Assembly: GCA_036274315.1 (NCBI GenBank)
Contig: DASUFY010000201.1
Location: forward strand, 316-64,315
DNA: 64,000 nucleotides
Reading direction: 5' to 3'
DNA from: Planctomycetota bacterium
Lineage (GTDB): Bacteria > Planctomycetota > UBA1135 > UBA2386
In this document: piece after piece, positions 1 to 64,000 of the stretch
Layout of the letters: each line of letters begins with the position of its first letter
How positions within the stretch are numbered: the first letter of the stretch is position 1
The notes under the pieces: model-generated
The model's input: the letters and a program-made list of their open reading frames with translations, nothing else
Databases searched by the model: none
Told to the model about the DNA's origin: nothing
Made by a program: the position numbers and the translations under genes

Positions 1-57
1 GGGAAAACCCGCTGGGCTCACGGACCCCTGCCCGCCCGCGTCCGGCCAGCGCTCGGG

Positions 58-1896
58 CTAGCGCTCGAGTCGACCGTCGGCGCCGATCGAGAACGACACG
101 CGAGCCCCGCTGCGCAGGGCACCGTCGTCGAGCACGAGCGCCGGCTCGATCTGCCATCGGCCCGACGCGAGCGCCCCGCGCGTCTCGACCGCGAGCACGT
201 GGGCCGCCTGGCGCTGCAGCAGCAGCGAGAGCTCTTCGCCGCCGGGGCCGAGCACACGCAGCGCGCCGGCGAGCACGCGCCCGGACTCCGGCGCGGACTC
301 GTCGAGTTCGACGACGAAGCGACTGCCCGCGCCGTCGTCGGCGACCTCGACCCGGGTCCTCCGCACCGGTCCGGCCGGCGGTCGGCAACGCACCACCGCG
401 GCGCCCTCGGTCCAGCTCTCGACCGAACACGCGCGGTCGGTGATGCCGCGGCACTGTCTCAGCGCCGCGTGCAGGTGGCGGGCCGAGGCCGGCCCCACCA
501 CGAGGTACTCGAAGTGCAGGTGCTGCGCGCGCTGCTCGATCTGGTCGAGCAGTGCCGGCCCCTGTGCGTCGAGTCGCTGCGTGGGAATCCAGAGCACATG
601 GCCCGGCACATGACGCATCATCGGTGAGAACGGCGAGGCGATCGGGTCGCCGTCGGTCAACCGGGTCCGCAGGCTGCGCACGGCCTCGATCTCGGCCGTC
701 GGGTGGCTGTCGACGAACGTGCGCACCCAGCCCGGCATGGATGCGGCGGCGACGGCGATCGTCGCGACGAGGGGCAGGCACAGCCAGAGTCGCTGCGTGC
801 GTGTGGCGCCGCCTTGCGCGAGCGCGGCCATGGCCAGTGCCGCCATGGGCAGCATCGGCAGCAGGTAGCGTCCTTCCGGCACGAGCGCCACGCACAGCAT
901 CGGCAGATACAGGCCCCCGAACACGACGACACCACGCAGCACCGGATGGCGCCACGCGCGCAGGCAGCCCAGCACGATCGCGATCACGATCGCGAGGTCG
1001 GCTGGGAAGCACGGGCGCGAGGCGACGAACTCGCCGAGGCCACCCGTGAGTTGTCCGCCCAGGTCGCGCACGAGTGCCCCGGCGACGCGACCACCGTGCT
1101 GCAGCAACAGGTCCGACAGCGAACTGGCGGGCGCATCGGCGAACGCCGCCACCGCGTCGTAGTCGTGCACGACCTTGAGGTCGATGTTGCGCCAGTGTTC
1201 GCTGTAGACGGGCGAACCGTACGCCCACCACGCGGCGAGCGCCTGCGGCAGGTAGCCGAGCGCGAGACCGGCCAGCACGAAGGCGCCGCGGCGCAGGCGC
1301 GGTGCGGCGGCGAACGCGACCAGCAGCAGCGCCGGCACGAGCGGCAGCATCTGGAATCGCGTGCCGAGCGCGAGGCCGGCGAGCACGCCGGCGCCGAGCC
1401 AGTTCCGTGCGCAGGGTCGGTCGACGGCGCGCGCGGACACCGCGAACGCGGCCATCGCGAACGCCAGCGCGATGACGTCGGATGCGGCCTGGGCCGACAT
1501 CACCACGACCGCGCCGTGCGCGGCCAGCAGCAGCCCGCAGAGCACGGCGGCCGTCGTGCCGAACACGGAGCCCGCGAGCACCGCGGTCGCGAAGACCAGC
1601 AGCCCGCCGGCGAGCGCGCTGAGCAGCTTGCCGGCCGTGAAGGCGTCGCCGGTCAGCAGCGCCCCACCTGCCATCAGGCCCGGGTAGTAGATCGGGTGCC
1701 AGATGTCGCGCGGGAGTTCGCCGCGCAGGATCTGCTCGGCCTTGTCGACATAGAGGTCGCTCTCGCCGCCGGGAACCTCGATGGGATGCGCGACGAGGGC
1801 GAGCACGACGAACGCCGTGGCCGCGAGGCCGCCCAGCACCGCGGGCCAGCGGGCGGTCCCCATCTGGCGCGGACTCGCGGCACTCGGCGGCAGCAT
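58..1896 (-). CDS. Polytopic membrane protein, suspected GT-C (ArnT/PMT-like) glycosyltransferase fold, with a soluble C-terminal domain
   Basis: ORF 58..2667(-) trimmed to the ATG at 1896 (alternative ATG at 1863), because the region above 1959 is occupied by the ATL gene. Many hydrophobic helices are visible (AVLGGLAATAFVVLALV, LLVFATAVLAGSVFG, LPLVPALLLVAFAAAP, LAIVIAIVLGCL), followed by a roughly 200-aa non-hydrophobic tail. TAG stop at 58-60. The family call is tentative. Confidence 0.55.
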   Translation of the reverse strand: MLPPSAASPRQMGTARWPAVLGGLAATAFVVLALVAHPIEVPGGESDLYVDKAEQILRGELPRDIWHPIYYPGLMAGGALLTGDAFTAGKLLSALAGGLLVFATAVLAGSVFGTTAAVLCGLLLAAHGAVVVMSAQAASDVIALAFAMAAFAVSARAVDRPCARNWLGAGVLAGLALGTRFQMLPLVPALLLVAFAAAPRLRRGAFVLAGLALGYLPQALAAWWAYGSPVYSEHWRNIDLKVVHDYDAVAAFADAPASSLSDLLLQHGGRVAGALVRDLGGQLTGGLGEFVASRPCFPADLAIVIAIVLGCLRAWRHPVLRGVVVFGGLYLPMLCVALVPEGRYLLPMLPMAALAMAALAQGGATRTQRLWLCLPLVATIAVAAASMPGWVRTFVDSHPTAEIEAVRSLRTRLTDGDPIASPFSPMMRHVPGHVLWIPTQRLDAQGPALLDQIEQRAQHLHFEYLVVGPASARHLHAALRQCRGITDRACSVESWTEGAAVVRCRPPAGPVRRTRVEVADDGAGSRFVVELDESAPESGRVLAGALRVLGPGGEELSLLLQRQAAHVLAVETRGALASGRWQIEPALVLDDGALRSGARVSFSIGADGRLER

Positions 1897-1958
1897 GCGA
1901 CCATCGTCGATGCCCTGGCGATCGGGCGCAATGGGCGCGATGCGGAGCCGCGGAGCCG

Positions 1959-2312
1959 TCAGCCCGATCGGAACACGTGCCGCAGCGCGACGAAGTCCGA
2001 CACGCGGTCGCCGCGCACGGCGACACCCTCGCCGCGCAGCGCCTTCGCCTGCCGCCGCGCCGCGAGCGTGCCCGCGCGCGCCAGCCGGCCCTGCGCCGCG
2101 ACGACGCGCCACCATGGCACCGTGTCGTCGGCGACCGCGGCCATCGCGAAGCCGACCTGTCGCGCGATCGACCGACTGCCCAGCGCGCCGGCGAGGTCGC
2201 CGTAGGTCGTCACCGAACCTCGCGGCACCTCGCGCACGAGCGCGTGCACCGCGGCTTGGAAACCGGGGCCGACGAGGCGCCGCGGGCCGTGGCGGGTGGG
2301 GTCGTAGGGCAT
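1959..2312 (-). CDS. MGMT-family DNA-binding protein, alkyltransferase-like (ATL; active-site Cys replaced)
   Basis: 117-aa ORF containing GSVTTYGDLAGALGSRSIARQVGFAM and VPWWRVV, which aligns to the PCHRV active-site loop of Ogt/MGMT with Trp in place of Cys. Only the C-terminal DNA-binding domain is present. Confidence 0.8.
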   Translation of the reverse strand: MPYDPTRHGPRRLVGPGFQAAVHALVREVPRGSVTTYGDLAGALGSRSIARQVGFAMAAVADDTVPWWRVVAAQGRLARAGTLAARRQAKALRGEGVAVRGDRVSDFVALRHVFRSG

Positions 2313-2390
2313 GTCGCCGAGGTTCTACCGCTGCTGGGGATTCGTCGCCCGCCGCGCGACTGCCGTACACGCGGCGGCGAGAATGGCGCC

Positions 2391-3437
2391 ATGGTACACG
2401 CGCTCGCCCTGTGTCTGCTCTCCCTGCTGCCGCCGATCCCGCAACAGCCGACGCCGCCCCCGGCCGCCGCCCAAGCGCCGGCCCGCGGACTCCACGTGCT
2501 GCGCACGTTCGCGGTCGGCGGCGAAGGCGCCTGGGACTACGTGACCATCGATTCCGAGGCGCGCCGTCTCTACGTGCCGCGGTCCACGCGCGTGCTGGTG
2601 CTCGACGCCGACACGGGCAAGCAGGTCGGCGAGATCGGCGACACCGCGGGCGTGCACGGCGTCGCATTGGCGCCCGAGTTCGGCAGGGGCTTCACGAGCA
2701 ACGGTCGCGCCAACACCTGCACGGTGTTCGATCTGAAGTCCGGCAAGACGCTGCAGACCGTCGCCACCGGCAGGAACCCCGACGCGCTCGTCTACGAACC
2801 GGTGACGAAGTGCGTGTTCCTCGGCGACGGCAGCAGCAAGGAGGTCACGGTGATCTCGGCCGACACGTTGAAGGTGGAGGCCACGATCGCGGTCGGCGGC
2901 AAGCCCGAGGCGCTGGCCGTCGATGGTCATGGCAAGGTCTTCGTCAACATCGAGGACACGAGCGAGGTGCTGCGCATCGACGCCAGGCAGCACACGGTCG
3001 AACAGCGCATGGCGCTGGCTCCCGGCGAGGAACCGACCGGGCTCGCCATCGACGCCGAACACCACACGCTGTTCGCGACGTGCCACAACGAGTTCATGGT
3101 CGTGCTCGACGGCGGCACCGGCAAGGTGCTCGCGACGCCGGCGATCGGCAAGCGCACCGACGGCGCGGCCTTCGACGCGAAGAGCGGCCGCGCGTTCTCG
3201 GCCAACGGCGACGGCACGCTCACGGTCGTCGACACCCGCGGCGACAAGCCGTTCACGGTCGTCGAGAACGTGCCGACGCTGCCCGGCGCCCGCACGCTCG
3301 CGTTCGACCCCAAGACGGAGCAGATCTACCTGCCGACCGCGCAGTACGAGCCGGCCCCCGCCGACGCGTCGTCCGGCGGTCGCCGGCGGCCGGCCATGAA
3401 GCCCGACTCGTTCCAGATCGTCGTCGTCGGCCGCTGA
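2391..3437 (+). CDS. Secreted YVTN/YncE-like beta-propeller repeat protein
   Basis: ORF 1977..3437 trimmed to the ATG at 2391 (MVHALALCLLSLL signal-like N-terminus). Repeating units of about 40 aa are visible (GVHGVALAPEFGRGFTSNGRANTCTVFD, GRNPDALVYEPVTKCVFLGDGSSKEVTVI, GGKPEALAVDGHGKVFVNIE). Confidence 0.8.
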   Translation: MVHALALCLLSLLPPIPQQPTPPPAAAQAPARGLHVLRTFAVGGEGAWDYVTIDSEARRLYVPRSTRVLVLDADTGKQVGEIGDTAGVHGVALAPEFGRGFTSNGRANTCTVFDLKSGKTLQTVATGRNPDALVYEPVTKCVFLGDGSSKEVTVISADTLKVEATIAVGGKPEALAVDGHGKVFVNIEDTSEVLRIDARQHTVEQRMALAPGEEPTGLAIDAEHHTLFATCHNEFMVVLDGGTGKVLATPAIGKRTDGAAFDAKSGRAFSANGDGTLTVVDTRGDKPFTVVENVPTLPGARTLAFDPKTEQIYLPTAQYEPAPADASSGGRRRPAMKPDSFQIVVVGR

Positions 3438-3450
3438 TCGCGGGTCTTTC

Positions 3451-3470
3451 GCCCGGCGAGCAAGCCGGGC
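3451..3470 (+). terminator. Candidate stem-loop after the beta-propeller gene
   Basis: GCCCGGC-gagcaa-GCCGGGC, a perfect 7-bp stem lying 14 nt after the stop at 3437. There is no clear U-tract. Confidence 0.3.
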
Positions 3471-3566
3471 CCGGCACGCGGCGGTATGGTGCGCCGCCGT
3501 GCGGCCTCGATCGGCCGCGACCCGCGCCGCGCCACCGCGCCGGCACCACCCCGGACGATCCGATCC

Positions 3567-5207
3567 ATGCCGCTCCCTCACTTCGCCTTCGCCCTGTGCA
3601 CCGCTGCCGGCGCGACGCTGCTCGCGCAGGTCTCCCCCGAACAATTCGCCGGCATCAAGAAGGAGGGGCTCGAGCACTCGCAGGTGATGGCGCACCTCGA
3701 CCACCTCACCAACCGCATCGGACCGAGGCTCACGTCGTCGGACAACCTGACGGTCGCCGACGAATGGGCGCGCGACACGTTCCAGTCGTTCGGCATCGAC
3801 AACGCGCACCTCGAGCAGTGGGGCACGTTCCCGGTCGGCTTCAACCGCGGGCCGTGGTGGGGTCGCATGACCAAGCCCGAGCCGATGGAACTCGTCTGCA
3901 ACACCGAAGCGTGGTCCGCCGGCACGCGCAGGCCGTCGCGCGGCCCGCTGCTCCAGGCGCCGCGCGATGCCGAGGGACTCGCCGCGCTCGAGGGCAAGCT
4001 CGCCGGTGTCTGGATCCTCGATCCGCCGCGCGGCGACCTGCTGAATCAGCTGTCGGCGGCGATGGAGAAGGAGGGCGCGTTCGGCTTCCTCGCCGGCGGG
4101 GGCGGCGACCTGCTCCTCACGGGTGGCCGTTCGAACGTCGACTGGGACAACCTGCCCAAGCTGCCGATGGTGCGGCTGACCAAGGACGGTTACACGGCGC
4201 TGCACGAGCAGCTCGACGCGGGCAAGCCGGTCGAGGTCGAGTTCGACATCCGCAACCACTTCCGCAAGGGCCCGATCCCGCTCTTCAACGTGATCGCCGA
4301 CATTCCCGGCACCGAACACCCCGACGAGTTCGTCGTCGTCGGCGGGCACCTCGACAGCTGGGACGGCGCGGTCGGCGCGACCGACAACGGCACGGGCACG
4401 GCAACGACGATCGAAGCCGCGCGCATCCTCATGGCGATCGGTGCCAAGCCCAAGCGCACGATCCGGTTCATGCTGTGGAGCGGCGAGGAGCAGGGCCTGC
4501 TCGGTTCGCGCGCCTGGGTGCAGAAGCACAAGGACGAGCTGGACAAGTACTCGGCGTGCCTCGTGCACGACGGTGGCACCAACTACCTGTCGGGCATCGC
4601 CGGCATGGCGGAGATGCACGCGCAGCTCGAGACGGTGTTCGCGCCGATCTTCGACCTGTCGCCCGACATGCCGTTCGAGATCCGCGACATCGCGGCGTTC
4701 ACGCCGATCGGCAGCGACCACGAGTCGTTCACGGCCGCCGGCGTGCCGGGCTTCTTCTGGAAGCAGTCCGGCCGCGCCAACTACACGCACACGCACCACA
4801 CGCAGTACGACACCTACGACGCGGCGATCGAGGAGTACCAGCGCCACTCGTCGGTCGTGATCGCGACCGGCGCGCTCGGCATCGCCAACCTGCCCGAGCT
4901 GCTGACGCGCGAGAACATGAAGGTGCAGCGCGGCTTCGGCGGTGGTGGCGGCCGCCGCGGCGGTGGCGGGCGCCTGCTCGGCGTGCAGCTCGAGGACGAC
5001 GGCATCACGCTCGCGGACGTCACGCCGGATGGACTCGCCGTCAAGGCCGGCATGAAGGCCGGGGATCGCATCCTGAAGATCGGCGACAAGGCGATCAAGT
5101 CGGTCGAGGACCTGCGTGCGGCGATGACCGCCGCGCCCGTGAAGACGAGCGTCACGTGGAAGCGCGGCGACAAGGAGATGAGCGCGGAGATCACGTTCGC
5201 GCGGTGA
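3567..5207 (+). CDS. M28-family aminopeptidase with C-terminal PDZ domain
   Basis: ORF 3486..5207 trimmed to the ATG at 3567 (MPLPHFAFALCTAAGATLLAQ signal peptide). M28 motifs are GGHLDSWDGAVGATDNGTGTA and WSGEEQGLLGS. The C-terminus is PDZ-like (GVQLEDDGITLADVTPDGLAVKAGMKAGDRILKIGDKAI). Confidence 0.85.
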   Translation: MPLPHFAFALCTAAGATLLAQVSPEQFAGIKKEGLEHSQVMAHLDHLTNRIGPRLTSSDNLTVADEWARDTFQSFGIDNAHLEQWGTFPVGFNRGPWWGRMTKPEPMELVCNTEAWSAGTRRPSRGPLLQAPRDAEGLAALEGKLAGVWILDPPRGDLLNQLSAAMEKEGAFGFLAGGGGDLLLTGGRSNVDWDNLPKLPMVRLTKDGYTALHEQLDAGKPVEVEFDIRNHFRKGPIPLFNVIADIPGTEHPDEFVVVGGHLDSWDGAVGATDNGTGTATTIEAARILMAIGAKPKRTIRFMLWSGEEQGLLGSRAWVQKHKDELDKYSACLVHDGGTNYLSGIAGMAEMHAQLETVFAPIFDLSPDMPFEIRDIAAFTPIGSDHESFTAAGVPGFFWKQSGRANYTHTHHTQYDTYDAAIEEYQRHSSVVIATGALGIANLPELLTRENMKVQRGFGGGGGRRGGGGRLLGVQLEDDGITLADVTPDGLAVKAGMKAGDRILKIGDKAIKSVEDLRAAMTAAPVKTSVTWKRGDKEMSAEITFAR

Positions 5208-5246
5208 GGCGCGGCGGCAGCGGTCGGGCCGCGGCGCGCCGTCGGT

Positions 5247-5978
5247 TCACCGGCTGCTCGCCAGGGCGCCGGCGAGTGCGCGCAACAACGCGCCGCCGTC
5301 GCCCGCGTAGCAGCTGCCGTGCATGCAGGCGAGCAGCTTCGGCTGCAGTGCGGCCAGCTTCGCGAGCAGAGGACCGGTCGCGCGGCCATGCGCGTAGTAG
5401 TCCATGCCGCTGCGCATCGCTTCGCTGGATCCGAGCACGTCGCCGTCCGTCACCGCTGGATTGTCGCTGCCCGGCTGAGTGAACAGGTCGCCGCACAACA
5501 GCGTGCGCGTGGTCTCTTCGAACAGGTAGCCGCATTCCCAGGCGTGCGGCAGATGCGGGGTGTCGAGCCAGCGGAACGTGCGGTCGCCGAGCACCAGCCG
5601 TTCGCCGTCGGCCAGCGCCTTCGGCGCCCGGTCGAATGCGTCGCCGTTGATCATGGCGTTCACGGTTCCGCACAACGGCGTCGCGGCCGGTGCCGCCGCG
5701 AGCAGCAGGTTGAGTGCGCCGCATTCGTCGTTCTCGAAGTGCGAGAAGGCGATCCAGCGCAGTTGGCGCACCGGCAGGACCTTGTCGATGGCGCCCATCG
5801 TCAGCGGCGCCATGCCGCGCGGGCCGGTGTGGAACAACAGTGGTTGCGGCCCGGCGACCAGGATGCGGTTGAAGGAGAAGCCGCCGGGCACGACCGCAGG
5901 CGGCACCGGCGTGGAGATCCGGTAGACGCCTGCTGTCACTTCGTCGAGCGTGGTGCCGCTCTGTGCGTCCGTGATCAT
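5247..5978 (-). CDS. Metallo-beta-lactamase-fold protein with an atypical H-x-E-x-D-E metal motif
   Basis: ORF 5247..6293(-) trimmed to the ATG at 5978 (MITDAQSGTTLDEV). The sequence FHTGPRG...IAFSHFENDECGALN sits where the MBL HxHxDH motif normally occurs. Confidence 0.75.
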   Translation of the reverse strand: MITDAQSGTTLDEVTAGVYRISTPVPPAVVPGGFSFNRILVAGPQPLLFHTGPRGMAPLTMGAIDKVLPVRQLRWIAFSHFENDECGALNLLLAAAPAATPLCGTVNAMINGDAFDRAPKALADGERLVLGDRTFRWLDTPHLPHAWECGYLFEETTRTLLCGDLFTQPGSDNPAVTDGDVLGSSEAMRSGMDYYAHGRATGPLLAKLAALQPKLLACMHGSCYAGDGGALLRALAGALASSR

Positions 5979-6052
5979 GTCGGTGTGCGGTCGGGGCCGG
6001 GGTCGAGATGCACGGTCCTGGAGATCGCCGGCCCTGTCAAGGCAGAACACGA

Positions 6053-8236
6053 TCACCGCGCGGCGGACAACGTGAACTGCCAGTTCACGTTCTCCACCGT
6101 GCTGCCGGCGTTGATCGTGCGGAAGCTGCGCGGCGTGAGGCCGGTGTTGACGATCTTCGCCTGCAGCGTGAACGAGTTCACCGCGAGCGGCACGCCGTCG
6201 ACCTGCACCTCGATGAAGTCGCCGAAGTCGCCGAAGCGCAGCGCGGGACCCGACGCCGCATCGACGCCCATCGTGCGCGAGAAGGCGCTCCACTGGTCGA
6301 GCAGGCCACCGTTCACGACGCGAGTCGTCACGGTCGCCTCGGGCGGCAGACCGGACGGCATGAAACCGCCGATCGAGAAAGTGCCGACGTCTCGCGGCAC
6401 GAACAGCGCCTCGGCCCGGAACACCGCCGTGGAACCGCTGAACGACACCTGTTCGAAGTCGAGCAGGCCGACGCGTGTGTCGCCGGTCACGATCTGCAGC
6501 GTCTCGGTGACGGGGACCGCGAGGCGCGTCGGCTGCGGCGGCGAGCCGAGCCGCAGGCTGATGTCCAACTCGACCTCTTCGAGCGGGAAGTCGTTGGGCA
6601 CGCTCGACGTGTAGCTCGCGGAGTAGAGGCTGCCGAGGTCGCCGCCGAGTTCGCGGAACGCGTTCACGAGGTCCGCGACACCGGCCACGCCGTAGACGCC
6701 ACCTGCCGTCTGGGCGGCAATGCGGCGCAGTTGGCGAGCCTGCGGGTCCGGTGCGCCGATCGCGAGCGGGTAGAGCGCGTAGTTGTCACCGTTCGCGTTG
6801 GCGATGAGCCCGTCGACGGTGACGGAGCTGCCCGTGTCGATGCCGTCCGTCAGGAAGACCAGCGACTGCAGCGAACCGCGCGGGTCCTCGTCGAAGCTGC
6901 TCGATGCGGCGAGCACGGCGTCGAAGACGCGCGAGAAGCCGTAATAGGGCGCGAAGCCGTCGAGAGCCTGGAACGCCTCCGTCTGCTTGCCCGCGTCGAG
7001 CCAGTTGCCCTGCGCACCCGGCGGCAGCTGCGGCACCATCACCGCGGCGGCCGTGAAGCTGTCGTGGAACTCCCAGAACTGGACCCGGCTCCTGGCATTG
7101 GCCTGCCAGACGCCGACGGCGAGATCCTTGGCGCCCTGCACCATCGCCGGGATGCCACCGCTCGCGCGCATGGACTCGGTGTAGTCCAGCAGCACGACCA
7201 CGTCCTGCGGCACGCGGGCCTTCTTGAAGATCGGGTTCGCCTCGCTGCGATCGATCTCGACGCCCTTCTCCATGAAGTACAGGTTGCTGCCGACGAGCTG
7301 CGAAGCGTCGAGGTCGATGATGTCGTCGTGCTGGTCCCGCAGCGTGAACAGGAACTGCACGCGCCCCGGAGTCTGCACGACGGGGCCGGCGGCGCTCTTG
7401 CGGAACGTGAACGACGGTCCGGTGGGGGCCTCGTCGATCGCGAACAGGTCGTCGGCGAAGACGAGGAACTCGCGGCCGCTGGCCTCGATGCCGATGGTGC
7501 TGTTCCCGGGCAGGGACAGCGTCGTCGGCACGTAGAGGCGTTCGAGGCTGCCCTCGGCGAAGAAGCGCACCACCTGCTGCCTCTCGTCCACCTCGATGCG
7601 CAGCGGCACGGGCCGGTCGAGCAGGTCGATGCCGTCATCGGCGTCGAGGGAGCCCAGCGTGCGACTGCTCTGCTCGACGGGGTTGCCGTCCGAGTCGAGC
7701 AGCTGCGTGACGAGGGAGACGTTGGAGTTGCTGGCGCGCAGGCCGATGCGGGCCTGCCTGGCGACCTCGTTGCCGTTCTCGGACGCGGTCGTGCCGTCGA
7801 TGTCGATGCTGACGAACGCGTCGTAGTCGGCCGGCTTCGCCGCGCTGTTGGGCCGCGACAGCACGATGCTCGCGCGGAAGTCCGTGAAACGGCCCTGGGC
7901 GCGGCTGCGGATGCCGGCCCGCGTGCGTTGCCCGCCTTCACCGGTCGACTCGAGCCGCACGCGGCCCGCGTCGGCGCGCGGCATCTCGGCCCCGACGTCG
8001 GCGATCATCGCCCAGTCGGCCAACTGGAACTGCTCGAGGGGGCCGGTGCCGTCGTCGCGGTTGTTGCCGCCGCCGCCGCTGCAGGCGGCGAACAGCAACA
8101 CCGTACACAGGCACAGGGCAGGCGCGGCTGCGCCCGGCGGGCGCTGCGACCGCACGCCGGATCGACGGGGTGCGGCTGCCGCCGCGACGAACGGGTTGCC
8201 GGGGGACGGAACGCTACGACGATGTTCGGTTCGCAT
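6053..8236 (-). CDS. Lipoprotein with von Willebrand factor A (vWA) domain
   Basis: 727-aa ORF. Lipobox LLFAAC|SGGGG. MIDAS-like VVVLLDYTESM, plus LVFLTDGIDTGS. Sequence is protein-like throughout. Confidence 0.8.
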   Translation of the reverse strand: MRTEHRRSVPSPGNPFVAAAAAPRRSGVRSQRPPGAAAPALCLCTVLLFAACSGGGGNNRDDGTGPLEQFQLADWAMIADVGAEMPRADAGRVRLESTGEGGQRTRAGIRSRAQGRFTDFRASIVLSRPNSAAKPADYDAFVSIDIDGTTASENGNEVARQARIGLRASNSNVSLVTQLLDSDGNPVEQSSRTLGSLDADDGIDLLDRPVPLRIEVDERQQVVRFFAEGSLERLYVPTTLSLPGNSTIGIEASGREFLVFADDLFAIDEAPTGPSFTFRKSAAGPVVQTPGRVQFLFTLRDQHDDIIDLDASQLVGSNLYFMEKGVEIDRSEANPIFKKARVPQDVVVLLDYTESMRASGGIPAMVQGAKDLAVGVWQANARSRVQFWEFHDSFTAAAVMVPQLPPGAQGNWLDAGKQTEAFQALDGFAPYYGFSRVFDAVLAASSSFDEDPRGSLQSLVFLTDGIDTGSSVTVDGLIANANGDNYALYPLAIGAPDPQARQLRRIAAQTAGGVYGVAGVADLVNAFRELGGDLGSLYSASYTSSVPNDFPLEEVELDISLRLGSPPQPTRLAVPVTETLQIVTGDTRVGLLDFEQVSFSGSTAVFRAEALFVPRDVGTFSIGGFMPSGLPPEATVTTRVVNGGLLDQWSAFSRTMGVDAASGPALRFGDFGDFIEVQVDGVPLAVNSFTLQAKIVNTGLTPRSFRTINAGSTVENVNWQFTLSAAR

Positions 8237-8351
8237 GGGTCGTGCCCTTTCACGATGGTTGGAGACACACCCCGTGTTCCGGTCGCGGCGATCGTCACCG
8301 GCTTTCGCCGGAATCCACGCGCATGCGCGCGCCCGGGCCGCCGATCGCCGC

Positions 8352-9563
8352 TCAACGCATGCGGGCGACGTACTGCTCGATGCGGGCCAGGAAGTCCTTC
8401 GCGAGGTTCGGGCCCTCGAGCGTGCACACCTGCACGCCGTCCTCGTACACCGGCGCGCGCGGGGCCTCGCCCGTGCCCGGCAACGAGATGCCGAGGTGCG
8501 CCGCCTTGCTCTCGCCGGGCCCGTTGACCACGCAACCCATCACCGCGACCTGCAGCGACGCGGCCTCTGGCTTGTGCTTCTTCCACTCGGGCATGCGTGC
8601 GTGCAGGAACTGCTCGACCTGCTGGCTCAGTTCCTGGAAGTAGCTCGACGTCGTGCGGCCGCAGCCGGGGCACGCGGTCACCTGCGGCAGGAACGGGCGG
8701 ATGTCCATCGCCTGCAGGATCTGCTGGCAGGCGCGCACCTCCTGGGTGCGCGAGCCGCCCGGTTCGGGCGTCAGCGAGACGCGGATCGTGTCGCCGATGC
8801 CCTGTTGCAGCAGGATCGCGAGGCCCGCCGTCGAACCCACGATGCCCTTCATGCCCATGCCCGCCTCGGTCAGGCCGAGGTGCAGCGCGTGGTCGGTGCG
8901 GTCGGCCAGCGCGCGGTAGACGCGCACGAGTTCCTGCACCCTGCTGATCTTGCAGCTCAGGATGATCTGGTCGCGCCGCAGGCCGAGCTCCTCGGCGGCC
9001 GTCGCCGAACGCAGTGCGCTCTGCACCATCGCCTCGAGGAAGACCGTCGCGGCGTCGTGTGGCACCGAGGCCCTGGCGTTCTGGTCCATGAGGTCGCTGA
9101 GCAGCTCCTGATCGAGCGAACCGGCGTTGACGCCGATGCGCACGGGCTTCTGGTGCTCGACCGCGCAGGCGACCATCGTCGCGAAGTTCTTGTCGTGGTT
9201 GCCGCCCTTGCCGACGTTGCCGGGGTTGATGCGGTACTTGTCGAGCGCTTCGGCGCAGGCCGGGTACTTGCGCAGCAGCACGTGACCGTTGTAGTGGAAG
9301 TCGCCGATCAGCGGCACGGCGAGACCCTGGTCGCCGAGCCGGCGCCGGATCTCGGGCACGGCGGCGGCGGCCTCCTGCGTGTTGACCGTGATGCGCACGA
9401 GCTCGCTGCCGGCCAGGAACAGCTCGGCGGCCTGCGCCGCGGTGGCCGCCGCGTCGGCCGTGTCCGTGTTGGTCATCGACTGCACGACGACGGCATGGCC
9501 GCCGCCGACGGTGACGGGACCGACGCGTACGGGAACGGTCTTCTTGCGGGCGGGCGCGAACAT
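8352..9563 (-). CDS. ispG: 4-hydroxy-3-methylbut-2-en-1-yl diphosphate synthase (MEP pathway)
   Basis: Conserved IspG blocks are present: [53 protein letters not shown] prefer the start at 9563 (MFAPARKK); the upstream alternative start at 9596 is also possible. Confidence 0.9.
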
Positions 9564-9729
9564 GGGGGGAACAGGATAGCGCAGTGGCCCGCGCACGGCG
9601 AATGCCGAGGACCTGGCCGGTCTGGCCGGCCGTCATCGAGCCAGCGCGCTTCGGTGATCGGGACTTCGCAATAGCTCGGTGACGCGATCGCAGGGCGCGC
9701 CCTTCACGCCCTCACGCCCGGAGTCATCG

Positions 9730-11574
9730 ATGAATCGTTCGCCCCGTTCCGCTCGCATCGCCCTCGCCTGGGCCGTGTGCACCATCCCGTTCGCTGCGAC
9801 AGTGCTCGCACAGTCGCCGGCCGACACCTTCCACAAGGCCTATTACCTGCAGCACGAGGCCCGGGACCTGCAGGCCGCGCAGGCTCTCTACGAACAGGTC
9901 GCCCAGGACCAGGGGGCGCCGGCCGAGCTGCGCGACCAGGCGACCGCGATGTTGCGCACGGTCGCCGAGGAACTCGCGAGCCTGGATTTCGCGCAGCTCA
10001 TGCCGGCGGACACGATCCTCTACCTCGAGTGCAACCGTCCCGGCGAGCAGCTGCGCTCGCTGCTCGGGCAGCTCGGGGTGCTGGGTGGCACCGGCCAGGG
10101 TCTGGGCATCAGCCCGGCACTCGTCGATGGTGTGCTCGGCATGCGCGGCGCCGCCGTCGCGATCACCGAGATCGATCCGCGCCGCGGCCCGACCGGCGGC
10201 GTCGCGATCGTGCACCCCGGCGATCTCGACGTCGTGCGCGGTCTGCTCGAGACGGCGTTGCCCATCGGCGGTCAGCGCGTGGAACCGATCGGTGGCCATG
10301 CGACCTACAGCATCGAGGGCCAGGCCTTCGTGACGCTGACCTCGCGGCTCCTGATCGCGGGCCGCCACCGCGAGGACATTGCCGGTGTCGTCGAACGCAT
10401 GCAGCACGGCGGCGACGGTTCGCTCGCGAAGAGCCAGCGCCTCGCCGGCGCGATGGCGATGCGCGGCGACGATCTGATGTTCTTCTGCGTCAACCTGCAG
10501 CCGCTGATGCCCATGATCATGGACGCAGTGGCGCGCGAGACGCGGCGCGATCCCGGCGCCCGCGCCGCCCTGGCCTTCCTGGACCTGGCGAGCACTCGCA
10601 CCGTCGCCGGCCGGGTCGGCGTCGATGCGCGCGGCCTGTCGCTCGACGCGGTCGTCGAACTCGACGAGGGCCATCGCAACTTGGCGTTCAACCTGCTGCG
10701 GCTGCCGAACATCGACGAGCAGGCGTTGTCACTGGTGCCCAGCGGCCCGGCGTTCTTCTGCCTCGGCGCGATCAACCGGAGTGGTGCGGTGCCCCCTGGC
10801 GAGACCGATGCGGCGGGCCGGCGCGTCGTGACGATGATGGACTTCGGCCGCGAGCTGTTCGCCAACGTCGTCGATGTCGCTGCATTCGTCATGCCGGAGG
10901 TCCAGCAGGCACCGTGGGGCCCGATGCCCGACTTCGGCGTGGCCATGCGCGTCAACGACCCGCAGCGCTCGCTCGCGCTGTGGCAGTTCGTGCTCGGCAC
11001 GGCGCAGGGTGCGAGCGGCGGCGGCGAGCCGGCCGCCGCGCAGCGCCAGGGCGACGTCGTCGTGCAGCGCTTCCAGATCGACAAGGTGCCCGTCTTCCTG
11101 GCGCAGGCTGGACAGCACCTCGTGCTGTCGCCGAGCGAACGCTTGATCGGATCGGCCGTCGACGGTCTGCGCAACCACCGCTCGGTGCTGCAGGACGATG
11201 TCTACGCCGATGCCCTGGCGCTGGCCGGCGACGGCAGCACGCTGGTCGCGGCCGCGAACCTGGGTCGCTGCGGCGTGATCGGCAGGCAGTTCCTGAGCGA
11301 CCGCGAGCGACGCGAGGCGGCGCCGTTCCTCGACCTGCTCGCGAACACGAGCGTGTCGTTCGTCTCGCTGCAGACGGCGACCCGGTGCGGCGTGCGCGGG
11401 CGCGTCGTCGGTTTGCCCGACGTCGGCCCCCTGCTGCAACAGCTCATCGACCGCGAGTTGCATCGCGGGCGGCGGCAGGTCTCGGCGCAGGATGCGCCGC
11501 CGAGGCCTGCTCGCGGGCCGGCTGCGACGACCGGCGCGCCGGAGCCGGCTCGTGGCCCCGGGATCGTGCGCTGA
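9730..11574 (+). CDS. Secreted protein of unknown function
   Basis: ORF 9679..11574 trimmed to the ATG at 9730 (MNRSPRSARIALAWAVCTIPFAATVLAQS signal peptide). Composition is balanced and non-shadow-like. I recognised no family. Confidence 0.7.
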   Translation: MNRSPRSARIALAWAVCTIPFAATVLAQSPADTFHKAYYLQHEARDLQAAQALYEQVAQDQGAPAELRDQATAMLRTVAEELASLDFAQLMPADTILYLECNRPGEQLRSLLGQLGVLGGTGQGLGISPALVDGVLGMRGAAVAITEIDPRRGPTGGVAIVHPGDLDVVRGLLETALPIGGQRVEPIGGHATYSIEGQAFVTLTSRLLIAGRHREDIAGVVERMQHGGDGSLAKSQRLAGAMAMRGDDLMFFCVNLQPLMPMIMDAVARETRRDPGARAALAFLDLASTRTVAGRVGVDARGLSLDAVVELDEGHRNLAFNLLRLPNIDEQALSLVPSGPAFFCLGAINRSGAVPPGETDAAGRRVVTMMDFGRELFANVVDVAAFVMPEVQQAPWGPMPDFGVAMRVNDPQRSLALWQFVLGTAQGASGGGEPAAAQRQGDVVVQRFQIDKVPVFLAQAGQHLVLSPSERLIGSAVDGLRNHRSVLQDDVYADALALAGDGSTLVAAANLGRCGVIGRQFLSDRERREAAPFLDLLANTSVSFVSLQTATRCGVRGRVVGLPDVGPLLQQLIDRELHRGRRQVSAQDAPPRPARGPAATTGAPEPARGPGIVR

Positions 11575-11616
11575 TCGCGTGCAGGCGCGCGACGGCCGCG
11601 CATCGCCCGCGGTGGC

Positions 11617-13602
11617 TCACAGGGTGCCGACGACGCACTTCAGGCCGTTCGACGTCAGCACGCCGATACCCAGGGCCGTGTTGTTCGGCACACCGAGCAC
11701 GGCGCCCTGCGCGTGGAACTCGAAGCCGCTGAAGATCGGCGGCAGGGCCGGGAGGTTCAGCGCCGTCCAGGTGAACGAGCCACCGAACGGGCCGACCGCA
11801 GGGCCTTGGAGCACGTCGAGGCTGGCGTCGAGGAAGCAGCCCGGCGCGCCGAACGGGGCCAGCGGCAGACCCGGCCGGCTGAGACCGATGACGCCGACGT
11901 GCAGCAGCGCCGCAGCCGGGATGTTGCCCGTCGTGACCTGGAACGGCACGGCCGCAGCACCCTGCACCGGGCGCCCGACACCGGTCAACGACAGTGGCAG
12001 CACGTCGCCGAGGCCCGTGGTGAGCGGGTTGAGCGCGAAGCCCGAGATGTCGCTGGCGCTCGGAGTGGCGCTGGGGCCGCCCGGCGAGTAGCCGACGAGC
12101 ACGTTCGTGCCGCTCGCCGCCATCGGGCCCCATGCCATGACCATGTCACCGGTGGTCGCGTTGTAGGTGAACTGGATCGTGTTGGCGTCGGCCGCACTCG
12201 TGCCGCCGAAGCTCCAGACCCCGTCGAACGTCACGCGCGCGTTCGGCGCCGCCTCTTCGTACTGCACCTGCCCGCTGCCGACGATGGAGGGGTTGAGGTC
12301 CTTCCACGAGTAGAACGCCGTCGCCGGATTGCCCAGCAGCGTTGCCACGGCCGGCGTGAATGCGTTGCTGTTGCCGGCGCCGAGCGCGACCCAACCGTTG
12401 GAGCCGACCCTGAGACCCAACGTGCCGGCGGCGATCTGCGAGTCGTCGGTCAAGGCGAGTGCCGTCGGGGCCGACATCAGGCCGACCGCGACCGGGGCGA
12501 CTCCGGGTGCGAACTGCACGGTGTAGCCGCTGCCGGTGTGGTTCATCATCAGCGAGCCGCCCGAGAGATCGAACGCGGCCGGCGCCATCTCCTGGTAGAA
12601 GGACGCAAACGACGCGTCGCAGCCCGCACCCTGCGCGGTGACCGTGGCGATGCCGAGGCTCGGGCACGTGCCGCCGTTCGTGTAGCGGATGTTCGTGTTG
12701 ACGATGCGCGGCTGGAGCGCCGCGCCGGTGAACGGAACGTTCGATGCCTGGCCGGCGGACAGCGTCAACTCGGGGGTCGAGTAGACCTGCGGGAACGTGC
12801 TGCCGTTCGTGTAGGCGTGCGCCAGTCCGTTGGCCACGAGCGCGACACCGACGGTGCAACCGAGGCCGAGCCGGACCGGTGGGGTCAACACGACGTTGCT
12901 CGGCAGGCCGGGACCGGCGGACGTGGCCGGGCCGGAGCTCGTGAGACCCCAGGGCTGCGTGATCGGCAGCGAGCTGTTGGCCGCGAGGTACAGGTCGATC
13001 GAGCCGACCGTGCCCGCGGCGCTGCTGAAGTTCAGGTCGAGGTCCGTGATCGTCAGGCCCGCGGGGGCCGTGCACGTGAGCTCGAAGTACACCGCGCCGC
13101 CGAGCGTGCCGCCGTTGTCGTTGGCGAAGGTCGTGGTCAGCGTGTTCGGCGGCGGCGGCGTGCAGCTGATCGTCAGCGGGAAGTTGCCCGTCGCGCCGGC
13201 GTAGCCGCCGACGCGGATGTAATAGGTCGTGCCGATGGTGGCCGACCAGCCGACCTGCGACTGCAGGCCGCACGCGTCGTCGTTGCAGCCGATGCTGGTC
13301 AGCGCGCCGCAGCCGCCGCTGAACACTTCGAGGACCGTGTCGAAGCCGCCGCCGCACGTGTTGGCGACGGCGTTGCCGGTGCAGGAGGCGAGGTAGGCGA
13401 ACCAGACATCGTTGTCGCCGAACGCGCACGTCCAGAGCTGGGCGGGATTGGTCGTGGAGCCGACGTTGGTGAACGGGCCGTTTGCGCCGTCGAAGACGGG
13501 GGTCGCCGTGACACACTCGTCCTGGGCGAAGGCGGAGTCGAGGGACGTGAGGGTCGCGACTGCGGTGAGCAGCAGTCGCCGGGAGGTGCGAACGAAGCGC
13601 AT
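11617..13602 (-). CDS. Secreted Cys-rich protein of unknown function (N-terminal Cys-rich module, C-terminal shared module)
   Basis: 661 aa. Signal peptide MRFVRTSRRLLLTAVATLTSLDSAFAQ. Cys-rich N-domain (QDECVTATPV...IGCNDDACGLQS...YYIRVGGYAG). The C-terminal roughly 120 aa resemble the C-terminus of the 35335..36633 product. Confidence 0.75.
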   Translation of the reverse strand: MRFVRTSRRLLLTAVATLTSLDSAFAQDECVTATPVFDGANGPFTNVGSTTNPAQLWTCAFGDNDVWFAYLASCTGNAVANTCGGGFDTVLEVFSGGCGALTSIGCNDDACGLQSQVGWSATIGTTYYIRVGGYAGATGNFPLTISCTPPPPNTLTTTFANDNGGTLGGAVYFELTCTAPAGLTITDLDLNFSSAAGTVGSIDLYLAANSSLPITQPWGLTSSGPATSAGPGLPSNVVLTPPVRLGLGCTVGVALVANGLAHAYTNGSTFPQVYSTPELTLSAGQASNVPFTGAALQPRIVNTNIRYTNGGTCPSLGIATVTAQGAGCDASFASFYQEMAPAAFDLSGGSLMMNHTGSGYTVQFAPGVAPVAVGLMSAPTALALTDDSQIAAGTLGLRVGSNGWVALGAGNSNAFTPAVATLLGNPATAFYSWKDLNPSIVGSGQVQYEEAAPNARVTFDGVWSFGGTSAADANTIQFTYNATTGDMVMAWGPMAASGTNVLVGYSPGGPSATPSASDISGFALNPLTTGLGDVLPLSLTGVGRPVQGAAAVPFQVTTGNIPAAALLHVGVIGLSRPGLPLAPFGAPGCFLDASLDVLQGPAVGPFGGSFTWTALNLPALPPIFSGFEFHAQGAVLGVPNNTALGIGVLTSNGLKCVVGTL

Positions 13603-13868
13603 GGACTACCTTGGTTGGGAAGTGGCAGGCCGCGAGTGCGTCATCCGACGACGCGCGCACGTGCTCTGCACCTTATCCTGGCACCGTGCCGCGCACTTCC
13701 CGCAAGTACGGAAGCACTCGCAGCCGACGATTTTACGCCGATTGGTAATCGACGGTCGTGCGAGTGCACGACTCATGTTGCGCGCGCGTCGAGGTCGAAG
13801 GCGAATCCGGAGAACGCGTTGCTCGCGATCGCGTCGCGCCGTCGACCGGGCGTAGAGTGCGGCGACTC

Positions 13869-15611
13869 ATGCGCAGTCCGCTGCTCTGGTTGGCCCTGCT
13901 CTGCCACTCGTGCCTCGCGACGGCCTACGTGTTCCTCACGCCCGCCTTCGAAGGGCCCGACGAGAACAGCCACTACGAGTACGCGTGGAGCCTCGCCAAC
14001 AACGGCCACCTGCCGCTCTCCCCGGGCCTCGCGACCGAACGCGGCCTGCCGCAGACCGAGGGTGCGGTGCTCGCGCACCATCCGCCGCTCTACTACGCGC
14101 TGCTCGCCGCGTGCCTCGTGGTCTCGGGCGACACGGACACGGTGTTCGGCCCGATCCTGAACCCCGACTTCGGCCAACCCGTTGCGGCCGGCACGCACCT
14201 GCGGTTCGTGCACGGCGGCGACGAACGCGCGCCGCGCGCGCGCGCCGCCCGGGTGCTGCTCGACCTGCGCCTCGTCTCCGTCGCGCTCGGCCTGCTGTCG
14301 CTGCTCTGCGTGCGCGCGCTGGCGCGGGCGTGCTGCCCCGAACGCCCGGTGCTCGGCGACGTCGCGGCCCTGCTGACCGCCTGCCTGCCGATGTGGTCGT
14401 TCCTGCACGGCGTGCTCAACAGCGACAACCTCGCGATCCTCATGGCGACCGCGACGCTGCTGGCGCTGGTCCGCTTCGTGCGCAGCGAGGCGCCGACGTG
14501 GCGCGGTGCCGCGAGCATCGGGCTGTTGCTCGGCCTCGCGCTGCTCGCCAAGCTCACGACGTTGTTCCTAGCACCGCTCGCGGCCGTCGCGTTCACGCTC
14601 GTCGCCGCACGCGAGATCCGCGCCGGACGCGGCCGCCGTGCGCTGCTGCCCGCCGGCGTCGCACTCGCGGTCGCAGCGCTCGTCTGCGGCTGGTGGTTCG
14701 TGCGCAACCTGCAGCTCTACGGCGACCCGCTCGCGATGCGCGTGCACGACGCCGCCTTCCCGGGCATCGCGCCCCAGTACGTCTGGCCGTTCTTCTGGAA
14801 CGGGTTCCTGCCCCAGGTCTTCGCCTCGTTGCTCGGCTGCTTCGGTTGGTTCACGCTGCCGCCGCCGCGTGCGCTCGTCGCGGCCGGCGGCGTCGCCGCG
14901 GCGCTGGCCGGCCTCGGCCTGATGCGCCTCGCGCTCGACCGGCCGCGCGCGCCGATGCCGCGGCCGCTGTGGTTGTTGTTCGGCACCTGTGCGCTCGTCT
15001 TCGCGGCCACCGCGCACTTCAACACGAAGGTCCCGCAGCCGCAGGGGCGGTTGCTGCTGGTCGCCGTCGGCCCCGCCGCCGTGCTGTTCGCGACCGGCTT
15101 GCTGCGCGCGGGTGCGATGCTGCGCGTCGCACGCCAGGCCCGCTGGTTCGCGGCGCTGCCGCCGCTCGTCGCCGGCGCCGTGCTCGTCGCGTGGTTCCGG
15201 CCCGCATTCGACCCCGCGCTCGCGCCGGCCCCGGCGCACCACGCCTCGCTCGTCGGCGACATCGTTTCGGGCACCACGCAGCCGGCGATCGGCTGGCTCG
15301 AACCCGCGGCCGGCAGCACGTTGGCAGCCCCGCCGCGGTTGCGCTGGCGCGCGGCCGAGCCGGCACCGGGCGCGATCTACTCGCTCTACGCCTACGATGC
15401 GCGCGGTCGGGTCTGGCTCGCGACCCACGAATGGAGCCACGGCGAGATCCTGCTGCAGGGTGGGGAGGCGGTGCTGCCCGAAGGGGCATGGGCGCTGCTG
15501 CCCAAGGACCGCGACGTGTTCCTCGAACTGCGGGCCGTGCCCGACTGGCGCGCCGGCGAACGGCTCGGGCAGATGCCCGTGAGCACGGCGCTGCGCTGCC
15601 GCCGCGAGTAG
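13869..15611 (+). CDS. Polytopic membrane protein, GT-C-like glycosyltransferase (ArnT/DUF2142-like)
   Basis: ORF 13758..15611 trimmed to the ATG at 13869. The first loop carries FEGPDENSHYEYAW, typical of GT-C family first periplasmic loops. More than 10 hydrophobic segments are followed by a soluble C-terminal region of about 110 aa. Confidence 0.7.
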   Translation: MRSPLLWLALLCHSCLATAYVFLTPAFEGPDENSHYEYAWSLANNGHLPLSPGLATERGLPQTEGAVLAHHPPLYYALLAACLVVSGDTDTVFGPILNPDFGQPVAAGTHLRFVHGGDERAPRARAARVLLDLRLVSVALGLLSLLCVRALARACCPERPVLGDVAALLTACLPMWSFLHGVLNSDNLAILMATATLLALVRFVRSEAPTWRGAASIGLLLGLALLAKLTTLFLAPLAAVAFTLVAAREIRAGRGRRALLPAGVALAVAALVCGWWFVRNLQLYGDPLAMRVHDAAFPGIAPQYVWPFFWNGFLPQVFASLLGCFGWFTLPPPRALVAAGGVAAALAGLGLMRLALDRPRAPMPRPLWLLFGTCALVFAATAHFNTKVPQPQGRLLLVAVGPAAVLFATGLLRAGAMLRVARQARWFAALPPLVAGAVLVAWFRPAFDPALAPAPAHHASLVGDIVSGTTQPAIGWLEPAAGSTLAAPPRLRWRAAEPAPGAIYSLYAYDARGRVWLATHEWSHGEILLQGGEAVLPEGAWALLPKDRDVFLELRAVPDWRAGERLGQMPVSTALRCRRE

Positions 15612-17162
15612 CTACTTCGGGATCCGTTCGAGCACGAGTGCGCGCCGCGTCGTGTTGCCGCTCTCGATGACCGCGGTCGGCGTCTCGTCGCGTTCGGCCT
15701 TGCGCAGCCGGTACGTCTCGCTCTGCACGCCGAGGAACAGACTGTCGTCCGGCGGCAGGTCGGCGACGCGCGCCACGCCCTTGGCATCGCTGTCCGCGTG
15801 CCACGTGCCCCAGGGGAACACCGTCGAGCCGACGCCGCGCCACTGCACGTTGGGCCATGTCTCGATGCGCACGCCGGGCAGCGCCCCGCCCTGTTCGTCG
15901 GTGACGCACACCTCGAGGATGCCCGTGCGCTCCATCGCGACGACGAGGTCCTGCGTCGACGAATCGGCGATCGGCTGCGCGATGTGCTCGTACGCCTGCG
16001 CCTGTTCGAGCATGCTCTGCCGGTCCTCGGCCGTCGCTTCGTCGGGCACCGTCTGCGCCAGGTCGGCGAACGTTCGCGGCACGATCCGGCGCGAGACCCA
16101 GCCGCGGCACCACGCGATCACCTGGCCCGGACCCTCGCGCAGGCCGGGCACGGTGAACGTGCCGTCCGCTGCGACCGCTGCCTCGTAGTCGTCCGACTGC
16201 GAGACGGCGCCCTGGATCGTGTGCAGGTTGACCCAGACGTGGCCGTCGACGATGGGGCGCGGCACCGCGGGATCGAGCCGGCCGCGCAACGTCACGAGCG
16301 GCCGCAGTTCGACGTCGACGTCGAGCAGCCTCTGCTCGCCGAGCACGAACAGCACGAAGCGGCTCGCCAGGCTGCCGAGCTCCTGGCTCGTGTGCTTCAC
16401 GGCCACGAAGTGGGGTCCCGGCGAGAGCCGCGTCGTCGAGCAGCTGCCGTCGGGATCGCGCTGCCAGCCGCCGTTGCCGAGCTTGGATTGCCAGTCCATC
16501 GAGATCTCGATGTCCCGCACGACGAGGCTGCGCGTGCGGTACCACGCCCAGAGCCGCACCGTCGCGCCCTTCTGCAGCTGCACGGTGCACTCTTCGGCCC
16601 GCAGCTCGAAGCTCGAGTCGCGGAACGCGATGAAGTCGGGATGCGAGACGGCGAGGTCGACGTGGTCGGCCTTGCCGTCGATGTCGACCCAGCGCGTGTA
16701 GTCGATGCGCGCGCGGCCTTCGGCGTCGGTGGACGCCGTGGTCTCGCCGCCGCGCATGCCGTACCACGCACCCGCGTCGCCCTGCTTGCGCAGGCCGAGG
16801 ATGCGGACCTTGGCGGTCGGGATCGGCTCGTGGTACGCATCGATGACGCGCACGGTCAGCCAGTCGCGGGCCTCGAGGTCGGCGGGCTCGCCCGGCGCCG
16901 GTGCGGCGGCCGGCGTTGGCTTCGGGACCTGCGCCGGCGTCTCGGCGACGACCTTGCGTTCGGCGTCCGCGGGCGCCGCCACGGCGGTGGCGGCATGCGC
17001 GGCGGTGCGCGGCTGCTCGCGCGGCGCGCCGGTCCTCGGGGCATCGTCGTTCGCGGCCCAGAACAGCAGCAACACGAGCGCGGCGAGCGCCGCGAGCGCA
17101 GTGAGCACGATGAGCAGGGTCGACTGGCGCGAGATGGCTCGGGCGGGTGGTTTCGGGTTCAT
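15612..17162 (-). CDS. Membrane-anchored protein with carboxypeptidase-regulatory-like (CarboxypepD_reg) repeats
   Basis: 516 aa. N-terminal anchor LLIVLTALAALAALVLLLFW and an Ala/Pro-rich linker. Repeats resemble LTVRVIDAYHEPIPTAKVRILG...TDAEGRARI and ILEVCVTDEQGGALPGVRIETW. The stop codon directly abuts the stop of the convergent gene (tagcta at 15609-15614). Confidence 0.75.
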   Translation of the reverse strand: MNPKPPARAISRQSTLLIVLTALAALAALVLLLFWAANDDAPRTGAPREQPRTAAHAATAVAAPADAERKVVAETPAQVPKPTPAAAPAPGEPADLEARDWLTVRVIDAYHEPIPTAKVRILGLRKQGDAGAWYGMRGGETTASTDAEGRARIDYTRWVDIDGKADHVDLAVSHPDFIAFRDSSFELRAEECTVQLQKGATVRLWAWYRTRSLVVRDIEISMDWQSKLGNGGWQRDPDGSCSTTRLSPGPHFVAVKHTSQELGSLASRFVLFVLGEQRLLDVDVELRPLVTLRGRLDPAVPRPIVDGHVWVNLHTIQGAVSQSDDYEAAVAADGTFTVPGLREGPGQVIAWCRGWVSRRIVPRTFADLAQTVPDEATAEDRQSMLEQAQAYEHIAQPIADSSTQDLVVAMERTGILEVCVTDEQGGALPGVRIETWPNVQWRGVGSTVFPWGTWHADSDAKGVARVADLPPDDSLFLGVQSETYRLRKAERDETPTAVIESGNTTRRALVLERIPK

Positions 17163-17194
17163 CGTTCGGCGGCGGCGCTTCTCGGCCAGTCAGT

Positions 17195-17374
17195 CTAACG
17201 CGACGCGCGCACGCGTTCCCGGGCCCAGCTTGCGGGCGGCGTGCGCATCATGTTCGTGAGGTTGTCCAGCTTGTCCCGCGAGCTTGACCTGGAGCGCCGA
17301 GATCGGCGTGTCGGCTCCGCTCGCGCTCGCGCGTCGCCTTGCGGCAGGTGGAGGCCGTACCGGGCTTCTGGATC
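17195..17374 (-). pseudogene. 3' remnant of a MESH1/SpoT-like HD hydrolase gene (frameshifted, truncated)
   Basis: The reverse-strand translation needs three frames to read KATRERERSRHA / SALQVKLA / DKLDNLTNMMRTPPASWARERV. These match the expected continuation of small HD (p)ppGpp hydrolases after the DDK motif (pattern KxERKRLQxExA...AKLVKLADKLxNLRDL...P.GW). One extra G in gcggga breaks VKLA|DKL. Stop at 17195-17197. Confidence 0.5.
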
Positions 17375-17866
17375 TCACTTGTCCCTCACAAACTCCGCCT
17401 GCACACCCTTGCCGGGTATCAGCATCGAGTAGGCGTTGTCGCCTGACACCTTCACGAACCCAACACGCTGCGCCACGCCAAGGATCACCTGTTCACTCGG
17501 GTCCCAGACAGGCCCGTCCGGACCGTCCATGAGCGTCCCCTGCCCGCAGCTGATGACGACCCGATCCGGGGCCTCGGTCAGGGTGATCGCCGGCTTGCCG
17601 TTGGCTCCGTACAAATGGATCCCTGTGTTCGCATCCAAGACCATGCGCGGCCTGCCGGAATCATCGTACAGGACGATCCGGTGCAGATTGGCCTGCCCGG
17701 GACCCGCGGGGCCTGCCTCCGGGAGAGAGGCGGCCGCCTGCGGCCAATTCGGAGTTCCTCCGGAGGAACTGCATGCGGGAAGGAGGATGACCACGACCAG
17801 GATCACCAACCGATGGAGGTGGTTGATCCAGATGCGGCGCGAACACGTCGTCCACTTGGTTGTCAT
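17375..17866 (-). CDS. Small lipoprotein of unknown function, in a low-GC cassette
   Basis: 163 aa starting at the ATG at 17866. Signal and lipobox HRLVILVVVILLPAC|SSSGG. Four 60-nt lines sampled in 17581-17880 gave 58, 68, 60 and 58% G+C, against about 78% in one flanking line. Confidence 0.7.
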   Translation of the reverse strand: MTTKWTTCSRRIWINHLHRLVILVVVILLPACSSSGGTPNWPQAAASLPEAGPAGPGQANLHRIVLYDDSGRPRMVLDANTGIHLYGANGKPAITLTEAPDRVVISCGQGTLMDGPDGPVWDPSEQVILGVAQRVGFVKVSGDNAYSMLIPGKGVQAEFVRDK

Positions 17867-18175
17867 CGGTAGTGGTTCCGTATTGTCGAGGCTCTTGTCG
17901 TCCGTGACCTCGGCGACGACCGCGGCGATCTGCGCACCGAACGCGGCCGTCAACTCGGCGGCGGTCGCGCCGGTGTCCTCGATCGTGTCGTGCAGCAGTG
18001 CCGCCGCGAGCGTCACGGGGTCGTCGACGCCGCCCTGTTCCGCGCGACGTCGGGCGACCGAGAGCGGGTGGTTGATGTGGGGATCATCGCCGCTCTTGCG
18101 GTGCTGGGCCCGGTGCTGGCGCGCCGCGTAGTCGGCGGCGCGCGGAAGGGTCGACGGCGGCTGGTTCGTGGTCAC
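17867..18175 (-). pseudogene. 5' fragment of a MESH1/SpoT-like HD-domain (p)ppGpp hydrolase gene
   Basis: The translation YAARQHRAQHRKSGDDPHINHPLSVA...LAAALLHDTIEDTGATAAELTAAFGAQIAAVVAEVTDDKSL carries the HD-domain H...HD..ED signature. The frame then runs without a stop into the lipoprotein signal peptide. The start is either GTG at 18175 or ATG at 18241. Confidence 0.65.
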
Positions 18176-18251
18176 GGTGCGCAGCGTAGTGGCTGGCCAG
18201 CGCGAGCAGGGGCTGGACCGGGCCGGCGCCGGGCCGTCCATTCATCGGGTC

Positions 18252-18737
18252 ATGCGCGACACCGCCGAACACCTGCGTCTCGTCGTCGACCTCTGCGTCC
18301 CCTTGCTGCTCGCGATACCCGACGAGCGCGCCGCGAGCAGGCCCGGTCCGGGCAAGTGGTCGCCGAAGGAGGTCGTCGGCCACCTCATCGACTCCGCCTG
18401 CAACAACCAGCAGAAGTTCGTGCGCCTGCTGCTCGGCGCGGGCCACGTCGACTTCGTCGGCTACGCGCAGGACGGCTGGGTGCGCTGCCAGCACTACCAG
18501 GACGCCGACTGGCGCGCGCTCGTCGAGCTGTGGCGCGCCTACAACGGGCACCTCGCGCACGTCATCGCGCACGCCGATCCGGCGCGCCTTCCGCACACGA
18601 TCTCGATCGACGGCAAGGGCCCGTTCCGGCTCGACTTCGTCATGGCGGACTACGTCGAGCACATGAAGCACCACCTCACGGCGCTGCTGCCCGACGCGGG
18701 GCTCGCGAGCGCCTTCGAGAACGTCTACGGGGCGTAG
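18252..18737 (+). CDS. DinB-family (DinB_2) metal-dependent protein
   Basis: ORF 18168..18737 trimmed to the ATG at 18252. It looks like a four-helix bundle with a His triad (VVGHLIDSA, NGHLAHVI, VEHMKHHL). Confidence 0.8.
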   Translation: MRDTAEHLRLVVDLCVPLLLAIPDERAASRPGPGKWSPKEVVGHLIDSACNNQQKFVRLLLGAGHVDFVGYAQDGWVRCQHYQDADWRALVELWRAYNGHLAHVIAHADPARLPHTISIDGKGPFRLDFVMADYVEHMKHHLTALLPDAGLASAFENVYGA

Positions 18738-18819
18738 CGCCGCCGGCGGGCCTGCAGGCGATTCGCCCGCGCCCGGCTGCGATCTCGATTCCCCCTGCAC
18801 ACCGCGGCGAGCGAGGTGT

Positions 18820-20190
18820 ATGGAAGAGGGCATGGGAACGTACCTTCGATGGCGGATGGTGCGCCTGGCCACGCTCGCCGTGGCCTTCGCGGGCGCCGCC
18901 GCGGCGCAGGAGCCGCTCGTTCGCACCGGCGAGCACTTCGTCGTGCACTTCCACACCAGCAAGCTGCCCGGTGCACTCGCCGCGCGCCTCGCCGACGACG
19001 CGCTGGCCGCCGCGGAGAGCACGTGGCCTGCGATCGACAAGCTGCTGGGGCTGCGTTCGCTGACGCCGCCGGTGCTGCACGTCTACGCCGAGCCCGAGCA
19101 GTTCCGTGCCCTCGAGCAGCAGCATCGCGCCGGACTGCTGCCGGTCGAGTCGTTCGCGTTGCTCGGCTCCGCCGAAGCGCACCTGCTGCTGTGGCCGCAG
19201 CTGTCGCAGAAGGCGCTCGAGATCACGGGGCTTCCCGACACGACGCGCCAGGCGATCATGAGCCGCAGTGCGCAGCTCGCCGCCGCCGCGCATTCGAACG
19301 CGGCCATCGAGGATCCGTGGCTCGCCGAGGTGTTCGGCTACGCCGTGCTCGAAGGCCTCGTCAATCCGAAGCAGGAGTTCGGCATCGAGCCCGCCTACGA
19401 CACGCGGCGCATGTTGCTGCACTACGACTTCGAGCAGCGCAACCCGCGCGAACTGCACGGTACGATCCTCGACTTCGACGAGCCCAAGACGCCGCGCGAG
19501 TCCGAGGCTCAGGAGGAGAACAAGTGCATCATGGCGCAGATGATGGCCGCCAGTGGTGGCACGTGGGCCAAGAAGCTGCTCGGCTCGACGGCGAAGAAGG
19601 GCAGCCCGCGCGTGGTGACGCGCGTCGACGCCGTCGAGAAGGTGCTCGGCACGAAGTGGCTGCGCACCGAGTCGCTGTTCGCGAAGTTGTGCCAGAAGGT
19701 GAAGCCGGTCTGGCGCGAGAGCGCGCCGATGGCGGCGCTGCGCGGCGATCGGCTGCTCGTCGTCGGCGATCCCGACCGCGCCGCGCAGTTCCACGCGCTG
19801 CTGCCGCCGCCCGACGGCGCCTACGCGATCCGCGGCAGGTTCGAGGTCAAGCCGTGCGGCGAGGATTCGTTCCGTCTGCAGATCGATTGGGACGAAAAGA
19901 GCATGATCGGTTGCTGGTTCGGCGTCGGTCGCGTGCGCGTCGAGCGATGGAACATCGGCGGCGACTGGGAGCAGCTCGCCGAGGGCAAGGCGCCGATCCT
20001 CGCGGGCGTGCCGTTCGAGGGTGCCGTCGAGGTCGGCGACACCGTGCGTGTGCTCGTCGACGGCCACGAGTACTGCGCCTGGGAGCGCGGTGACCGCAAG
20101 ATGCACGGCCTGTGGTCGTTCGGGGTCAACGACTGCGTGACCTTCGTCGAGAAGCTGCGCATCGAGCCGCTGCATGCGGCGAAGAAGTGA
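18820..20190 (+). CDS. Secreted protein of unknown function
   Basis: 456 aa with a signal-like MVRLATLAVAFAGAAAAQE near the N-terminus. Composition is balanced (K/E/W/F-rich segments). No family recognised. Confidence 0.7.
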   Translation: MEEGMGTYLRWRMVRLATLAVAFAGAAAAQEPLVRTGEHFVVHFHTSKLPGALAARLADDALAAAESTWPAIDKLLGLRSLTPPVLHVYAEPEQFRALEQQHRAGLLPVESFALLGSAEAHLLLWPQLSQKALEITGLPDTTRQAIMSRSAQLAAAAHSNAAIEDPWLAEVFGYAVLEGLVNPKQEFGIEPAYDTRRMLLHYDFEQRNPRELHGTILDFDEPKTPRESEAQEENKCIMAQMMAASGGTWAKKLLGSTAKKGSPRVVTRVDAVEKVLGTKWLRTESLFAKLCQKVKPVWRESAPMAALRGDRLLVVGDPDRAAQFHALLPPPDGAYAIRGRFEVKPCGEDSFRLQIDWDEKSMIGCWFGVGRVRVERWNIGGDWEQLAEGKAPILAGVPFEGAVEVGDTVRVLVDGHEYCAWERGDRKMHGLWSFGVNDCVTFVEKLRIEPLHAAKK

Positions 20191-20236
20191 GGCGAGTCCG
20201 GCGACAACACCGTCGCCGCGCCGGCCACGGTGCCGC

Positions 20237-21787
20237 ATGACCCGGACCCTGCTCGCGCTCGCCGCCCTGTCGCTGCCGGCGCCGGCGCAGCCACCCGCCC
20301 CGGTGCTCGCGGAGCTGACCGTGGCGGGCCCCGTCGCGTGGCGTTCGCGCCTCGGTCCGACCAACCTCGGCACGATGCTGGCCTCGGCCCAGGCCGAGTC
20401 GATCTGGCGCGGCTACGTCGACGCCGTCGATGCGACGCTGCGCGCCGCGCGCGGCGCGGACCAGGAGTTCCTTGCCGAACGCACGCGCCTGCTCGACTAC
20501 GGCGGCGAGGTCCACGTCGTCGCCTGGCTCGACCAGGCCGAAGACGCGGTGCACCTGCCGCGGTGGTCGGCGGCCGTGATCGCCGGACCCGACGGGCACA
20601 GCGATCTCGCGGCGATGGCCGCGCAGTGCAACGCCTGGCTCGTGCGCGCCGGGGCCTCGGCCGCGACGCGCTGGCTGCAACTCGAACTGAGCCCACCGCG
20701 GCTGCACGACGGACGTCTGATCGCGGTGCTGGCCAGCGCCGAGGACCTCGAGGCGGCGACCCGACGTGCACAGCGCTTCGTCTGCCGCGCGCTCGACGCG
20801 AACAGCGTGCTGCGGCTCGAGGTCGCCCCGCAGGCGGCGTTGGGCCTGCTGCGTGACCGCGCCAGCGAGCGGGACGTCGTCGCGGCGCTGATCGGGCCGG
20901 CCTGCGCGCGTGCGACGCTGGCGATCGGCAGCGTCGGGCCGCGGCTCGTGGTCGACTGTTCGTTCGCGTTCGGCGCCGGCGGACGCGGTGTGCTGCGCGG
21001 CCTGTTGCCGGCGCACGCCAAGGTCGTCGACCTCGCGACGCTGGTCCCCGAGGGCACCGCCACACACTACGCCTGGCCGGTCGACCTGCCGGCCATGTGG
21101 CAGGGCGTCGTCGAGGTCCTCGCCGCGGCCACCGAACGCGGCGTGCCGGCGATGCACGAACGGCTCGTGCAGTGGTTCGGTTGCGATCTCGGCAAGGACG
21201 TCTGGCCGCTGCTCGAACCCGAGGTGCTGCTGCTCTGGCGGCGGCTCGACGCGGCCGAGGCCGACGACCCGGACCTGCTCGCCAACGCGTGCTTCGTGGC
21301 GCGCGTGCGCGACGAGGCGGCGCTCGTCGAGGCGGCGGGTCCGGTGCTCCGGCGCGCCGGGGCGACGTACCAGGTCGGCGAGGACGGCGTGCTCTGGAGC
21401 GAGGACGGCGACTACTCGCTGCGCATCGGCTTCGGCATCGCCTGCGTCGCGTTCGGCGCGCGCGGCCATGCGCAGTGCGAAGCGGTGCTCGACCGCGCCG
21501 CAGCACCTCGGCGACGGAGGGCCGCGGCACAGCACCCGCCCGGCGCACCCGCGGGCTGGAACGCCGAGGGGCGCATGGACGTGACGACGCTCGTCGCGCG
21601 CGACCTCTACGGCTCGCTGCGCTGGTTGCTGTTCGCGTTCGGCGGCGCGCAGCACCTGCCCGAGGTGCTCGAACTGCAGAAGGAGGCAGCGCGCTGGCTG
21701 CCCGTGTTGCGCGAGCACCGGCTCGATTCGGCGCAGACGCTCGGTGGCGTCACGGAGCGCGGTTGGCAGCTGCGCATCCTTTGGTGA
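20237..21787 (+). CDS. Secreted protein of unknown function
   Basis: ORF 20174..21787 trimmed to the ATG at 20237 (MTRTLLALAALSLPAPAQ). Same strand as the previous gene, 46 nt downstream of it. Confidence 0.65.
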   Translation: MTRTLLALAALSLPAPAQPPAPVLAELTVAGPVAWRSRLGPTNLGTMLASAQAESIWRGYVDAVDATLRAARGADQEFLAERTRLLDYGGEVHVVAWLDQAEDAVHLPRWSAAVIAGPDGHSDLAAMAAQCNAWLVRAGASAATRWLQLELSPPRLHDGRLIAVLASAEDLEAATRRAQRFVCRALDANSVLRLEVAPQAALGLLRDRASERDVVAALIGPACARATLAIGSVGPRLVVDCSFAFGAGGRGVLRGLLPAHAKVVDLATLVPEGTATHYAWPVDLPAMWQGVVEVLAAATERGVPAMHERLVQWFGCDLGKDVWPLLEPEVLLLWRRLDAAEADDPDLLANACFVARVRDEAALVEAAGPVLRRAGATYQVGEDGVLWSEDGDYSLRIGFGIACVAFGARGHAQCEAVLDRAAAPRRRRAAAQHPPGAPAGWNAEGRMDVTTLVARDLYGSLRWLLFAFGGAQHLPEVLELQKEAARWLPVLREHRLDSAQTLGGVTERGWQLRILW

Positions 21788-21791
21788 GACC

Positions 21792-21810
21792 CGCGCGGCC
21801 GTGCCGCGCG
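21792..21810 (+). terminator. Candidate stem-loop terminator
   Basis: CGCGCGGC-cgt-GCCGCGCG, a perfect 8-bp stem lying 5 nt after the stop at 21787. Confidence 0.3.
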
Positions 21811-21838
21811 CTGCAGACCGTGCTACCGTTCGCCGTCG

Positions 21839-23077
21839 ATGCCACCGCCCACCGCCGCGCTGCCCGCTGACGCAGGCCTGTTCGCGCGCGGTCGCGGCAA
21901 GGTGCTGCTGTTCTGCTGGCTCGGTTGGGTCTTCGACTTCTACGACCTGATCCTGTTCAGCTTCACGAAGCGCTCGGTCGCCGCCGACCTCGGGCTCGAT
22001 CTCTACGGCGGTGTCGCGTGGATCGAGGGATGGTCGCTGCTCGCGACCGCGGTGGGTGGGTTCGCCTTCGGGCGCGTGGCGGATCGCATCGGGCGGCGGC
22101 AGGCGATGGTGGCGAGCATCGTCGTGTTCTCGGCCGGCGCGCTGCTGACCGGTTGCGCCACAGGCTTCTGGTCGCTGCTGCTGGCGCGCGTCGTCACCGG
22201 GCTCGGCGTCGGCGGCGAGTGGGGCATCGGCCACGCCGTCGTCGCCGATCACTGGTCGGGCAGCCAACGCGACAAGGTGCACGGCATGCTGCAGGCGGGC
22301 AGCCCCGTCGCGATGGCGCTGGCCGCGGCGGTCGGGTGCTTCGTCGTGCCGCTGCCCGGCGTCGGGTGGCGCGCCGTGTTCGTCGGCTCGTCGTTGCTCG
22401 CCGGGCTGGCGCTGGCCGGGCGGTGGTCGATGCCGGGACCGGACCGCGCCGTGGGCGCCGCGGCGCCGCTGCCGGCGCGCGCGTTGTTCGGGCCGCAGCA
22501 CCGGCGCGCGAGCTTCGTGTTGCTCGCGATCCTCACGCTGCACATGGCCGGGTTCTGGTGCGTCTACGCCGAATTGCCCGGTGCGCTGATGCAGCTGCAC
22601 GAGGTGTCGGCCGTGCAGGTCGGTTGGTTCCAGATCCAGGTCAACGCCGTGCACGTGTTCGCCGACGTCGCGTTCGGCTTCCTCGCCGCGCGGCTCGGGC
22701 GGCGCCGCGTGTTCGTCGCGTTCTGCCTCGCCTTCGCGCTGGGCCAGGGGCTCGTGCTGCGGCAGCTCGACACGGTGTCGGCCGACTTCGGCACGTTCAC
22801 GTTCGCGGTCGCCGCGATGGGGCTCGGTGCCGGCACGTGGTCGTGCTTCGGCGCGTTGTTCGCGCAGTACTATCCCGCGGCGCTGCGCGCGACGGCGGCG
22901 GCGTGGTTCTACGCGCTTGCGCGCGGCGTGCAGCTGCCGGTCAAGCCGGCCATCGGTGCGGCGTTCGCGGCGACCCACTCGTTCGCGCCGGCGTTGTGGG
23001 CCGGCATGGCCTTTGCCCTGCTGTCGGCAGCGCTCGTGTTCGCGCTGCCCAGGCGCGACCCGGCGGTCGTTTCCTGA
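21839..23077 (+). CDS. MFS transporter
   Basis: 412 aa with about 12 hydrophobic segments. MFS motif A is present (GRVADRIGRRQAM), plus LARVVTGLGVGGEW. Confidence 0.85.
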   Translation: MPPPTAALPADAGLFARGRGKVLLFCWLGWVFDFYDLILFSFTKRSVAADLGLDLYGGVAWIEGWSLLATAVGGFAFGRVADRIGRRQAMVASIVVFSAGALLTGCATGFWSLLLARVVTGLGVGGEWGIGHAVVADHWSGSQRDKVHGMLQAGSPVAMALAAAVGCFVVPLPGVGWRAVFVGSSLLAGLALAGRWSMPGPDRAVGAAAPLPARALFGPQHRRASFVLLAILTLHMAGFWCVYAELPGALMQLHEVSAVQVGWFQIQVNAVHVFADVAFGFLAARLGRRRVFVAFCLAFALGQGLVLRQLDTVSADFGTFTFAVAAMGLGAGTWSCFGALFAQYYPAALRATAAAWFYALARGVQLPVKPAIGAAFAATHSFAPALWAGMAFALLSAALVFALPRRDPAVVS

Positions 23078-23179
23078 CCACGCGCGGGTCCGGCGTGGAT
23101 GGTTCCTGTCCGCGATGAACCCCCGCTGCACCGGCGCGTTGACCGGCCGGCGGCGAGTGCCGTCCCCTTCCTCTCACTC

Positions 23180-24043
23180 ATGCATCTCCCCACCCCCACG
23201 CTGCTTCTCCCGTTCCTGCTGCTGCCGCTGGCCCTGCCGGGCCAGGTCGTCAATCCCGGCAACCCGCGCGCGCCGGGCGCCGAACCCCAGAACCCGCCCG
23301 TCGTCGTCGAGGGCCGCCGCGTCTCGAACCTGCGCGAGGAAGATCGCATCGGCAGCTACGGGCAGCCGGAGTGGACGTCGCACCGGCGCTTCGCCGAGAC
23401 GCGCGTCTACGTGCGCCCCGAGGGCACGGCCGAGTTCGAGTACTGGGTGATCCCCGAGACGCCGAACGGCGGCGGGCCGACCGAGACCAAGACCCAGTAC
23501 GAGTTCGAGTTCGGCCTGCCCTATCGCTTCCAGCTCGACCTCTACCTGGTGTCGCACCAGGACGGCAACGAAGGTGCGCTCGCCATCGACGAACAGAAGC
23601 TCGAGGTGCGCCACGCGCTCGCCGACTGGGACGTGATCTGGGGCAACCCGACGATCTACCTCGAGTGGGCCGCGATCAACGAGGCGCCCGACCACGTCGA
23701 GGCCAAGCTGCTGCTCGGCGGCGAGGCGGCCGAGAGCTGGCACTGGGGTGCCAACCTCGTGTTCGAACACGAGACCGGCGGTCTGCAGGAGAACGGCTAC
23801 GAGATCACGGCCGGCTTGAGCAAGACGCTCGTCGACCAGCGCTTCTCGTTCGGCGCCGAGGTCAAGGCCGCGTGGATCGACGACAAGACCGACCGCGGCA
23901 ACTACGCCAACGAAGTGCTCGTCGGCCCGAGCCTGCAGTTCCGCCCGGTGCCCAACGCCCACATCGACATCGCGCCGCTGTTCGGCGTGACCGACGATTC
24001 GCCCGACACCAAGATCACGCTGCTGTTCGGTTGGGAGTTCTGA
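23180..24043 (+). CDS. Putative outer-membrane beta-barrel protein
   Basis: ORF 23099..24043 trimmed to the ATG at 23180 (MHLPTPTLLLPFLLLPLALPGQ signal). It has an alternating amphipathic beta pattern and a C-terminal aromatic residue (LLFGWEF). A TonB-like gene follows immediately. Confidence 0.6.
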   Translation: MHLPTPTLLLPFLLLPLALPGQVVNPGNPRAPGAEPQNPPVVVEGRRVSNLREEDRIGSYGQPEWTSHRRFAETRVYVRPEGTAEFEYWVIPETPNGGGPTETKTQYEFEFGLPYRFQLDLYLVSHQDGNEGALAIDEQKLEVRHALADWDVIWGNPTIYLEWAAINEAPDHVEAKLLLGGEAAESWHWGANLVFEHETGGLQENGYEITAGLSKTLVDQRFSFGAEVKAAWIDDKTDRGNYANEVLVGPSLQFRPVPNAHIDIAPLFGVTDDSPDTKITLLFGWEF

Positions 24044-24108
24044 CGAGGAGTTTCCGCCGCCCGCAACCCGTAGCGCCGGGTCCGATCCCGGACGACAATG
24101 CCGCCGCC

Positions 24109-24822
24109 ATGAAAGGTCCCGCGCGAGTGCCCGAGAAGAGCCTGCTGCACGGCCGTGCCTTGCTCGCGTCGGCCCTGGCGCACGGCATCGGCATCGGCTC
24201 GGCGCTCCTGCTGACGGCGGCCGGGGCGGTCGAGGCGCGGTGGAACGGTGCCGAGCGCGCGACGGTGGTCTCGACGATCGAACCCGATCGCTGCGTCGAG
24301 CCGTGTCCGGACGCGAGGTCACCGGCCGACCTGCCGGCGACCGTCGTCGAGCCGGCCCCGCCGCCGCCACCGCTGCCGCAGGCCGTCGAACCGCCGCAGC
24401 CGATGCGCACCGACCTGTTCGCGCGCGCCGAGCCGCCGCCGTGCCCGCCGCGGCCCGTCGACGCGCTCGAGCCTTGCGACTGGCGCACCGCGCTGCGCGT
24501 CGCCGAGCCGCCGCCCGAGGCGCTGCCGCCGCAGCAAGGCGTGCACGCCGAGCCGTCGCCGATCCCGGGCCACAACGCGCCGCCGAAGTACCCGTTCGTC
24601 GCGTGGCGGCGCGGCATCGAGGGCACCGTCGTGATCGAACTCGACATCGATGCGACGGGCGCGGTGACCGCGGCGCGCGTCGAGCAGTCGTCGGGCTCGG
24701 CGCTGCTCGACGACGCGGCGCTGCAGCAGCTGCGCACGTGGGTGTTCTCGCCGGCGCGGGGTCCGCTCGGCTGCGAGGCCTCGCGCTTCCGCCAGGAGGT
24801 CGTCTTCCGCCTGCTCGGCTGA
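24109..24822 (+). CDS. TonB-family energy transducer
   Basis: Real start is the ATG at 24109 inside ORF 23371..24822. It has an N-terminal anchor (ALLASALAHGIGIGSALLLTAAG), a Pro-rich spacer (EPAPPPPPLPQAVEPPQP) and a TonB C-terminal domain (PKYPFVAWRRGIEGTVVIELDIDATGAV...SSGSALLDDAAL). Confidence 0.8.
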   Translation: MKGPARVPEKSLLHGRALLASALAHGIGIGSALLLTAAGAVEARWNGAERATVVSTIEPDRCVEPCPDARSPADLPATVVEPAPPPPPLPQAVEPPQPMRTDLFARAEPPPCPPRPVDALEPCDWRTALRVAEPPPEALPPQQGVHAEPSPIPGHNAPPKYPFVAWRRGIEGTVVIELDIDATGAVTAARVEQSSGSALLDDAALQQLRTWVFSPARGPLGCEASRFRQEVVFRLLG

Positions 24823-24946
24823 GAGCTGCCCGATGCCGCAACGCGGCGTCTCATCAACCGGCGAGACACGCAACCGGCGCCGCCGCGTCGTCTCCTTGGG
24901 CGCGCCTGTCCCGCCCGGCACGAGCTCCGCGTAGCATGCCGCGACG

Positions 24947-26488
24947 ATGATGCGCGCTACGGTGCTGTCGGTGTTGGTGGTGTCGCTGCCGTGCCAGCAG
25001 CCCGTCGCACCCCGCTGGCTCGGCACGCGGTACCTGGCGCGGCTGGCGCCCGCGTCGAGCCTCGCGCCGGTCGGGCTCGCCGGCACGGACCTCGGCGTCA
25101 GCTTCCCGTGTGGCGAGCGGCTCGTGTTCCTGTTCGGCGACTCGTGGACGCTCGACGGCAAGGACTGGGACGTCGACTCCGTCGCGTCGACGCCGCTCGG
25201 GCCGCTGCCCGCCGCGCCGGTGCTCACGTGGTTCCCGCGCGCCGGCGGGCGCTTCCTGCCGCTCGCGCCGACCGGCGTGGCGCTCGGTGGCATGGACGTG
25301 CCCGTCGAGGGGCTCGTCGTGGGGGACCGCACCTACGTGTTCTTCTCGAGCGGCTGGAACCGGCGCGCGGCGCGACACAGCCACTCCGTGCTCGCGCACA
25401 CGAAGGGCACCGACTTCGCCGCGCTCGAGCTCGACCACCGCGTCGCGACCGACAAGTTCGTCAACGTGAGCCTCGTCGCCGATGGCGAACAGCTGTGGAT
25501 CTTCGGCACGGGCGCCTACCGCAAGAGCAGCGTGTTCCTCGCGCGCGTCGCGGCGAACGAGCTCGCGGACCGTTCGGCGTGGCGCTACTGGCCCGGCTTC
25601 ACGGCCGACGAGGCGGCGGCCGCGCCGGTCGTGGCCAGCGACTGCATCGGCGAACTCAGCGTGCGGCGCCTGCCGGGCACCGGCGTGCTGGCGATGACCT
25701 GCAACGCGAGCCTGCCGCGCGGCATCCACCTGCGCACGGCGCCGGCGCCGGGCGGGCCGTGGAGCGATCCGATCGTGATCTTCGACCCGAGCCGCGACCG
25801 CGGCTACGGCCATCGCATGCACCAGAAGAACTCCGCGGTCGGCTACGACGACGGCCTCTCCGAGCCCGGGCGCGAAGAGCAATGGGGTGGCGAATACGGG
25901 TCGTACCTCGTGCCCGAGTGGTGCTCGTCGCCCGCGCCCGGCGTGCAGACGCTCGTGTACACGCTGTCGACGTGGAACCCGTACACGGTGCAGCTCGTGC
26001 AGAGCCACGTCGCGCTCGCGGCGCCGGGCGCGCGCGTCGACTGGGTGCCGCCACCGCGCGCCGCGCCCGCGGCGAAGGCGGGCAGGAAGCTGACGAACGA
26101 GGACTTCGCCAAGGGCGCGCTGACCGGCTGGCACGCCGAGGGGGACGCGTTCGCGACCGTGCGGCGCGACGACGGCGCCTGGTACCTGTGCACCTACACC
26201 GAGGCGCGCGGCGACGCCGCGCGCGGCCGGCTGTGGCAGGACTTCACGGTGCCGCCCGCGGCGCGGGAACTGCGCGGGTTCGTGTTCGGCGGCAGCGAGG
26301 CCGTGCAGCTCTGGCGCGGCGACGAGCTGCTGCGCTCGACGCGCGGTCGCCGGACGAACGACGTCGAGACCGCGTTCCGCTGGACGATCGACGAGTACCG
26401 CGGCGAGCTGCTGCGGCTCGTGGTCGTCGACGACTCGACGGCGCGCTGGGGCTTCGTCAGCGTGCGCGGCATCGAACTGGTCGAGTAG
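24947..26488 (+). CDS. Secreted DUF4185-like beta-propeller protein with an extra C-terminal beta-sandwich-like domain
   Basis: 513 aa. FLFGDSW, WGGEYGSYLVPEW and TLSTWNPYTVQL match my memory of DUF4185 hallmarks. The family call was not verified by a search. Confidence 0.65.
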   Translation: MMRATVLSVLVVSLPCQQPVAPRWLGTRYLARLAPASSLAPVGLAGTDLGVSFPCGERLVFLFGDSWTLDGKDWDVDSVASTPLGPLPAAPVLTWFPRAGGRFLPLAPTGVALGGMDVPVEGLVVGDRTYVFFSSGWNRRAARHSHSVLAHTKGTDFAALELDHRVATDKFVNVSLVADGEQLWIFGTGAYRKSSVFLARVAANELADRSAWRYWPGFTADEAAAAPVVASDCIGELSVRRLPGTGVLAMTCNASLPRGIHLRTAPAPGGPWSDPIVIFDPSRDRGYGHRMHQKNSAVGYDDGLSEPGREEQWGGEYGSYLVPEWCSSPAPGVQTLVYTLSTWNPYTVQLVQSHVALAAPGARVDWVPPPRAAPAAKAGRKLTNEDFAKGALTGWHAEGDAFATVRRDDGAWYLCTYTEARGDAARGRLWQDFTVPPAARELRGFVFGGSEAVQLWRGDELLRSTRGRRTNDVETAFRWTIDEYRGELLRLVVVDDSTARWGFVSVRGIELVE

Positions 26489-26763
26489 CGGGCGCCAGGT
26501 TGGGGGCCCGGCGGGTGGCCGCCGCGGGCCGGGGCAGCGGGCCGGGGCGCGTCTTCTCGCAACGCCGCGCCGCGCCGGGCGCGGTGGCGCCGGACCCGCG
26601 CGACGATCGACCCGAGGCGCGGGCATCGCGCACGATCGCGATGGGTGTGGTTCGCCCGCCGCCCGGGATGCGCGCTTCCTTCGGTTGAGACCGGTGCCTA
26701 CGCTGCGACGCCCTCAGCCGGGCGCCACGCGCGGCGCCGGGCTCCTCGTCCCGTGCAGGCCCG

Positions 26764-27990
26764 ATGAACCACCGCTGGAAGTTGTTCGTGATGATGGTCC
26801 TCCAGTTCTTCATCTGGGGGGCGTGGCTGCCGCCGCTGTTCGGGATCATGCCGGGGCTCGGTTTCTCGGGCACCGAGCAGGCGATGATCGGCAGCAGCTT
26901 CGCGATCGCCTCGATCGTCGGCATCTTCTTCAGCAACCAGTTCGCGGACCGCACGTTCGCGGCCGAGCGCTTCCTCGCCAGCAGCCACCTGATCGGCGGC
27001 CTGGCGATGATCGGGTTGTACTTCACGACCTCGTTCTGGCCGTTCTTCGCGATGATGCTCGTGCACTCGCTCGTCTACGTGCCGACCATCTCGATCACGA
27101 ACTCGCTCGCGTTCGCGAACCTCGACGATGCGCAGAAGGAGTTCGGCCTCGTGCGCATGGGCGGCACGGTCGGCTGGATCCTCGCCGCGTGGCCGCTCTA
27201 CTTCATCCTCGGCGGCTTGACGGGCGAGGAGAAGCTCGCGGCGCAACGGTCGGTGTTCCTCGTCGCCGGCGCGGCAGCGCTGCTGCTCGCGGTGTTCAGC
27301 CTCACGTTGCCGCACACGCCGCCCAAGCCCGCCGCGACGGCCGGCGATCGCTTGGCATGGGCCAAGGCGGCGTCGTTCCTCCGGCACCCGTTCATCGCGG
27401 TCTTGTTTCTGGTGACGCTCGTCGACGCGACGATCCACAACGGCTACTTCGTGATGACGTACCCGTTCCTCGAGAACATCGGCTTCGACGCCGGCAGCGT
27501 GATGCCCGTCATGAGCATCGGCCAGGTCGCCGAGGTGCTGACCATGGCCGCGCTCGGCCTCGCGCTGAAGCGGCTCGGCTGGCGGCTGACGATGATCATC
27601 GGTGTGCTCGGCCACGCGGCGCGGTTCGCGGTCTTCGCGTTCGTGCGCGACCACACGGCGATCGTGCTCGTCCAGGTGCTGCACGGCATCTGCTACGCGT
27701 TCTTCTTCGCGACGGTCTACATCTTCATCGACGTCTACTTCCCCAAGGACGTGCGCACGAGCGCGCAGGGCCTGTTCAACCTGCTCATCCTCGGGCTCGG
27801 CGACCTCGCGGCGAAGTGGCTGTTCGTGCCGCTGACGGCGCACTACACCGATGCCGACGGTGTCGTCGACTACCGGTCGCTGTTCCAGTGGCCGACGGGC
27901 ATGGCGCTCGTGGCGGCCGTCGGGCTCGCGGTCGCGTTCGACCCGCCGGCGGCGAGTGCGGCCGACGAGCCGGCGCCGCTGCCGTTCTGA
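26764..27990 (+). CDS. MFS nucleoside:H+ symporter-family transporter (NupG/YegT-like)
   Basis: 408 aa. The N-terminus MNHRWKLFVMMVLQFFIWGAWLP is typical of the Nuc_H_symport family. It has 12 hydrophobic segments. Confidence 0.8.
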   Translation: MNHRWKLFVMMVLQFFIWGAWLPPLFGIMPGLGFSGTEQAMIGSSFAIASIVGIFFSNQFADRTFAAERFLASSHLIGGLAMIGLYFTTSFWPFFAMMLVHSLVYVPTISITNSLAFANLDDAQKEFGLVRMGGTVGWILAAWPLYFILGGLTGEEKLAAQRSVFLVAGAAALLLAVFSLTLPHTPPKPAATAGDRLAWAKAASFLRHPFIAVLFLVTLVDATIHNGYFVMTYPFLENIGFDAGSVMPVMSIGQVAEVLTMAALGLALKRLGWRLTMIIGVLGHAARFAVFAFVRDHTAIVLVQVLHGICYAFFFATVYIFIDVYFPKDVRTSAQGLFNLLILGLGDLAAKWLFVPLTAHYTDADGVVDYRSLFQWPTGMALVAAVGLAVAFDPPAASAADEPAPLPF

Positions 27991-28033
27991 GCAGGGTTGC
28001 CCGCGGCGCAAAGCGCCGCTGGGCAACCCGCTC
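27989..28033 (+). terminator. Long GC-rich hairpin overlapping the transporter stop codon
   Basis: GAGCAGGGTTGCCC-GCGGCGC-aaa-GCGCCGC-T-GGGCAACCCGCTC. The inner 7-bp stem is perfect and the outer stem of about 13 bp has one bulge. There is no obvious U-tract. Confidence 0.45.
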
Positions 28034-28102
28034 AGGACCTTGCCTCGCGCCTGCGGCGCGACGCTTCGGTTCTGAGTTGCAGAGGGCACCGGCGCGCGGC
28101 GG

Positions 28103-28870
28103 TCAGTTCGCGGCGTCGACGCGATCCCAGAGGTAGACCTCGGTCCGATAGACCATCGTGGCGCGGCCCTGCGCGTCGCGGTGCTCAGCATGCAGCGCGC
28201 GCAGCAGGCCGAGCAGCGTGTCGGTGCGCGGACCCGAACGCGGCACCGTCGAGGTGCTCATCGCCCTGCCGAGCAGTTCCTCTTGGGTCAGCGGGTGCGC
28301 GTTCCGGAACGTCAGCGCGCGCAGGCCGGTGAAACGGCCGGTGGCCGCGACCGTCTCGGGATCGAACGTGCTGCGTTCGGCGGGGGCGTCGCCGTCGATG
28401 GCCTCGAGCGCGGCGCGGTAGCCGAGCGTGAACGCGTCTTCGCGGCTGCGTTTGTTCCAGAGGATCGCGAGCCGGCCGCGCGGGCGCAGCACGCGCTGGA
28501 ACTCGCGCAGCGCGACATCGCCCGCGAACCAGTGGTAGGCCTGCGCCACCGTGACGAGGTCGCAGCTGCCGGCCGGCAGCGTGCTCGCCTCGGCGGTGCC
28601 GTCGATCCAGGTCACGTTCGGATGCGCGAGCGCCGCGCCGCGCATCTCGGCGTTGGGCTCGACCGCGAACACGCGCGCGCCTCGATCGGCGAACAGGCGC
28701 GTCGAGATGCCGGTGCCGGCGGCGACGTCGGCGACGACCAGCCCCGACGGCGGGGACAGGCCGGCGAGGATCGCGTCGATCGCGGCGTCCGGATAGCTCG
28801 GGCGGAAGCGCGCGTAGTCGCTGGCCCGGTCGTGGAAGCGTCGCGTCGGGTGGTCGTCGAGAGGTTCCAT
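28103..28870 (-). CDS. Class I SAM-dependent methyltransferase
   Basis: ORF trimmed to the ATG at 28870 (MEPLDDHPTRRF). Motif I is VADVAAGTGIST. LVTVAQAYHWF and LRPRGRLAILW are typical of Methyltransf_11-type enzymes. Confidence 0.85.
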   Translation of the reverse strand: MEPLDDHPTRRFHDRASDYARFRPSYPDAAIDAILAGLSPPSGLVVADVAAGTGISTRLFADRGARVFAVEPNAEMRGAALAHPNVTWIDGTAEASTLPAGSCDLVTVAQAYHWFAGDVALREFQRVLRPRGRLAILWNKRSREDAFTLGYRAALEAIDGDAPAERSTFDPETVAATGRFTGLRALTFRNAHPLTQEELLGRAMSTSTVPRSGPRTDTLLGLLRALHAEHRDAQGRATMVYRTEVYLWDRVDAAN

Positions 28871-28951
28871 GGCGCGCGAGCGTAGCGTCGCGCGCGGCCG
28901 CGTCACGCGCACGCCGGTGCCGCGCGAGCTGCCTCGCTCGCGGGCGCCCCG

Positions 28952-30745
28952 CTACGTGCCCGCCGCGACCGCCATGCCTCGGTCGACGGGGCGACCCTCG
29001 AGCCGCAGCAGCAGCCGGAACACGGCGCCGCCGCCGGGTCGCTCGACGTACTCGACACCGCCGCCGTGCGCGGCGGCCACCTCGGCCGCGATCTTGAGGC
29101 CGATGCCGATGCCGGCCGGCTTGTCGACGAGCACGTCGCCACCCTGCGTGAAGTAGTCGAAGATGCGCTCGCGATCGTGCGCCGGGATGCCGGGGCCGCG
29201 GTCCCTGACCTCGACGACGAAGCCACCGGGCACCGCGTGCGTCGCGACGTCGACCGTGCCTCCGCTCGGGCTCCAGGTCCACGCGTTGTGCAGCAGCTGG
29301 TAGATCGCCTGCGTGATGCGCTCGCGGTCGCCGGTCAGCACGGCGTTGTCGCTGTCGACGGCGAAGTGCACGCGCTTCAAGGCCCGCAGGCTGTCGAGGC
29401 GCCGGCAGGCCTGTTCGCAGGCGCTGTGCAGGTCGACGCGCCCGACCGTCCACTGCGTCCTGCCGCCGGCCAGGTTCGCGAACTCGAGTGCGTCGTTGAT
29501 GCGCTGGCCCAGGCGTTCGGACTCGCGCAGGATCGTCGTCAGGAACTCGGTGCGTTCCGCCGCGGACGCCGTCTCGCCGAACTGCTGCAGCAGTTCGGCC
29601 GTCGATTGGATGCCGGTCAGCGGCGTGCGCAGTTCGTGGCTCATCGAGGTCAGGAAGCCGTCCTTGGCCCGGTTGGCCGCATCGGCGCGCGCCGCCTTGT
29701 CCGTGACTTCGGCGACGAGCGTCTGCATGGTCTGCGCCATGCTGTTGAACGAGACCGCGAGGCGGCCCAGTTCGTCGTCCATCGCGGCGGCATCGACGCG
29801 CGTCGCCAGGTCGCCGGTGCCCATGCGATCCGAGGCGGCGATCAGGGCCCGCAACGGCCGCGACAGGCGCGCCGCGGTGCGCATCGCGAACGCGACGCCG
29901 AGCAGGACCAGGCAGCCGCCGACGGCGAGCAGCCAGCCGCGCGCTTCGTCGCGCAGCGCCAGGATGGGGCGCAGGTCGTGCGAGAGGTAGGCGACGCCGC
30001 CGTCGGGATGCAGCTGCATGGCGAGCCCGGGCTGCGGGCGGCCGTCGACGGTGAGCTCGACCGCGGTGCCGCGGGCGGCGAGGCCCGCGTGGCGCAGGCG
30101 CTGCAGCGGTGCGAGGTCGACGCCACCGGGCGTGCGGTGCAGCCAGTGTTGCGCGAGGATCACCCCGTCGTGGCTCAGCACGACGTCGCGGCCGGCGATC
30201 GCGCCGATGCGCGCGGCCAGCGCGTCGTCGACGAGTTCGCCGCGCACGAGCGCACCGAGCAGCTCGCCGCGCTGGGCCAGCGGCGCGATCGCGACGAGGG
30301 CCAGGCCTTCGGGGTGCGGCCAGACGTGGTCGGCCGTGCCTTCGCGCATCGCGTCGGCGAAGCCCGGCATGGCGCCGAGTTCGGTGCCGGCCGGCCATCC
30401 GCCGCGGCTCGCGAGCACGCGGCCCTTCGGATCGAGCACGGCGACCACGGGCGCCTGCATCTCGTCGAGCACGTCCTCGAACGTCGCCGCGTCGACGCCC
30501 GGGATGCCGGCCGTCGCCAGCAACACGGGCGTGCGCGAGAGCACCTGGGTCTCGCGGCGCAGCGATCGCTGCCGCAGGTCCATCTGCGTCGTGAAGCTGT
30601 GGTGGCTGTCCTGGACCTCGCGCTCGACCTGTTCCGCGGCGAAGCGACCGGTCAGCACGGCCAGCACGACGACCGCCGTGGCGACGAACGCCGCGACGAG
30701 CAGCGTCGTGCCGAGCACCAGGCGAGCGCGGAAGCCGAGGCGCAT
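28952..30745 (-). CDS. Sensor histidine kinase (two TM segments, periplasmic domain, HAMP, HisKA, HATPase_c); no adjacent response regulator
   Basis: 597 aa. HAMP region LSRPLRALIAASDRMGTGDLATRV...LGRLAVSFNSMAQ. H-box SMSHELRTPLTGI, N-box LLHNAWTWS, G-boxes VRDRGPGIP and GIGIGLKIA. Confidence 0.9.
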   Translation of the reverse strand: MRLGFRARLVLGTTLLVAAFVATAVVVLAVLTGRFAAEQVEREVQDSHHSFTTQMDLRQRSLRRETQVLSRTPVLLATAGIPGVDAATFEDVLDEMQAPVVAVLDPKGRVLASRGGWPAGTELGAMPGFADAMREGTADHVWPHPEGLALVAIAPLAQRGELLGALVRGELVDDALAARIGAIAGRDVVLSHDGVILAQHWLHRTPGGVDLAPLQRLRHAGLAARGTAVELTVDGRPQPGLAMQLHPDGGVAYLSHDLRPILALRDEARGWLLAVGGCLVLLGVAFAMRTAARLSRPLRALIAASDRMGTGDLATRVDAAAMDDELGRLAVSFNSMAQTMQTLVAEVTDKAARADAANRAKDGFLTSMSHELRTPLTGIQSTAELLQQFGETASAAERTEFLTTILRESERLGQRINDALEFANLAGGRTQWTVGRVDLHSACEQACRRLDSLRALKRVHFAVDSDNAVLTGDRERITQAIYQLLHNAWTWSPSGGTVDVATHAVPGGFVVEVRDRGPGIPAHDRERIFDYFTQGGDVLVDKPAGIGIGLKIAAEVAAAHGGGVEYVERPGGGAVFRLLLRLEGRPVDRGMAVAAGT

Positions 30746-30746
30746 G

Positions 30747-31739
30747 TCAGTACTTGACCGGGTAGGGCCGGCCGTTCTTGTCCGTGTGCTGCACGCGCGG
30801 CCTGGTCTCGCGCACGGTCAGCGCGACCTCCAGCGCGGCGCCGTCGGCGACGCGCACGGTCTGCTGTTGCCCGTCGCCGAGCGGGTGCCAGACGCGCAGC
30901 GTGTACTCGCCGTCGGGCACGTCGGGGATCATCCAGAAGCCGCTCGCCGAGGTCACCGCGGCGAAGCTGCTGGCGAGCACGAGCACGTGCGCCGCCATGT
31001 CGGGGTGGATGTTGCAGTGCACCTTGACGAGGCCCGGATTGGCGAAGACGTGCTGCTGCCGCGAACCGGCGCCGTAGGTGCCGAGGTCGAACGGATTGCT
31101 GCGCGACAGCGAGAAGACGTTGTGGAAAACGAGGTCGTCGTTGGGGAACACGACCGTCGTGCCCGCGGTGACGACGAGCACCGGTGGGTGGAAGCTACGA
31201 CCCTTCTGCGACAGCACCGGCGACCTCGGCAGCGGCGGCGACCGCAGCTCGGGTCCTTCGAGGAAGACCACGACCGCGCTGCGATCCTCGCGCGCGGTGC
31301 CGTCCTGTTCTTCGAGGCGCAGCGTGCCGGTCACGACGTTGCCCCGGTTGGGGAACAGGCCGCGCGTGTCGTTGTGCGAGCGGTACTGCACGTGGCAACC
31401 CGTGCACGCGCCGCGCAGTCGGCCGAGGTCCCACTCGTCGCTGGCGGAGCCGTCGGCGACGGGTTGGCGCAGGTCGTCGATCGCTTCCTGTAGTTGCAGC
31501 AGCCAGACGCCGGTCTCCCGGGCGCCGGCGAGCGGCAGGTTCGTCGCGCGCAGGCCGCGCACCTGCTCGGCGAGCGTGTCGAGCGGGGCCGGGTAGGCCG
31601 CACGATCGTGCGCGGCGACGGCCTTCTGCAGCGTCGTCACCGCCTGGCTCAGGTGCTTCATGACCGCGAGCAGTTCACCCTCGCCGTCCTGGGCGGCGAG
31701 CGCGGCGGCGAGCAGGGGCAGCGTGAGTCGGCCGAGCAT
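30747..31739 (-). CDS. Periplasmic haem-c (CxxCH) plus amicyanin-like type-1 copper (cupredoxin) plus Ig-like domain protein
   Basis: ORF 30747..32054(-) trimmed to the ATG at 31739 (MLGRLTLPLLAAALAAQ). A helical N-domain of about 100 aa ends in GACTGCHVQYR. The cupredoxin-like core has FPNDDLVFHNVFS and HCNIHPDMAAH (Cys-x2-His-x2-Met). The C-terminal FWMIPDVPDGEYTLRVWHP is CarboxypepD_reg-like. Its stop is 1 nt from the kinase start. Confidence 0.75.
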   Translation of the reverse strand: MLGRLTLPLLAAALAAQDGEGELLAVMKHLSQAVTTLQKAVAAHDRAAYPAPLDTLAEQVRGLRATNLPLAGARETGVWLLQLQEAIDDLRQPVADGSASDEWDLGRLRGACTGCHVQYRSHNDTRGLFPNRGNVVTGTLRLEEQDGTAREDRSAVVVFLEGPELRSPPLPRSPVLSQKGRSFHPPVLVVTAGTTVVFPNDDLVFHNVFSLSRSNPFDLGTYGAGSRQQHVFANPGLVKVHCNIHPDMAAHVLVLASSFAAVTSASGFWMIPDVPDGEYTLRVWHPLGDGQQQTVRVADGAALEVALTVRETRPRVQHTDKNGRPYPVKY

Positions 31740-31744
31740 CGGAA

Positions 31745-32968
31745 TCAGAAGGACAGCACGAGCTCCGCGGCCGTGAAGAGGCGCGTGTCGTCGGGCAGGG
31801 CGCTGACGTCGGTCGCGACGAGGTGGTCGAATCCGACCTCGACCTTGCCGATCAGCCCCGGCGCGAACGTGTGGCGCAGGCCGAGCTGCACGCGCTGCAG
31901 CTGGGACAGGTCGAAGCCGTAGCTCGCCGCACCGTTGGCGTAGGGCCGGCCCTCGAACTGGAAGCCCTTGCGCCGGTCGAACGTGCCGGCACCGCTCCAG
32001 CGCAGCGTCGTGTCCCATCCCGGCGCGAGGATCACGGTCGGTTCGAGCATCCACCAGACGATCGTGCGGTCGAAGGCGTCGGCGTCGTCGTCGACGCGGC
32101 CGCCGCCGGCCGAGACCTGCAGGTGCACGCGTTCGAGCAGCTGCCAGTCGGCGTCGAGGCTGCCCAGGGACGAGCGCACCTCGGCGCTCGGGCTCGAACC
32201 CGAGGCCGAGCCGGTGACCGGCGTGATGACCGAACCCCCGAAGCAGATCGAGCTCAGGTCGGCCGAGTGGATGTACATGCCGCTCGCGCTCAGGTAGAGC
32301 TCCTCGCTCGGGCGCGAGTGCAGGCGGAGCGTTGCCGCCGGCGCGATGCCCGACGACGAGTTACGGCTGGCGGTGCCGTCCGTGAACGCGGCGGTGAAGC
32401 CCCACGCGCCGCAGTCGGCGAACGCGAGCACACCCTCGTCCCAGCGGTACGGGATCGCGGCCGGGAAGCCGACCAGGCGGTTGCGGTCCGGATCCTCGTA
32501 GTTGTAGTACTCGCCGAACGGCAGGTCGAAGCGACCGACCTTCAGGCCGACGCCGTGGTCGCCACCGCTGCCGAACACGTCGCCAAAGCGCATGTACGCC
32601 TCGCCGATCCCGACCGCGTTCTGGCCCGCCTCCTGGAAGTAGTCGAGGCGAAGTTCGAGGAACACCGACCCGACGTTGCGCACGTCGGCGTCGACGAACA
32701 GCGTCGCCGCCCCGATGCCGAGCGCGCCGTCGGGCCTGCTGCCGCGGGCCTCGGTGTCGAAGTAGCGCGCGGCGACGAAGCCCGAGAGCCGGAAGCGATC
32801 GATCCAGTCGTCGAGCGTGTGCCCGGCGCGGTCGACCACTTCCCGCATCGAGCTGTGCTCGTGTTCGTCGAGGTCGACGGGTGTCGGCGGCTCCTGAGCT
32901 GGCAGGCTGCCGCAGGCGAGCACCAGGAAGGGGAGGATTCGCACCATGGCTCGTTGCCAAGGGCTCAT
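31745..32968 (-). CDS. Putative outer-membrane porin-like beta-barrel
   Basis: 407 aa. Signal MVRILPFLVLACGSLPAQE. Alternating beta-strand pattern with a C-terminal F (AAELVLSF). Its stop lies 5 nt upstream of the next gene's start. Confidence 0.6.
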   Translation of the reverse strand: MSPWQRAMVRILPFLVLACGSLPAQEPPTPVDLDEHEHSSMREVVDRAGHTLDDWIDRFRLSGFVAARYFDTEARGSRPDGALGIGAATLFVDADVRNVGSVFLELRLDYFQEAGQNAVGIGEAYMRFGDVFGSGGDHGVGLKVGRFDLPFGEYYNYEDPDRNRLVGFPAAIPYRWDEGVLAFADCGAWGFTAAFTDGTASRNSSSGIAPAATLRLHSRPSEELYLSASGMYIHSADLSSICFGGSVITPVTGSASGSSPSAEVRSSLGSLDADWQLLERVHLQVSAGGGRVDDDADAFDRTIVWWMLEPTVILAPGWDTTLRWSGAGTFDRRKGFQFEGRPYANGAASYGFDLSQLQRVQLGLRHTFAPGLIGKVEVGFDHLVATDVSALPDDTRLFTAAELVLSF

Positions 32969-33012
32969 CGGCTCCCGGGGCCGCAGGCTTTAGCCGGCGC
33001 CCGCCGTCCGGG

Positions 33013-34089
33013 CTACGCGTAGTACTTGCCGAACCGGTTCTGCAGGAACTCGTCGTGGTCGACCGTCTCCATCTTCAACAGCCCGCTCGCCGGCAGCTTG
33101 CCGTCGCGCAGCATGTCGACGATCGCGGTCACGCCGGCCGCCGTCGTGATCTGGATGCCGCTCCAGTTCTCGCCGTCGATCTTCTGGTGGTAGATCGTCT
33201 TGGCGTAGGTGCGCTCGCAGAGGCGGTTCAGGTACTGCCCGGTGGCGCTGACGAAGATGACGATCTGGTCCTGGAACGTCGCCGGCAGCGCCTTCTCGAA
33301 GATCGTGCGCAGCAGCTCCTGCTGCGTGTCCATCTGCAGGTCCTGCAGCAGGAACTTCATGAGCTCGCAGTGGCCCGGGAAGCGCATCGTCTTGTAGTTG
33401 ACGTTCTTGACCCGGTCCTTGAGCGTGATCGCGAGCGTGCCGAGGCCACCCGAGGTGTTGAACGCCTCGTACTCGACGCCGTCGATGGTCAGGTGCTCGA
33501 GCTGGGCCAGCGGCGGCACCGACACGAGCTCGCCGTTCTCGACGGCCTCGCACGGGTTGCAGTACTCGTTGATGAGGCCCTCGGTGCTCCACGTGAGATT
33601 GTACTTGAGCCGGTTGCTCGGGTAGCGCGGCAACGCGCCGACGCGCAGGCGCAGGTCGGTGACCTGCGTCATCGAGCGCATCAGGTGGTTGGCGACGATC
33701 GTGATGAAACCCGGAGCGAGGCCGCACTGCGGCGCGAACAGCGTCTTGCTGCCTTCGGCGAGCTCCTTCACCTTCTGCGTCACCTCGACGTCCTCGGTGA
33801 GGTCGAAGTAGTGCACACCGCGCGCCTTCGCGCGCTCGGCGATCAGCGGGTTGCAGTGGAACGGCGCGCAGCTGATGACCGCCCAGGCGCCGCCGAGGAT
33901 CGCGTCGAGGCTCCCTGCGTCACCGAAGTCGACGACCTGCCCCTGCACGGCCGTGTACTTCTTCGTCAGGTGGTCGACTGCGGCCTGGGACACGTCGCCG
34001 ACGCGCACCGCGTAGTCGCCGGACTTGGCCATCAGATGCGTGACCATGCGGCCGATCTTGCCGGCGCCGAGGATGACCAGGTTGTTCAT
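33013..34089 (-). CDS. Saccharopine dehydrogenase-family NAD(P)-binding oxidoreductase
   Basis: 358 aa. Rossmann motif MNNLVILGAGKIGRMV. FAPQCGLAPGFITIVANHL and YNLTWSTEGLINEY are typical of the Sacchrp_dh_NADP/C family. Confidence 0.8.
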   Translation of the reverse strand: MNNLVILGAGKIGRMVTHLMAKSGDYAVRVGDVSQAAVDHLTKKYTAVQGQVVDFGDAGSLDAILGGAWAVISCAPFHCNPLIAERAKARGVHYFDLTEDVEVTQKVKELAEGSKTLFAPQCGLAPGFITIVANHLMRSMTQVTDLRLRVGALPRYPSNRLKYNLTWSTEGLINEYCNPCEAVENGELVSVPPLAQLEHLTIDGVEYEAFNTSGGLGTLAITLKDRVKNVNYKTMRFPGHCELMKFLLQDLQMDTQQELLRTIFEKALPATFQDQIVIFVSATGQYLNRLCERTYAKTIYHQKIDGENWSGIQITTAAGVTAIVDMLRDGKLPASGLLKMETVDHDEFLQNRFGKYYA

Positions 34090-34261
34090 GACGGGAAGAG
34101 GTGTACTGATCGGCCGGCGGTTGCGCCGACTCGAGGCCGTTCAAGGGCCGAGCATTGTTGGGAGCCGACGGTCCGGACGCAAGCTCCGTCGGGCGCCCGG
34201 GGCGCCGGTGTACGCGGCGACGGCCGAACCGTCGTTCGCACGGCGCATGCCCGCGTGGTCG

Positions 34262-35131
34262 TCACTTCGGCTTCAGGCCGACGACGATGCTGATCCACGC
34301 CTCGTCCATGTCGCCGCGTTCCTTGCGCCGGAAGACGCCGTTGCCGCCGCCGGTCCTGGCGTCGGTGCCTTCCCAGAGCACGTGTGTGTCCTGGAACCCC
34401 GCCTCGTCGAACAGCTCGCGCAGCTCGGCCAGCGTCCACAGCCGCCAGTCGTAGAAGAACGCTTCGCGCAGCCGCGTGCCGTCCTGGAACTCGAAGTGGA
34501 TCGCGCACTGGATCTCGTGCGAGATCGGGTCGTAGCGCCGCTGCTCCCACAGGTAGGTGAAGCCGGGGCGCCGCGACTTGTCGACCTTCTGCTGCATGAC
34601 GTCGGGGCCGCCCCACGCGTCGAGGAACAGCACGCCGCCGGGCCTCAGCGAGCGGTAGCAGTTCGTGATGTAGGCGCCGAGCTCCTTGCGCGTCTTGAAC
34701 ACCGAGTAGCTGAAGTTGAGCGCGAGGATCACGTCGGCCTTCGGCGAACGTACGTCGAGCACGTTCTTCTGCAGCAGCAGGAGGCGCCTCTGCTGTTCTT
34801 CGTCGAGCAGCGTCTTGACGTTGTGGATGCGGCCCCAGGCCAATGTCGGCCAGTGCAGATCGACGCCGATCGCGCGGTTGTGCCTGTGGCGTTTGACGTG
34901 GTGGCAGGCCAAGGCGGCCGTGCCGCAGAAGTCCTCGCGCAGGACGCGCAGCTCGCGACCCGAGTACTTCTTGAACCAGCGCGCGTAACACTCGGCGTCG
35001 GCCTCGGGCGACTGCACGGCGCGCTGGTAGAGTTCGTGGCGGTCGGCGGTGCGCGCCGTGAGACCCTCCTTGCGGCGGGGCTTGCGGCGGGGTTTGCGTC
35101 GGGTGGGTGTCGGACTTCGGGCCATGCGCAT
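34262..35131 (-). CDS. Class I SAM-dependent methyltransferase with a basic N-terminal tail
   Basis: 289 aa. VLREDFCGTAALACHHV (motif I-like) and LRPGGVLFLDAWGGP. Composition is balanced. Confidence 0.75.
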   Translation of the reverse strand: MRMARSPTPTRRKPRRKPRRKEGLTARTADRHELYQRAVQSPEADAECYARWFKKYSGRELRVLREDFCGTAALACHHVKRHRHNRAIGVDLHWPTLAWGRIHNVKTLLDEEQQRRLLLLQKNVLDVRSPKADVILALNFSYSVFKTRKELGAYITNCYRSLRPGGVLFLDAWGGPDVMQQKVDKSRRPGFTYLWEQRRYDPISHEIQCAIHFEFQDGTRLREAFFYDWRLWTLAELRELFDEAGFQDTHVLWEGTDARTGGGNGVFRRKERGDMDEAWISIVVGLKPK

Positions 35132-35334
35132 GTGTTAGCGGGACCGCGCCCACGACTCCACGGCGCAGTTGGTCGTCCCGCAGCGCGTGGTGCGCCCGAA
35201 GAAACGTCGCGGCGGACCGGCCGCGTGTCCAGCTCGGGGACGTCAGCCCGCGTCGCGACGGCTGCCGGTCCTGGAGTCGCCGCGCGCCGGGCGGCGACGC
35301 CCTCGGCTGCGAGGGCTCCCGCCTTCGCCGGTGC

Positions 35335-36633
35335 CTAGTAGACGTAGCACTCGCCGCCGTTGCTCGTCGTCGCGCCGAGCGCGTTGGCCGCCGCGTCGAG
35401 GCACAACCACTGGATCGGCAGGCGTTCGCCCGAGAACGACGGGTTGTTCGGGATCGTGAACGACAGCTGCCCCGCGCCCGTGCCGCCCGCCAGCGTGAGC
35501 AAGGAGCCGCCGAGGTCGTTGTACTGCGTGCACATCGGCATGCCGATGATGCCGAGATCGCGCGGCAGCATGCCGAGCGGGTCGGCTGTGCGCGAGCTGC
35601 CGAACATCAGCAGCGCTGCCGTGTTCGGCAGCGCGTCCGCGAGCGACACCGCGAACGTCATGCCGATCGCGGGCGGCGCCGTGAAGCCGAGCGCGGGCGT
35701 CACGCCCGTGCTGCCGACGCAGCCGCTGCCGTAGACGAGCATCGTCGCGACCGGCGCCGGCCCGAGCACGAGGTCGTCGATGGGCACCGTGCTCGTGTAC
35801 AGCGGCGTCGCCACCGACGAGCTGTGGATCGTCCACGCGCCCGGCGTCTCGGCGACGACGAAGATGGTCAGGGTCGGGTCGACGGCGATCGAGGTCAGCT
35901 TGCCGAGCCCGGTCGTGAGGAACGGGGACAGGGCGCCGGTGACCGGATCGACGAAGGACAGCCCGCCGGTGCCGTCGCCGACGAGCAACATGCCGGCGAA
36001 CTCGGCCATCGCGTAGAACGGCGGATAGCCGCTGCCGACGATGCGGTCGGTGTTGGCGACCAGATCCCATTCGATGATCGTGCTCGTCGCGGCCGCGGTG
36101 CCGTCACCTTCCGACAGCGCGTAGGCCTTGCTGCCGATGACGACCATGTCGGCCGCGTTGTCGGGCAGCAGCGTCGGAGTCGGTTGCGAGGTCACCATGC
36201 CGCTGGCCATGTTGCGCAGGAACATGCGGTTGATCTGGCCGCCGCGACCGAGCAGCATCAGGCCGAAGCCCGGCGCAACGCGCAGTTCGTACGGCAGGCC
36301 CGGCACGCCGAGGTTGACCGGCAGGCTGGTGCGCGTGAAGCGATTGCCGTCGAGCTGCAGCACCAACACCGTGGTCGAGATCGAGATCGAGATCGAGGTG
36401 ATCGAGTAGATCGTGTTCGGCGCGAGCGGGTCGATGGCCATCGTGCGGCTGCCGTGCTGCGTCAGGTTCCCGGTCACGGGCACGAGCGGCGTGATCGTGC
36501 CGAACACCGGATCGACGATGCCGGTCGCGGGCACCGTCGTCGACGCGACGCGGTTCGCATAGAGCAGGTGACCGTACGGGATCTGCGCGGTGGCGGTTGC
36601 ACCGAGCGCGAGAACGACGAGGAGCTTGGACAT
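35335..36633 (-). CDS. Secreted protein of unknown function sharing a C-terminal module with the 11617..13602 product
   Basis: ORF 35335..36771(-) trimmed to the ATG at 36633 (MSKLLVVLALGATATAQ). The C-terminus reads YGSGCVGSTGVTPALGF...AALLMFGSS...GMPMCTQY...LSFTIPNNPSFSGERLPIQWLCLDAAANALGATTSNGGECYVY. Confidence 0.7.
   Translation of the reverse strand: MSKLLVVLALGATATAQIPYGHLLYANRVASTTVPATGIVDPVFGTITPLVPVTGNLTQHGSRTMAIDPLAPNTIYSITSISISISTTVLVLQLDGNRFTRTSLPVNLGVPGLPYELRVAPGFGLMLLGRGGQINRMFLRNMASGMVTSQPTPTLLPDNAADMVVIGSKAYALSEGDGTAAATSTIIEWDLVANTDRIVGSGYPPFYAMAEFAGMLLVGDGTGGLSFVDPVTGALSPFLTTGLGKLTSIAVDPTLTIFVVAETPGAWTIHSSSVATPLYTSTVPIDDLVLGPAPVATMLVYGSGCVGSTGVTPALGFTAPPAIGMTFAVSLADALPNTAALLMFGSSRTADPLGMLPRDLGIIGMPMCTQYNDLGGSLLTLAGGTGAGQLSFTIPNNPSFSGERLPIQWLCLDAAANALGATTSNGGECYVY
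36375..36398. repeat. In-frame hexanucleotide repeat (TCGAGA)x3 plus TCGAGG, encoding (Ile-Ser)n
   Basis: tcgagatcgagatcgagatcgagg lies inside the 35335..36633 CDS, where the minus-strand protein reads SITSISISISTTV. It creates a local cluster of GATC sites. Confidence 0.85.
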
Positions 36634-36812
36634 GGGCCTCCGGCTGCCGGGGCGGGGCAGGCGCCCGAGGATAGCATGCCCGCGGCAGGCCTGCCCCCGC
36701 GGCCCGCAGCTCGTGCTCCACCCAGGGGCTGCGGTGGCCGTGGACCCCCCGTGCGCCAGCCCGCCGTGCATCCGATCTGGCCGCCGCGGGGAGTTGGCGT
36801 TCCGATCCCTTC

Positions 36813-39800
36813 ATGCGCGGACTCGAGCACGAACTGACCAGCCACGCCGCGGCCCTGCGCGGCCTCGCGCGCGTGCTGGTCGGCGAGCAGCAGGCCGACG
36901 ACCTCGTGCAGGACACGGCGCTGCAACTGCTCGCCGCACCGCCGCCGCGGCTCGCGGGCCTCTTCGGCTGGCTCGCCGCGGTGCTGCGCCACCGCGCGAG
37001 CAAGCACCACCGCGGCGAACGCCGCCGGCAGCGGCGCGAGCGCGCGAGCCCGCCGCCCGATCCCGTCGCGACGCCGAGCCATCTCGCCGAACACAAGGAG
37101 ACGCTGCAGCGCCTGACCGCGGCGCTGACGTCGCTGCCCGAACCCTACCTCGGCACGCTGCTGCTGCGCTTCTTCGAGGACCTGCAGCCGGGCGCCATCG
37201 CGGCGCGCACGGGCGTGCCGCTGGCGACCGTCAAGAGCCGGCTGCAGCGCGGCCTCGCGACGCTGCGCGCGCAGCTCGCGGCGCGCGATGCGCACTGGCG
37301 GCCCGCGCTCGGCGCCGTCTTCGGCGGCGTCTTCGGCAGCAGTGCCGCACCGATCGCAACCACCACTGCGGGAGTCCTGTTCATGGGCAGCGCGAGCAAG
37401 CTGGCAGTCGGAGCCGCCGTGTTGGCGGTGGCGGCGACGTTGTGGTTCGGCCGCGAGGCCGTGTTCGGTGCAACCGCGGGCCGCACCGATGCACACGACG
37501 GTGCGCCGCTTGCGGCCGCGGCGCTCGAACGATCGCCGGCGCGCGACGTCGCGACGCAACCCGATGCCCCGGGCGCCTTGCGCACGGGCAGCGAGCGCGA
37601 GCTCGCGGCCGCCGACGTGACGCTGCGCGGCCGCGTCGTCGACGAACGCGGACTGCCGCTCGCGGGCTGCGCCGTCGCGCTCAGCGGTCACCGCGTGACG
37701 GGCGGTGTGGGCAAGGACTTCGCGCGCGAGTACTCGGACTGGCTCGTGCGCGGCGGCCGGCCATCACTCGACCGCGAGACGACGACCGGCAGCGGCGGTG
37801 CGTTCACGTTCGTGGTCGAGCCGTCGCCGCTCAACCTCGGCCTGTCGCTGCGGCGCGACCGGCTCGACTGGCGGCTGAGCATCGGCCAGATGCTGCGCAG
37901 CGAGACCCGCGACCTCGGCGACCTGTGCGTGCCGTGCTCGTGCGTCGTGCGCGTGCGCGTGCGCGACACCGCCGGCGCCGAGCTTCCGGCGCCGGTCGTC
38001 TCGATCCGGCCCGCGGCACGCGATCCGAACGCGCGCAACGTGCCGTGGGCCGACTTCACCGAACCCGAGGTCGGCGCCGACTGGCTGCTGGCGGCGGGCA
38101 CCTGGCAGTGCAGCGTCGGCCGCACGATCGAACGCGGCGAGCAGTTCGTCGTGCCGCCCGGCGCGGCGGTCTTCGACCACGAGATCGTCGTCGGCGCGTT
38201 GCCGCCGGCGCAGGTGCTCGCGGGGCTCGTCGTCGACGAGCACGACCTGCCCGTGCCCGGCGTCGCCCTCACCGCTTGGAACGGCGTCACCAGCGCCGGT
38301 ACGCGCACGCGTCGCGACGGCCGCTTCGCGCTGCTGCAGGCCACCAGCGGCGGCCCCGATGCCGACCTGTCGCTCGACAAGCGCGGCTTCGAGCCGCAGC
38401 GCATCCGCGTGCGCTTCGGCGACCCCGAGCTGCGCCTGACGCTGCGCGCGAGTTCGGCAATCGTCGTGCACGTCGTCGCCGACGCCGACGGCGCGCCGGT
38501 CGAGGACTTCTGCGTGCGCCGCTGGTGGGACGTGAAGTCGGATCCTGTGGCCTTCGTCGACGAGGGCAAGGAGCTCGTCGACGGCCATCACGAAGGCGGC
38601 GTTGCGGTGGTCGAGGACATCGCGCGCGGCGACCACTTGTTGATCGTCGAACCGCTGCGCCTGGACCTCTGGCGCAGTGATGCGGTGCCGGTGGCCGTGA
38701 CGCCGGGTGGGCCCGTGCACGTCGAGGTGCGGCTGCAGGCGGCGGCGAACCGTCTGGTGCGGGTGCAGCGTGGCGACGAGACGCCCGTGCGGGCCGCCGC
38801 GATCGACGTCGCCGACGCCGGCACGATGCTCGGCCAGGGCATGTCGGTCGTGACGCTCGAGCACTGGAGCCCGCGCACGGACCGCGACTTCGGGCCGCTG
38901 CTGCTGCACCAGACGAGCACCGACGCGAGCGGCGAAGCGATGCTGCGTGGTCCCGCGGGCCGCGCCGTGCGGCTGCGTGTCACGTGCAAGGGCCTGCCGC
39001 AGCTGATCCCGGAGCCCATGCGGCTCGACGACCCCGAACCGCTCGTGCTCACGCTGCCGGCGGCCGCGCGGCTCGTCGTGCACGTGCATCCGCCGGCGAT
39101 GGTTCAGCTGTTGCGCGAGGCTTGCGGCCTGTCGCGCGAAGGGCCCGCACCGCGGCGCGGGCCCAACCACAAACCCGGCTTCCGGCTGTTCCGCGGCGCC
39201 TGGCTCGAACGCGAGATGCTGCCGCCGTCGCGCGAGCCGCCGTTCTCGATTGCGGGCGACGGCACGGTCGTCATCGACGAGGCGCCGGCCGGCGACTGGC
39301 AGCTCGGGCTCGACGCGTGGCACGAGGTCTCCGGCACGATGTTCTCGTGGGGCGCGCCCGTGCTGCTTGCACCCGTTGCGCTGCGCGAAGGCGTCACGAC
39401 GGAGATCGAACTCGACCTCGGTGACCACCTGCCCGGCGAACTCGACGGCACGGTCACGTGCAACGGCGAGCTCGTGGCGGACGCGGCGATCGCGATCGAG
39501 GTCGAGCGCCCGACCGGCGAGTTCCCGTGGCCGGGACGCTTCCTGCTCAACGCGAAGACCGACGCCGAGGGCCGCTTCCATCTGCGCATGCCGCCGGGCT
39601 CCCTGCGCGTGGCGATCGATCGCACGGCGCAGCATCGCGCACCGCTGGGGGGCGGGTCGTACTCGTACCAGCTCGTCTACGCGGACCAGCAGCTGCAGCT
39701 GACCGCCGGCAGCGCGGTGCAAGCGACGTTCGCGGTCGAGCCGTGCACGCTGCGCCTGCGCGTGCTCGACGAGCGCGGCGAGCCCGTGGCAGGCGTGCCG

Positions 39801-40070
39801 TTGTTGCTGCCGGGCCCGCAGCTGGCGCTGTGGCACCGGCCCGCGGCGACCGACGCCGAGGGTTGCACGACCTGCGAGGTCGAGCCTGGGACGTTCTCGG
39901 TGCAGGTCCTGCCGCGCCGCCTGCTCGCCGACGGCGCGCAGGCGCAGTTCCTGCGCGAGCACCGCGGCGTGCACGACGCGCTGGCGCCGTTCCGGATCCG
40001 GCTCGGCGACGTCACCGCGGTGCGCGGCAAGACGGGCACGTTCGAGCTGCGGCTGCCACCCGGGTGGTGA
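36813..40070 (+). CDS. ECF sigma-70 factor fused to a membrane segment and a large CarboxypepD_reg-like repeat domain
   Basis: Single uninterrupted 1085-aa ORF starting at the ATG at 36813. Sigma-2-like region ADDLVQDTALQLL...FGWLAAVLRHRASKHHR. Sigma-4 region LTSLPEPYLGTLLLRFFEDLQPGAIAARTGVPLATVKSRLQRGLATLR. Hydrophobic stretch at about aa 165-212 (ALGAVFGGVFG...KLAVGAAVLAVAATLWF). About 850 aa follow with repeats such as VTLRGRVVDERGLPLAGCAVAL and LRLRVLDERGEPVAGVPLLL...TDAEGCTTCEVEPGTFSVQV. Confidence 0.75.
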   Translation: MRGLEHELTSHAAALRGLARVLVGEQQADDLVQDTALQLLAAPPPRLAGLFGWLAAVLRHRASKHHRGERRRQRRERASPPPDPVATPSHLAEHKETLQRLTAALTSLPEPYLGTLLLRFFEDLQPGAIAARTGVPLATVKSRLQRGLATLRAQLAARDAHWRPALGAVFGGVFGSSAAPIATTTAGVLFMGSASKLAVGAAVLAVAATLWFGREAVFGATAGRTDAHDGAPLAAAALERSPARDVATQPDAPGALRTGSERELAAADVTLRGRVVDERGLPLAGCAVALSGHRVTGGVGKDFAREYSDWLVRGGRPSLDRETTTGSGGAFTFVVEPSPLNLGLSLRRDRLDWRLSIGQMLRSETRDLGDLCVPCSCVVRVRVRDTAGAELPAPVVSIRPAARDPNARNVPWADFTEPEVGADWLLAAGTWQCSVGRTIERGEQFVVPPGAAVFDHEIVVGALPPAQVLAGLVVDEHDLPVPGVALTAWNGVTSAGTRTRRDGRFALLQATSGGPDADLSLDKRGFEPQRIRVRFGDPELRLTLRASSAIVVHVVADADGAPVEDFCVRRWWDVKSDPVAFVDEGKELVDGHHEGGVAVVEDIARGDHLLIVEPLRLDLWRSDAVPVAVTPGGPVHVEVRLQAAANRLVRVQRGDETPVRAAAIDVADAGTMLGQGMSVVTLEHWSPRTDRDFGPLLLHQTSTDASGEAMLRGPAGRAVRLRVTCKGLPQLIPEPMRLDDPEPLVLTLPAAARLVVHVHPPAMVQLLREACGLSREGPAPRRGPNHKPGFRLFRGAWLEREMLPPSREPPFSIAGDGTVVIDEAPAGDWQLGLDAWHEVSGTMFSWGAPVLLAPVALREGVTTEIELDLGDHLPGELDGTVTCNGELVADAAIAIEVERPTGEFPWPGRFLLNAKTDAEGRFHLRMPPGSLRVAIDRTAQHRAPLGGGSYSYQLVYADQQLQLTAGSAVQATFAVEPCTLRLRVLDERGEPVAGVPLLLPGPQLALWHRPAATDAEGCTTCEVEPGTFSVQVLPRRLLADGAQAQFLREHRGVHDALAPFRIRLGDVTAVRGKTGTFELRLPPGW

Positions 40071-40103
40071 ACGCGGTCGGCGGGCGGGTGTGGCTTCAGG
40101 ATG

Positions 40104-40501
40104 TCAGGCGGGCGGGATGTCGATCGCCCGCAGCTGGCGCACGAGGTCGCGGCGGAACGCATCGAGTTCCTGCGCCGATACTCCCGGTAGTCGCGCATCG
40201 ATGCCGATCTTGATCGCGTCGATCAGCCAGGCAAGTGTCGCTGCAGAGACGCCACCGTCCTTGCGTTCGGCATCCGTGAGCACGGCGCGAAGGTCGAGCC
40301 CGCGTCGCAGGATGGCGCGCAGGTCGATCAGGTCGCGGATCTCGCCGCGCCCGGGCAGCGCGCAGACCTTGTTCGCCGCGATCTCGCGCAGCGAATGCAG
40401 GCGCACACCGTCGGCGGCGAGCTCCGGCGGGTCGACATCCGGGGTGCGGTCTCGCGCAGCACCTCGGCCTGCAATCGACTAAGCCCGCGGGATGAGTCCA
40501 T
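40104..40501 (-). pseudogene. Nucleotidyltransferase AbiEii-family toxin gene remnant (internal deletion and frameshift)
   Basis: The ATG at 40501 overlaps the 3' end of the upstream ORF and encodes MDSSRGLSRLQAEVLRE, an N-terminus typical of this family. After about 20 codons the homologous frame changes to DVDPPELAADGVRLHSLREIAANKVCALPGRGEIRDLIDL...ERKDGGVS (family C-terminal half). The NTase core in between is missing. Confidence 0.5.
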
Positions 40502-40793
40502 CGCTGCGCCATCCTTCGATGAGCCAGTTCCAGAACTCGCGCGAACGCCCGAGATGGCGATCGATGCGCGGCAGCAGGGGCAACACGTCCCGCAGGCGCA
40601 GCAGCTTCCAGACATCCTTGTAGCGGGCTTCGCGCATCACGCGGCCCATCCACAGCGCCCGCTCGTCGAGGTCGGTCGAAGCGAGCTTCTCGCGTAGCTC
40701 CGCGTAGGTGATCTCCTCATCCCAGATGAAGTACGGCCGCGCATTCGGGTCGTCGAGGTCCATCGAGAGGGGATTCGCCACGCGCAGCAGCAT
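40479..40793 (-). CDS. Small conserved-looking protein, probable partner (antitoxin-like) of the AbiEii-type gene
   Basis: 104 aa from the ATG at 40793 (the track ORF begins at a TTG at 40817). Sequence is well balanced (YFIWDEEITYAELREKLAS...WMGRVMREARYKDVWKLLRLRDVL). It overlaps the start of the toxin remnant. G+C looks lower than the surroundings by eye. Confidence 0.55.
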   Translation of the reverse strand: MLLRVANPLSMDLDDPNARPYFIWDEEITYAELREKLASTDLDERALWMGRVMREARYKDVWKLLRLRDVLPLLPRIDRHLGRSREFWNWLIEGWRSDGLIPRA

Positions 40794-41004
40794 CGCGCCG
40801 CCTCGGTCGGTTGGCAATCACTGCTCCGCGGTGCGCGCGTGGAATGGTGGATGCGGTCGCTCAGCGGCCCGGATCGCCCAGCACCTGGTCCAACTCCGGG
40901 CAGCCGGATCGGCTGTCGCTACCGGCGCGTGTCCGGGTCTTCGAGCGCGACTTGCCACGCGCAGGCCTGCGTCAGCTGGTCATTGTCGTCGTTCGGAGAA
41001 CCGT

Positions 41005-42975
41005 TCAGCGCACCGCCGGCCGCGACTCGAGCGTGCAGTGCGCGGGGCCGCGCCGCGTCGCGTGCGCCTTCTGCGCCGAGCTGTCCGGCGTCCACGGTCC
41101 GAAGTCTGAATCGAGGTGCAGCAGCAGCACGGTCGCAGCGTCGCTCTCGTGTCGCACCGGCGGTGCGAACGAGGGGCCCGCGTAGCGCGCGACGCTCGAC
41201 AGCCGCACCTCGTCGATGCAACCCGCGAAGAACGAGCCCGGCGCGCCGTTGCCGTTCGGATCGGCGCCGACGAACAGCGGCAACTCGTTCGTCTTGCGCG
41301 CGCCGTGGGCCGCGCTCTCCGCCGCGAGCCTGCCGTCGACCCAGCAGCGCACGCGGCTGCCGTCGAAGACGCCCGCGACGTGGTGCCACCGGCCCGCCGT
41401 CAGCGACACCTCCTTGCTCTCGGCGTGCGCATAGCGGTCGCCGAGCCAGACGAGGAACTCCGGTTTGCCGTCGCTGCAGTACAGACCGAAGTCGCTGTTC
41501 TCGGTCTTGGCGAGCAGCGCGCGCCGGCCGCGGAAGTCCTCGCCGCGCAGCCAGGCTTCGATCGTGAACGGACCATCGGGCAGCTGCACGCGCGACGAGG
41601 CCAGCTCGAGGCAGGCCTTCTTGCCGTCGAGCACGAGCACCCCTTCGTGCGGTGCGGCCGTGGTGCCGAGGTCGTCGGGCGGCGGCAGCTCGAGCACGAA
41701 CTCGCGCCGCGGCAGGCCGATGCGCGCATGTTCGGCGAGGTAGTCGCAGCGCACCTCGACGTTGGGCAGCACGAACGGCACCGCGGCGTCGGCGTGCCGG
41801 CGCACCGCGAACGTCGTCGTGCCGTGCTGACCGGGCGCCACGACGACGTGCTGGTGGTCGGGCGAGAACACGTAGCCGGATTCGGCGATCGGCACGAGTT
41901 CGAGTTCGATCGCGCGCGTGGCCGGATTGTCGCAGCGCAGCGTGAGCACCGCGTCGACGCTGCCGTCGCTGCGCACGCCGGCCCCGGGTCCGGCGGCGAC
42001 GCAGCTCACGAGCGAGGGCTGCAGGTGGGCGTGCACGAGGTCGACGTCCTCGCTGAGCTGGCCCGTGATCAGCTTGGGGTCCATGACGGTGCCCACGGGC
42101 AGTGCAGCGACCGTGATGCCCTCGGGCCGCACGGTGACGACGTGGAACTGGTGCAGGTAGCCGGCCGCCGGTGCTTCGAACTCGAGGTTGGCGCCGACCG
42201 AAGCGACCGTGAAGTACTGGATGCCGTCGCGCACGCCGTCGAAGCGCATGCGGTGGATGTGCCCGGCGAACACGGCGGTGACGTTGCCGTTCCGGGCCAG
42301 CAGCGTGTGCACACGATCCCAGTCCGTGCCGTAGCGGGCGAGCCAACGCGGGTGGTGCAGGAACACGAACACGTGCCGCGCGCCCTTGGCCTGCTGCAGC
42401 GTCTCTGCGAGCCACGTGAACTGCGCTTCGCTCATGCGCTGGGCGTCGGGGTCGTCGAAGTTCTTGGCGCCCGTCGTCGGGTTGCCCTCGTCGCTGTAGA
42501 GCACGACGAACCAGCACTGCTTGTGCTGCACCGCGTACCAGAGCGGACCGAACACCGTCTCGAAGTCGTGTTCGTGTTCGCCGCGCGGCTTGTCGGGGCC
42601 GCGCCAGTAGATGTCGTGGTTGCCCGCGACGGGAAACCACGGCATGCGCAGCTTCGCCATCGTCGCCTTGAACTCGACGGCCTGCTCGTGCCAGGCGTCG
42701 TGCGCGTTGTAGCCCTGCACGAGGTCGCCGACCGTGAACACGAGGTCGGGGTCGAGCAGGTTGGTGTCGGCGACGGCCTGCGCGAGCACCTGGATGCCCT
42801 CCTTGGGGCCGCCCGTGCGGTCGCCGAAGACGACGAAGCCGAACGCGTCGTCTTCCTTGGGCAGCTTCAACAGCTCGGCGCCGGCGGCGCGGCTCGTGTG
42901 CAGGCGCGGATCCTGGGCGGCGGGTGCGGCCAGCGGCGCGGCGCAGGCAAGGAGGAGCAGCAGGTGGCGGACCAT
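41005..42975 (-). CDS. Secreted calcineurin-like metallophosphoesterase with C-terminal LamG/concanavalin-like domain
   Basis: ORF 41005..44451(-) trimmed to the ATG at 42975 (MVRHLLLLLACAAPLAAPAAQ). Phosphoesterase motifs VVFGDRTGG, TVGDLVQG, AGNHD, FLHHP and AGHIH. The C-terminus is Laminin_G_3-like (FTIEAWL...ALLAKTENSDFGLY...WHHVAGVFDG...CWVDG...LFVGADP...GCIDEVRLS). Confidence 0.85.
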   Translation of the reverse strand: MVRHLLLLLACAAPLAAPAAQDPRLHTSRAAGAELLKLPKEDDAFGFVVFGDRTGGPKEGIQVLAQAVADTNLLDPDLVFTVGDLVQGYNAHDAWHEQAVEFKATMAKLRMPWFPVAGNHDIYWRGPDKPRGEHEHDFETVFGPLWYAVQHKQCWFVVLYSDEGNPTTGAKNFDDPDAQRMSEAQFTWLAETLQQAKGARHVFVFLHHPRWLARYGTDWDRVHTLLARNGNVTAVFAGHIHRMRFDGVRDGIQYFTVASVGANLEFEAPAAGYLHQFHVVTVRPEGITVAALPVGTVMDPKLITGQLSEDVDLVHAHLQPSLVSCVAAGPGAGVRSDGSVDAVLTLRCDNPATRAIELELVPIAESGYVFSPDHQHVVVAPGQHGTTTFAVRRHADAAVPFVLPNVEVRCDYLAEHARIGLPRREFVLELPPPDDLGTTAAPHEGVLVLDGKKACLELASSRVQLPDGPFTIEAWLRGEDFRGRRALLAKTENSDFGLYCSDGKPEFLVWLGDRYAHAESKEVSLTAGRWHHVAGVFDGSRVRCWVDGRLAAESAAHGARKTNELPLFVGADPNGNGAPGSFFAGCIDEVRLSSVARYAGPSFAPPVRHESDAATVLLLHLDSDFGPWTPDSSAQKAHATRRGPAHCTLESRPAVR

Positions 42976-43083
42976 GGCGCGCAGCTTCCTGCGGCCGGTG
43001 CGCGGGGAACAGGGCGGGTGTGCGGTTCTCGTTGCCGTCGGCATCGTGTGTGCCGGGTCGTGACCATCCGATTGAGCACTTTC

Positions 43084-43099
43084 GTTTATCATGATAAAC
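43084..43099. promoter_or_regulatory. 16-bp perfect AT-rich palindrome GTTTATCATGATAAAC in a divergent intergenic region (candidate operator or bidirectional -10)
   Basis: The sequence is its own reverse complement. It ends 9 nt upstream of the ATG at 43108 and lies 109 nt from the divergent start at 42975. It is 12/16 A+T in a genome that is over 70% G+C. Confidence 0.6.
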
Positions 43100-43107
43100 A
43101 AAAGCGC

Positions 43108-44256
43108 ATGTTCGAGCGAGAATTGGTGCTCCCGGCCCGACCCAGGACGAGCGCGTTCCTCTGGGGACCGCGCCAGACCGGCAAGAGCTCGCTGTTGCGG
43201 TCCCGATACCCGAACGCCAGGTGGCTCGATCTGCTCAAGAACGAGGAGTTCGTTCGCTACAGCCGCCAGCCGGAGCTGTTGCGCGAGGAGCTGAGCGCGC
43301 GGCCGGCATCCGTGGTCGTCGTCGACGAGGTGCAGAAGGTGCCGGCGTTGCTCGACGAAGTACATTGGTTGATCGAGAATCGCGGCTGCATCTTCGTTCT
43401 CTGCGGCTCGAGCGCCCGAAAGGTGCGGCGCGGTCATGCCAACCTGCTCGGTGGCCGCGCCATCCGCAACGAACTGTTCGGCCTCGTTTCCGCCGAGATC
43501 GGCGCCGACTTCGACCTCGTGCGCGCCGTCAACCACGGCGGCCTGCCGCGCCACTACCTCGAGGACGCACCTGCGAAGCTGCTGCAAGCCTACGTCGACG
43601 ACTACCTCAAGGAGGAGATCGCGGCCGAGTCCCTGGTCCGCAATCTGCCCGCGTTCGCCAACTTCCTCGGCGCCGCCGCCCTCGCCGACACCGAGATGAC
43701 CAACTACGTCAACATCGCCCGCGAATGCGGCGTCTCGGCACCGACCGTACGTGAGCACTTCCAGATCCTGGTCGACACCCTGCTCGGCCGATTCGTGCCT
43801 GCCTACACCAAGCGACCCAAACGGCGCGTCATCCAGGCGCCCAAGTTCTATTTCGCCGACGTCGGCGTGGTGAACTGTCTGACCCGACGACGCCAGCTGC
43901 AGCCCGGTACCGAGTCGTTCGGCAAAGCGCTCGAGAGCTGGGTCTGCCACGAACTGAGCGCCTACCTGGCCTATCGCGAAGTCGGATGCGAGCTGCGCTA
44001 CTGGCGTCTGGCCAGTGGCATCGAGGTCGATTTCGTGACCGACGACCTGCGCCTCGCGGTCGAAGTCAAGTCGACGGCGCGGCCCAGCGACGCGCACCTG
44101 AGCGGCTTGCGCGCCCTGCGCGAGGACCAGAGGTCGGTGCAACGCCGCGTTCTGGCTTGCCTCGAGCGTCGCCCGAGGCGCACGGAAGACGGCATCGACA
44201 TCCTGCCGGTCGACGAGATGCTGCGCCGTCTCTGGTCCGGCGATCTGATGAAGTGA
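43108..44256 (+). CDS. AAA-family ATPase with DUF4143 C-terminal domain (AAA_14/DUF4143 type)
   Basis: Real start is the ATG at 43108 inside ORF 41116..44256. Walker A LWGPRQTGKSSL and Walker B VVVVDEVQK. The downstream APKFYFADVGV and EVDFV blocks are typical of DUF4143 proteins. Confidence 0.85.
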   Translation: MFERELVLPARPRTSAFLWGPRQTGKSSLLRSRYPNARWLDLLKNEEFVRYSRQPELLREELSARPASVVVVDEVQKVPALLDEVHWLIENRGCIFVLCGSSARKVRRGHANLLGGRAIRNELFGLVSAEIGADFDLVRAVNHGGLPRHYLEDAPAKLLQAYVDDYLKEEIAAESLVRNLPAFANFLGAAALADTEMTNYVNIARECGVSAPTVREHFQILVDTLLGRFVPAYTKRPKRRVIQAPKFYFADVGVVNCLTRRRQLQPGTESFGKALESWVCHELSAYLAYREVGCELRYWRLASGIEVDFVTDDLRLAVEVKSTARPSDAHLSGLRALREDQRSVQRRVLACLERRPRRTEDGIDILPVDEMLRRLWSGDLMK

Positions 44257-44483
44257 CTCGGATCGGCTCCATGCGTGAAGGGGAACCCAGCTGCGCCCCA
44301 ACCTGCCAGGAAGCCGCCGCCCACGTTCCGCTGCGCGCGAAACCTCGTGCTCGCCACGCAGCGCTTTTTCGAAGAATCGGCAACCGCGCAGGCCGTTGCG
44401 GACCCGGAGCCGGGTCCACCTTCCCACCCGAGTGCATGGCCGAGCGTGCATCCACGCGGCCGCGAGCCTTCCCCTTGCTGCGC

Positions 44484-44508
44484 GAACGAATCCTCGTCTG
44501 CCGACGTT
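44484..44508 (+). promoter_or_regulatory. Possible ECF-type promoter (GAAC-N17-CGTT)
   Basis: gcGAACgaatcctcgtctgccgaCGTTgc lies about 60 nt upstream of the GTG at 44568. This is a single-site match to the generic ECF -35/-10 pattern, so support is weak. Confidence 0.2.
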
Positions 44509-44567
44509 GCCCCGATCCGCATCCCCGTTGCGCGGGCCTGCGCGCCACCTATCGTCAGCTGTCGACA

Positions 44568-45176
44568 GTGGCCGACTTCGACAGCGCAGGGCAACCGATC
44601 GGCGGTGGTGCCGATGGCTCCACGGGCCACGAACGAGACCGGCTCCTGGTCCAACGCGCGATGGCGCGCGATCGTGGCGCGGCCGACGAACTCGCCGTGC
44701 GCATGCGCTGCATCGGCAGGATCCTGGCGGCGCGCAACCGGCGGGCGGGCGCGCCGCTGCGCGTTGAAGACCTCGAAGATCTTTGCCAGGACGTCGCGAC
44801 GACGTTGTGGGCGCAATTGGCTGCTTACCGCGGCATCGGCACGATCGAGGCGTGGACGCACGGCTACTGTGATCACGCGTTCCGCAACGCGGCGCGCCGT
44901 CGCTTCCGGGAGCGACGGCTGCTGCAAGATGCCACCGATGCGGCTGCCCTGGCCGATCCGACCACGGCCAGCGCGGGCGTCGAGGATCCGCTGCGGCGCT
45001 GCCTGCAACGGCTGTCCGACGAACAGCAGCGCATCCTGCACCGCAAGCACTACGATGGCGCGACGCTCGGCGACATCGCGGCCGAGAGCGGTGCGAATCT
45101 CAACACGCTCAAGAGCCAGTACAGCCGGGCGCTGCACGACCTGCGCATCTGCATGGGCTGCGAGGACCGACGATGA
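44568..45176 (+). CDS. ECF (group 4) sigma-70 factor
   Basis: Lies within ORF 43986..45176. Sigma-2 region DRLLVQRAMARDRGAADELAVR...LEDLCQDVATTLWAQL...WTHGYCDHAFRNAARRR. Sigma-4 region LQRLSDEQQRILHRKHYDGATLGDIAAESGANLNTLKSQYSRALHDLR. The start is uncertain: GTG at 44568 is preferred and ATG at 44436 is possible. Confidence 0.8.
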   Translation: MADFDSAGQPIGGGADGSTGHERDRLLVQRAMARDRGAADELAVRMRCIGRILAARNRRAGAPLRVEDLEDLCQDVATTLWAQLAAYRGIGTIEAWTHGYCDHAFRNAARRRFRERRLLQDATDAAALADPTTASAGVEDPLRRCLQRLSDEQQRILHRKHYDGATLGDIAAESGANLNTLKSQYSRALHDLRICMGCEDRR

Positions 45177-45808
45177 GCGCGGAACCCGAACGCCAACGGC
45201 GGCAGCGCCTGCTCGAGGCGGTGCTCGCCGGCGAGATCGAACCGACGGCGGCGGAAGTCGCCGATGCGTGCCGCGACGACGCGGAGTTCGCGGTGCAGCT
45301 CGCCGAGCTGATCCGCATCCAGCAGCAGTTGACGGCGCACGGGCGCGAGGCGCGCGACGATCTGCGCGAGCCCGCCCCGGCCTTGGAGGCGGCGGCCGAA
45401 CGCGCGATGCGTCGCGCCATCGAGCCGCGCCACGATCGGCGGCGCTGGAACGTCTGGCTCGTGGCGGCGGCCGTTCTCGCGATCAGCGTGCTCGGGTGGT
45501 GGTGGTCGCGAGCAACGCCCGCAGGTTCTCAGGTGCTCGGCGGCTTCCCGGTCGCGGCGACTGCCGACGGCCGCGGTCTCGCGTTCGGGCACCAGCTGGC
45601 GGAGGGAGAGTACTTCCTGGTCACCGTCGTCGATGCTGCCGGCAACACCATGCACGCGAGCCCGCGATTGAGGGTCGCGACCTGGCGACCCGATGCGGCG
45701 CTCGTCGCGCGCTGGGCACCCGACTGGCGCGTCACGGTCGTCGCCGAGTCGAGCGACATGGGGCGCACGAACGGCCGCCCGCTCCCGGGCTGGGTGCCGG
45801 CACGGTAG
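45173..45808 (+). CDS. Putative single-pass anti-sigma factor (non-ZAS)
   Basis: The ATG overlaps the sigma stop (ATGA at 45173-45176). It has about 90 cytoplasmic aa, a TM helix WNVWLVAAAVLAISVLGWWW and about 95 extracytoplasmic aa. There is no HxxxCxxC motif. Confidence 0.65.
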   Translation: MSAEPERQRRQRLLEAVLAGEIEPTAAEVADACRDDAEFAVQLAELIRIQQQLTAHGREARDDLREPAPALEAAAERAMRRAIEPRHDRRRWNVWLVAAAVLAISVLGWWWSRATPAGSQVLGGFPVAATADGRGLAFGHQLAEGEYFLVTVVDAAGNTMHASPRLRVATWRPDAALVARWAPDWRVTVVAESSDMGRTNGRPLPGWVPAR

Positions 45809-45843
45809 GGCAGCGCGGCGGAACCCGGGGTAGAACCACGGGC

Positions 45844-48366
45844 ATGCGAGGTTCCGTTCTCACCGGCTGCGTTGCCTTCGTGCTCGCCACCGGCGCGGCG
45901 GTGGCGCAGGCGACGCCCCCATCGACGTGGGCCGAGCGCATCGCAGCGGTCGAAGCGGCCATGCCGCATGCGCGGGGCGAACGGTTGACGGCGGCCCACG
46001 TCGGCAGACTCGAGGCGTTGTTGGCGGCTCTGCCCGCATCACCTGGCGAGCATGTCGAGGCCGCCTTGGCCACGCTGGCCCATCGCGTGTCGACGCACTG
46101 GCTCGAGGAAGGCGACGATGCGACCCTGCCGGAGCGATTCGTCGCCTGGTGCGAAGGCATGTCGCATCATCCGAGTGTGACTCCGCTGGTCGCCAGTTAT
46201 CTGGCGTACGCCATCGGCGAGACCCACTTCACGACCGGTGACGCCGACGGCGCGATCGACGGCTTCCGGCGCGCCGAGGAGCTGCAGCCGGCGCTGCGGC
46301 CGCACACGCGGGCGCGGGCCTTTCGGGTCGAGCTCGATCGCCAGAACTACCGCGCCGCGTGGGCGGAGCTCGAGGCGGGCCGCGCGGGCATGGACACCTT
46401 CCGCGAGCAGGTGTACGAAGCGCACTTCGCGCTGCGGGTCGGCCTGTTCGACTGCGCGGCGCAGAAGCTCGCCGCGGCGCGCGCGATCCTCGCCGAACGC
46501 GAAGCGGCGCACGTGGCGGTCGCCTCGGAGGACCGCGAGCAGGCGTCCCTGGTGGACATGGAACTGGCGCTGCTGCGGCAGGACTATGACGCGCTCGAGG
46601 CGGCGGCGTTGGCGCTGCAGCAGCGCCCGTTGCAGCCGGCGGCGGCTTCGCGGGCGCGACTGCGCGAGCTGCAGGCCCGGATCGGCCGCGGCGAGACCGT
46701 GTCGCTCGCCACCTTGCGCGAACTGTTCGAGGGCGCCAATCAGCTCAACAAGCCGGGGCGGGCCGCAGTCTTGATCGAACAAGCGCTGCGCTGCGGCGCC
46801 GAGGACGTTGCCCGCGAAACTGCCGAGCGATTGCTCGCCGGTCGCGCGCTCGACGATCCGACGGTGACGCTGGAGACCCTGGTGGCCGTCGGGTGCTACG
46901 CGCTCCGCCCGGGCGCCGAGCCGCGGCCGCAGGATTGGCGAGCCTGGGAATCGGCGCTCGACACCGCGTGGCAGCGCCTGTTGCGCGAGTGGCACGAGGT
47001 CGAACCCGACGGCGAAGCGCTGGCGTTCCTGCAGATGGAGACGCGCCGCAACATCCTGAGCTTGTGGCTGCGCGTGCGCCGGCTCGGGGCGGGCGGGGCT
47101 GCCGCCTGCTTCGAGCACTATCTCCAAGCCGACGCATCGGGGTCCACCGCGCGGCGCATGCAGCTCGCGCCCATCGGTTGCGAGCAGGCGCTCGCCGATC
47201 TCGTGCCGGCGCGCGGCGCATTGCTCGTGTTCTTGCCAGCACCCGTCGGCTCGCACGCACTGGTGCTCGACCATCGCGGCGTCGACGTCGTGCCGTTGCC
47301 CTCCGAGGGGCCGCTGCGGCGCCGCGTCCGCGCACTGCGGCGAGCCTTCGACCAGGACGCGCTCGACGAACGCGCCTGGCGGGACCTGGCCCAGCCGATC
47401 GCGGACCAGCTGCTGCCGCCGGCCCTGCGCCAACGGATTGCGACCGCCGAGACGCTAGTCGTCGCCGGCTACGAACTGCTGCACTCGCTGCCGCTCGAGC
47501 TGTTGCCCACCGACGGCGAGACCGAGTACCGCTGGTTCGGGTTGCAACACGCGATCGTCTATGTGCCGTCGGTGACGCTGGCGGCCCACCTGGCTCGGCG
47601 CGCGGCGGCGGCGTCGAACGGGCGCGCGGAGGTGCTCGCCGGCACGACCATCGCGCCGGCCGATGTGGCGCGTTGGCAGCACGACCCGATCGACGTCGCG
47701 ACGACCGCGCTGCGGGCCGCGTTCGCCGACCTCGAACCCGCTGCACTCGACGTTCGTCGCGACGCCTCGTTCGAGCCGTGGGCCGGGGCCGGCACGCGCG
47801 CGGAGTGGGGGACCGTCATCGCGCACGGCATCAGCGATCCGCATCGGTCCTGTCCCGGCGGCATGCTGCTGGCGCCGGCGAGAGGCCGCGAGACGGGTGC
47901 GGTGTTCGCGACCGACCTGCCCCCCGCCGGCACGCCGCGCGGCGTGTTCCTCGGCGTGTGCGGCGCTCGGCGGGCAGCGCTGCGCGCCGGCGAGGATGGT
48001 GGCCATCGCTTCACCAGCGCGTTCCTCGCCGCGGGCAGCGACGCGGTGGTGGCAACGGATCTCGACGTGCGTCTCGACGACGTGCTCGCGCTGCACGGGG
48101 CGCTGCTCGCCGAGGTCCTGCGCGGCGCCGACCTGGCGACCGCCCTGTTGGGTGCGCGGCGGCAGCTCGCTGCCCGCGGAGCCTCGCCGCGAGTGTGGGC
48201 GGCGTTCCGTCTCGAGGGTCTGCCGTCGGCGACGGTGCGCTTGCCCGCGTCGACGCGTTCGTCGCGGACGTGGCATCTGTCGATGTGGCTCGGCGCCGCG
48301 CTCATCGCGATCGGCGCCGCGTTCGTCGTCCGCTGCCGGCGAGCGGCGCCCGCCGGCCGGTGCTAA
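45844..48366 (+). CDS. Exported TPR-like / CHAT-domain (caspase-fold) protease with C-terminal membrane anchor
   Basis: Real start is the ATG at 45844 inside ORF 44275..48366. Signal peptide MRGSVLTGCVAFVLATGAAVAQA, then about 500 aa of helical repeat region. CHAT blocks are LVVAGYELLHSLPLELL, VYVPSVTL, TVIAHGISD (His), VFLGVCGARR (Cys), FLAAGSDAVVATDLDV and VWAAFRLEG. The C-terminal helix WHLSMWLGAALIAIGAAFVV is followed by a basic tail. Confidence 0.85.
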   Translation: MRGSVLTGCVAFVLATGAAVAQATPPSTWAERIAAVEAAMPHARGERLTAAHVGRLEALLAALPASPGEHVEAALATLAHRVSTHWLEEGDDATLPERFVAWCEGMSHHPSVTPLVASYLAYAIGETHFTTGDADGAIDGFRRAEELQPALRPHTRARAFRVELDRQNYRAAWAELEAGRAGMDTFREQVYEAHFALRVGLFDCAAQKLAAARAILAEREAAHVAVASEDREQASLVDMELALLRQDYDALEAAALALQQRPLQPAAASRARLRELQARIGRGETVSLATLRELFEGANQLNKPGRAAVLIEQALRCGAEDVARETAERLLAGRALDDPTVTLETLVAVGCYALRPGAEPRPQDWRAWESALDTAWQRLLREWHEVEPDGEALAFLQMETRRNILSLWLRVRRLGAGGAAACFEHYLQADASGSTARRMQLAPIGCEQALADLVPARGALLVFLPAPVGSHALVLDHRGVDVVPLPSEGPLRRRVRALRRAFDQDALDERAWRDLAQPIADQLLPPALRQRIATAETLVVAGYELLHSLPLELLPTDGETEYRWFGLQHAIVYVPSVTLAAHLARRAAAASNGRAEVLAGTTIAPADVARWQHDPIDVATTALRAAFADLEPAALDVRRDASFEPWAGAGTRAEWGTVIAHGISDPHRSCPGGMLLAPARGRETGAVFATDLPPAGTPRGVFLGVCGARRAALRAGEDGGHRFTSAFLAAGSDAVVATDLDVRLDDVLALHGALLAEVLRGADLATALLGARRQLAARGASPRVWAAFRLEGLPSATVRLPASTRSSRTWHLSMWLGAALIAIGAAFVVRCRRAAPAGRC

Positions 48367-50078
48367 CCCCCCGGCGGCGGCGGCGTCGGCGGCTTCGGCG
48401 GCACCGGGGGTGGGGGCGGCAGGTCCGGCGGTTCTTCGTCGCCGCTGTGCGATTCGTGGATGATCGGCGGCACGGGCTCGACGGGCAGCGGACGCAGCAG
48501 ATAGCGGTTCGTCGATGTCTCCGTCGCCGTCTCCGTCTGGTACAGCATGAACGTCGGAATCGCGACCTCCTCGGCGCGCGCGAGCCGCCACAGCGAGTAC
48601 GGCACCACGTCGCCGTCGAGCGCGAAGACGAAACGCGTGGGCGACCACACGCGCGTGGTCGCGCCGGCGGCCACCTCGACCCAGCGCAGCAAGCCGGCGA
48701 ACGCTCGCGGCGTCGTCGGACCGGCGTCCACCGTGAAGGCGATGCTCTCCGCCGGCAAGGCCGCGCGCACGCGTTCGAGACCCACGGGATCGAGCGCCAT
48801 CGAGCCGCCGTCCGCGTGCACGCCGAACACGAGCAGCTCGAGATGTGTCGCGGCGGCAGGAGGCACGAGCCACGGATCGACCGTGACGACGAAACGCGGC
48901 TGCGCCGGCGTACCGTCGGCGGTGATCTCGGCGAGTGGGGGCCGCGGCGACAGGCCGCTCTGTTGCACGTGGATCCACACCGACGACGACGAGACGTTCG
49001 CCGGCGTCGTGAAGCGCCACGGGGCGAACAGGTCGACATTGCCGTCGCCGTCGAGGTCCCCGAGCCATGCGGCTCCGAACGCCTGCATGACCGGCTGCAC
49101 GACGCCGAACGGCGTCATCGCCGTCGCCTGCGCCACATCGAACCCTGCCACAGCGGCGGTCGGCAGGCGGTCGTTCATGACGAGCTTGGGCGGACACGCC
49201 GCTGCCGTGACGACGAGATCGTCGGCGTCGTTGCCGTCGTAGTCGCCGGCGGCGACATGGGTCACTTGACCGAGTGCGGCCGCGTCGGTCTGTGAGTGGC
49301 CCAAGCGGCTGATGCCGTGCAAGCTCGCCTGCCCGGCGACCCGGACCCACCAGGCAACGTGGTCGCAGGGCTGCATGCGCACGCGCGCCAGACGGCTGTC
49401 GCCGTCGTTGCCGAGCACGAGCTGGCGCAACACCGTGTCCGGCGTGCCGACCCACAAGCGCTGGTTGGTGGCGACGACGATCTCGAGCGGCGCGGTGTCG
49501 TTCCACTGCGCCAGCACGACGTCGGCGATCGTCTGGCCCGTGAACGCCAGCTCGACGACGGCGTGCGCCGGCGTGGCAGAGTCATCGCGCAGGCAGATGC
49601 GCAGGCGGTCGCGCGCGCTGCCGACGACGCCGACCAGGTCACAGGGTTCGTGTCCGTCGAGATCGCCGCACGCGACGCTGCGCCAGTCAACGGCCGGATC
49701 GAGGGATTCGAGCGTCGGCGCATCGACGCTCCACTGCCACAGGCCGTCGCTGGTCGCGATCGCGAGCCCGTCGCGCCCGAACGTGCCACCGCCCGGCATC
49801 GTCGCGAGCCCGACCGCTGCAACACCGGCAGCGATCGGCGTCGTCGCGTTGTGTACGGATGGGGCAGTGCACAACGCGACCTGGCTGCCGAGCAGGAACG
49901 CGAGGTCCGGATAGCCGTGACCCGTGAAGTTGCCAGCCAGCGTGCCCGTCGCCACGGCGTCCGGCGGCAGCGTCGGGGCGAACGGTATGGGCCGCCAGTA
50001 CTGCGCGGCGGCGCTGGTTGCGAGCAGGGTGGCGAGCAGGATCGCGAACACGGGTCGGGGGCAGTCGAACATGGGCAT
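48363..50078 (-). CDS. Secreted FG-GAP/VCBS-repeat (integrin-alpha-like) protein with a polyproline C-terminal tail
   Basis: ORF 48363..53681(-) trimmed to the ATG at 50078 (MPMFDCPRPVFAILLATLLATSAAAQ). Ca-binding-like DxDxDG loops are ACGDLDGHEPCDLVGV, AAGDYDGNDADDLVV and LGDLDGDGNVDLF. The tail is EEPPDLPPPPPVPPKPPTPPPPGG. Its stop overlaps the CHAT gene stop (CTAA at 48363-48366). Confidence 0.8.
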   Translation of the reverse strand: MPMFDCPRPVFAILLATLLATSAAAQYWRPIPFAPTLPPDAVATGTLAGNFTGHGYPDLAFLLGSQVALCTAPSVHNATTPIAAGVAAVGLATMPGGGTFGRDGLAIATSDGLWQWSVDAPTLESLDPAVDWRSVACGDLDGHEPCDLVGVVGSARDRLRICLRDDSATPAHAVVELAFTGQTIADVVLAQWNDTAPLEIVVATNQRLWVGTPDTVLRQLVLGNDGDSRLARVRMQPCDHVAWWVRVAGQASLHGISRLGHSQTDAAALGQVTHVAAGDYDGNDADDLVVTAAACPPKLVMNDRLPTAAVAGFDVAQATAMTPFGVVQPVMQAFGAAWLGDLDGDGNVDLFAPWRFTTPANVSSSSVWIHVQQSGLSPRPPLAEITADGTPAQPRFVVTVDPWLVPPAAATHLELLVFGVHADGGSMALDPVGLERVRAALPAESIAFTVDAGPTTPRAFAGLLRWVEVAAGATTRVWSPTRFVFALDGDVVPYSLWRLARAEEVAIPTFMLYQTETATETSTNRYLLRPLPVEPVPPIIHESHSGDEEPPDLPPPPPVPPKPPTPPPPGG

Positions 50079-50286
50079 CCTTGGCGGCGGGCGCGGCGCA
50101 GAGCCGAGGCAGACTACTCGACACCAGCAGCGTTGCGAGCGGGCCTGATCGCGTCGGTCCCTAGGGTCCGTTCCGGCCCGTTCGGGTGCGACAATCGCCG
50201 GAAAATGCGCATGCGAAGAGCCGGCGAGCGCGAGCGGCGGCGCCGCGGCCTCGGCGCGGCGATGACTCGGGCGGAAACGCGGAACA

Positions 50287-50356
50287 GGGCGACTGGAATT
50301 GGGCGACTGGAATTGGGCGACTGGAATTGGGCAACCGGAATCGGGCCGACGGACCC
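50287..50356. repeat. 14-bp tandem direct repeat: GGGCGACTGGAATT x3 perfect, plus 2 degenerate units
   Basis: Units at 50287-50300, 50301-50314 and 50315-50328 are identical. Unit 50329-50342 is GGGCAACCGGAATC (3 mismatches) and unit 50343-50356 is GGGCCGACGGACCC. The array lies in the 339-bp divergent intergenic region between the starts at 50078 (-) and 50418 (+). Confidence 0.9.
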
Positions 50357-50417
50357 GATCGCACCGTGCCGGATCCGCCGGCTTCCCTCGCTGTTCCGCA
50401 ATCGCCGAGGCTCCACG

Positions 50418-53400
50418 ATGCGCAATGCCCTTCCCACGATCTCCTCGCTCCTCCTCGCCCACGTTCTGTCGGCGCAGGGACGCACCGATTACCTCAACGT
50501 CGAGACTCCGCAGGTGAAACCGATCGCCGTGGCGAGGATCGACGGCCACGACTACATCCTCGCCTGCAACACGCCCGACAACTCGGTCGAGATCTGGGAC
50601 ACCGACGAGACGATCGTGCCCGAGAGCAGCCGCTTCCTGCTGCGCATCCCGGTCGGGCTCGAGCCAGGCTCGGTGATCTTCAGCGCCGTCACGAACTGCT
50701 TCTACACGACCGACTTCCTCAGCGACTCGGTCACCGCCGTGCAGTTGACGGCCAGCGGGTCGCCGGCCGCGCCGCTCACGTTCGAGGTGCGGGCGATGCG
50801 CAACGTCGGCGACGAGCCCGTGCACCTGGCGCTCGCCTTCGGCGATACGAAGCTCGTCGTCGCGTTCATGAGCTCGCATTCGGTCGCCGTGTTCGACGCG
50901 GCCACGCTGGCGCCGACGGCGCCCGTGATCTCGACGCACGTCGATTCGGGCGTGCCGACTCCGGGCGGGCCCAACGAAGTCTGGGCCCTGCGGGAACCGC
51001 GCACGGTCGTCGTCGATGGCAGTTCTGCCTACGTGATCGGGCACAAGGGTGGCCACCGCGCGATCGGTGCCAACAACTACGACTACGACCTCGCGAAGAT
51101 CGACCTCGTGACGGGGCTGACGACGGCGTGGACCGGCAACCTCGGCACCACGAACAGCAACCTCGCGCTCGGCGGCGACGGCAAGCTCTACGTCGTCGGC
51201 GGCCTCGCGCGCAACGAACTGCCCGCGACGGCCTTCGCCGCAAGTGCGCCCAGCGGCTTCGTCGAGAGTCGGCTGTACGTGCTCGACGCCTCGCTCGCCG
51301 CGGCGAGCCTGCAGACGCACGACCTCAACGTCCTGCCGAGCGGTGCTGTGCGCCCGCCGACGTCGTCCTGCTCGCAGCCGGCGGACGTGATGCCGTTCGC
51401 AGTGGGCGGCGTCGGCGGCAAGGTCTTCGTCGCCTCGCTCGGCACCGATCGCATCGCGGTCGTGCGACCGACGAACCAGCCGCCCGCGACCTGGGTCACC
51501 GACACCATCGACCTCGCACCGCCGAGCGCGCCGCTCGAGTGGGGACCTCGCGCCTTCGCCTACAAGCAGCGAACGACGACGCTCGGGCACCGCATCTACT
51601 TCCTCAATCGGCTCGGCAACGCGATCGGCATCCTCAATCCGATCACCGAGTCGGTGCTCGCGATGGTTCCGCTGCACAACGACCCGACGCCCGCCTACGT
51701 GCGGGACGGCCGGCCCTTCCTGTACAGCGCCAAGTTGTCCGCGAATGGCTTCGTCGCCTGCGCCTCGTGCCACACCGATGGCCGCACCGACAGCCTGCGG
51801 TGGCGGCTCGGGAGTCCGACCGGCTTCTCGGCGGCCTTCCCGCCGGAGTTCCCCGACAGTCCCGCGCGCACGGGCCCCGGTGAACTCAGCGATCTCGTGC
51901 TGCACGGCTTCGATCCCGACAAGGGACCGCTCGTGACGCAGTCCCTGCAGGGTCTGCTCAACTACGAGATCGAGCCCGACACGCAGTCGTACACGAGCAA
52001 TGCTCCGTACCACTGGCGCGGTGATCGCAGCACCTTCACCGTCTTCAACGAAGCCTTCACGGGCCTGCTCGGGCTGCCCAACCTGTCGCCGCCCAACACG
52101 CCGCCGACCGGCATCCCGACCGCGGGCATGTCGGCGTTCGAGGAGTTCGTCAACTCGATCCACTACCCGCCGAATCCGCATCAGCTCGCGACCCGCGAGT
52201 TCGGTGCCGGAGCGACGAACGGGCTCGACGCATTCCACACGGTCGGCATCGGCGGCTCCGTCGGCGGCTGCAACAACCGCTCGTGCGTGCAGTGCCACTG
52301 GCTGCCCGAGGGCAGCGGCAACCGCATGACCGAGTCCGACGGCGAGGTGCTCGAGACCGCCGCGCTGCGCGGCCTGCTGCAGAAGAACGCCACGCTCGAC
52401 CTCAACCACACCAGCGTCGGCTCCGTGCGGCTGGGCTCGCTCGCCGACAGCGCCGGCATGGCCCACGATGCGACGCACGCGAGCGTCAACGGCTTCATCA
52501 CGGACACGTTCTCGGGCAACTTCAGCGCCGGCGACCTCGACGACATCCGGGCCTTCGTCCGTGAGATGGATTGGGGCACGGCGCCGATCGTCGGCCGCAT
52601 CCGCACCCTTCACCTCGGCGACGGCGACGGCGAAGTGGTGTCGATGGAGGCCGAAGCCAAGAAGGCCAACGCGGGCGTCGTCGCGTTCGCACAGCTCGTC
52701 GTCGGCGGTGCGATCGTGCGCCGCAACTGGGTCTACTACGTGACGCGCGATCTCTACGTCGAGCAGGTGACCAGCGGCACGGCCGACGCACGCACTCGCA
52801 GCAACCTGCTGGCGCTGCTCGGCACGAGCCAGGACAGCCTCGTGTTCTGCAGCACGCCGCTGGGCAGCGAACGCCGCATCGCGTCCCCCGCGGGCACGGC
52901 AACCGCGCAGCCGCCGCTGACGCCCGCCAACCTGTCGTTCCAACCGATGCGGCCGAACACGGCCTATCGCGGCGTGCCGCTGTTGACCGGCAACTGGAGC
53001 CCGCTCGACCCCGTTGCGCCCTTCGTGTTCACCCACCAGAGCCTGCCGACGCCGCCGGCACTGCACGCGATCCGCCTGCTGCAACACGCCCTGAAGACCG
53101 GCACGCCCGTCGGTGGTCCGGCGCAGGACTTCGGCCTCGCCGGGTTGCGTCACGACGCGCCGCGTCGGTTCCGCGTCGCCGGGTCCCAGCTGCTGCTCGG
53201 CGCCGTGTTGTGGATCCGCACGCCCGACGACACCGTTCCGCCGGTGCTCTCGCAGGCTGCCAACCCGACGAAGACACGCCTGCTGCGCATCCCGATCCAT
53301 CCGAGCGGCGAGACTGCCGACGGCGTGCCCATCTGGGAGTCCGCCGTCGAGTTCGACCCGATGACCTACTACCTGATGATGGTGGGTGGACCTCGGGCTC

Positions 53401-53588
53401 AGGGCGTGCCGGAGATCCTCGAGGACCTCAACAGCACGATCGTCGAACCGCCGCTCGGTGCTCCGCCGTGGCGCGCGCCGAGCGGCCCCGCCGTGGCCCC
53501 GGACCTCTTCAACTGGCACTACGTTTCGGTGCAGAACCCGGGGCAACCCGAGGTCGTCATCGGCTGGCGGCGCGTCGTGCTCGATTGA
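50418..53588 (+). CDS. Secreted beta-propeller fused to a di-haem cytochrome c peroxidase/MauG-like domain, with a long C-terminal extension
   Basis: Real start is the ATG at 50418 inside ORF 49296..53588 (MRNALPTISSLLLAHVLSAQG). The N-terminal roughly 430 aa is propeller-like (NSVEIWDTD, DSVTAVQL, HSVAVFDA, DRIAVVRP, NAIGILNP). Two CxxCH motifs are present (FVACASCHTDGRTD and NRSCVQCHWLPEGSG), with CCP-like blocks between them (VTQSLQGLLNY, APYHWRGDRSTF). Confidence 0.85.
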   Translation: MRNALPTISSLLLAHVLSAQGRTDYLNVETPQVKPIAVARIDGHDYILACNTPDNSVEIWDTDETIVPESSRFLLRIPVGLEPGSVIFSAVTNCFYTTDFLSDSVTAVQLTASGSPAAPLTFEVRAMRNVGDEPVHLALAFGDTKLVVAFMSSHSVAVFDAATLAPTAPVISTHVDSGVPTPGGPNEVWALREPRTVVVDGSSAYVIGHKGGHRAIGANNYDYDLAKIDLVTGLTTAWTGNLGTTNSNLALGGDGKLYVVGGLARNELPATAFAASAPSGFVESRLYVLDASLAAASLQTHDLNVLPSGAVRPPTSSCSQPADVMPFAVGGVGGKVFVASLGTDRIAVVRPTNQPPATWVTDTIDLAPPSAPLEWGPRAFAYKQRTTTLGHRIYFLNRLGNAIGILNPITESVLAMVPLHNDPTPAYVRDGRPFLYSAKLSANGFVACASCHTDGRTDSLRWRLGSPTGFSAAFPPEFPDSPARTGPGELSDLVLHGFDPDKGPLVTQSLQGLLNYEIEPDTQSYTSNAPYHWRGDRSTFTVFNEAFTGLLGLPNLSPPNTPPTGIPTAGMSAFEEFVNSIHYPPNPHQLATREFGAGATNGLDAFHTVGIGGSVGGCNNRSCVQCHWLPEGSGNRMTESDGEVLETAALRGLLQKNATLDLNHTSVGSVRLGSLADSAGMAHDATHASVNGFITDTFSGNFSAGDLDDIRAFVREMDWGTAPIVGRIRTLHLGDGDGEVVSMEAEAKKANAGVVAFAQLVVGGAIVRRNWVYYVTRDLYVEQVTSGTADARTRSNLLALLGTSQDSLVFCSTPLGSERRIASPAGTATAQPPLTPANLSFQPMRPNTAYRGVPLLTGNWSPLDPVAPFVFTHQSLPTPPALHAIRLLQHALKTGTPVGGPAQDFGLAGLRHDAPRRFRVAGSQLLLGAVLWIRTPDDTVPPVLSQAANPTKTRLLRIPIHPSGETADGVPIWESAVEFDPMTYYLMMVGGPRAQGVPEILEDLNSTIVEPPLGAPPWRAPSGPAVAPDLFNWHYVSVQNPGQPEVVIGWRRVVLD

Positions 53589-53589
53589 C

Positions 53590-53641
53590 CGCGAGCTGGA
53601 AGCGGCTCGCGAGTGCGCGGGCCGTTCGACGGACGCCCGCG
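53590..53641. terminator. Two adjacent hairpins between convergent genes (candidate bidirectional terminator)
   Basis: CGCGAGC-tggaagcg-GCTCGCG (53590-53611) and CGCGGGC-cgttcgacggac-GCCCGCG (53616-53641). Both stems are 7 bp and perfect. Confidence 0.4.
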
Positions 53642-53643
53642 AG

Positions 53644-55374
53644 CTACTTGCCCGACTTGTCGCCGGCGCCCTCGCCGGCATCGGGCTTCCGGCTGCCGAC
53701 GGCGAACGACTCGCCCTGGCCGATGTCGGCGAGCAGCCGCAGCAGCTTCATGTTCGCCTCGCCGAAGCCGACGGCGTGCATGCGCACGCGGCGGAATGCG
53801 TTCATGCGGCGCACGTCGGCGACCAGCGTCGGGCACTCCGGGATGCCCTGGGACACGAACGGGCCCGAGTAGCGGACGGTCGGCGTGTCGGGCGCCGCTT
53901 CGCCGCGCTCGAAGCTGTGGATCACCTTGCCCTCGCGGTAGTTCGTCTCGAGCAGGGTGAAGTCGTCGACCGACGGGTCGCCGTCGGTCAGCAGCAGGAT
54001 CGTGTCGCAGCCCTCGGTCAACGCGCGTGGGTCGACGTAGGCGAAGTCGCTCGCGAAGCCCCGGCTGTGCAGCGCGTAGGCGAGCCGCAGGCCGCCGTGC
54101 AGGTTGGTGTCGCCGCGCAGCTTGCCCTCGGGCGGCATGATCTCGTTCTGGATCTGCGGGTCGGGCGTGGTGCGCGGCTTGACCGCGTCGAGCTCCGCCA
54201 TCACGCGATCGGTGTTGGCGCGCGACGCCTTGACCATGCCCTTGCACGCGTCGAGCGTGCCCGCCTCGGAGCCGAACCACACGACGCAGAACTCCTTGTC
54301 GGGCGTCAGGCGCGACAGCGAGATGCGCAGGTTCTCGCGGGCCAGGTCCCAGCGCGTCTTGATCAGGTTCCACGGGATGTCGCTCTCGTCGAGCAGCGCG
54401 CCCTTCTTCTTCTTCTGCCGCGGGCCGGTCAGCGGCCCCTGCGGCTTGGCGCTCGGCTCGATCTCCTTCAGCATCGAGTCGGACATGTCGACGACGTAGA
54501 CGAGGCGGTCGCCGTCGGTCTCGATGCCGAAGAAGCGCGGGCTCGCGGTCGTGGTCTGGCGCGCCGGCGTCTTGACCTCGCCGTGCGACAGGATCTCGAG
54601 CCACGCCTCGGGGTTCATGTAGGTGCCCGGTGCCTTGAGGATGATCTGCAGGTGGCGCGCCATCTGCACCTTGGCGGTGTGCGACAGTCCCACCGGGTCC
54701 TCGAGCAGGCCGATGTAGGCGGTCAGCGCCGAGCGGTAGTCGTCGTCGTTGACGCGCGCCCGGTTGCCGTACAGCGCGCCGGTCATCGCACCGAGCAGCA
54801 CCATGCGGTCGCTGTCCTTGCGCGGGAACTCGACGCAGTTGGGCACGATCGCGCCCTTGATCGAACCGTTGCGCGAGTCGCCGAGCGCCAGGATCGCCGC
54901 CGCGCGCAGCGGCGCGCTCTTGTCGGTGGTCGCCACCTGGACCGCTTCGGCGTCGCCCTCGGCGTCCACCTGCGTGCGCAGCGTCTGGTACCAGAGCCAG
55001 ACGTCGCCGGGCCCGCGGTGCGAGCCGCGCAGGGCCCGCAGCCGGTCGACGAACTCCTGCCTGCCGAAGCTGCGCCCGAACACCTCGGCGATCGTGTAGC
55101 GCACGTACTCGGCGTATTCCTTGACGTGGTGGTAGTCGTCGGCGAGCAGCGGCAGCGCCTCGGGCGAGCCGAGGTGGCCGAGCACCTCGCGCGCCTGCCA
55201 GTGGAACAGGAACGCCTTGCGCTTCAGGCACTCCTTGTAGCGCGCGAGCGAGTCTTCGAACGTCTTCTGCGGCCAATCCATCGTCGGGCCGGAGTTCTGG
55301 GCGCGGCCGGGCGCGAGCAGCGACGTCAGTACGGTTGCGGTGAGCAGGAGGGTGCGGGACACGGGAGGAATCAT
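53644..55374 (-). CDS. Secreted helical-repeat plus vWA-domain protein
   Basis: ORF 53644..55446(-) trimmed to the ATG at 55374 (MIPPVSRTLLLTATVLTSLLAPGRAQ). MIDAS motif LVYVVDMSDSM. Later blocks are FCVVWFGSEAG, GDTNLHGGLRLAY and ILLLTDGDPS. The N-terminal half looks HEAT/ARM-like. Confidence 0.85.
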   Translation of the reverse strand: MIPPVSRTLLLTATVLTSLLAPGRAQNSGPTMDWPQKTFEDSLARYKECLKRKAFLFHWQAREVLGHLGSPEALPLLADDYHHVKEYAEYVRYTIAEVFGRSFGRQEFVDRLRALRGSHRGPGDVWLWYQTLRTQVDAEGDAEAVQVATTDKSAPLRAAAILALGDSRNGSIKGAIVPNCVEFPRKDSDRMVLLGAMTGALYGNRARVNDDDYRSALTAYIGLLEDPVGLSHTAKVQMARHLQIILKAPGTYMNPEAWLEILSHGEVKTPARQTTTASPRFFGIETDGDRLVYVVDMSDSMLKEIEPSAKPQGPLTGPRQKKKKGALLDESDIPWNLIKTRWDLARENLRISLSRLTPDKEFCVVWFGSEAGTLDACKGMVKASRANTDRVMAELDAVKPRTTPDPQIQNEIMPPEGKLRGDTNLHGGLRLAYALHSRGFASDFAYVDPRALTEGCDTILLLTDGDPSVDDFTLLETNYREGKVIHSFERGEAAPDTPTVRYSGPFVSQGIPECPTLVADVRRMNAFRRVRMHAVGFGEANMKLLRLLADIGQGESFAVGSRKPDAGEGAGDKSGK

Positions 55375-55608
55375 CTCGAGGCACGACAGTACGGGCCGCG
55401 CGACGTCCGGAGTAGTGCGGAGTCGCTCGGCGGTCACCGGATGCACAACGGGTTCCGGGTCGTTCGGGACAATCCGCGATGCCGGTGCGCCCGGTCGATC
55501 GTGATCTCGAGCCCGCCCGCGCCGTCGCCGGGGCCGGCAACGCTGCCGGGAAGAACGTCGCGCCGCCGCCTTCCAACGCCATCATCCGAACCCCGAGGAG
55601 AGCCACCG

Positions 55609-56058
55609 ATGAGATCGTTCCGCTTCCTGGCCCGCGCGGCCGCGGCCGCGCTTGCCGTGCTTGCCGTGCCGGTTGCTGCGATGACGCGCGCGCCGGCCCC
55701 GCCCGTGCCGCACGACCTGCTCGGCTGCAGTCCCGAGACCATCCTCGCGACCTATGGGTTGGCGTGCGAGCACTGGACCTCGAGCAGCGCCTTCTCGCTC
55801 TCCTACAAGGACAAGAACGGCGCGCTCGGCACGTTCCTGTTCCACGGTGACGCGGCCGTGCAGGTGCCGCCCGACAGCTTCGTGCCCGCGGCGGTCGTGC
55901 CGCCGAAGCCGGGCGAACCCTTTCCCGCGCAGCGCGCGGCCGACGCGGCCCGCTGCCTCGGCAACCCGAAGAGCTCCACGGCCGGCACGAGTTCGATCGA
56001 ACTCGAGTACCCCGATGGCCGCAAGGTGACCCTGGCGCACGGGCGCGTGTTCTTCTGA
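55609..56058 (+). CDS. Small secreted protein of unknown function
   Basis: 149 aa at the tail of ORF 53386..56058. ATG at 55609 is preceded by GAGGAG 8 nt upstream. Signal peptide MRSFRFLARAAAAALAVLAVPVAA. Confidence 0.6.
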   Translation: MRSFRFLARAAAAALAVLAVPVAAMTRAPAPPVPHDLLGCSPETILATYGLACEHWTSSSAFSLSYKDKNGALGTFLFHGDAAVQVPPDSFVPAAVVPPKPGEPFPAQRAADAARCLGNPKSSTAGTSSIELEYPDGRKVTLAHGRVFF

Positions 56059-56095
56059 CCGAGGCGAGACCTCCCGCCACCGCGCCAGCCCCGGT

Positions 56096-57433
56096 TCAGC
56101 GTTGCTCGTTGCGTGTGGCCCGCGCGGCGATGGCTGAACGGTAACGGCCCCGAAGCGGAGCGATCTCGGCTTCGACTCGTGCGCCGGAGCCGCTTGCGTC
56201 GACGTCGATGCCCCGCGCCATCAACCGCTGCACGTCCGCCAGGCGGAGCCAGGACAGACCGCCGAGTCCGAGGCGGCAGATGCGATCGCTGTGCGCGAGT
56301 TCATCGAGACATGCCGCTGTGAGGTTCGGGCAGCGTCCGAGATCCAGCTCGCCAAGATCGGGTAGTGCGCTCAGCTCGGCAATGCCGCGATCCCCGATCC
56401 CGGTCGAGCCGACGCGCAAGCTGCGCAGCCTCGGCAGGCGCTCGCGCAGCACTCGACAGCCGTCGTCGTCGAGCGCCGTGCCGGAGAGCGTGAGTTCGGT
56501 CAGTGATGGCGGCAGGCGATCGACGAACACCGCGGAGAAGGCAGCGTCGGCGCTGTCCAGCACCTCGAGCCGGGTCAGCCGGTCGATGCGCAGCGCATCG
56601 AAGGAACACTTCAGTTGGCGCGCCTCGAGCGTCTCGAGGCCCGTCAGGTGCGCGACGAGCGCGAGGCCCTCGGCAGTGATGTCCTTGCAGCCCGGAATGG
56701 AAAGCTGGCGCAGACCCGGACAGCGTGCGACGGCCCGCATCGCGTCATCGTCGAGCCCACCTGTGTACGAGAGATCCAGGACTCGCAGCGACGGCAGCCG
56801 CGGGAATGCCTCGAACGACTGCGGCGTGAGCGTGGTCGATGCCAGCGCCAGGGACTCCAGCATCGGCAGGTCGCGCAGGCGCTCGATCCCGTTGCCGGTG
56901 ATCGCGATCGGCTTGATCAGGTGCAGTTGTCGCAGGCCCGTGAGGCTCGCCGCGATCTCGAAGACGCGATCCGTTGGCGACGACGACACGTCCCCGAGGC
57001 TCACGACCGTCAATCGTTCGAGCCGCGGGCATTGTCGGGCCAGCTGCTGCAGCACGTCGTCGCCCTGATGCACCACCGTGACTTCGCGCGCGTCCGACGG
57101 CAGTGATGCGACGTCGGTGCCGGGCTCGAGCACATGGGCGCCGGCATGCTGATCCGGCGTCCCCGGATCCTGAAGCCCCTCGTGGTGCACCGCGTCCGCC
57201 GACGCCCTCGACAGTACGCGCACACCGACCACGGCGCCCGCGCAGAGCACGACCATGGCGGCACCGGTCAGCCAGCGCGATCTCGACACGATGGGGCTAG
57301 CCGCGAAGCCGTCGCCCTGTACAGCCGCCATCACGCGGCTCGTCACGTCGGGTGGCAGGTCGCCGCCCTCGATCTCGCCGAGCGCCCATTCCACCTGCTG
57401 CCAGAACGCCTGTTGCTCGACGTCATCGTTCAT
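56096..57433 (-). CDS. Membrane-anchored leucine-rich-repeat (RNI-like LRR) protein, putative anti-sigma factor
   Basis: 445 aa. Its start overlaps the 3' end of the ECF sigma gene by 11 nt. It has a short N-terminal cytoplasmic segment and a TM helix WLTGAAMVVLCAGAVVGVRVL. At least 9 LRR-like units follow (LERLTVVSLGDV, LRQLHLIKP, LESLALASTTL, LRVLDLSYTGGL, LRQLSIPGCKDI, LETLEARQL, LTELTLSGTAL, LRSLRVGSTGI, LGELDLGRCPNL). Confidence 0.75.
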   Translation of the reverse strand: MNDDVEQQAFWQQVEWALGEIEGGDLPPDVTSRVMAAVQGDGFAASPIVSRSRWLTGAAMVVLCAGAVVGVRVLSRASADAVHHEGLQDPGTPDQHAGAHVLEPGTDVASLPSDAREVTVVHQGDDVLQQLARQCPRLERLTVVSLGDVSSSPTDRVFEIAASLTGLRQLHLIKPIAITGNGIERLRDLPMLESLALASTTLTPQSFEAFPRLPSLRVLDLSYTGGLDDDAMRAVARCPGLRQLSIPGCKDITAEGLALVAHLTGLETLEARQLKCSFDALRIDRLTRLEVLDSADAAFSAVFVDRLPPSLTELTLSGTALDDDGCRVLRERLPRLRSLRVGSTGIGDRGIAELSALPDLGELDLGRCPNLTAACLDELAHSDRICRLGLGGLSWLRLADVQRLMARGIDVDASGSGARVEAEIAPLRGRYRSAIAARATRNEQR

Positions 57434-57974
57434 CGTCCACCTCGAGTCGTCGTTCGATGCAGGTGCGTAGCAGCGCCCGCACGCGCTGCAGCAGCGTCTT
57501 GAGCCCGTTCGGCTTCATGCCGAGAGCCGCGGCGGCACGGCCGCGATCACCACGCTGCGCACCGGGGCCGTAGCAGATCCGCAGCGCCGCACGGGCCCTG
57601 CCTTCGAGTTGCTGCGTGCATTCGCGCAGTGCGTTCAACCACGCTTCTCCTTGGTCGGACTCACAATCACGCTGCCACAGTCGATCGACGAGCTCGACCA
57701 ACAGCGCAGTGCGCCGACCCTGGGCCCTGCTCTGCCTGAGGAACAGGTGCTTCGCCGTGCGCCGCAGGAACGTCTCGACCGGGAGCTCGCCGCGGTCGGC
57801 CAGACCCCGGCGCCAAGCGACCACGAACGTGTCTTGCAGCAGCTCCTCGGCCAACTGCGGGCCGGCACCGAGCGCGCGCAGGTAGCGCCAGACACCGGTC
57901 TGATGGCGATCGACGAGCTCCGCCAGACCGCACGCTGACGGCACCGGTCGGTTGTCGGGCGCTGGGTCGGACAT
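57423..57974 (-). CDS. ECF (group 4) sigma-70 factor
   Basis: Tail of ORF 57423..61688(-) trimmed to the ATG at 57974 (MSDPAPDN). Sigma-2 region LVDRHQTGVWRYLRALGAGPQLAEELLQDTFVVAWRR...FLRRTAKHLFLRQSR. Sigma-4 region RAALRICYG...LGMKPNGLKTLLQRVRALLR. Confidence 0.85.
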   Translation of the reverse strand: MSDPAPDNRPVPSACGLAELVDRHQTGVWRYLRALGAGPQLAEELLQDTFVVAWRRGLADRGELPVETFLRRTAKHLFLRQSRAQGRRTALLVELVDRLWQRDCESDQGEAWLNALRECTQQLEGRARAALRICYGPGAQRGDRGRAAAALGMKPNGLKTLLQRVRALLRTCIERRLEVDDER

Positions 57975-58181
57975 CGTCGGCCTGGGGCACGTGTGGCGCA
58001 CGAGACAACATCCCCGGGCATGGGCAATGCTATTCGTGGGCCGGGCCCTTTTCGGAGGCCGCGATGCACCCGCGAAAGCCGCCCGGGCGCGGATCCGCGT
58101 TCGGCGCGCGGCTCCGACACCGCGGCCGACGCCGCGCGTTCGCCGGCTACAGTTGCGAGGATCGTGCCCGCATCGGAATCC

Positions 58182-59039
58182 ATGATCCGCGCCGCAACGC
58201 CAGCGCTCGCGCTGCTGGCTGCGGCGCTGCTCGCACCCTTCGCCACCGCGCAGCGACCTGCGGATCCCGCAACGCCGGCGCAGTCCGCGCCCGGCTTCGA
58301 ACTGCCGTGCACCGGCTACCGCCGCGGGCTGCGCGCCGGCGGCAACTTCGGCGTGCACATCGACCGCAAGGAGTCGCCGTTCCACGACTCGTGGCACCTC
58401 GCCGAGGACGTCTGGTTGCCCGCGGGCACGCCGGTGCGCTGCGTCGCCGACGGCGTCGTGCGCTACTCGGACTGGAGCCCGAGCTGGAAGGACGAGAAGG
58501 GCCGCACGCACTGGAACCTCGGCAACGTGATCGTCGTCGAACACGCGCTCGATCCGCCCGTCGACGGCATGCGGGCCGTCTGTTCGTTCTACGTGCACCT
58601 CGGCAAGGACCGGCGCGCGCAGGTCGGCGACCGCGTGCGGCGCGGGCAGCAGCTCGCGGTGATCGGTGCCGATCGCAGCGCCGAGAACGGGCTCTATCCG
58701 GCGCACCTGCACTTCGGCTTGCACCGGGGTCCGTACGTGCAGATCCCGCCGTCGTTGCGCCGCGAACTCGAGGCGCAGGCCAAGGCCGGCGGCATCGTGC
58801 TCGGCGGCGCGCGGCCGATCCGCGGCGAGATCGAACTCGTGCAGCGCGATGACGACGCCGTGCTCGTGCGCAGCAAGGCCGACGGCGCGTCGATCGTGCT
58901 GTCGCTGCTCGTCGGCAGCACGAGCCCCGGCCACGTGCCGGCCGACATCATGTGCTGGTGCGAGGGCTACGGCGACGAAGCGACCGTCGGCGAGTGGCTG
59001 CGGCCGTCGACGTGGATCGAGGCGCATCCGCCGCGGTGA
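58182..59039 (+). CDS. Secreted M23/LytM-family metallopeptidase
   Basis: ORF 57993..59039 trimmed to the ATG at 58182 (MIRAATPALALLAAALLAPFATAQ). HxxxD motif in SWHLAEDVW. GTPVRCVADGVV and NVIVVEH are present, plus HxH in PAHLHFGLH. Confidence 0.75.
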   Translation: MIRAATPALALLAAALLAPFATAQRPADPATPAQSAPGFELPCTGYRRGLRAGGNFGVHIDRKESPFHDSWHLAEDVWLPAGTPVRCVADGVVRYSDWSPSWKDEKGRTHWNLGNVIVVEHALDPPVDGMRAVCSFYVHLGKDRRAQVGDRVRRGQQLAVIGADRSAENGLYPAHLHFGLHRGPYVQIPPSLRRELEAQAKAGGIVLGGARPIRGEIELVQRDDDAVLVRSKADGASIVLSLLVGSTSPGHVPADIMCWCEGYGDEATVGEWLRPSTWIEAHPPR

Positions 59040-59252
59040 CCCGCGCGCGCGCCGGCGCGCAGTCCCTGGTGCCCGAGGTGGCGCGGGCGCCGTTGGTGGG
59101 GGGCCGCTGGCCACGCCGCAACGGTCCGGCGCACCGCCCTCGCCATCGGGTCGCGCCGCCTGCCAGCCCTTCCGGCTCGCAACTTCCCTGCAAGCCGGCG
59201 CCGATTCGCGTAGCGTGCACGACCCGCTTCTCCCCCGAGCCCGAGGTTCCCC

Positions 59253-61010
59253 ATGCGAGCCGCAGCGACCCTGATCCTGTTCGGAGCGCTCCCGGCGTTC
59301 CTTCCCGCCCAACAGAACCGCGACGACCTGACGCCGCTCGACATCGGCTACACGGTGTCGGTGCTCGACGACAAGGCGACCGTGCACGTCGACGTCGACG
59401 TGCACCACCTCGCGCGACCGACGACGCGCGTCGCGATCCCCAACTGGATGCCGGGCGCCTACGGCATCCGCGACTTCGGCGCCCAGATCGACGGGCTCAC
59501 CGCGACCAGCGGCGAGCGCAAGCTCGACGTGCTGCAGATCGATCCGTTGACGTGGTCGATCGACACGCAGGGCATCGACACGATGCGCGTCGCCTACGAC
59601 ACGAAGCAGCGGCCGGGCCGCTTCGGGCCGCGCGCGACCGGCGACGAGAAGACCGGCATGCAGATCTCGGGACCCGCCACGTACGTGTACGTCGTCGGTG
59701 CCAAGGAACGCCCCGTGACCGTGCGCTACCGGCTGCCCGAGGGCTGGAAGTACGCCAACGGCCTGCTGCCGACCGACGACCCGCTCGTGCGCCGCGCGCG
59801 CGACTACGACACGTTCATCGACGCGCCGACGCAGGTCGGCATCTTCAAGTCGTACGACTTCGACGTGAACGGCACGCCGTTCCAGTGCGTGTTCTTCGAG
59901 AACCAGCAGCGCTACGACTTCGACGTGCCCGCGTTCGTCGACCTCGTCAAGCGCATTGCTGCCTACGAGGGTTCGCTGTTCGGCAGCTTCCCGTTCCCCA
60001 ACTACGTGTTCCTGTTCACGATCCCCGGCGGCGGCGGACTCGAACACCTGAACTCGACGAGCATCGGCCTCAACGCGGCGGCCCAGGCCAAGGACCCGCG
60101 CGCCGGCGCGTTCGTGACCGCGCACGAGTTCTTCCACCTGTGGAACGTCAAGCGCATCCGGCCGAAGGTGCTCGGGCCGTTCGAGTACGAGCACGAGAAC
60201 TACACCGGCAACCTGTGGGTGTCCGAGGGCTGGACCTCGTACTACGGCGATCTCGCGCTCGTGCGCACGGGCATCACGTCGAGGGACGAGTTCCTGTCGT
60301 CGTTCGCTCGCTACATCCAGACCGAGCTCAACAAGGATTCGCGCAAAGAGCACTCGGTCTACTGGGCCAGCCGCAACGTCTGGCATCGCGAACGCGACGA
60401 GGCGCCGCGCGTCGACTACTACGCCAAGGGCGAGATGCTCGGCGCGATGATCGACCTGAAGATCCGCCACGAGACCGACAACCGCAAGTCGCTCGACGAC
60501 GTCATGGTGTTCCTGAACCGCTGGTTCGCCGAGCGCGGCGTCGGCTTCGAGGAGGGCGACATCGAGCGCGCCTGCACCGCGATCAGCAACCACGACTTCG
60601 GCGAGTTCTTCGCGCGGCACGTGCGCGGCACGCTCGATCCGCCGCTGGCCGAGTACCTGGCCTACGCCGGCATCGAGTACCGCGAGCAGAACGAGGTCGC
60701 GTCGGCGCTGCCGTTCGAGACGCGGCGCGGCGGCAACGGGCTGCGCGTCACGACCGCGAGCGTCGCCGAGGTGCAGACCGGCGACGTGGTCACCGCGCTC
60801 GGCAGCGAACGCGGCGTGCAGCCGGCGGTCTTCTTGAAGGAACGCAAGCCCGGCGAGAAGGTCCAGGTCGAGCTGCTGCGCGACGGCAAGACCGAGCAGG
60901 TCGAGGTGTCGCTGCGCGAGCAGAAGCGCATGACGCCGACGCTGCGGTTCGTCGACGCGCCGACCGAGCAGCAGCAGCGCATCCGCGACGGCTGGCTCGG
61001 CGGCAAGTAG
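59253..61010 (+). CDS. M61-family glycyl aminopeptidase with C-terminal PDZ-like domain
   Basis: 585 aa. Signal MRAAATLILFGALPAFLPAQ. The M61 hallmark is VTAHEFFHLWNVKRIRP...WVSEGWTSYYG. The C-terminus (VQTGDVVTALGS...VQVELLRDGK) is PDZ-like. Confidence 0.9.
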   Translation: MRAAATLILFGALPAFLPAQQNRDDLTPLDIGYTVSVLDDKATVHVDVDVHHLARPTTRVAIPNWMPGAYGIRDFGAQIDGLTATSGERKLDVLQIDPLTWSIDTQGIDTMRVAYDTKQRPGRFGPRATGDEKTGMQISGPATYVYVVGAKERPVTVRYRLPEGWKYANGLLPTDDPLVRRARDYDTFIDAPTQVGIFKSYDFDVNGTPFQCVFFENQQRYDFDVPAFVDLVKRIAAYEGSLFGSFPFPNYVFLFTIPGGGGLEHLNSTSIGLNAAAQAKDPRAGAFVTAHEFFHLWNVKRIRPKVLGPFEYEHENYTGNLWVSEGWTSYYGDLALVRTGITSRDEFLSSFARYIQTELNKDSRKEHSVYWASRNVWHRERDEAPRVDYYAKGEMLGAMIDLKIRHETDNRKSLDDVMVFLNRWFAERGVGFEEGDIERACTAISNHDFGEFFARHVRGTLDPPLAEYLAYAGIEYREQNEVASALPFETRRGGNGLRVTTASVAEVQTGDVVTALGSERGVQPAVFLKERKPGEKVQVELLRDGKTEQVEVSLREQKRMTPTLRFVDAPTEQQQRIRDGWLGGK

Positions 61011-61134
61011 CGCGCGGGCCCGCCGCTCCCGGGACCTCCCGCCGGAAGCGGTCAATCCAGCCCGAGCGCGCCGAGCAACTCCGCGAGTCGCCGCCGCCGC
61101 CCCCAGGTATCCTGGCCTGCTCGCGGAGTCCGTC

Positions 61135-63549
61135 ATGCCAAGCAAGCTGCTCACGCGTCTCACCGCCGCGCTCGCGGTGGCTCTGCTGATCTGGCTGTCG
61201 TGGCCCGTCTCCAACCAGCCGGCCCTCGTGCCCCAGCCGCCAGCCTTGCCGATCGCCGAGGCCGTGACCCCATCCACCCTCGCCGAGAACCAACCTCTCG
61301 CGCGGCAACAGATCACCGCCGCTGCCACACCTGCGCTGCGCGTGTTCGGCCGTGTGCTCGACCGGGCCGGTGAACCGATCGCCGCCGCGACGCTGCAGCT
61401 GAAGGCCGGCGACGCTGCGGGCTCGAACGACCCGGTGCTCGGCGGCGGCATCACGACCACGGATGGCAGCTTCGAGATCGACTGCGATGCACGGTGGCCG
61501 CAACCCTTCCGCATCTTCGCCGCTGCGCCCGGCTGCGCGTCGCTGTCGCAGGACCCGATCGTGCCGGGGCGCGAGGTGACGCTCCGCCTGTACCGCCTGA
61601 CCTGGTTGTTCGGCCGAGTGGCCGCGAAGGACACGCAGGCGCCTCTCGTCGGCGCGAAGGTCTCGGGCTGGGAGCAGCAAGCGTTCACGGACTCCTTTGG
61701 CGGCTACGAGCTTCGCGGTGCTGCGGTCGGCGCGGACACCTCCGTGGTTGCGCGTTGCGACGGCTTCGTCGAAGAGCGAACGACGCTGCGCGTCAATGAA
61801 CCGGGGCGCACCGAGCTGAACTTCACGCTGCAGCCCGCGGTGGCGCTGGCGCTGCAGGTCGTCGACCGCGACACCAAGGCACCGATCGCCGGCGCCGCGG
61901 TGCGGCAGTTCGGTCCCGGTCCCGTGCTCGTTCGCAGTGATGCGTACGGGCGCTGCACGCTGCAGGTCGGCGACGGGCGGGACCTCCACCTCGCGGTGTC
62001 CGCGATCGACCACTGCCCGATGAGCTGGAGCTGGCAGGTGACCGACGCGGCGAACACCTTGGTGACCCTGCCGTTGCAGGGCTGCGCGACGCTGGAGGGC
62101 CGCGTTGTCGACGAGCACGGTGCGCCACTGGCGAGGGTCTTTGTCACCGCCGAGAACGAAGCCGATCGCTTCGAACGCGGTCGCCTGACGGCGGCCGAAC
62201 TGCAGGCCCTGAGAGTGCCCGGCAGCGTCACCGACGACGACCCGGACCACGGCACCTGCACCGACGAGCAGGGCCGCTTCACGATCGCGGTGCGGCCGGC
62301 CGCGTCGCCGTGGCGTGTCGATGGCGCACACGATGACTACGTGGCGGCTCAGTCGCAGCCGGTCGTGCTCGCGGCTGCGGGCCGTCGTGCTCTGGTCGAA
62401 CTGACGATGCGTCGCGCCGGCGTGGTGCACGGCACCGTGCTGCGCAACCGCGAGCCGTTCCGGGGCACCGTGCGCGGACGCGCCGTCGGCGAGACGGCCT
62501 GGGGCCTCCATGCTCGCATCGAGTCCGACGGCACCTACGAGCTGAAGCGCGTGCCAGCGGGCGCGCTGGAGATCGGCGTGTTCGCGGAAGCGACGTCGAG
62601 TCCGTTGCACGGAGCGACCGTACAGGTGGTCGCCGGACAACGCGTGCAACACGACTTCACGTGGCAGGTCGCCACCGGCAAGATCACCGGCAAGGTCGCC
62701 AGCGCCAGCGGCAGGCCGCTCGCGGACGTGGTGGTTCGTGCCGCGACCAAGGGGGCGCTCACGGAGCAGGCCTCGAGCCGCGCCGGCGTCGACGGCCGCT
62801 ACACGCTCGTCGTCGAGGCCGGCAGGTCGTTCACGATCTGTGTGAACCGCGGCGTGACGGCGGCGAGCCGCGACGACGTGGAGGCCGGCGCCAGCGGCGT
62901 CGACTTCGTGCTGCCGGACCTCGGCCACGTGCGACTGCGGCTGCTCGACGCGGCGAGCCGCGAACCGGTGCGCAAGTCGGGGTTGTGGACCCTGGCCTGG
63001 CGGACCAGCGGCGCCGAGGCGTTCCGCGAGCTGCGCCTGCGGCCTGACGCCAACGGCGGGATCGACATGGAGCTTCCGGTCGGCGCGGCTGACGTCGTCG
63101 TGTCGATGCTCGCTGCGGGCTACGCGCCGCAACATGCCCTGGGGTTGCCGGTCCTCGACCAGGCGGCGCCCGAACCGATCGAAGTGCTGCTCGAACGCGG
63201 CGTGCAGGTGCGCGTCGAGCTGGTCGGCGCGTCGCCCGCTGGTGACGACATGAAGGACCACCTGCTGTTCCTGCTGCACAGCTCGCAGCTCGACCTGGTG
63301 CGTGGACCGTTCGCGGAGCAGGGTGGGCCGTCGAACCACCGCATCAATGGCATCAACATGTGGATCGGCGAACCGGGGCTCATGCATCAGCTGCTGTCGC
63401 TGAAGGACGATGGCGCCGCGGTGCTGAAGGGGCTTCTGCCCGGCAGCTACTGTCTGCGCGCGTTCCCGGACGAGTTCGTGTTCACGCCGGCGATGGCGAC
63501 GGTCGGCCCGGGCAACGGCACGGTGCGGCTGCAGTGGCAGCGCAGGTGA
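61135..63549 (+). CDS. Membrane-anchored multi-CarboxypepD_reg-like repeat protein
   Basis: 804 aa. N-terminal anchor LTAALAVALLIWLSW. Repeats include LRVFGRVLDRAGEPIAAATLQL...TTDGSFEI, LEGRVVDEHGAPLARVFVTA...TDEQGRFTI and ITGKVASASGRPLADVVVRA...GVDGRYTL. Confidence 0.8.
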   Translation: MPSKLLTRLTAALAVALLIWLSWPVSNQPALVPQPPALPIAEAVTPSTLAENQPLARQQITAAATPALRVFGRVLDRAGEPIAAATLQLKAGDAAGSNDPVLGGGITTTDGSFEIDCDARWPQPFRIFAAAPGCASLSQDPIVPGREVTLRLYRLTWLFGRVAAKDTQAPLVGAKVSGWEQQAFTDSFGGYELRGAAVGADTSVVARCDGFVEERTTLRVNEPGRTELNFTLQPAVALALQVVDRDTKAPIAGAAVRQFGPGPVLVRSDAYGRCTLQVGDGRDLHLAVSAIDHCPMSWSWQVTDAANTLVTLPLQGCATLEGRVVDEHGAPLARVFVTAENEADRFERGRLTAAELQALRVPGSVTDDDPDHGTCTDEQGRFTIAVRPAASPWRVDGAHDDYVAAQSQPVVLAAAGRRALVELTMRRAGVVHGTVLRNREPFRGTVRGRAVGETAWGLHARIESDGTYELKRVPAGALEIGVFAEATSSPLHGATVQVVAGQRVQHDFTWQVATGKITGKVASASGRPLADVVVRAATKGALTEQASSRAGVDGRYTLVVEAGRSFTICVNRGVTAASRDDVEAGASGVDFVLPDLGHVRLRLLDAASREPVRKSGLWTLAWRTSGAEAFRELRLRPDANGGIDMELPVGAADVVVSMLAAGYAPQHALGLPVLDQAAPEPIEVLLERGVQVRVELVGASPAGDDMKDHLLFLLHSSQLDLVRGPFAEQGGPSNHRINGINMWIGEPGLMHQLLSLKDDGAAVLKGLLPGSYCLRAFPDEFVFTPAMATVGPGNGTVRLQWQRR

Positions 63550-64000
63550 TCCGTTCGTCTCCGCGCCCCACTCGTGCGCCCCGTCGAGACTCGCCCCAGG
63601 CGCGGCTCGATGCGGCCGGACGTTGTCGCCGCGATCGCGCATGCGCCTCACGCTTCGCCCCGGCAGCTCCGTCAGCCCGCGCTCGGCGGGGTCCATGGTG
63701 TCGACTCGACGGAGTCCGGGCGGCGCTCGACCAGTCTGCTGGCCATCGATCGCAGTGACCACCAAACTGGACACGTCATGAACGGCAATGTCATGGGTTG
63801 TTCTGGCAGCACCGTTGCTGCTCTAGCGGGACGGTTCGCACGCTGGGGAATCGAGGCCGCGCGCCACTCCGGGCGCGCTGCGGTGATGGTTCGAACGACT
63901 ACCCACCATCCCATCGGCGCCACCCCGCGCAACCCGTCCCGTGTGTGCGTCGATCGCATCGGGCAGGCGGGGTGAACGGGCTCGGCGTGTGCCGCGATCG

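Follow-up and report, generated by a model that had tools for sequence, protein, structure and literature searches.

An ECF sigma factor fused to a predicted membrane anchor and a large beta-sandwich ectodomain in a conserved, mainly planctomycetal protein family

Introduction

ECF sigma factors rank third among the major pillars of signalling in bacteria, and how the many extended ECFs of Planctomycetota are controlled is a question of interest. The phylum, and especially the Saltatorellus clade, is unusually rich in ECF sigmas (bioRxiv 10.1101/817700). Sigma/anti-sigma hybrids that are released by regulated intramembrane proteolysis have been described, namely IutY and groups ECF48, ECF52 and ECF53 (PMC8999054). 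IutY of Pseudomonas putida (an ECF243 hybrid; PMC8999054, PMC9249621) combines an N-terminal ECF sigma, one transmembrane (TM) segment and a periplasmic C-terminus in a single chain; it contains FecR-type anti-sigma and FecR periplasmic domains, has no separate anti-sigma gene, receives its signal from a TonB-dependent transducer, and its sigma is freed by Prc/RseP-type regulated proteolysis. The ECF52, ECF48 and ECF53 proteins of Actinobacteria (e.g. SCO4117; PMC5826349, PMC8999054), for which proteolytic activation has been proposed, combine an ECF sigma with a zinc-finger (ZAS-like, HxxxCxxC-like) module before the TM segment and a membrane-crossing C-terminal extension with a large extracytoplasmic part, and have a Pro-rich region and a carbohydrate-binding domain. 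In planctomycetes, ECFs with TM and WD40 extensions are known as ECF57 (formerly ECF01-Gob; PMC8999054), in which two conserved cysteines have been proposed to link sigma-2 and sigma-4. The extension of ECF263 contains five or seven TM helices (PMC7826278). Finally, Pinto and da Fonseca (2020) found a variety of Pfam domains in the extensions of planctomycetal ECFs, which they stress are unrelated and poorly conserved, and described sigma duplication and insertion as a general phenomenon (PMC7671368).

Here, we analysed a gene located in a 64-kb window, i.e. the whole stretch of DNA under study.

36813..40070, + strand: whole ORF, 1085 aa plus stop, from a soil planctomycete; ECF sigma, TM helix and beta-sandwich ectodomain

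The concept of a membrane-tethered sigma is already known; what is new is this ectodomain without an anti-sigma module. Like IutY, the sigma-fusion protein unites an N-terminal ECF sigma and one predicted TM helix in one chain and has no separate anti-sigma gene, and by analogy its sigma may also be freed by proteolysis. However, it has neither of the FecR-type domains, no TonB-dependent receptor was found near the gene, and its ectodomain, unlike that of IutY, consists of ~810 aa of beta-sandwiches. With ECF52/48/53 it shares the membrane-crossing extension, the large extracytoplasmic part and the proposed proteolytic activation, but it lacks the zinc-finger module and its ectodomain differs from theirs. 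ECF57 proteins belong to the same phylum and also carry a long extension of protein-protein-interaction repeats; nevertheless, no WD40 match was obtained for the sigma-fusion protein, and its sigma head has no cysteine. It also differs from ECF263 in having one hydrophobic helix instead of five or seven. The duplication and insertion model (PMC7671368) provides a plausible origin, which fits the presence of an internal SD and methionine, Met191, that resemble the beginning of a downstream gene that has been captured. In contrast to the cases described in that study, sigma head, junction and ectodomain are here conserved jointly, and the captured start appears to be maintained by selection.

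Results

The sequence-only reading described a 1085-codon ORF without internal stop, and re-reading of positions 36813..40070 (+) confirmed this: the ORF starts with ATG, has 0 internal stops and displays a uniform coding pattern of codon-position GC (GC1 0.78, GC2 0.53, GC3 0.92). Long spurious ORFs are common in high-GC DNA, and a missed frameshift or stop, or a chimeric assembly, could have made one reading frame out of two genes, one for an ordinary ECF sigma and one for a separate membrane protein; nothing else was found that favours such an artefact. The sequence-only reading had singled out region 37250-37500 in this respect. Contigs from an independent assembly (soil-metagenome run X1), spanning 36700-37241 and 37223-37645 at a depth of ~12-14x across the sigma/TM junction, showed 0 differences and 0 gaps, reproducing the junction exactly. 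Together with the GC pattern, the conservation of the junction at the protein level, and the existence of >150 fused homologues from many samples, including the complete genome of a cultured strain, this effectively refutes a mis-assembly or frameshift. We conclude that the fusion of ECF sigma, membrane anchor and large extracytoplasmic beta-sandwich array is a genuine single polypeptide.

Downstream, the ORF is followed by an AbiEii fragment and a single small minus-strand ORF, and then by a convergent metallophosphoesterase/LamG gene. This gene content bears out the earlier observation that no separate anti-sigma gene follows, and none was seen in the neighbourhood. The window yielded no identifiable S2P/RseP gene, and no conserved genomic neighbourhood was found among the family loci.

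The sigma head occupies residues 2-158 of the 1085-aa protein and comprises two domains.

36816..37043, + strand: sigma-2 domain, residues 2-77 (PF04542, TIGR02937, AF2 helices)
37074..37286, + strand: sigma-4 domain, residues 88-158 (PF08281, AF2 helices)

Profile searches agree with the proposal of a sigma-2 and a sigma-4 region at the N-terminus, and all three peptide strings quoted in its support are present in the translation. NCBIfam TIGR02937 (sigma70-ECF) matches residues 6-155 (54.5 bits; cutoff 42.9) and Pfam Sigma70_r4_2 (PF08281) residues 99-151 (36 bits; cutoff 25.7), while Sigma70_r2 (PF04542) matches residues 10-72 with 22.6 bits, marginally below its cutoff of 24, which relatives exceed with 30-47 bits. 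The AlphaFold2 (AF2) model contains helices 2-23, 25-41 and 50-77 in sigma-2 (pLDDT 80-95) and 88-106, 112-121, 126-133 and 137-158 in sigma-4, connected by a linker of ~10 residues, and solved ECF SigE chains align end to end with the head (residues 9-164, E = 9e-10). Family-invariant residues are D30, Q33 and W53 in sigma-2 and P136, T139, K141, R146 and G147 in sigma-4. No Pfam match to sigma-1.1 or sigma-3 was obtained in the protein, which thus shows the ECF (group 4) features, i.e. presence of sigma-2 and sigma-4 and absence of the other two. The head contains no cysteine in the query, and none is conserved across 25 relatives.

The head is followed by four segments.

37290..37325, + strand: juxtamembrane segment, residues 160-171, DAHWRPALGAVF (alignment, AF2)
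37395..37451, + strand: single predicted TM helix, residues 195-213 (Kyte-Doolittle, AF2)
37452..37604, + strand: Ala/Pro-rich disordered stalk, residues 214-264 (AF2, alignment)
37605..40067, + strand: array of ~8 transthyretin/CarboxypepD_reg-like beta-sandwiches, residues 265-1085 (Pfam, AF2)

The juxtamembrane segment, predicted to form a short helix at 162-170, carries the family motif D-W-R-x2-L-x2-A-F-G (also written DxxWRxxLxxxF), whose residues W162, R163 and F170 are invariant among 25 full-length relatives that are 27-50% identical. Only one 19-residue Kyte-Doolittle window region exceeds 1.6 (~186-213), as is the case in nearly all homologues, and AF2 places one membrane helix at 195-213; therefore, there is one TM helix and not two. 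The sequence-only reading had allowed for one or two at ~165-212, but segment 165-183 peaks at 1.36 and contains charged residues in homologues. The stretch between sigma-4 and the TM helix is only ~37 residues long. No anti-sigma domain was matched by Pfam anywhere in the protein: FecR and DUF4880 gave no match at E values up to 1, zf-HC2 gave none either, residues 1-213 are devoid of Cys, and reading of the translation revealed no Cys/His motif in them.

The absence of an anti-sigma domain that could keep the sigma inactive is a point in favour of a possibility already raised by the sequence-only reading, namely that the sigma is never released and that the full-length protein recruits RNA polymerase at the membrane, like ToxR/CadC-type one-component regulators, with the ectodomain modulating its activity by oligomerisation or conformational change. 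The conserved juxtamembrane helix, together with G187, M191 and K196, could then relay the signal. However, the literature searched (PMC8999054, PMC7826278) contains no documented case of an active sigma bound to the membrane, IutY, the one experimentally characterised fused case, is released proteolytically and ECF48/52/53 are predicted to be, and the ~37-residue linker would sterically constrain the holoenzyme at the bilayer. We consider transcription from the membrane improbable.

The ~50-aa stalk is variable and gapped in the alignment, and its pLDDT is <50 over residues 213-264. Beyond it, the AF2 model (mean pLDDT 82.4, pTM 0.69) is all-beta from 269 to 1080, with ~8 sandwich modules. 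Pfam CarboxypepD_reg (PF13620) scores 71.6 bits (cutoff 32.3) over 4 stretches and recognises only about half of the modules. The repeats proposed by the sequence-only reading are thus present, whereas the array is shorter than the 850 aa given, with ~810 aa of folded domains after the stalk; taken as a whole, that account held for the fusion and the missing anti-sigma gene, and had to be amended for the TM count and the array length. The protein ends with the motif LRLPPGW (40047-40067; LRLPPxW in the family), which is kept in fused and sigma-less forms. Foldseek searches with the ectodomain returned generic multi-sandwich matches only, with probabilities of 0.9-1.0 to a TIE protein, A2M and pilins but TM-scores of 0.11 or below. 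Thus, the module fold resembles that of bacterial alpha-2-macroglobulin/MG-domain and pilin-type proteins, but alpha-2-macroglobulin is no global structural match (TM-score 0.09 or below), the thioester CxEQ motif is absent from the sigma-fusion protein, and no A2M-specific Pfam domain scores above threshold in it, with weak MG-like traces in relatives. Neither Pfam nor Foldseek detected an enzymatic or known ligand-binding domain in the ectodomain. A search with the ectodomain alone retrieved 484 cluster representatives that align end to end.

All 98 homologues analysed (98/98; 700-1450 aa) have the sigma plus CarboxypepD_reg architecture. Forty-five sigma ORFs score at least 100 bits against the family sigma profile; 39 carry an extension of at least 200 aa, the other 6 are cut by a contig end, and none (0) is a complete stand-alone sigma. 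The relatives are therefore fused and not split. The family has hundreds of members, mainly in Planctomycetota, whose conservation extends jointly over sigma head, junction and ectodomain, and the same architecture is found in the cultured Saltatorellus ferox Poly30. The conservation of the fusion and the junction motif at 27-50% identity, and the lack of a stand-alone orthologue, imply that the fused state has long been under purifying selection. As judged from sequence and structural models, the product of the gene is an ECF sigma anchored to the membrane within one polypeptide, and it belongs to a conserved, mainly planctomycetal family.

A promoter-like element precedes the gene, ending 20 nt before the start codon.

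36768..36793, + strand: bipartite promoter-like motif, GCATCC (36768-36773), 13 nt, CGGGGAG (36787-36793)

The motif was derived from three relatives (L002, L003 and L004b), where it sits 20-60 nt upstream, and it recurs at five loci left out of the derivation (L056-L060), with variants at L001, L004a and L009; its family-level form is GCATCC-N12-13-CGG..TAG. The pattern GCATCCN{12,14}CGGKK has one match in the window, where 1.14 would be expected anywhere on both strands, and the background of the 8-mer GTGCATCC is 1.9 per 100 kb of strand. No second putative target site was found in the 64 kb. The upstream position of the motif, both at this gene and at its relatives, suggests that it is an ECF-type promoter through which the sigma-fusion gene is autoregulated.

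Within the coding sequence, an SD-like element is located between the juxtamembrane segment and the TM helix.

37371..37385, + strand: internal SD-like GGAG (37371-37374), 8 nt, ATG of Met191 (37383-37385) (codon usage, conservation)

Met191 and Gly187 are (near-)invariant in the family alignment, and Lys196 is conserved. The Gly before Met191 is encoded by the rare codon GGA at 16 of the 22 loci, compared with a 13% share of GGA among Gly codons (binomial P = 3.6e-10), and most close relatives have the GGAG-N8-ATG spacing; GGAG or GAGG precedes 13.8% of the internal ATGs that served as controls. Members of the "MKK" sub-family, S. ferox among them, lack this signature, and hence the internal start signal is not universal. 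These nucleotide-level features indicate that the gene probably also encodes, via the internal SD and ATG191, a sigma-less anchored ectodomain of 895 aa. Such an isoform would match the product of free-standing sigma-less paralogues of 865-910 aa, which have a Met, basic residues and a TM helix at the N-terminus, can be aligned with the ectodomain over their full length, carry their own GGAG-type SDs and often adjoin fused genes in tandem.

Alternatively, the SD-like element could be retained for mRNA-level reasons or act as a translational pause, in which case GGAG would pair with the anti-SD at codon 191 and aid folding or membrane targeting, and only the full-length protein would be made. 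The geometry is compatible with a pause: a P site at about codon 191, minus 30-35 tunnel residues, corresponds roughly to the end of sigma-4 (~158), so that the stall would coincide with the emergence of sigma-4 from the exit tunnel and precede synthesis of the TM segment. The nucleotide-level conservation would be explained equally well. However, a pause leaves unexplained the almost invariant Met 8 nt downstream, as well as the paralogues, whose start lies at the corresponding position behind an SD of the same type, and SD-mediated ribosome pausing is itself disputed. We regard this explanation as unlikely, and favour an internal start.

The resemblance of Met191 and its SD to a former gene start also bears on the origin of the fusion, which might be an evolutionary by-product: a duplicated sigma-2/sigma-4 cassette would have landed upstream of a gene for an anchored envelope protein, leaving the old start in place, with a structural or adhesive ectodomain that is not a sensor and a sigma part that is weakly functional or merely co-expressed. 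This matches the published model for planctomycetal ECF extensions (PMC7671368). In addition, sigma-less genes are as common as fused ones among the top representatives (50-52 versus 55), a crude NJ tree mixes both forms and requires at least 17 state changes, and identity between the classes equals that within them. On the other hand, the sigma head, W162/R163/F170 and the fusion are kept at 27-50% identity, pointing to purifying selection and not to a recent accident; there is no stand-alone orthologue; and the conserved, putative ECF-type promoter upstream speaks in favour of a functional sigma. A mere by-product seems to us about as improbable as transcription from the membrane.

Discussion

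The reading that we prefer, and hold to be reasonably probable in its entirety, combines a tethered sigma, its proteolytic release, an autoregulated promoter and an internal start at Met191. In the predicted topology, the sigma-2/sigma-4 head is cytoplasmic and is followed by the DWRxxLxxAFG helix and one TM helix, leaving ~870 residues outside the membrane, i.e. the stalk and the ~8 beta-sandwich modules. By analogy with IutY and the ECF52-type hybrids, the sigma would be inactive while tethered, and a change in the ectodomain (binding of a ligand or partner, unfolding or clipping) would permit site-1 and then intramembrane site-2 cleavage, freeing a sigma of ~18-21 kDa; proteolytic activation of fused sigma/anti-sigma proteins provides the precedent (PMC8999054). 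The freed sigma may then bind RNA polymerase and fire the GCATCC-N13-CGG..TAG promoter of its own gene, resulting in positive autoregulation. One gene might in this way replace a sigma/anti-sigma pair in function. Ribosomes initiating internally at Met191 behind GGAG would produce the 895-aa sigma-less ectodomain, and the locus would thus deliver an envelope protein together with a sigma-tagged "sentinel" copy of it.

A more tentative extension, which we offer as a possibility, is that the gene makes two proteins by design, both from the autoregulated promoter, with the sigma-tagged copy serving as sentinel of the untagged envelope protein. The tagged copy would co-assemble with the untagged protein or share its fate, and when the assembly is damaged or consumed, the sigma would be clipped and transcription of the same gene would increase. 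The sigma-less paralogues beside fused genes would be a two-gene version of the same logic. If verified, this would be a self-contained homeostatic circuit without an anti-sigma factor. Likewise, if the internal start is true, it would represent an unusual case of programmed dual products, a regulator and a regulated envelope protein, from one bacterial ORF, and would imply that a "captured" start codon can stay functional after gene fusion.

Irrespective of these readings, the family clearly exemplifies direct tethering of a sigma to the membrane in the absence of any anti-sigma module, has a cultured member, and offers testable handles in the form of a defined promoter and of juxtamembrane and C-terminal motifs. 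With regard to annotation, proteins of ~1,000 aa whose sole label is "sigma-70 family RNA polymerase sigma factor" are not mis-assemblies. The putative sigma-less isoform, the free-standing sigma-less paralogues and the upstream promoter-like motif had been overlooked in the sequence-only reading.

An intact gene encoding an ECF sigma head and a membrane-anchored ectodomain

The gene under study is an ORF of 1085 codons that begins with ATG (36813..40070, +) in a window with a G+C content of 71%, and its codon-position G+C (0.78 / 0.53 / 0.92) is typical of real genes in the window. The sequence-only reading had quoted peptide strings, all of which occur in the 1085-aa translation, and had assigned a sigma-2 and a sigma-4 region to the N-terminus. 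Profile searches confirmed the presence of an ECF sigma head: Sigma70_r4_2 scored 36 bits (cutoff 25.7), the whole-domain model NCBIfam TIGR02937 (sigma70-ECF) scored 54.5 bits over residues 6-155 (cutoff 42.9), and Sigma70_r2 scored 22.6 bits, slightly below its cutoff of 24. The head can be aligned over its entire length with ECF SigE chains of solved structure. The CarboxypepD_reg repeats claimed for the rest of the protein were also recovered, with a profile score of 71.6 bits over four stretches.

The junction between the two parts was checked in X1, an independently assembled soil-metagenome run that contains 96% of this region's words. X1 contigs span 36700-37241 and 37223-37645 at a depth of ~12-14x, with 0 differences and 0 gaps. 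Together with the fused homologues and the sigma-head scan described below, this assembly rules out a frameshift or a chimera at the junction. Since the relatives are fused, the junction is identical in X1 and the sigma profiles match, the ORF is neither two genes joined by a missed stop or frameshift nor a protein without sigma-70 domains.

The fusion is conserved in the family

A search with the full protein returned 98 other matches, every one of them 700-1450 aa long and containing both sigma and CarboxypepD_reg domains; the best is 49% identical across its full length, and the named ones are all from Planctomycetota MAGs. In addition, species-representative genomes and metagenome contigs were scanned for the sigma head. 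At least 100 bits against the family profile of this head were reached by 45 sigma ORFs, of which 39 have an extension of at least 200 aa and six are cut by a contig end, so that no complete stand-alone sigma was present among the 45; matches below 100 bits are almost all ordinary short ECFs. Thus, on the question of whether orthologues are fused or split, the relatives proved to be fused. One locus considered as a split orthologue (L043) was rejected, as its sigma-2 fragment is broken and the sequence after it is unrelated.

The fused architecture is also present in the complete genome of the cultured Saltatorellus ferox Poly30 (1098 aa), where the gene lies at ~5,113,201-5,116,497 of CP036434, and in a Polyangia MAG (locus L014), where the protein has an additional C-terminal PDZ domain confirmed by Pfam. 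Convergent with the S. ferox Poly30 family member (locus L012) is a gene for an 800-aa protein (9336-11738, -) with an N-terminal TM anchor, in which CarboxypepD-like modules and a C-terminal PDZ-like segment appear to be present on inspection by eye. A 938-aa sigma-fused family member on contig JBLIMI010000214.1 (locus L013) is binned as 'Candidatus Paceibacteria'; because such a protein is unexpected there, the contig is probably mis-binned.

ECF sigma factors with membrane-spanning regulatory extensions are a known kind and have been called "one-component systems of the sigma universe", and Planctomycetes contain numerous ECFs whose extensions are diverse (PMC7671368, PMC7826278, PMC8999054). 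Unlike the described fused or extended groups, the 1085-aa protein has no FecR domain, no ZAS zinc finger and no WD40 domain plus Cys pair, and it has one TM helix instead of the 5-7 of another group. Full-text literature searches yielded no paper that connects CarboxypepD_reg arrays with sigma factors. The family may already carry an ECF Hub group number.

Fold, membrane topology and junction

An AlphaFold2 model, for which 99 family sequences served as input, has a mean pLDDT of 82.4 and a pTM of 0.69, and divides the protein as follows.

Segments of the 1085-aa protein in the AlphaFold2 model
Residues 2-77: sigma-2 helices
Residues 88-158: sigma-4 helices
Residues 162-170: short helix
Residues 195-213: single helix, preceded by a low-confidence stretch
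Residues 213-264: disordered Ala/Pro-rich stalk
Residues 269-1080: all-beta region of ~8 sandwich modules

In the query and nearly all of 25 relatives, only one window (~residues 186-213) exceeds a Kyte-Doolittle value of 1.6, and the segment 165-183 peaks at 1.36 and contains charged residues in the relatives. We therefore assign one TM helix, with the sigma head inside and the array outside. The "one or two TM helices" read at first are thereby reduced to one; a two-helix topology is ruled out by the charged first segment of the homologues and the single peak over the threshold.

Neither the translation nor the profile search revealed a Cys/His motif, FecR, zf-HC2 or another anti-sigma domain. 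Sigma-4 is separated from the TM helix by only ~37 residues, and this segment is strongly conserved although the proteins are just 27-50% identical, with four invariant residues (W162, R163, F170 and G187) and two nearly invariant ones (M191 and K196). Conservation extends to a motif at the very C-terminal end, (L/I)xLRLPxxW. Comparison of the ectodomain with the PDB (Foldseek) returned nothing but multi-sandwich proteins of a generic type, namely the TIE protein of B. anthracis, MG domains of alpha-2-macroglobulin and pilins of Gram-positive bacteria, all with TM-scores of at most 0.11, which does not support a specific structural homologue. The 1085-aa sequence lacks a thioester motif.

A predicted internal start and sigma-less relatives

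Just ahead of the TM helix is the near-invariant Met191 (ATG at 37383). The codon of Gly187, which is invariant, and the next base make up a GGAG (37371-37374) that lies 8 nt 5' of this ATG. A Gly is present 3-6 residues before the Met in 22 loci, and 16 of these use GGA for it, whereas the share of GGA among all Gly codons is only 13% over these ORFs and 4.6% for the window gene (binomial P = 3.6e-10; product of the per-gene GGA shares, 4e-15). GGAG-N8-ATG is found almost without exception in the closest relatives, and GGAG or GAGG occurs at -18..-4 of only 13.8% of the control in-frame ATGs of the same ORFs. The signature is absent from a more distant sub-family in which the Met is followed by Lys-Lys, and which includes S. 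ferox. Selection on a synonymous position here gives rise to a Shine-Dalgarno sequence that is ideally spaced from an invariant ATG. The best explanation for this is internal translation initiation, which would yield a product of 895 aa (residues 191-1085). Alternatively, the GGAG may cause a Shine-Dalgarno-mediated pause and not mark a start. The proposed internal initiation, and with it two products from one gene, is the part of our analysis that is likely to surprise specialists.

The length of the predicted product agrees with that of a class of existing proteins. A search of 1.84 billion cluster representatives with the ectodomain alone gave 484 matches at E < 1e-3, 130 of them at E < 1e-30, that fall into two length classes. 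Among the best 150 of the 484 matches (151 with the query), 55 complete proteins of ~1050-1110 aa are sigma-fused and 50-52 proteins of ~865-910 aa are sigma-less. The latter have an N-terminal Met followed by one or two basic residues and then a TM helix, and can be aligned with the ectodomain end to end, including the C-terminal motif. The sigma-less genes are genuine. One of them starts 120 nt after a VIT/VWA gene with GAGGAG-N5-ATG. Family genes are often clustered with paralogues, and sigma-less ones often adjoin family members. In L054 one lies immediately upstream of a fused gene for 1076 aa, in L052 two sigma-less copies form a tandem, and in L004 the setting is a four-gene cluster.

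The cluster at L004 (4684-14760) comprises two tandem sigma-fused genes (811 and ~1075 aa) and two ectodomain-like ORFs. L053 (2279-8646) and L054 (180-6147) belong to one metagenomic organism and encode, all on the same strand, a 186-aa stand-alone ECF sigma, two small ORFs, a 691-aa VIT/VWA protein, an 881-aa anchored ectodomain without sigma and a 1076-aa sigma-fused member of the family, in that order; as all the genes are on one strand, this run may be a larger envelope-stress module. The 870-aa homologue P0117 has an N-terminus, MATGVKLALGAVAAAV, that matches the M191..K196 segment of the fused proteins and is unlike the usual Met-Arg/Lys start of the sigma-less forms. Either a fused gene was called from its internal ATG, or the sigma part was lost very recently.

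In a crude NJ tree of the ectodomains (~29% identity), which is too noisy for event counts, the two classes are intermingled, with 17 or more changes of state, and identity between the classes (0.288) equals that within them. There is thus no deep split between fused and sigma-less proteins. The fusion could also be an evolutionary by-product, in which a sigma gene was inserted upstream of an envelope-protein gene (PMC7671368) and sensory coupling is absent; the existence of the ectodomain as a separate gene fits this view, and the conservation of both the fusion and the junction segment speaks against it.

A promoter-like motif

The upstream regions of six relatives can be aligned on GTGCATCC-N12-13-CGG(G/T)...TAG. 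The strict pattern GCATCCN{12,14}CGGKK has a single match in the 64-kb window, with no second site and a chance expectation of 1.14 anywhere on both strands.

Match to the strict pattern
36768-36791: promoter-like motif, ending 22 nt 5' of the start codon

The 8-mer GTGCATCC has a background of 1.9 per 100 kb of strand in all the DNA examined. Five further family loci that were not used in defining the motif (L056, L057, L058, L059 and L060) carry it at the same place, and variants are present in L001, L004a and L009. The GCATCC promoter is absent upstream of the sigma-less paralogues in L053 and L054. A scan for sigma-70-type promoters and terminators found 0 promoters, and looser promoter expressions were too permissive to discriminate in a regulon search. 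Since autoregulation is usual among ECFs (PMC7826278), we infer from sequence that the motif is the gene's own ECF-type promoter.

A possible mode of action

In a family with this domain order, a single TM helix and no anti-sigma module, in which conservation covers both fusion and junction as well as the promoter-like motif and, outside the Met-Lys-Lys sub-family, the internal Shine-Dalgarno/ATG, the tethered sigma would be inactive until regulated proteolysis frees it, and the freed sigma would turn on its own promoter. For IutY, a protein in which sigma and anti-sigma are fused, release by Prc and RseP proteolysis has been demonstrated, and proteolytic release has been proposed for ECF48/52/53 (PMC8999054). 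The alternative is that transcription occurs at the membrane and the sigma is never released. Besides release, the predicted internal product suggests that sigma-tagged and untagged ectodomains may act together. It is tempting to speculate that the C-terminal motif (L/I)xLRLPxxW is a protease or PDZ recognition element, because PDZ domains seem to be fused to or beside some family members.

Gene surroundings

Genes and ORFs next to the sigma-fused gene
35335-36633, -: secreted 432-aa protein; divergent, upstream of the sigma-fused gene
40104-40406, -: 99-aa ORF, C-terminal part of AbiEii (profile positions 136-192 of 238, E = 6e-7)
40479-40817, -: 111-aa ORF with 0 family matches, adjoining the AbiEii remnant
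41005-44451, -: metallophosphoesterase/LamG gene, convergent; mechanical ORF of 1148 aa

As the sequence-only reading had stated, there is no separate anti-sigma gene in these surroundings. The neighbourhoods of two orthologues (P0002 and P0003) have nothing in common with the window, which speaks against a conserved gene neighbourhood or a partner anti-sigma. The divergent 432-aa protein has a signal-like N-terminus (MSKLLVVLALG) and no Pfam match; its mechanical ORF reaches 36771, and the in-frame ATG at 36633 suits the signal peptide. A start at 36633 leaves a 179-bp intergenic region that contains the promoter-like motif.

On the 3' side is a stretch of ~0.9 kb with lower G+C (0.67-0.71 at 40.1-41.0 kb vs ~0.75 in the flanking genes), which holds the AbiEii toxin fragment and the small ORF. 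The former is a truncated remnant, since only the C-terminal part of the AbiEii nucleotidyltransferase toxin is matched. In the convergent ORF, the metallophosphoesterase and LamG/concanavalin-like domains are confined to the C-terminal half. Because a signal-peptide-like MVRHLLLLLACAAPLAAPAAQ is found mid-way, the true gene is probably much shorter, with a start near 42.9 kb, and the upstream half of the mechanical ORF could be non-coding or part of a gene on the opposite strand.

A sensor histidine kinase gene (HAMP-HisKA-HATPase, 28952-30745, -) that adjoins a class I methyltransferase gene (28103-28912) appears to be unrelated to the sigma-fused gene. Tblastn with the sigma head or the ectodomain returned the gene itself alone, leaving no second family copy in the window. 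An 804-aa CarboxypepD_reg protein without a sigma domain (61135-63549, +; 126 bits) is only distantly similar to the studied ectodomain (tblastn E = 0.05), and an M61 glycyl aminopeptidase gene (59253-61010, +) lies directly 5' of it.
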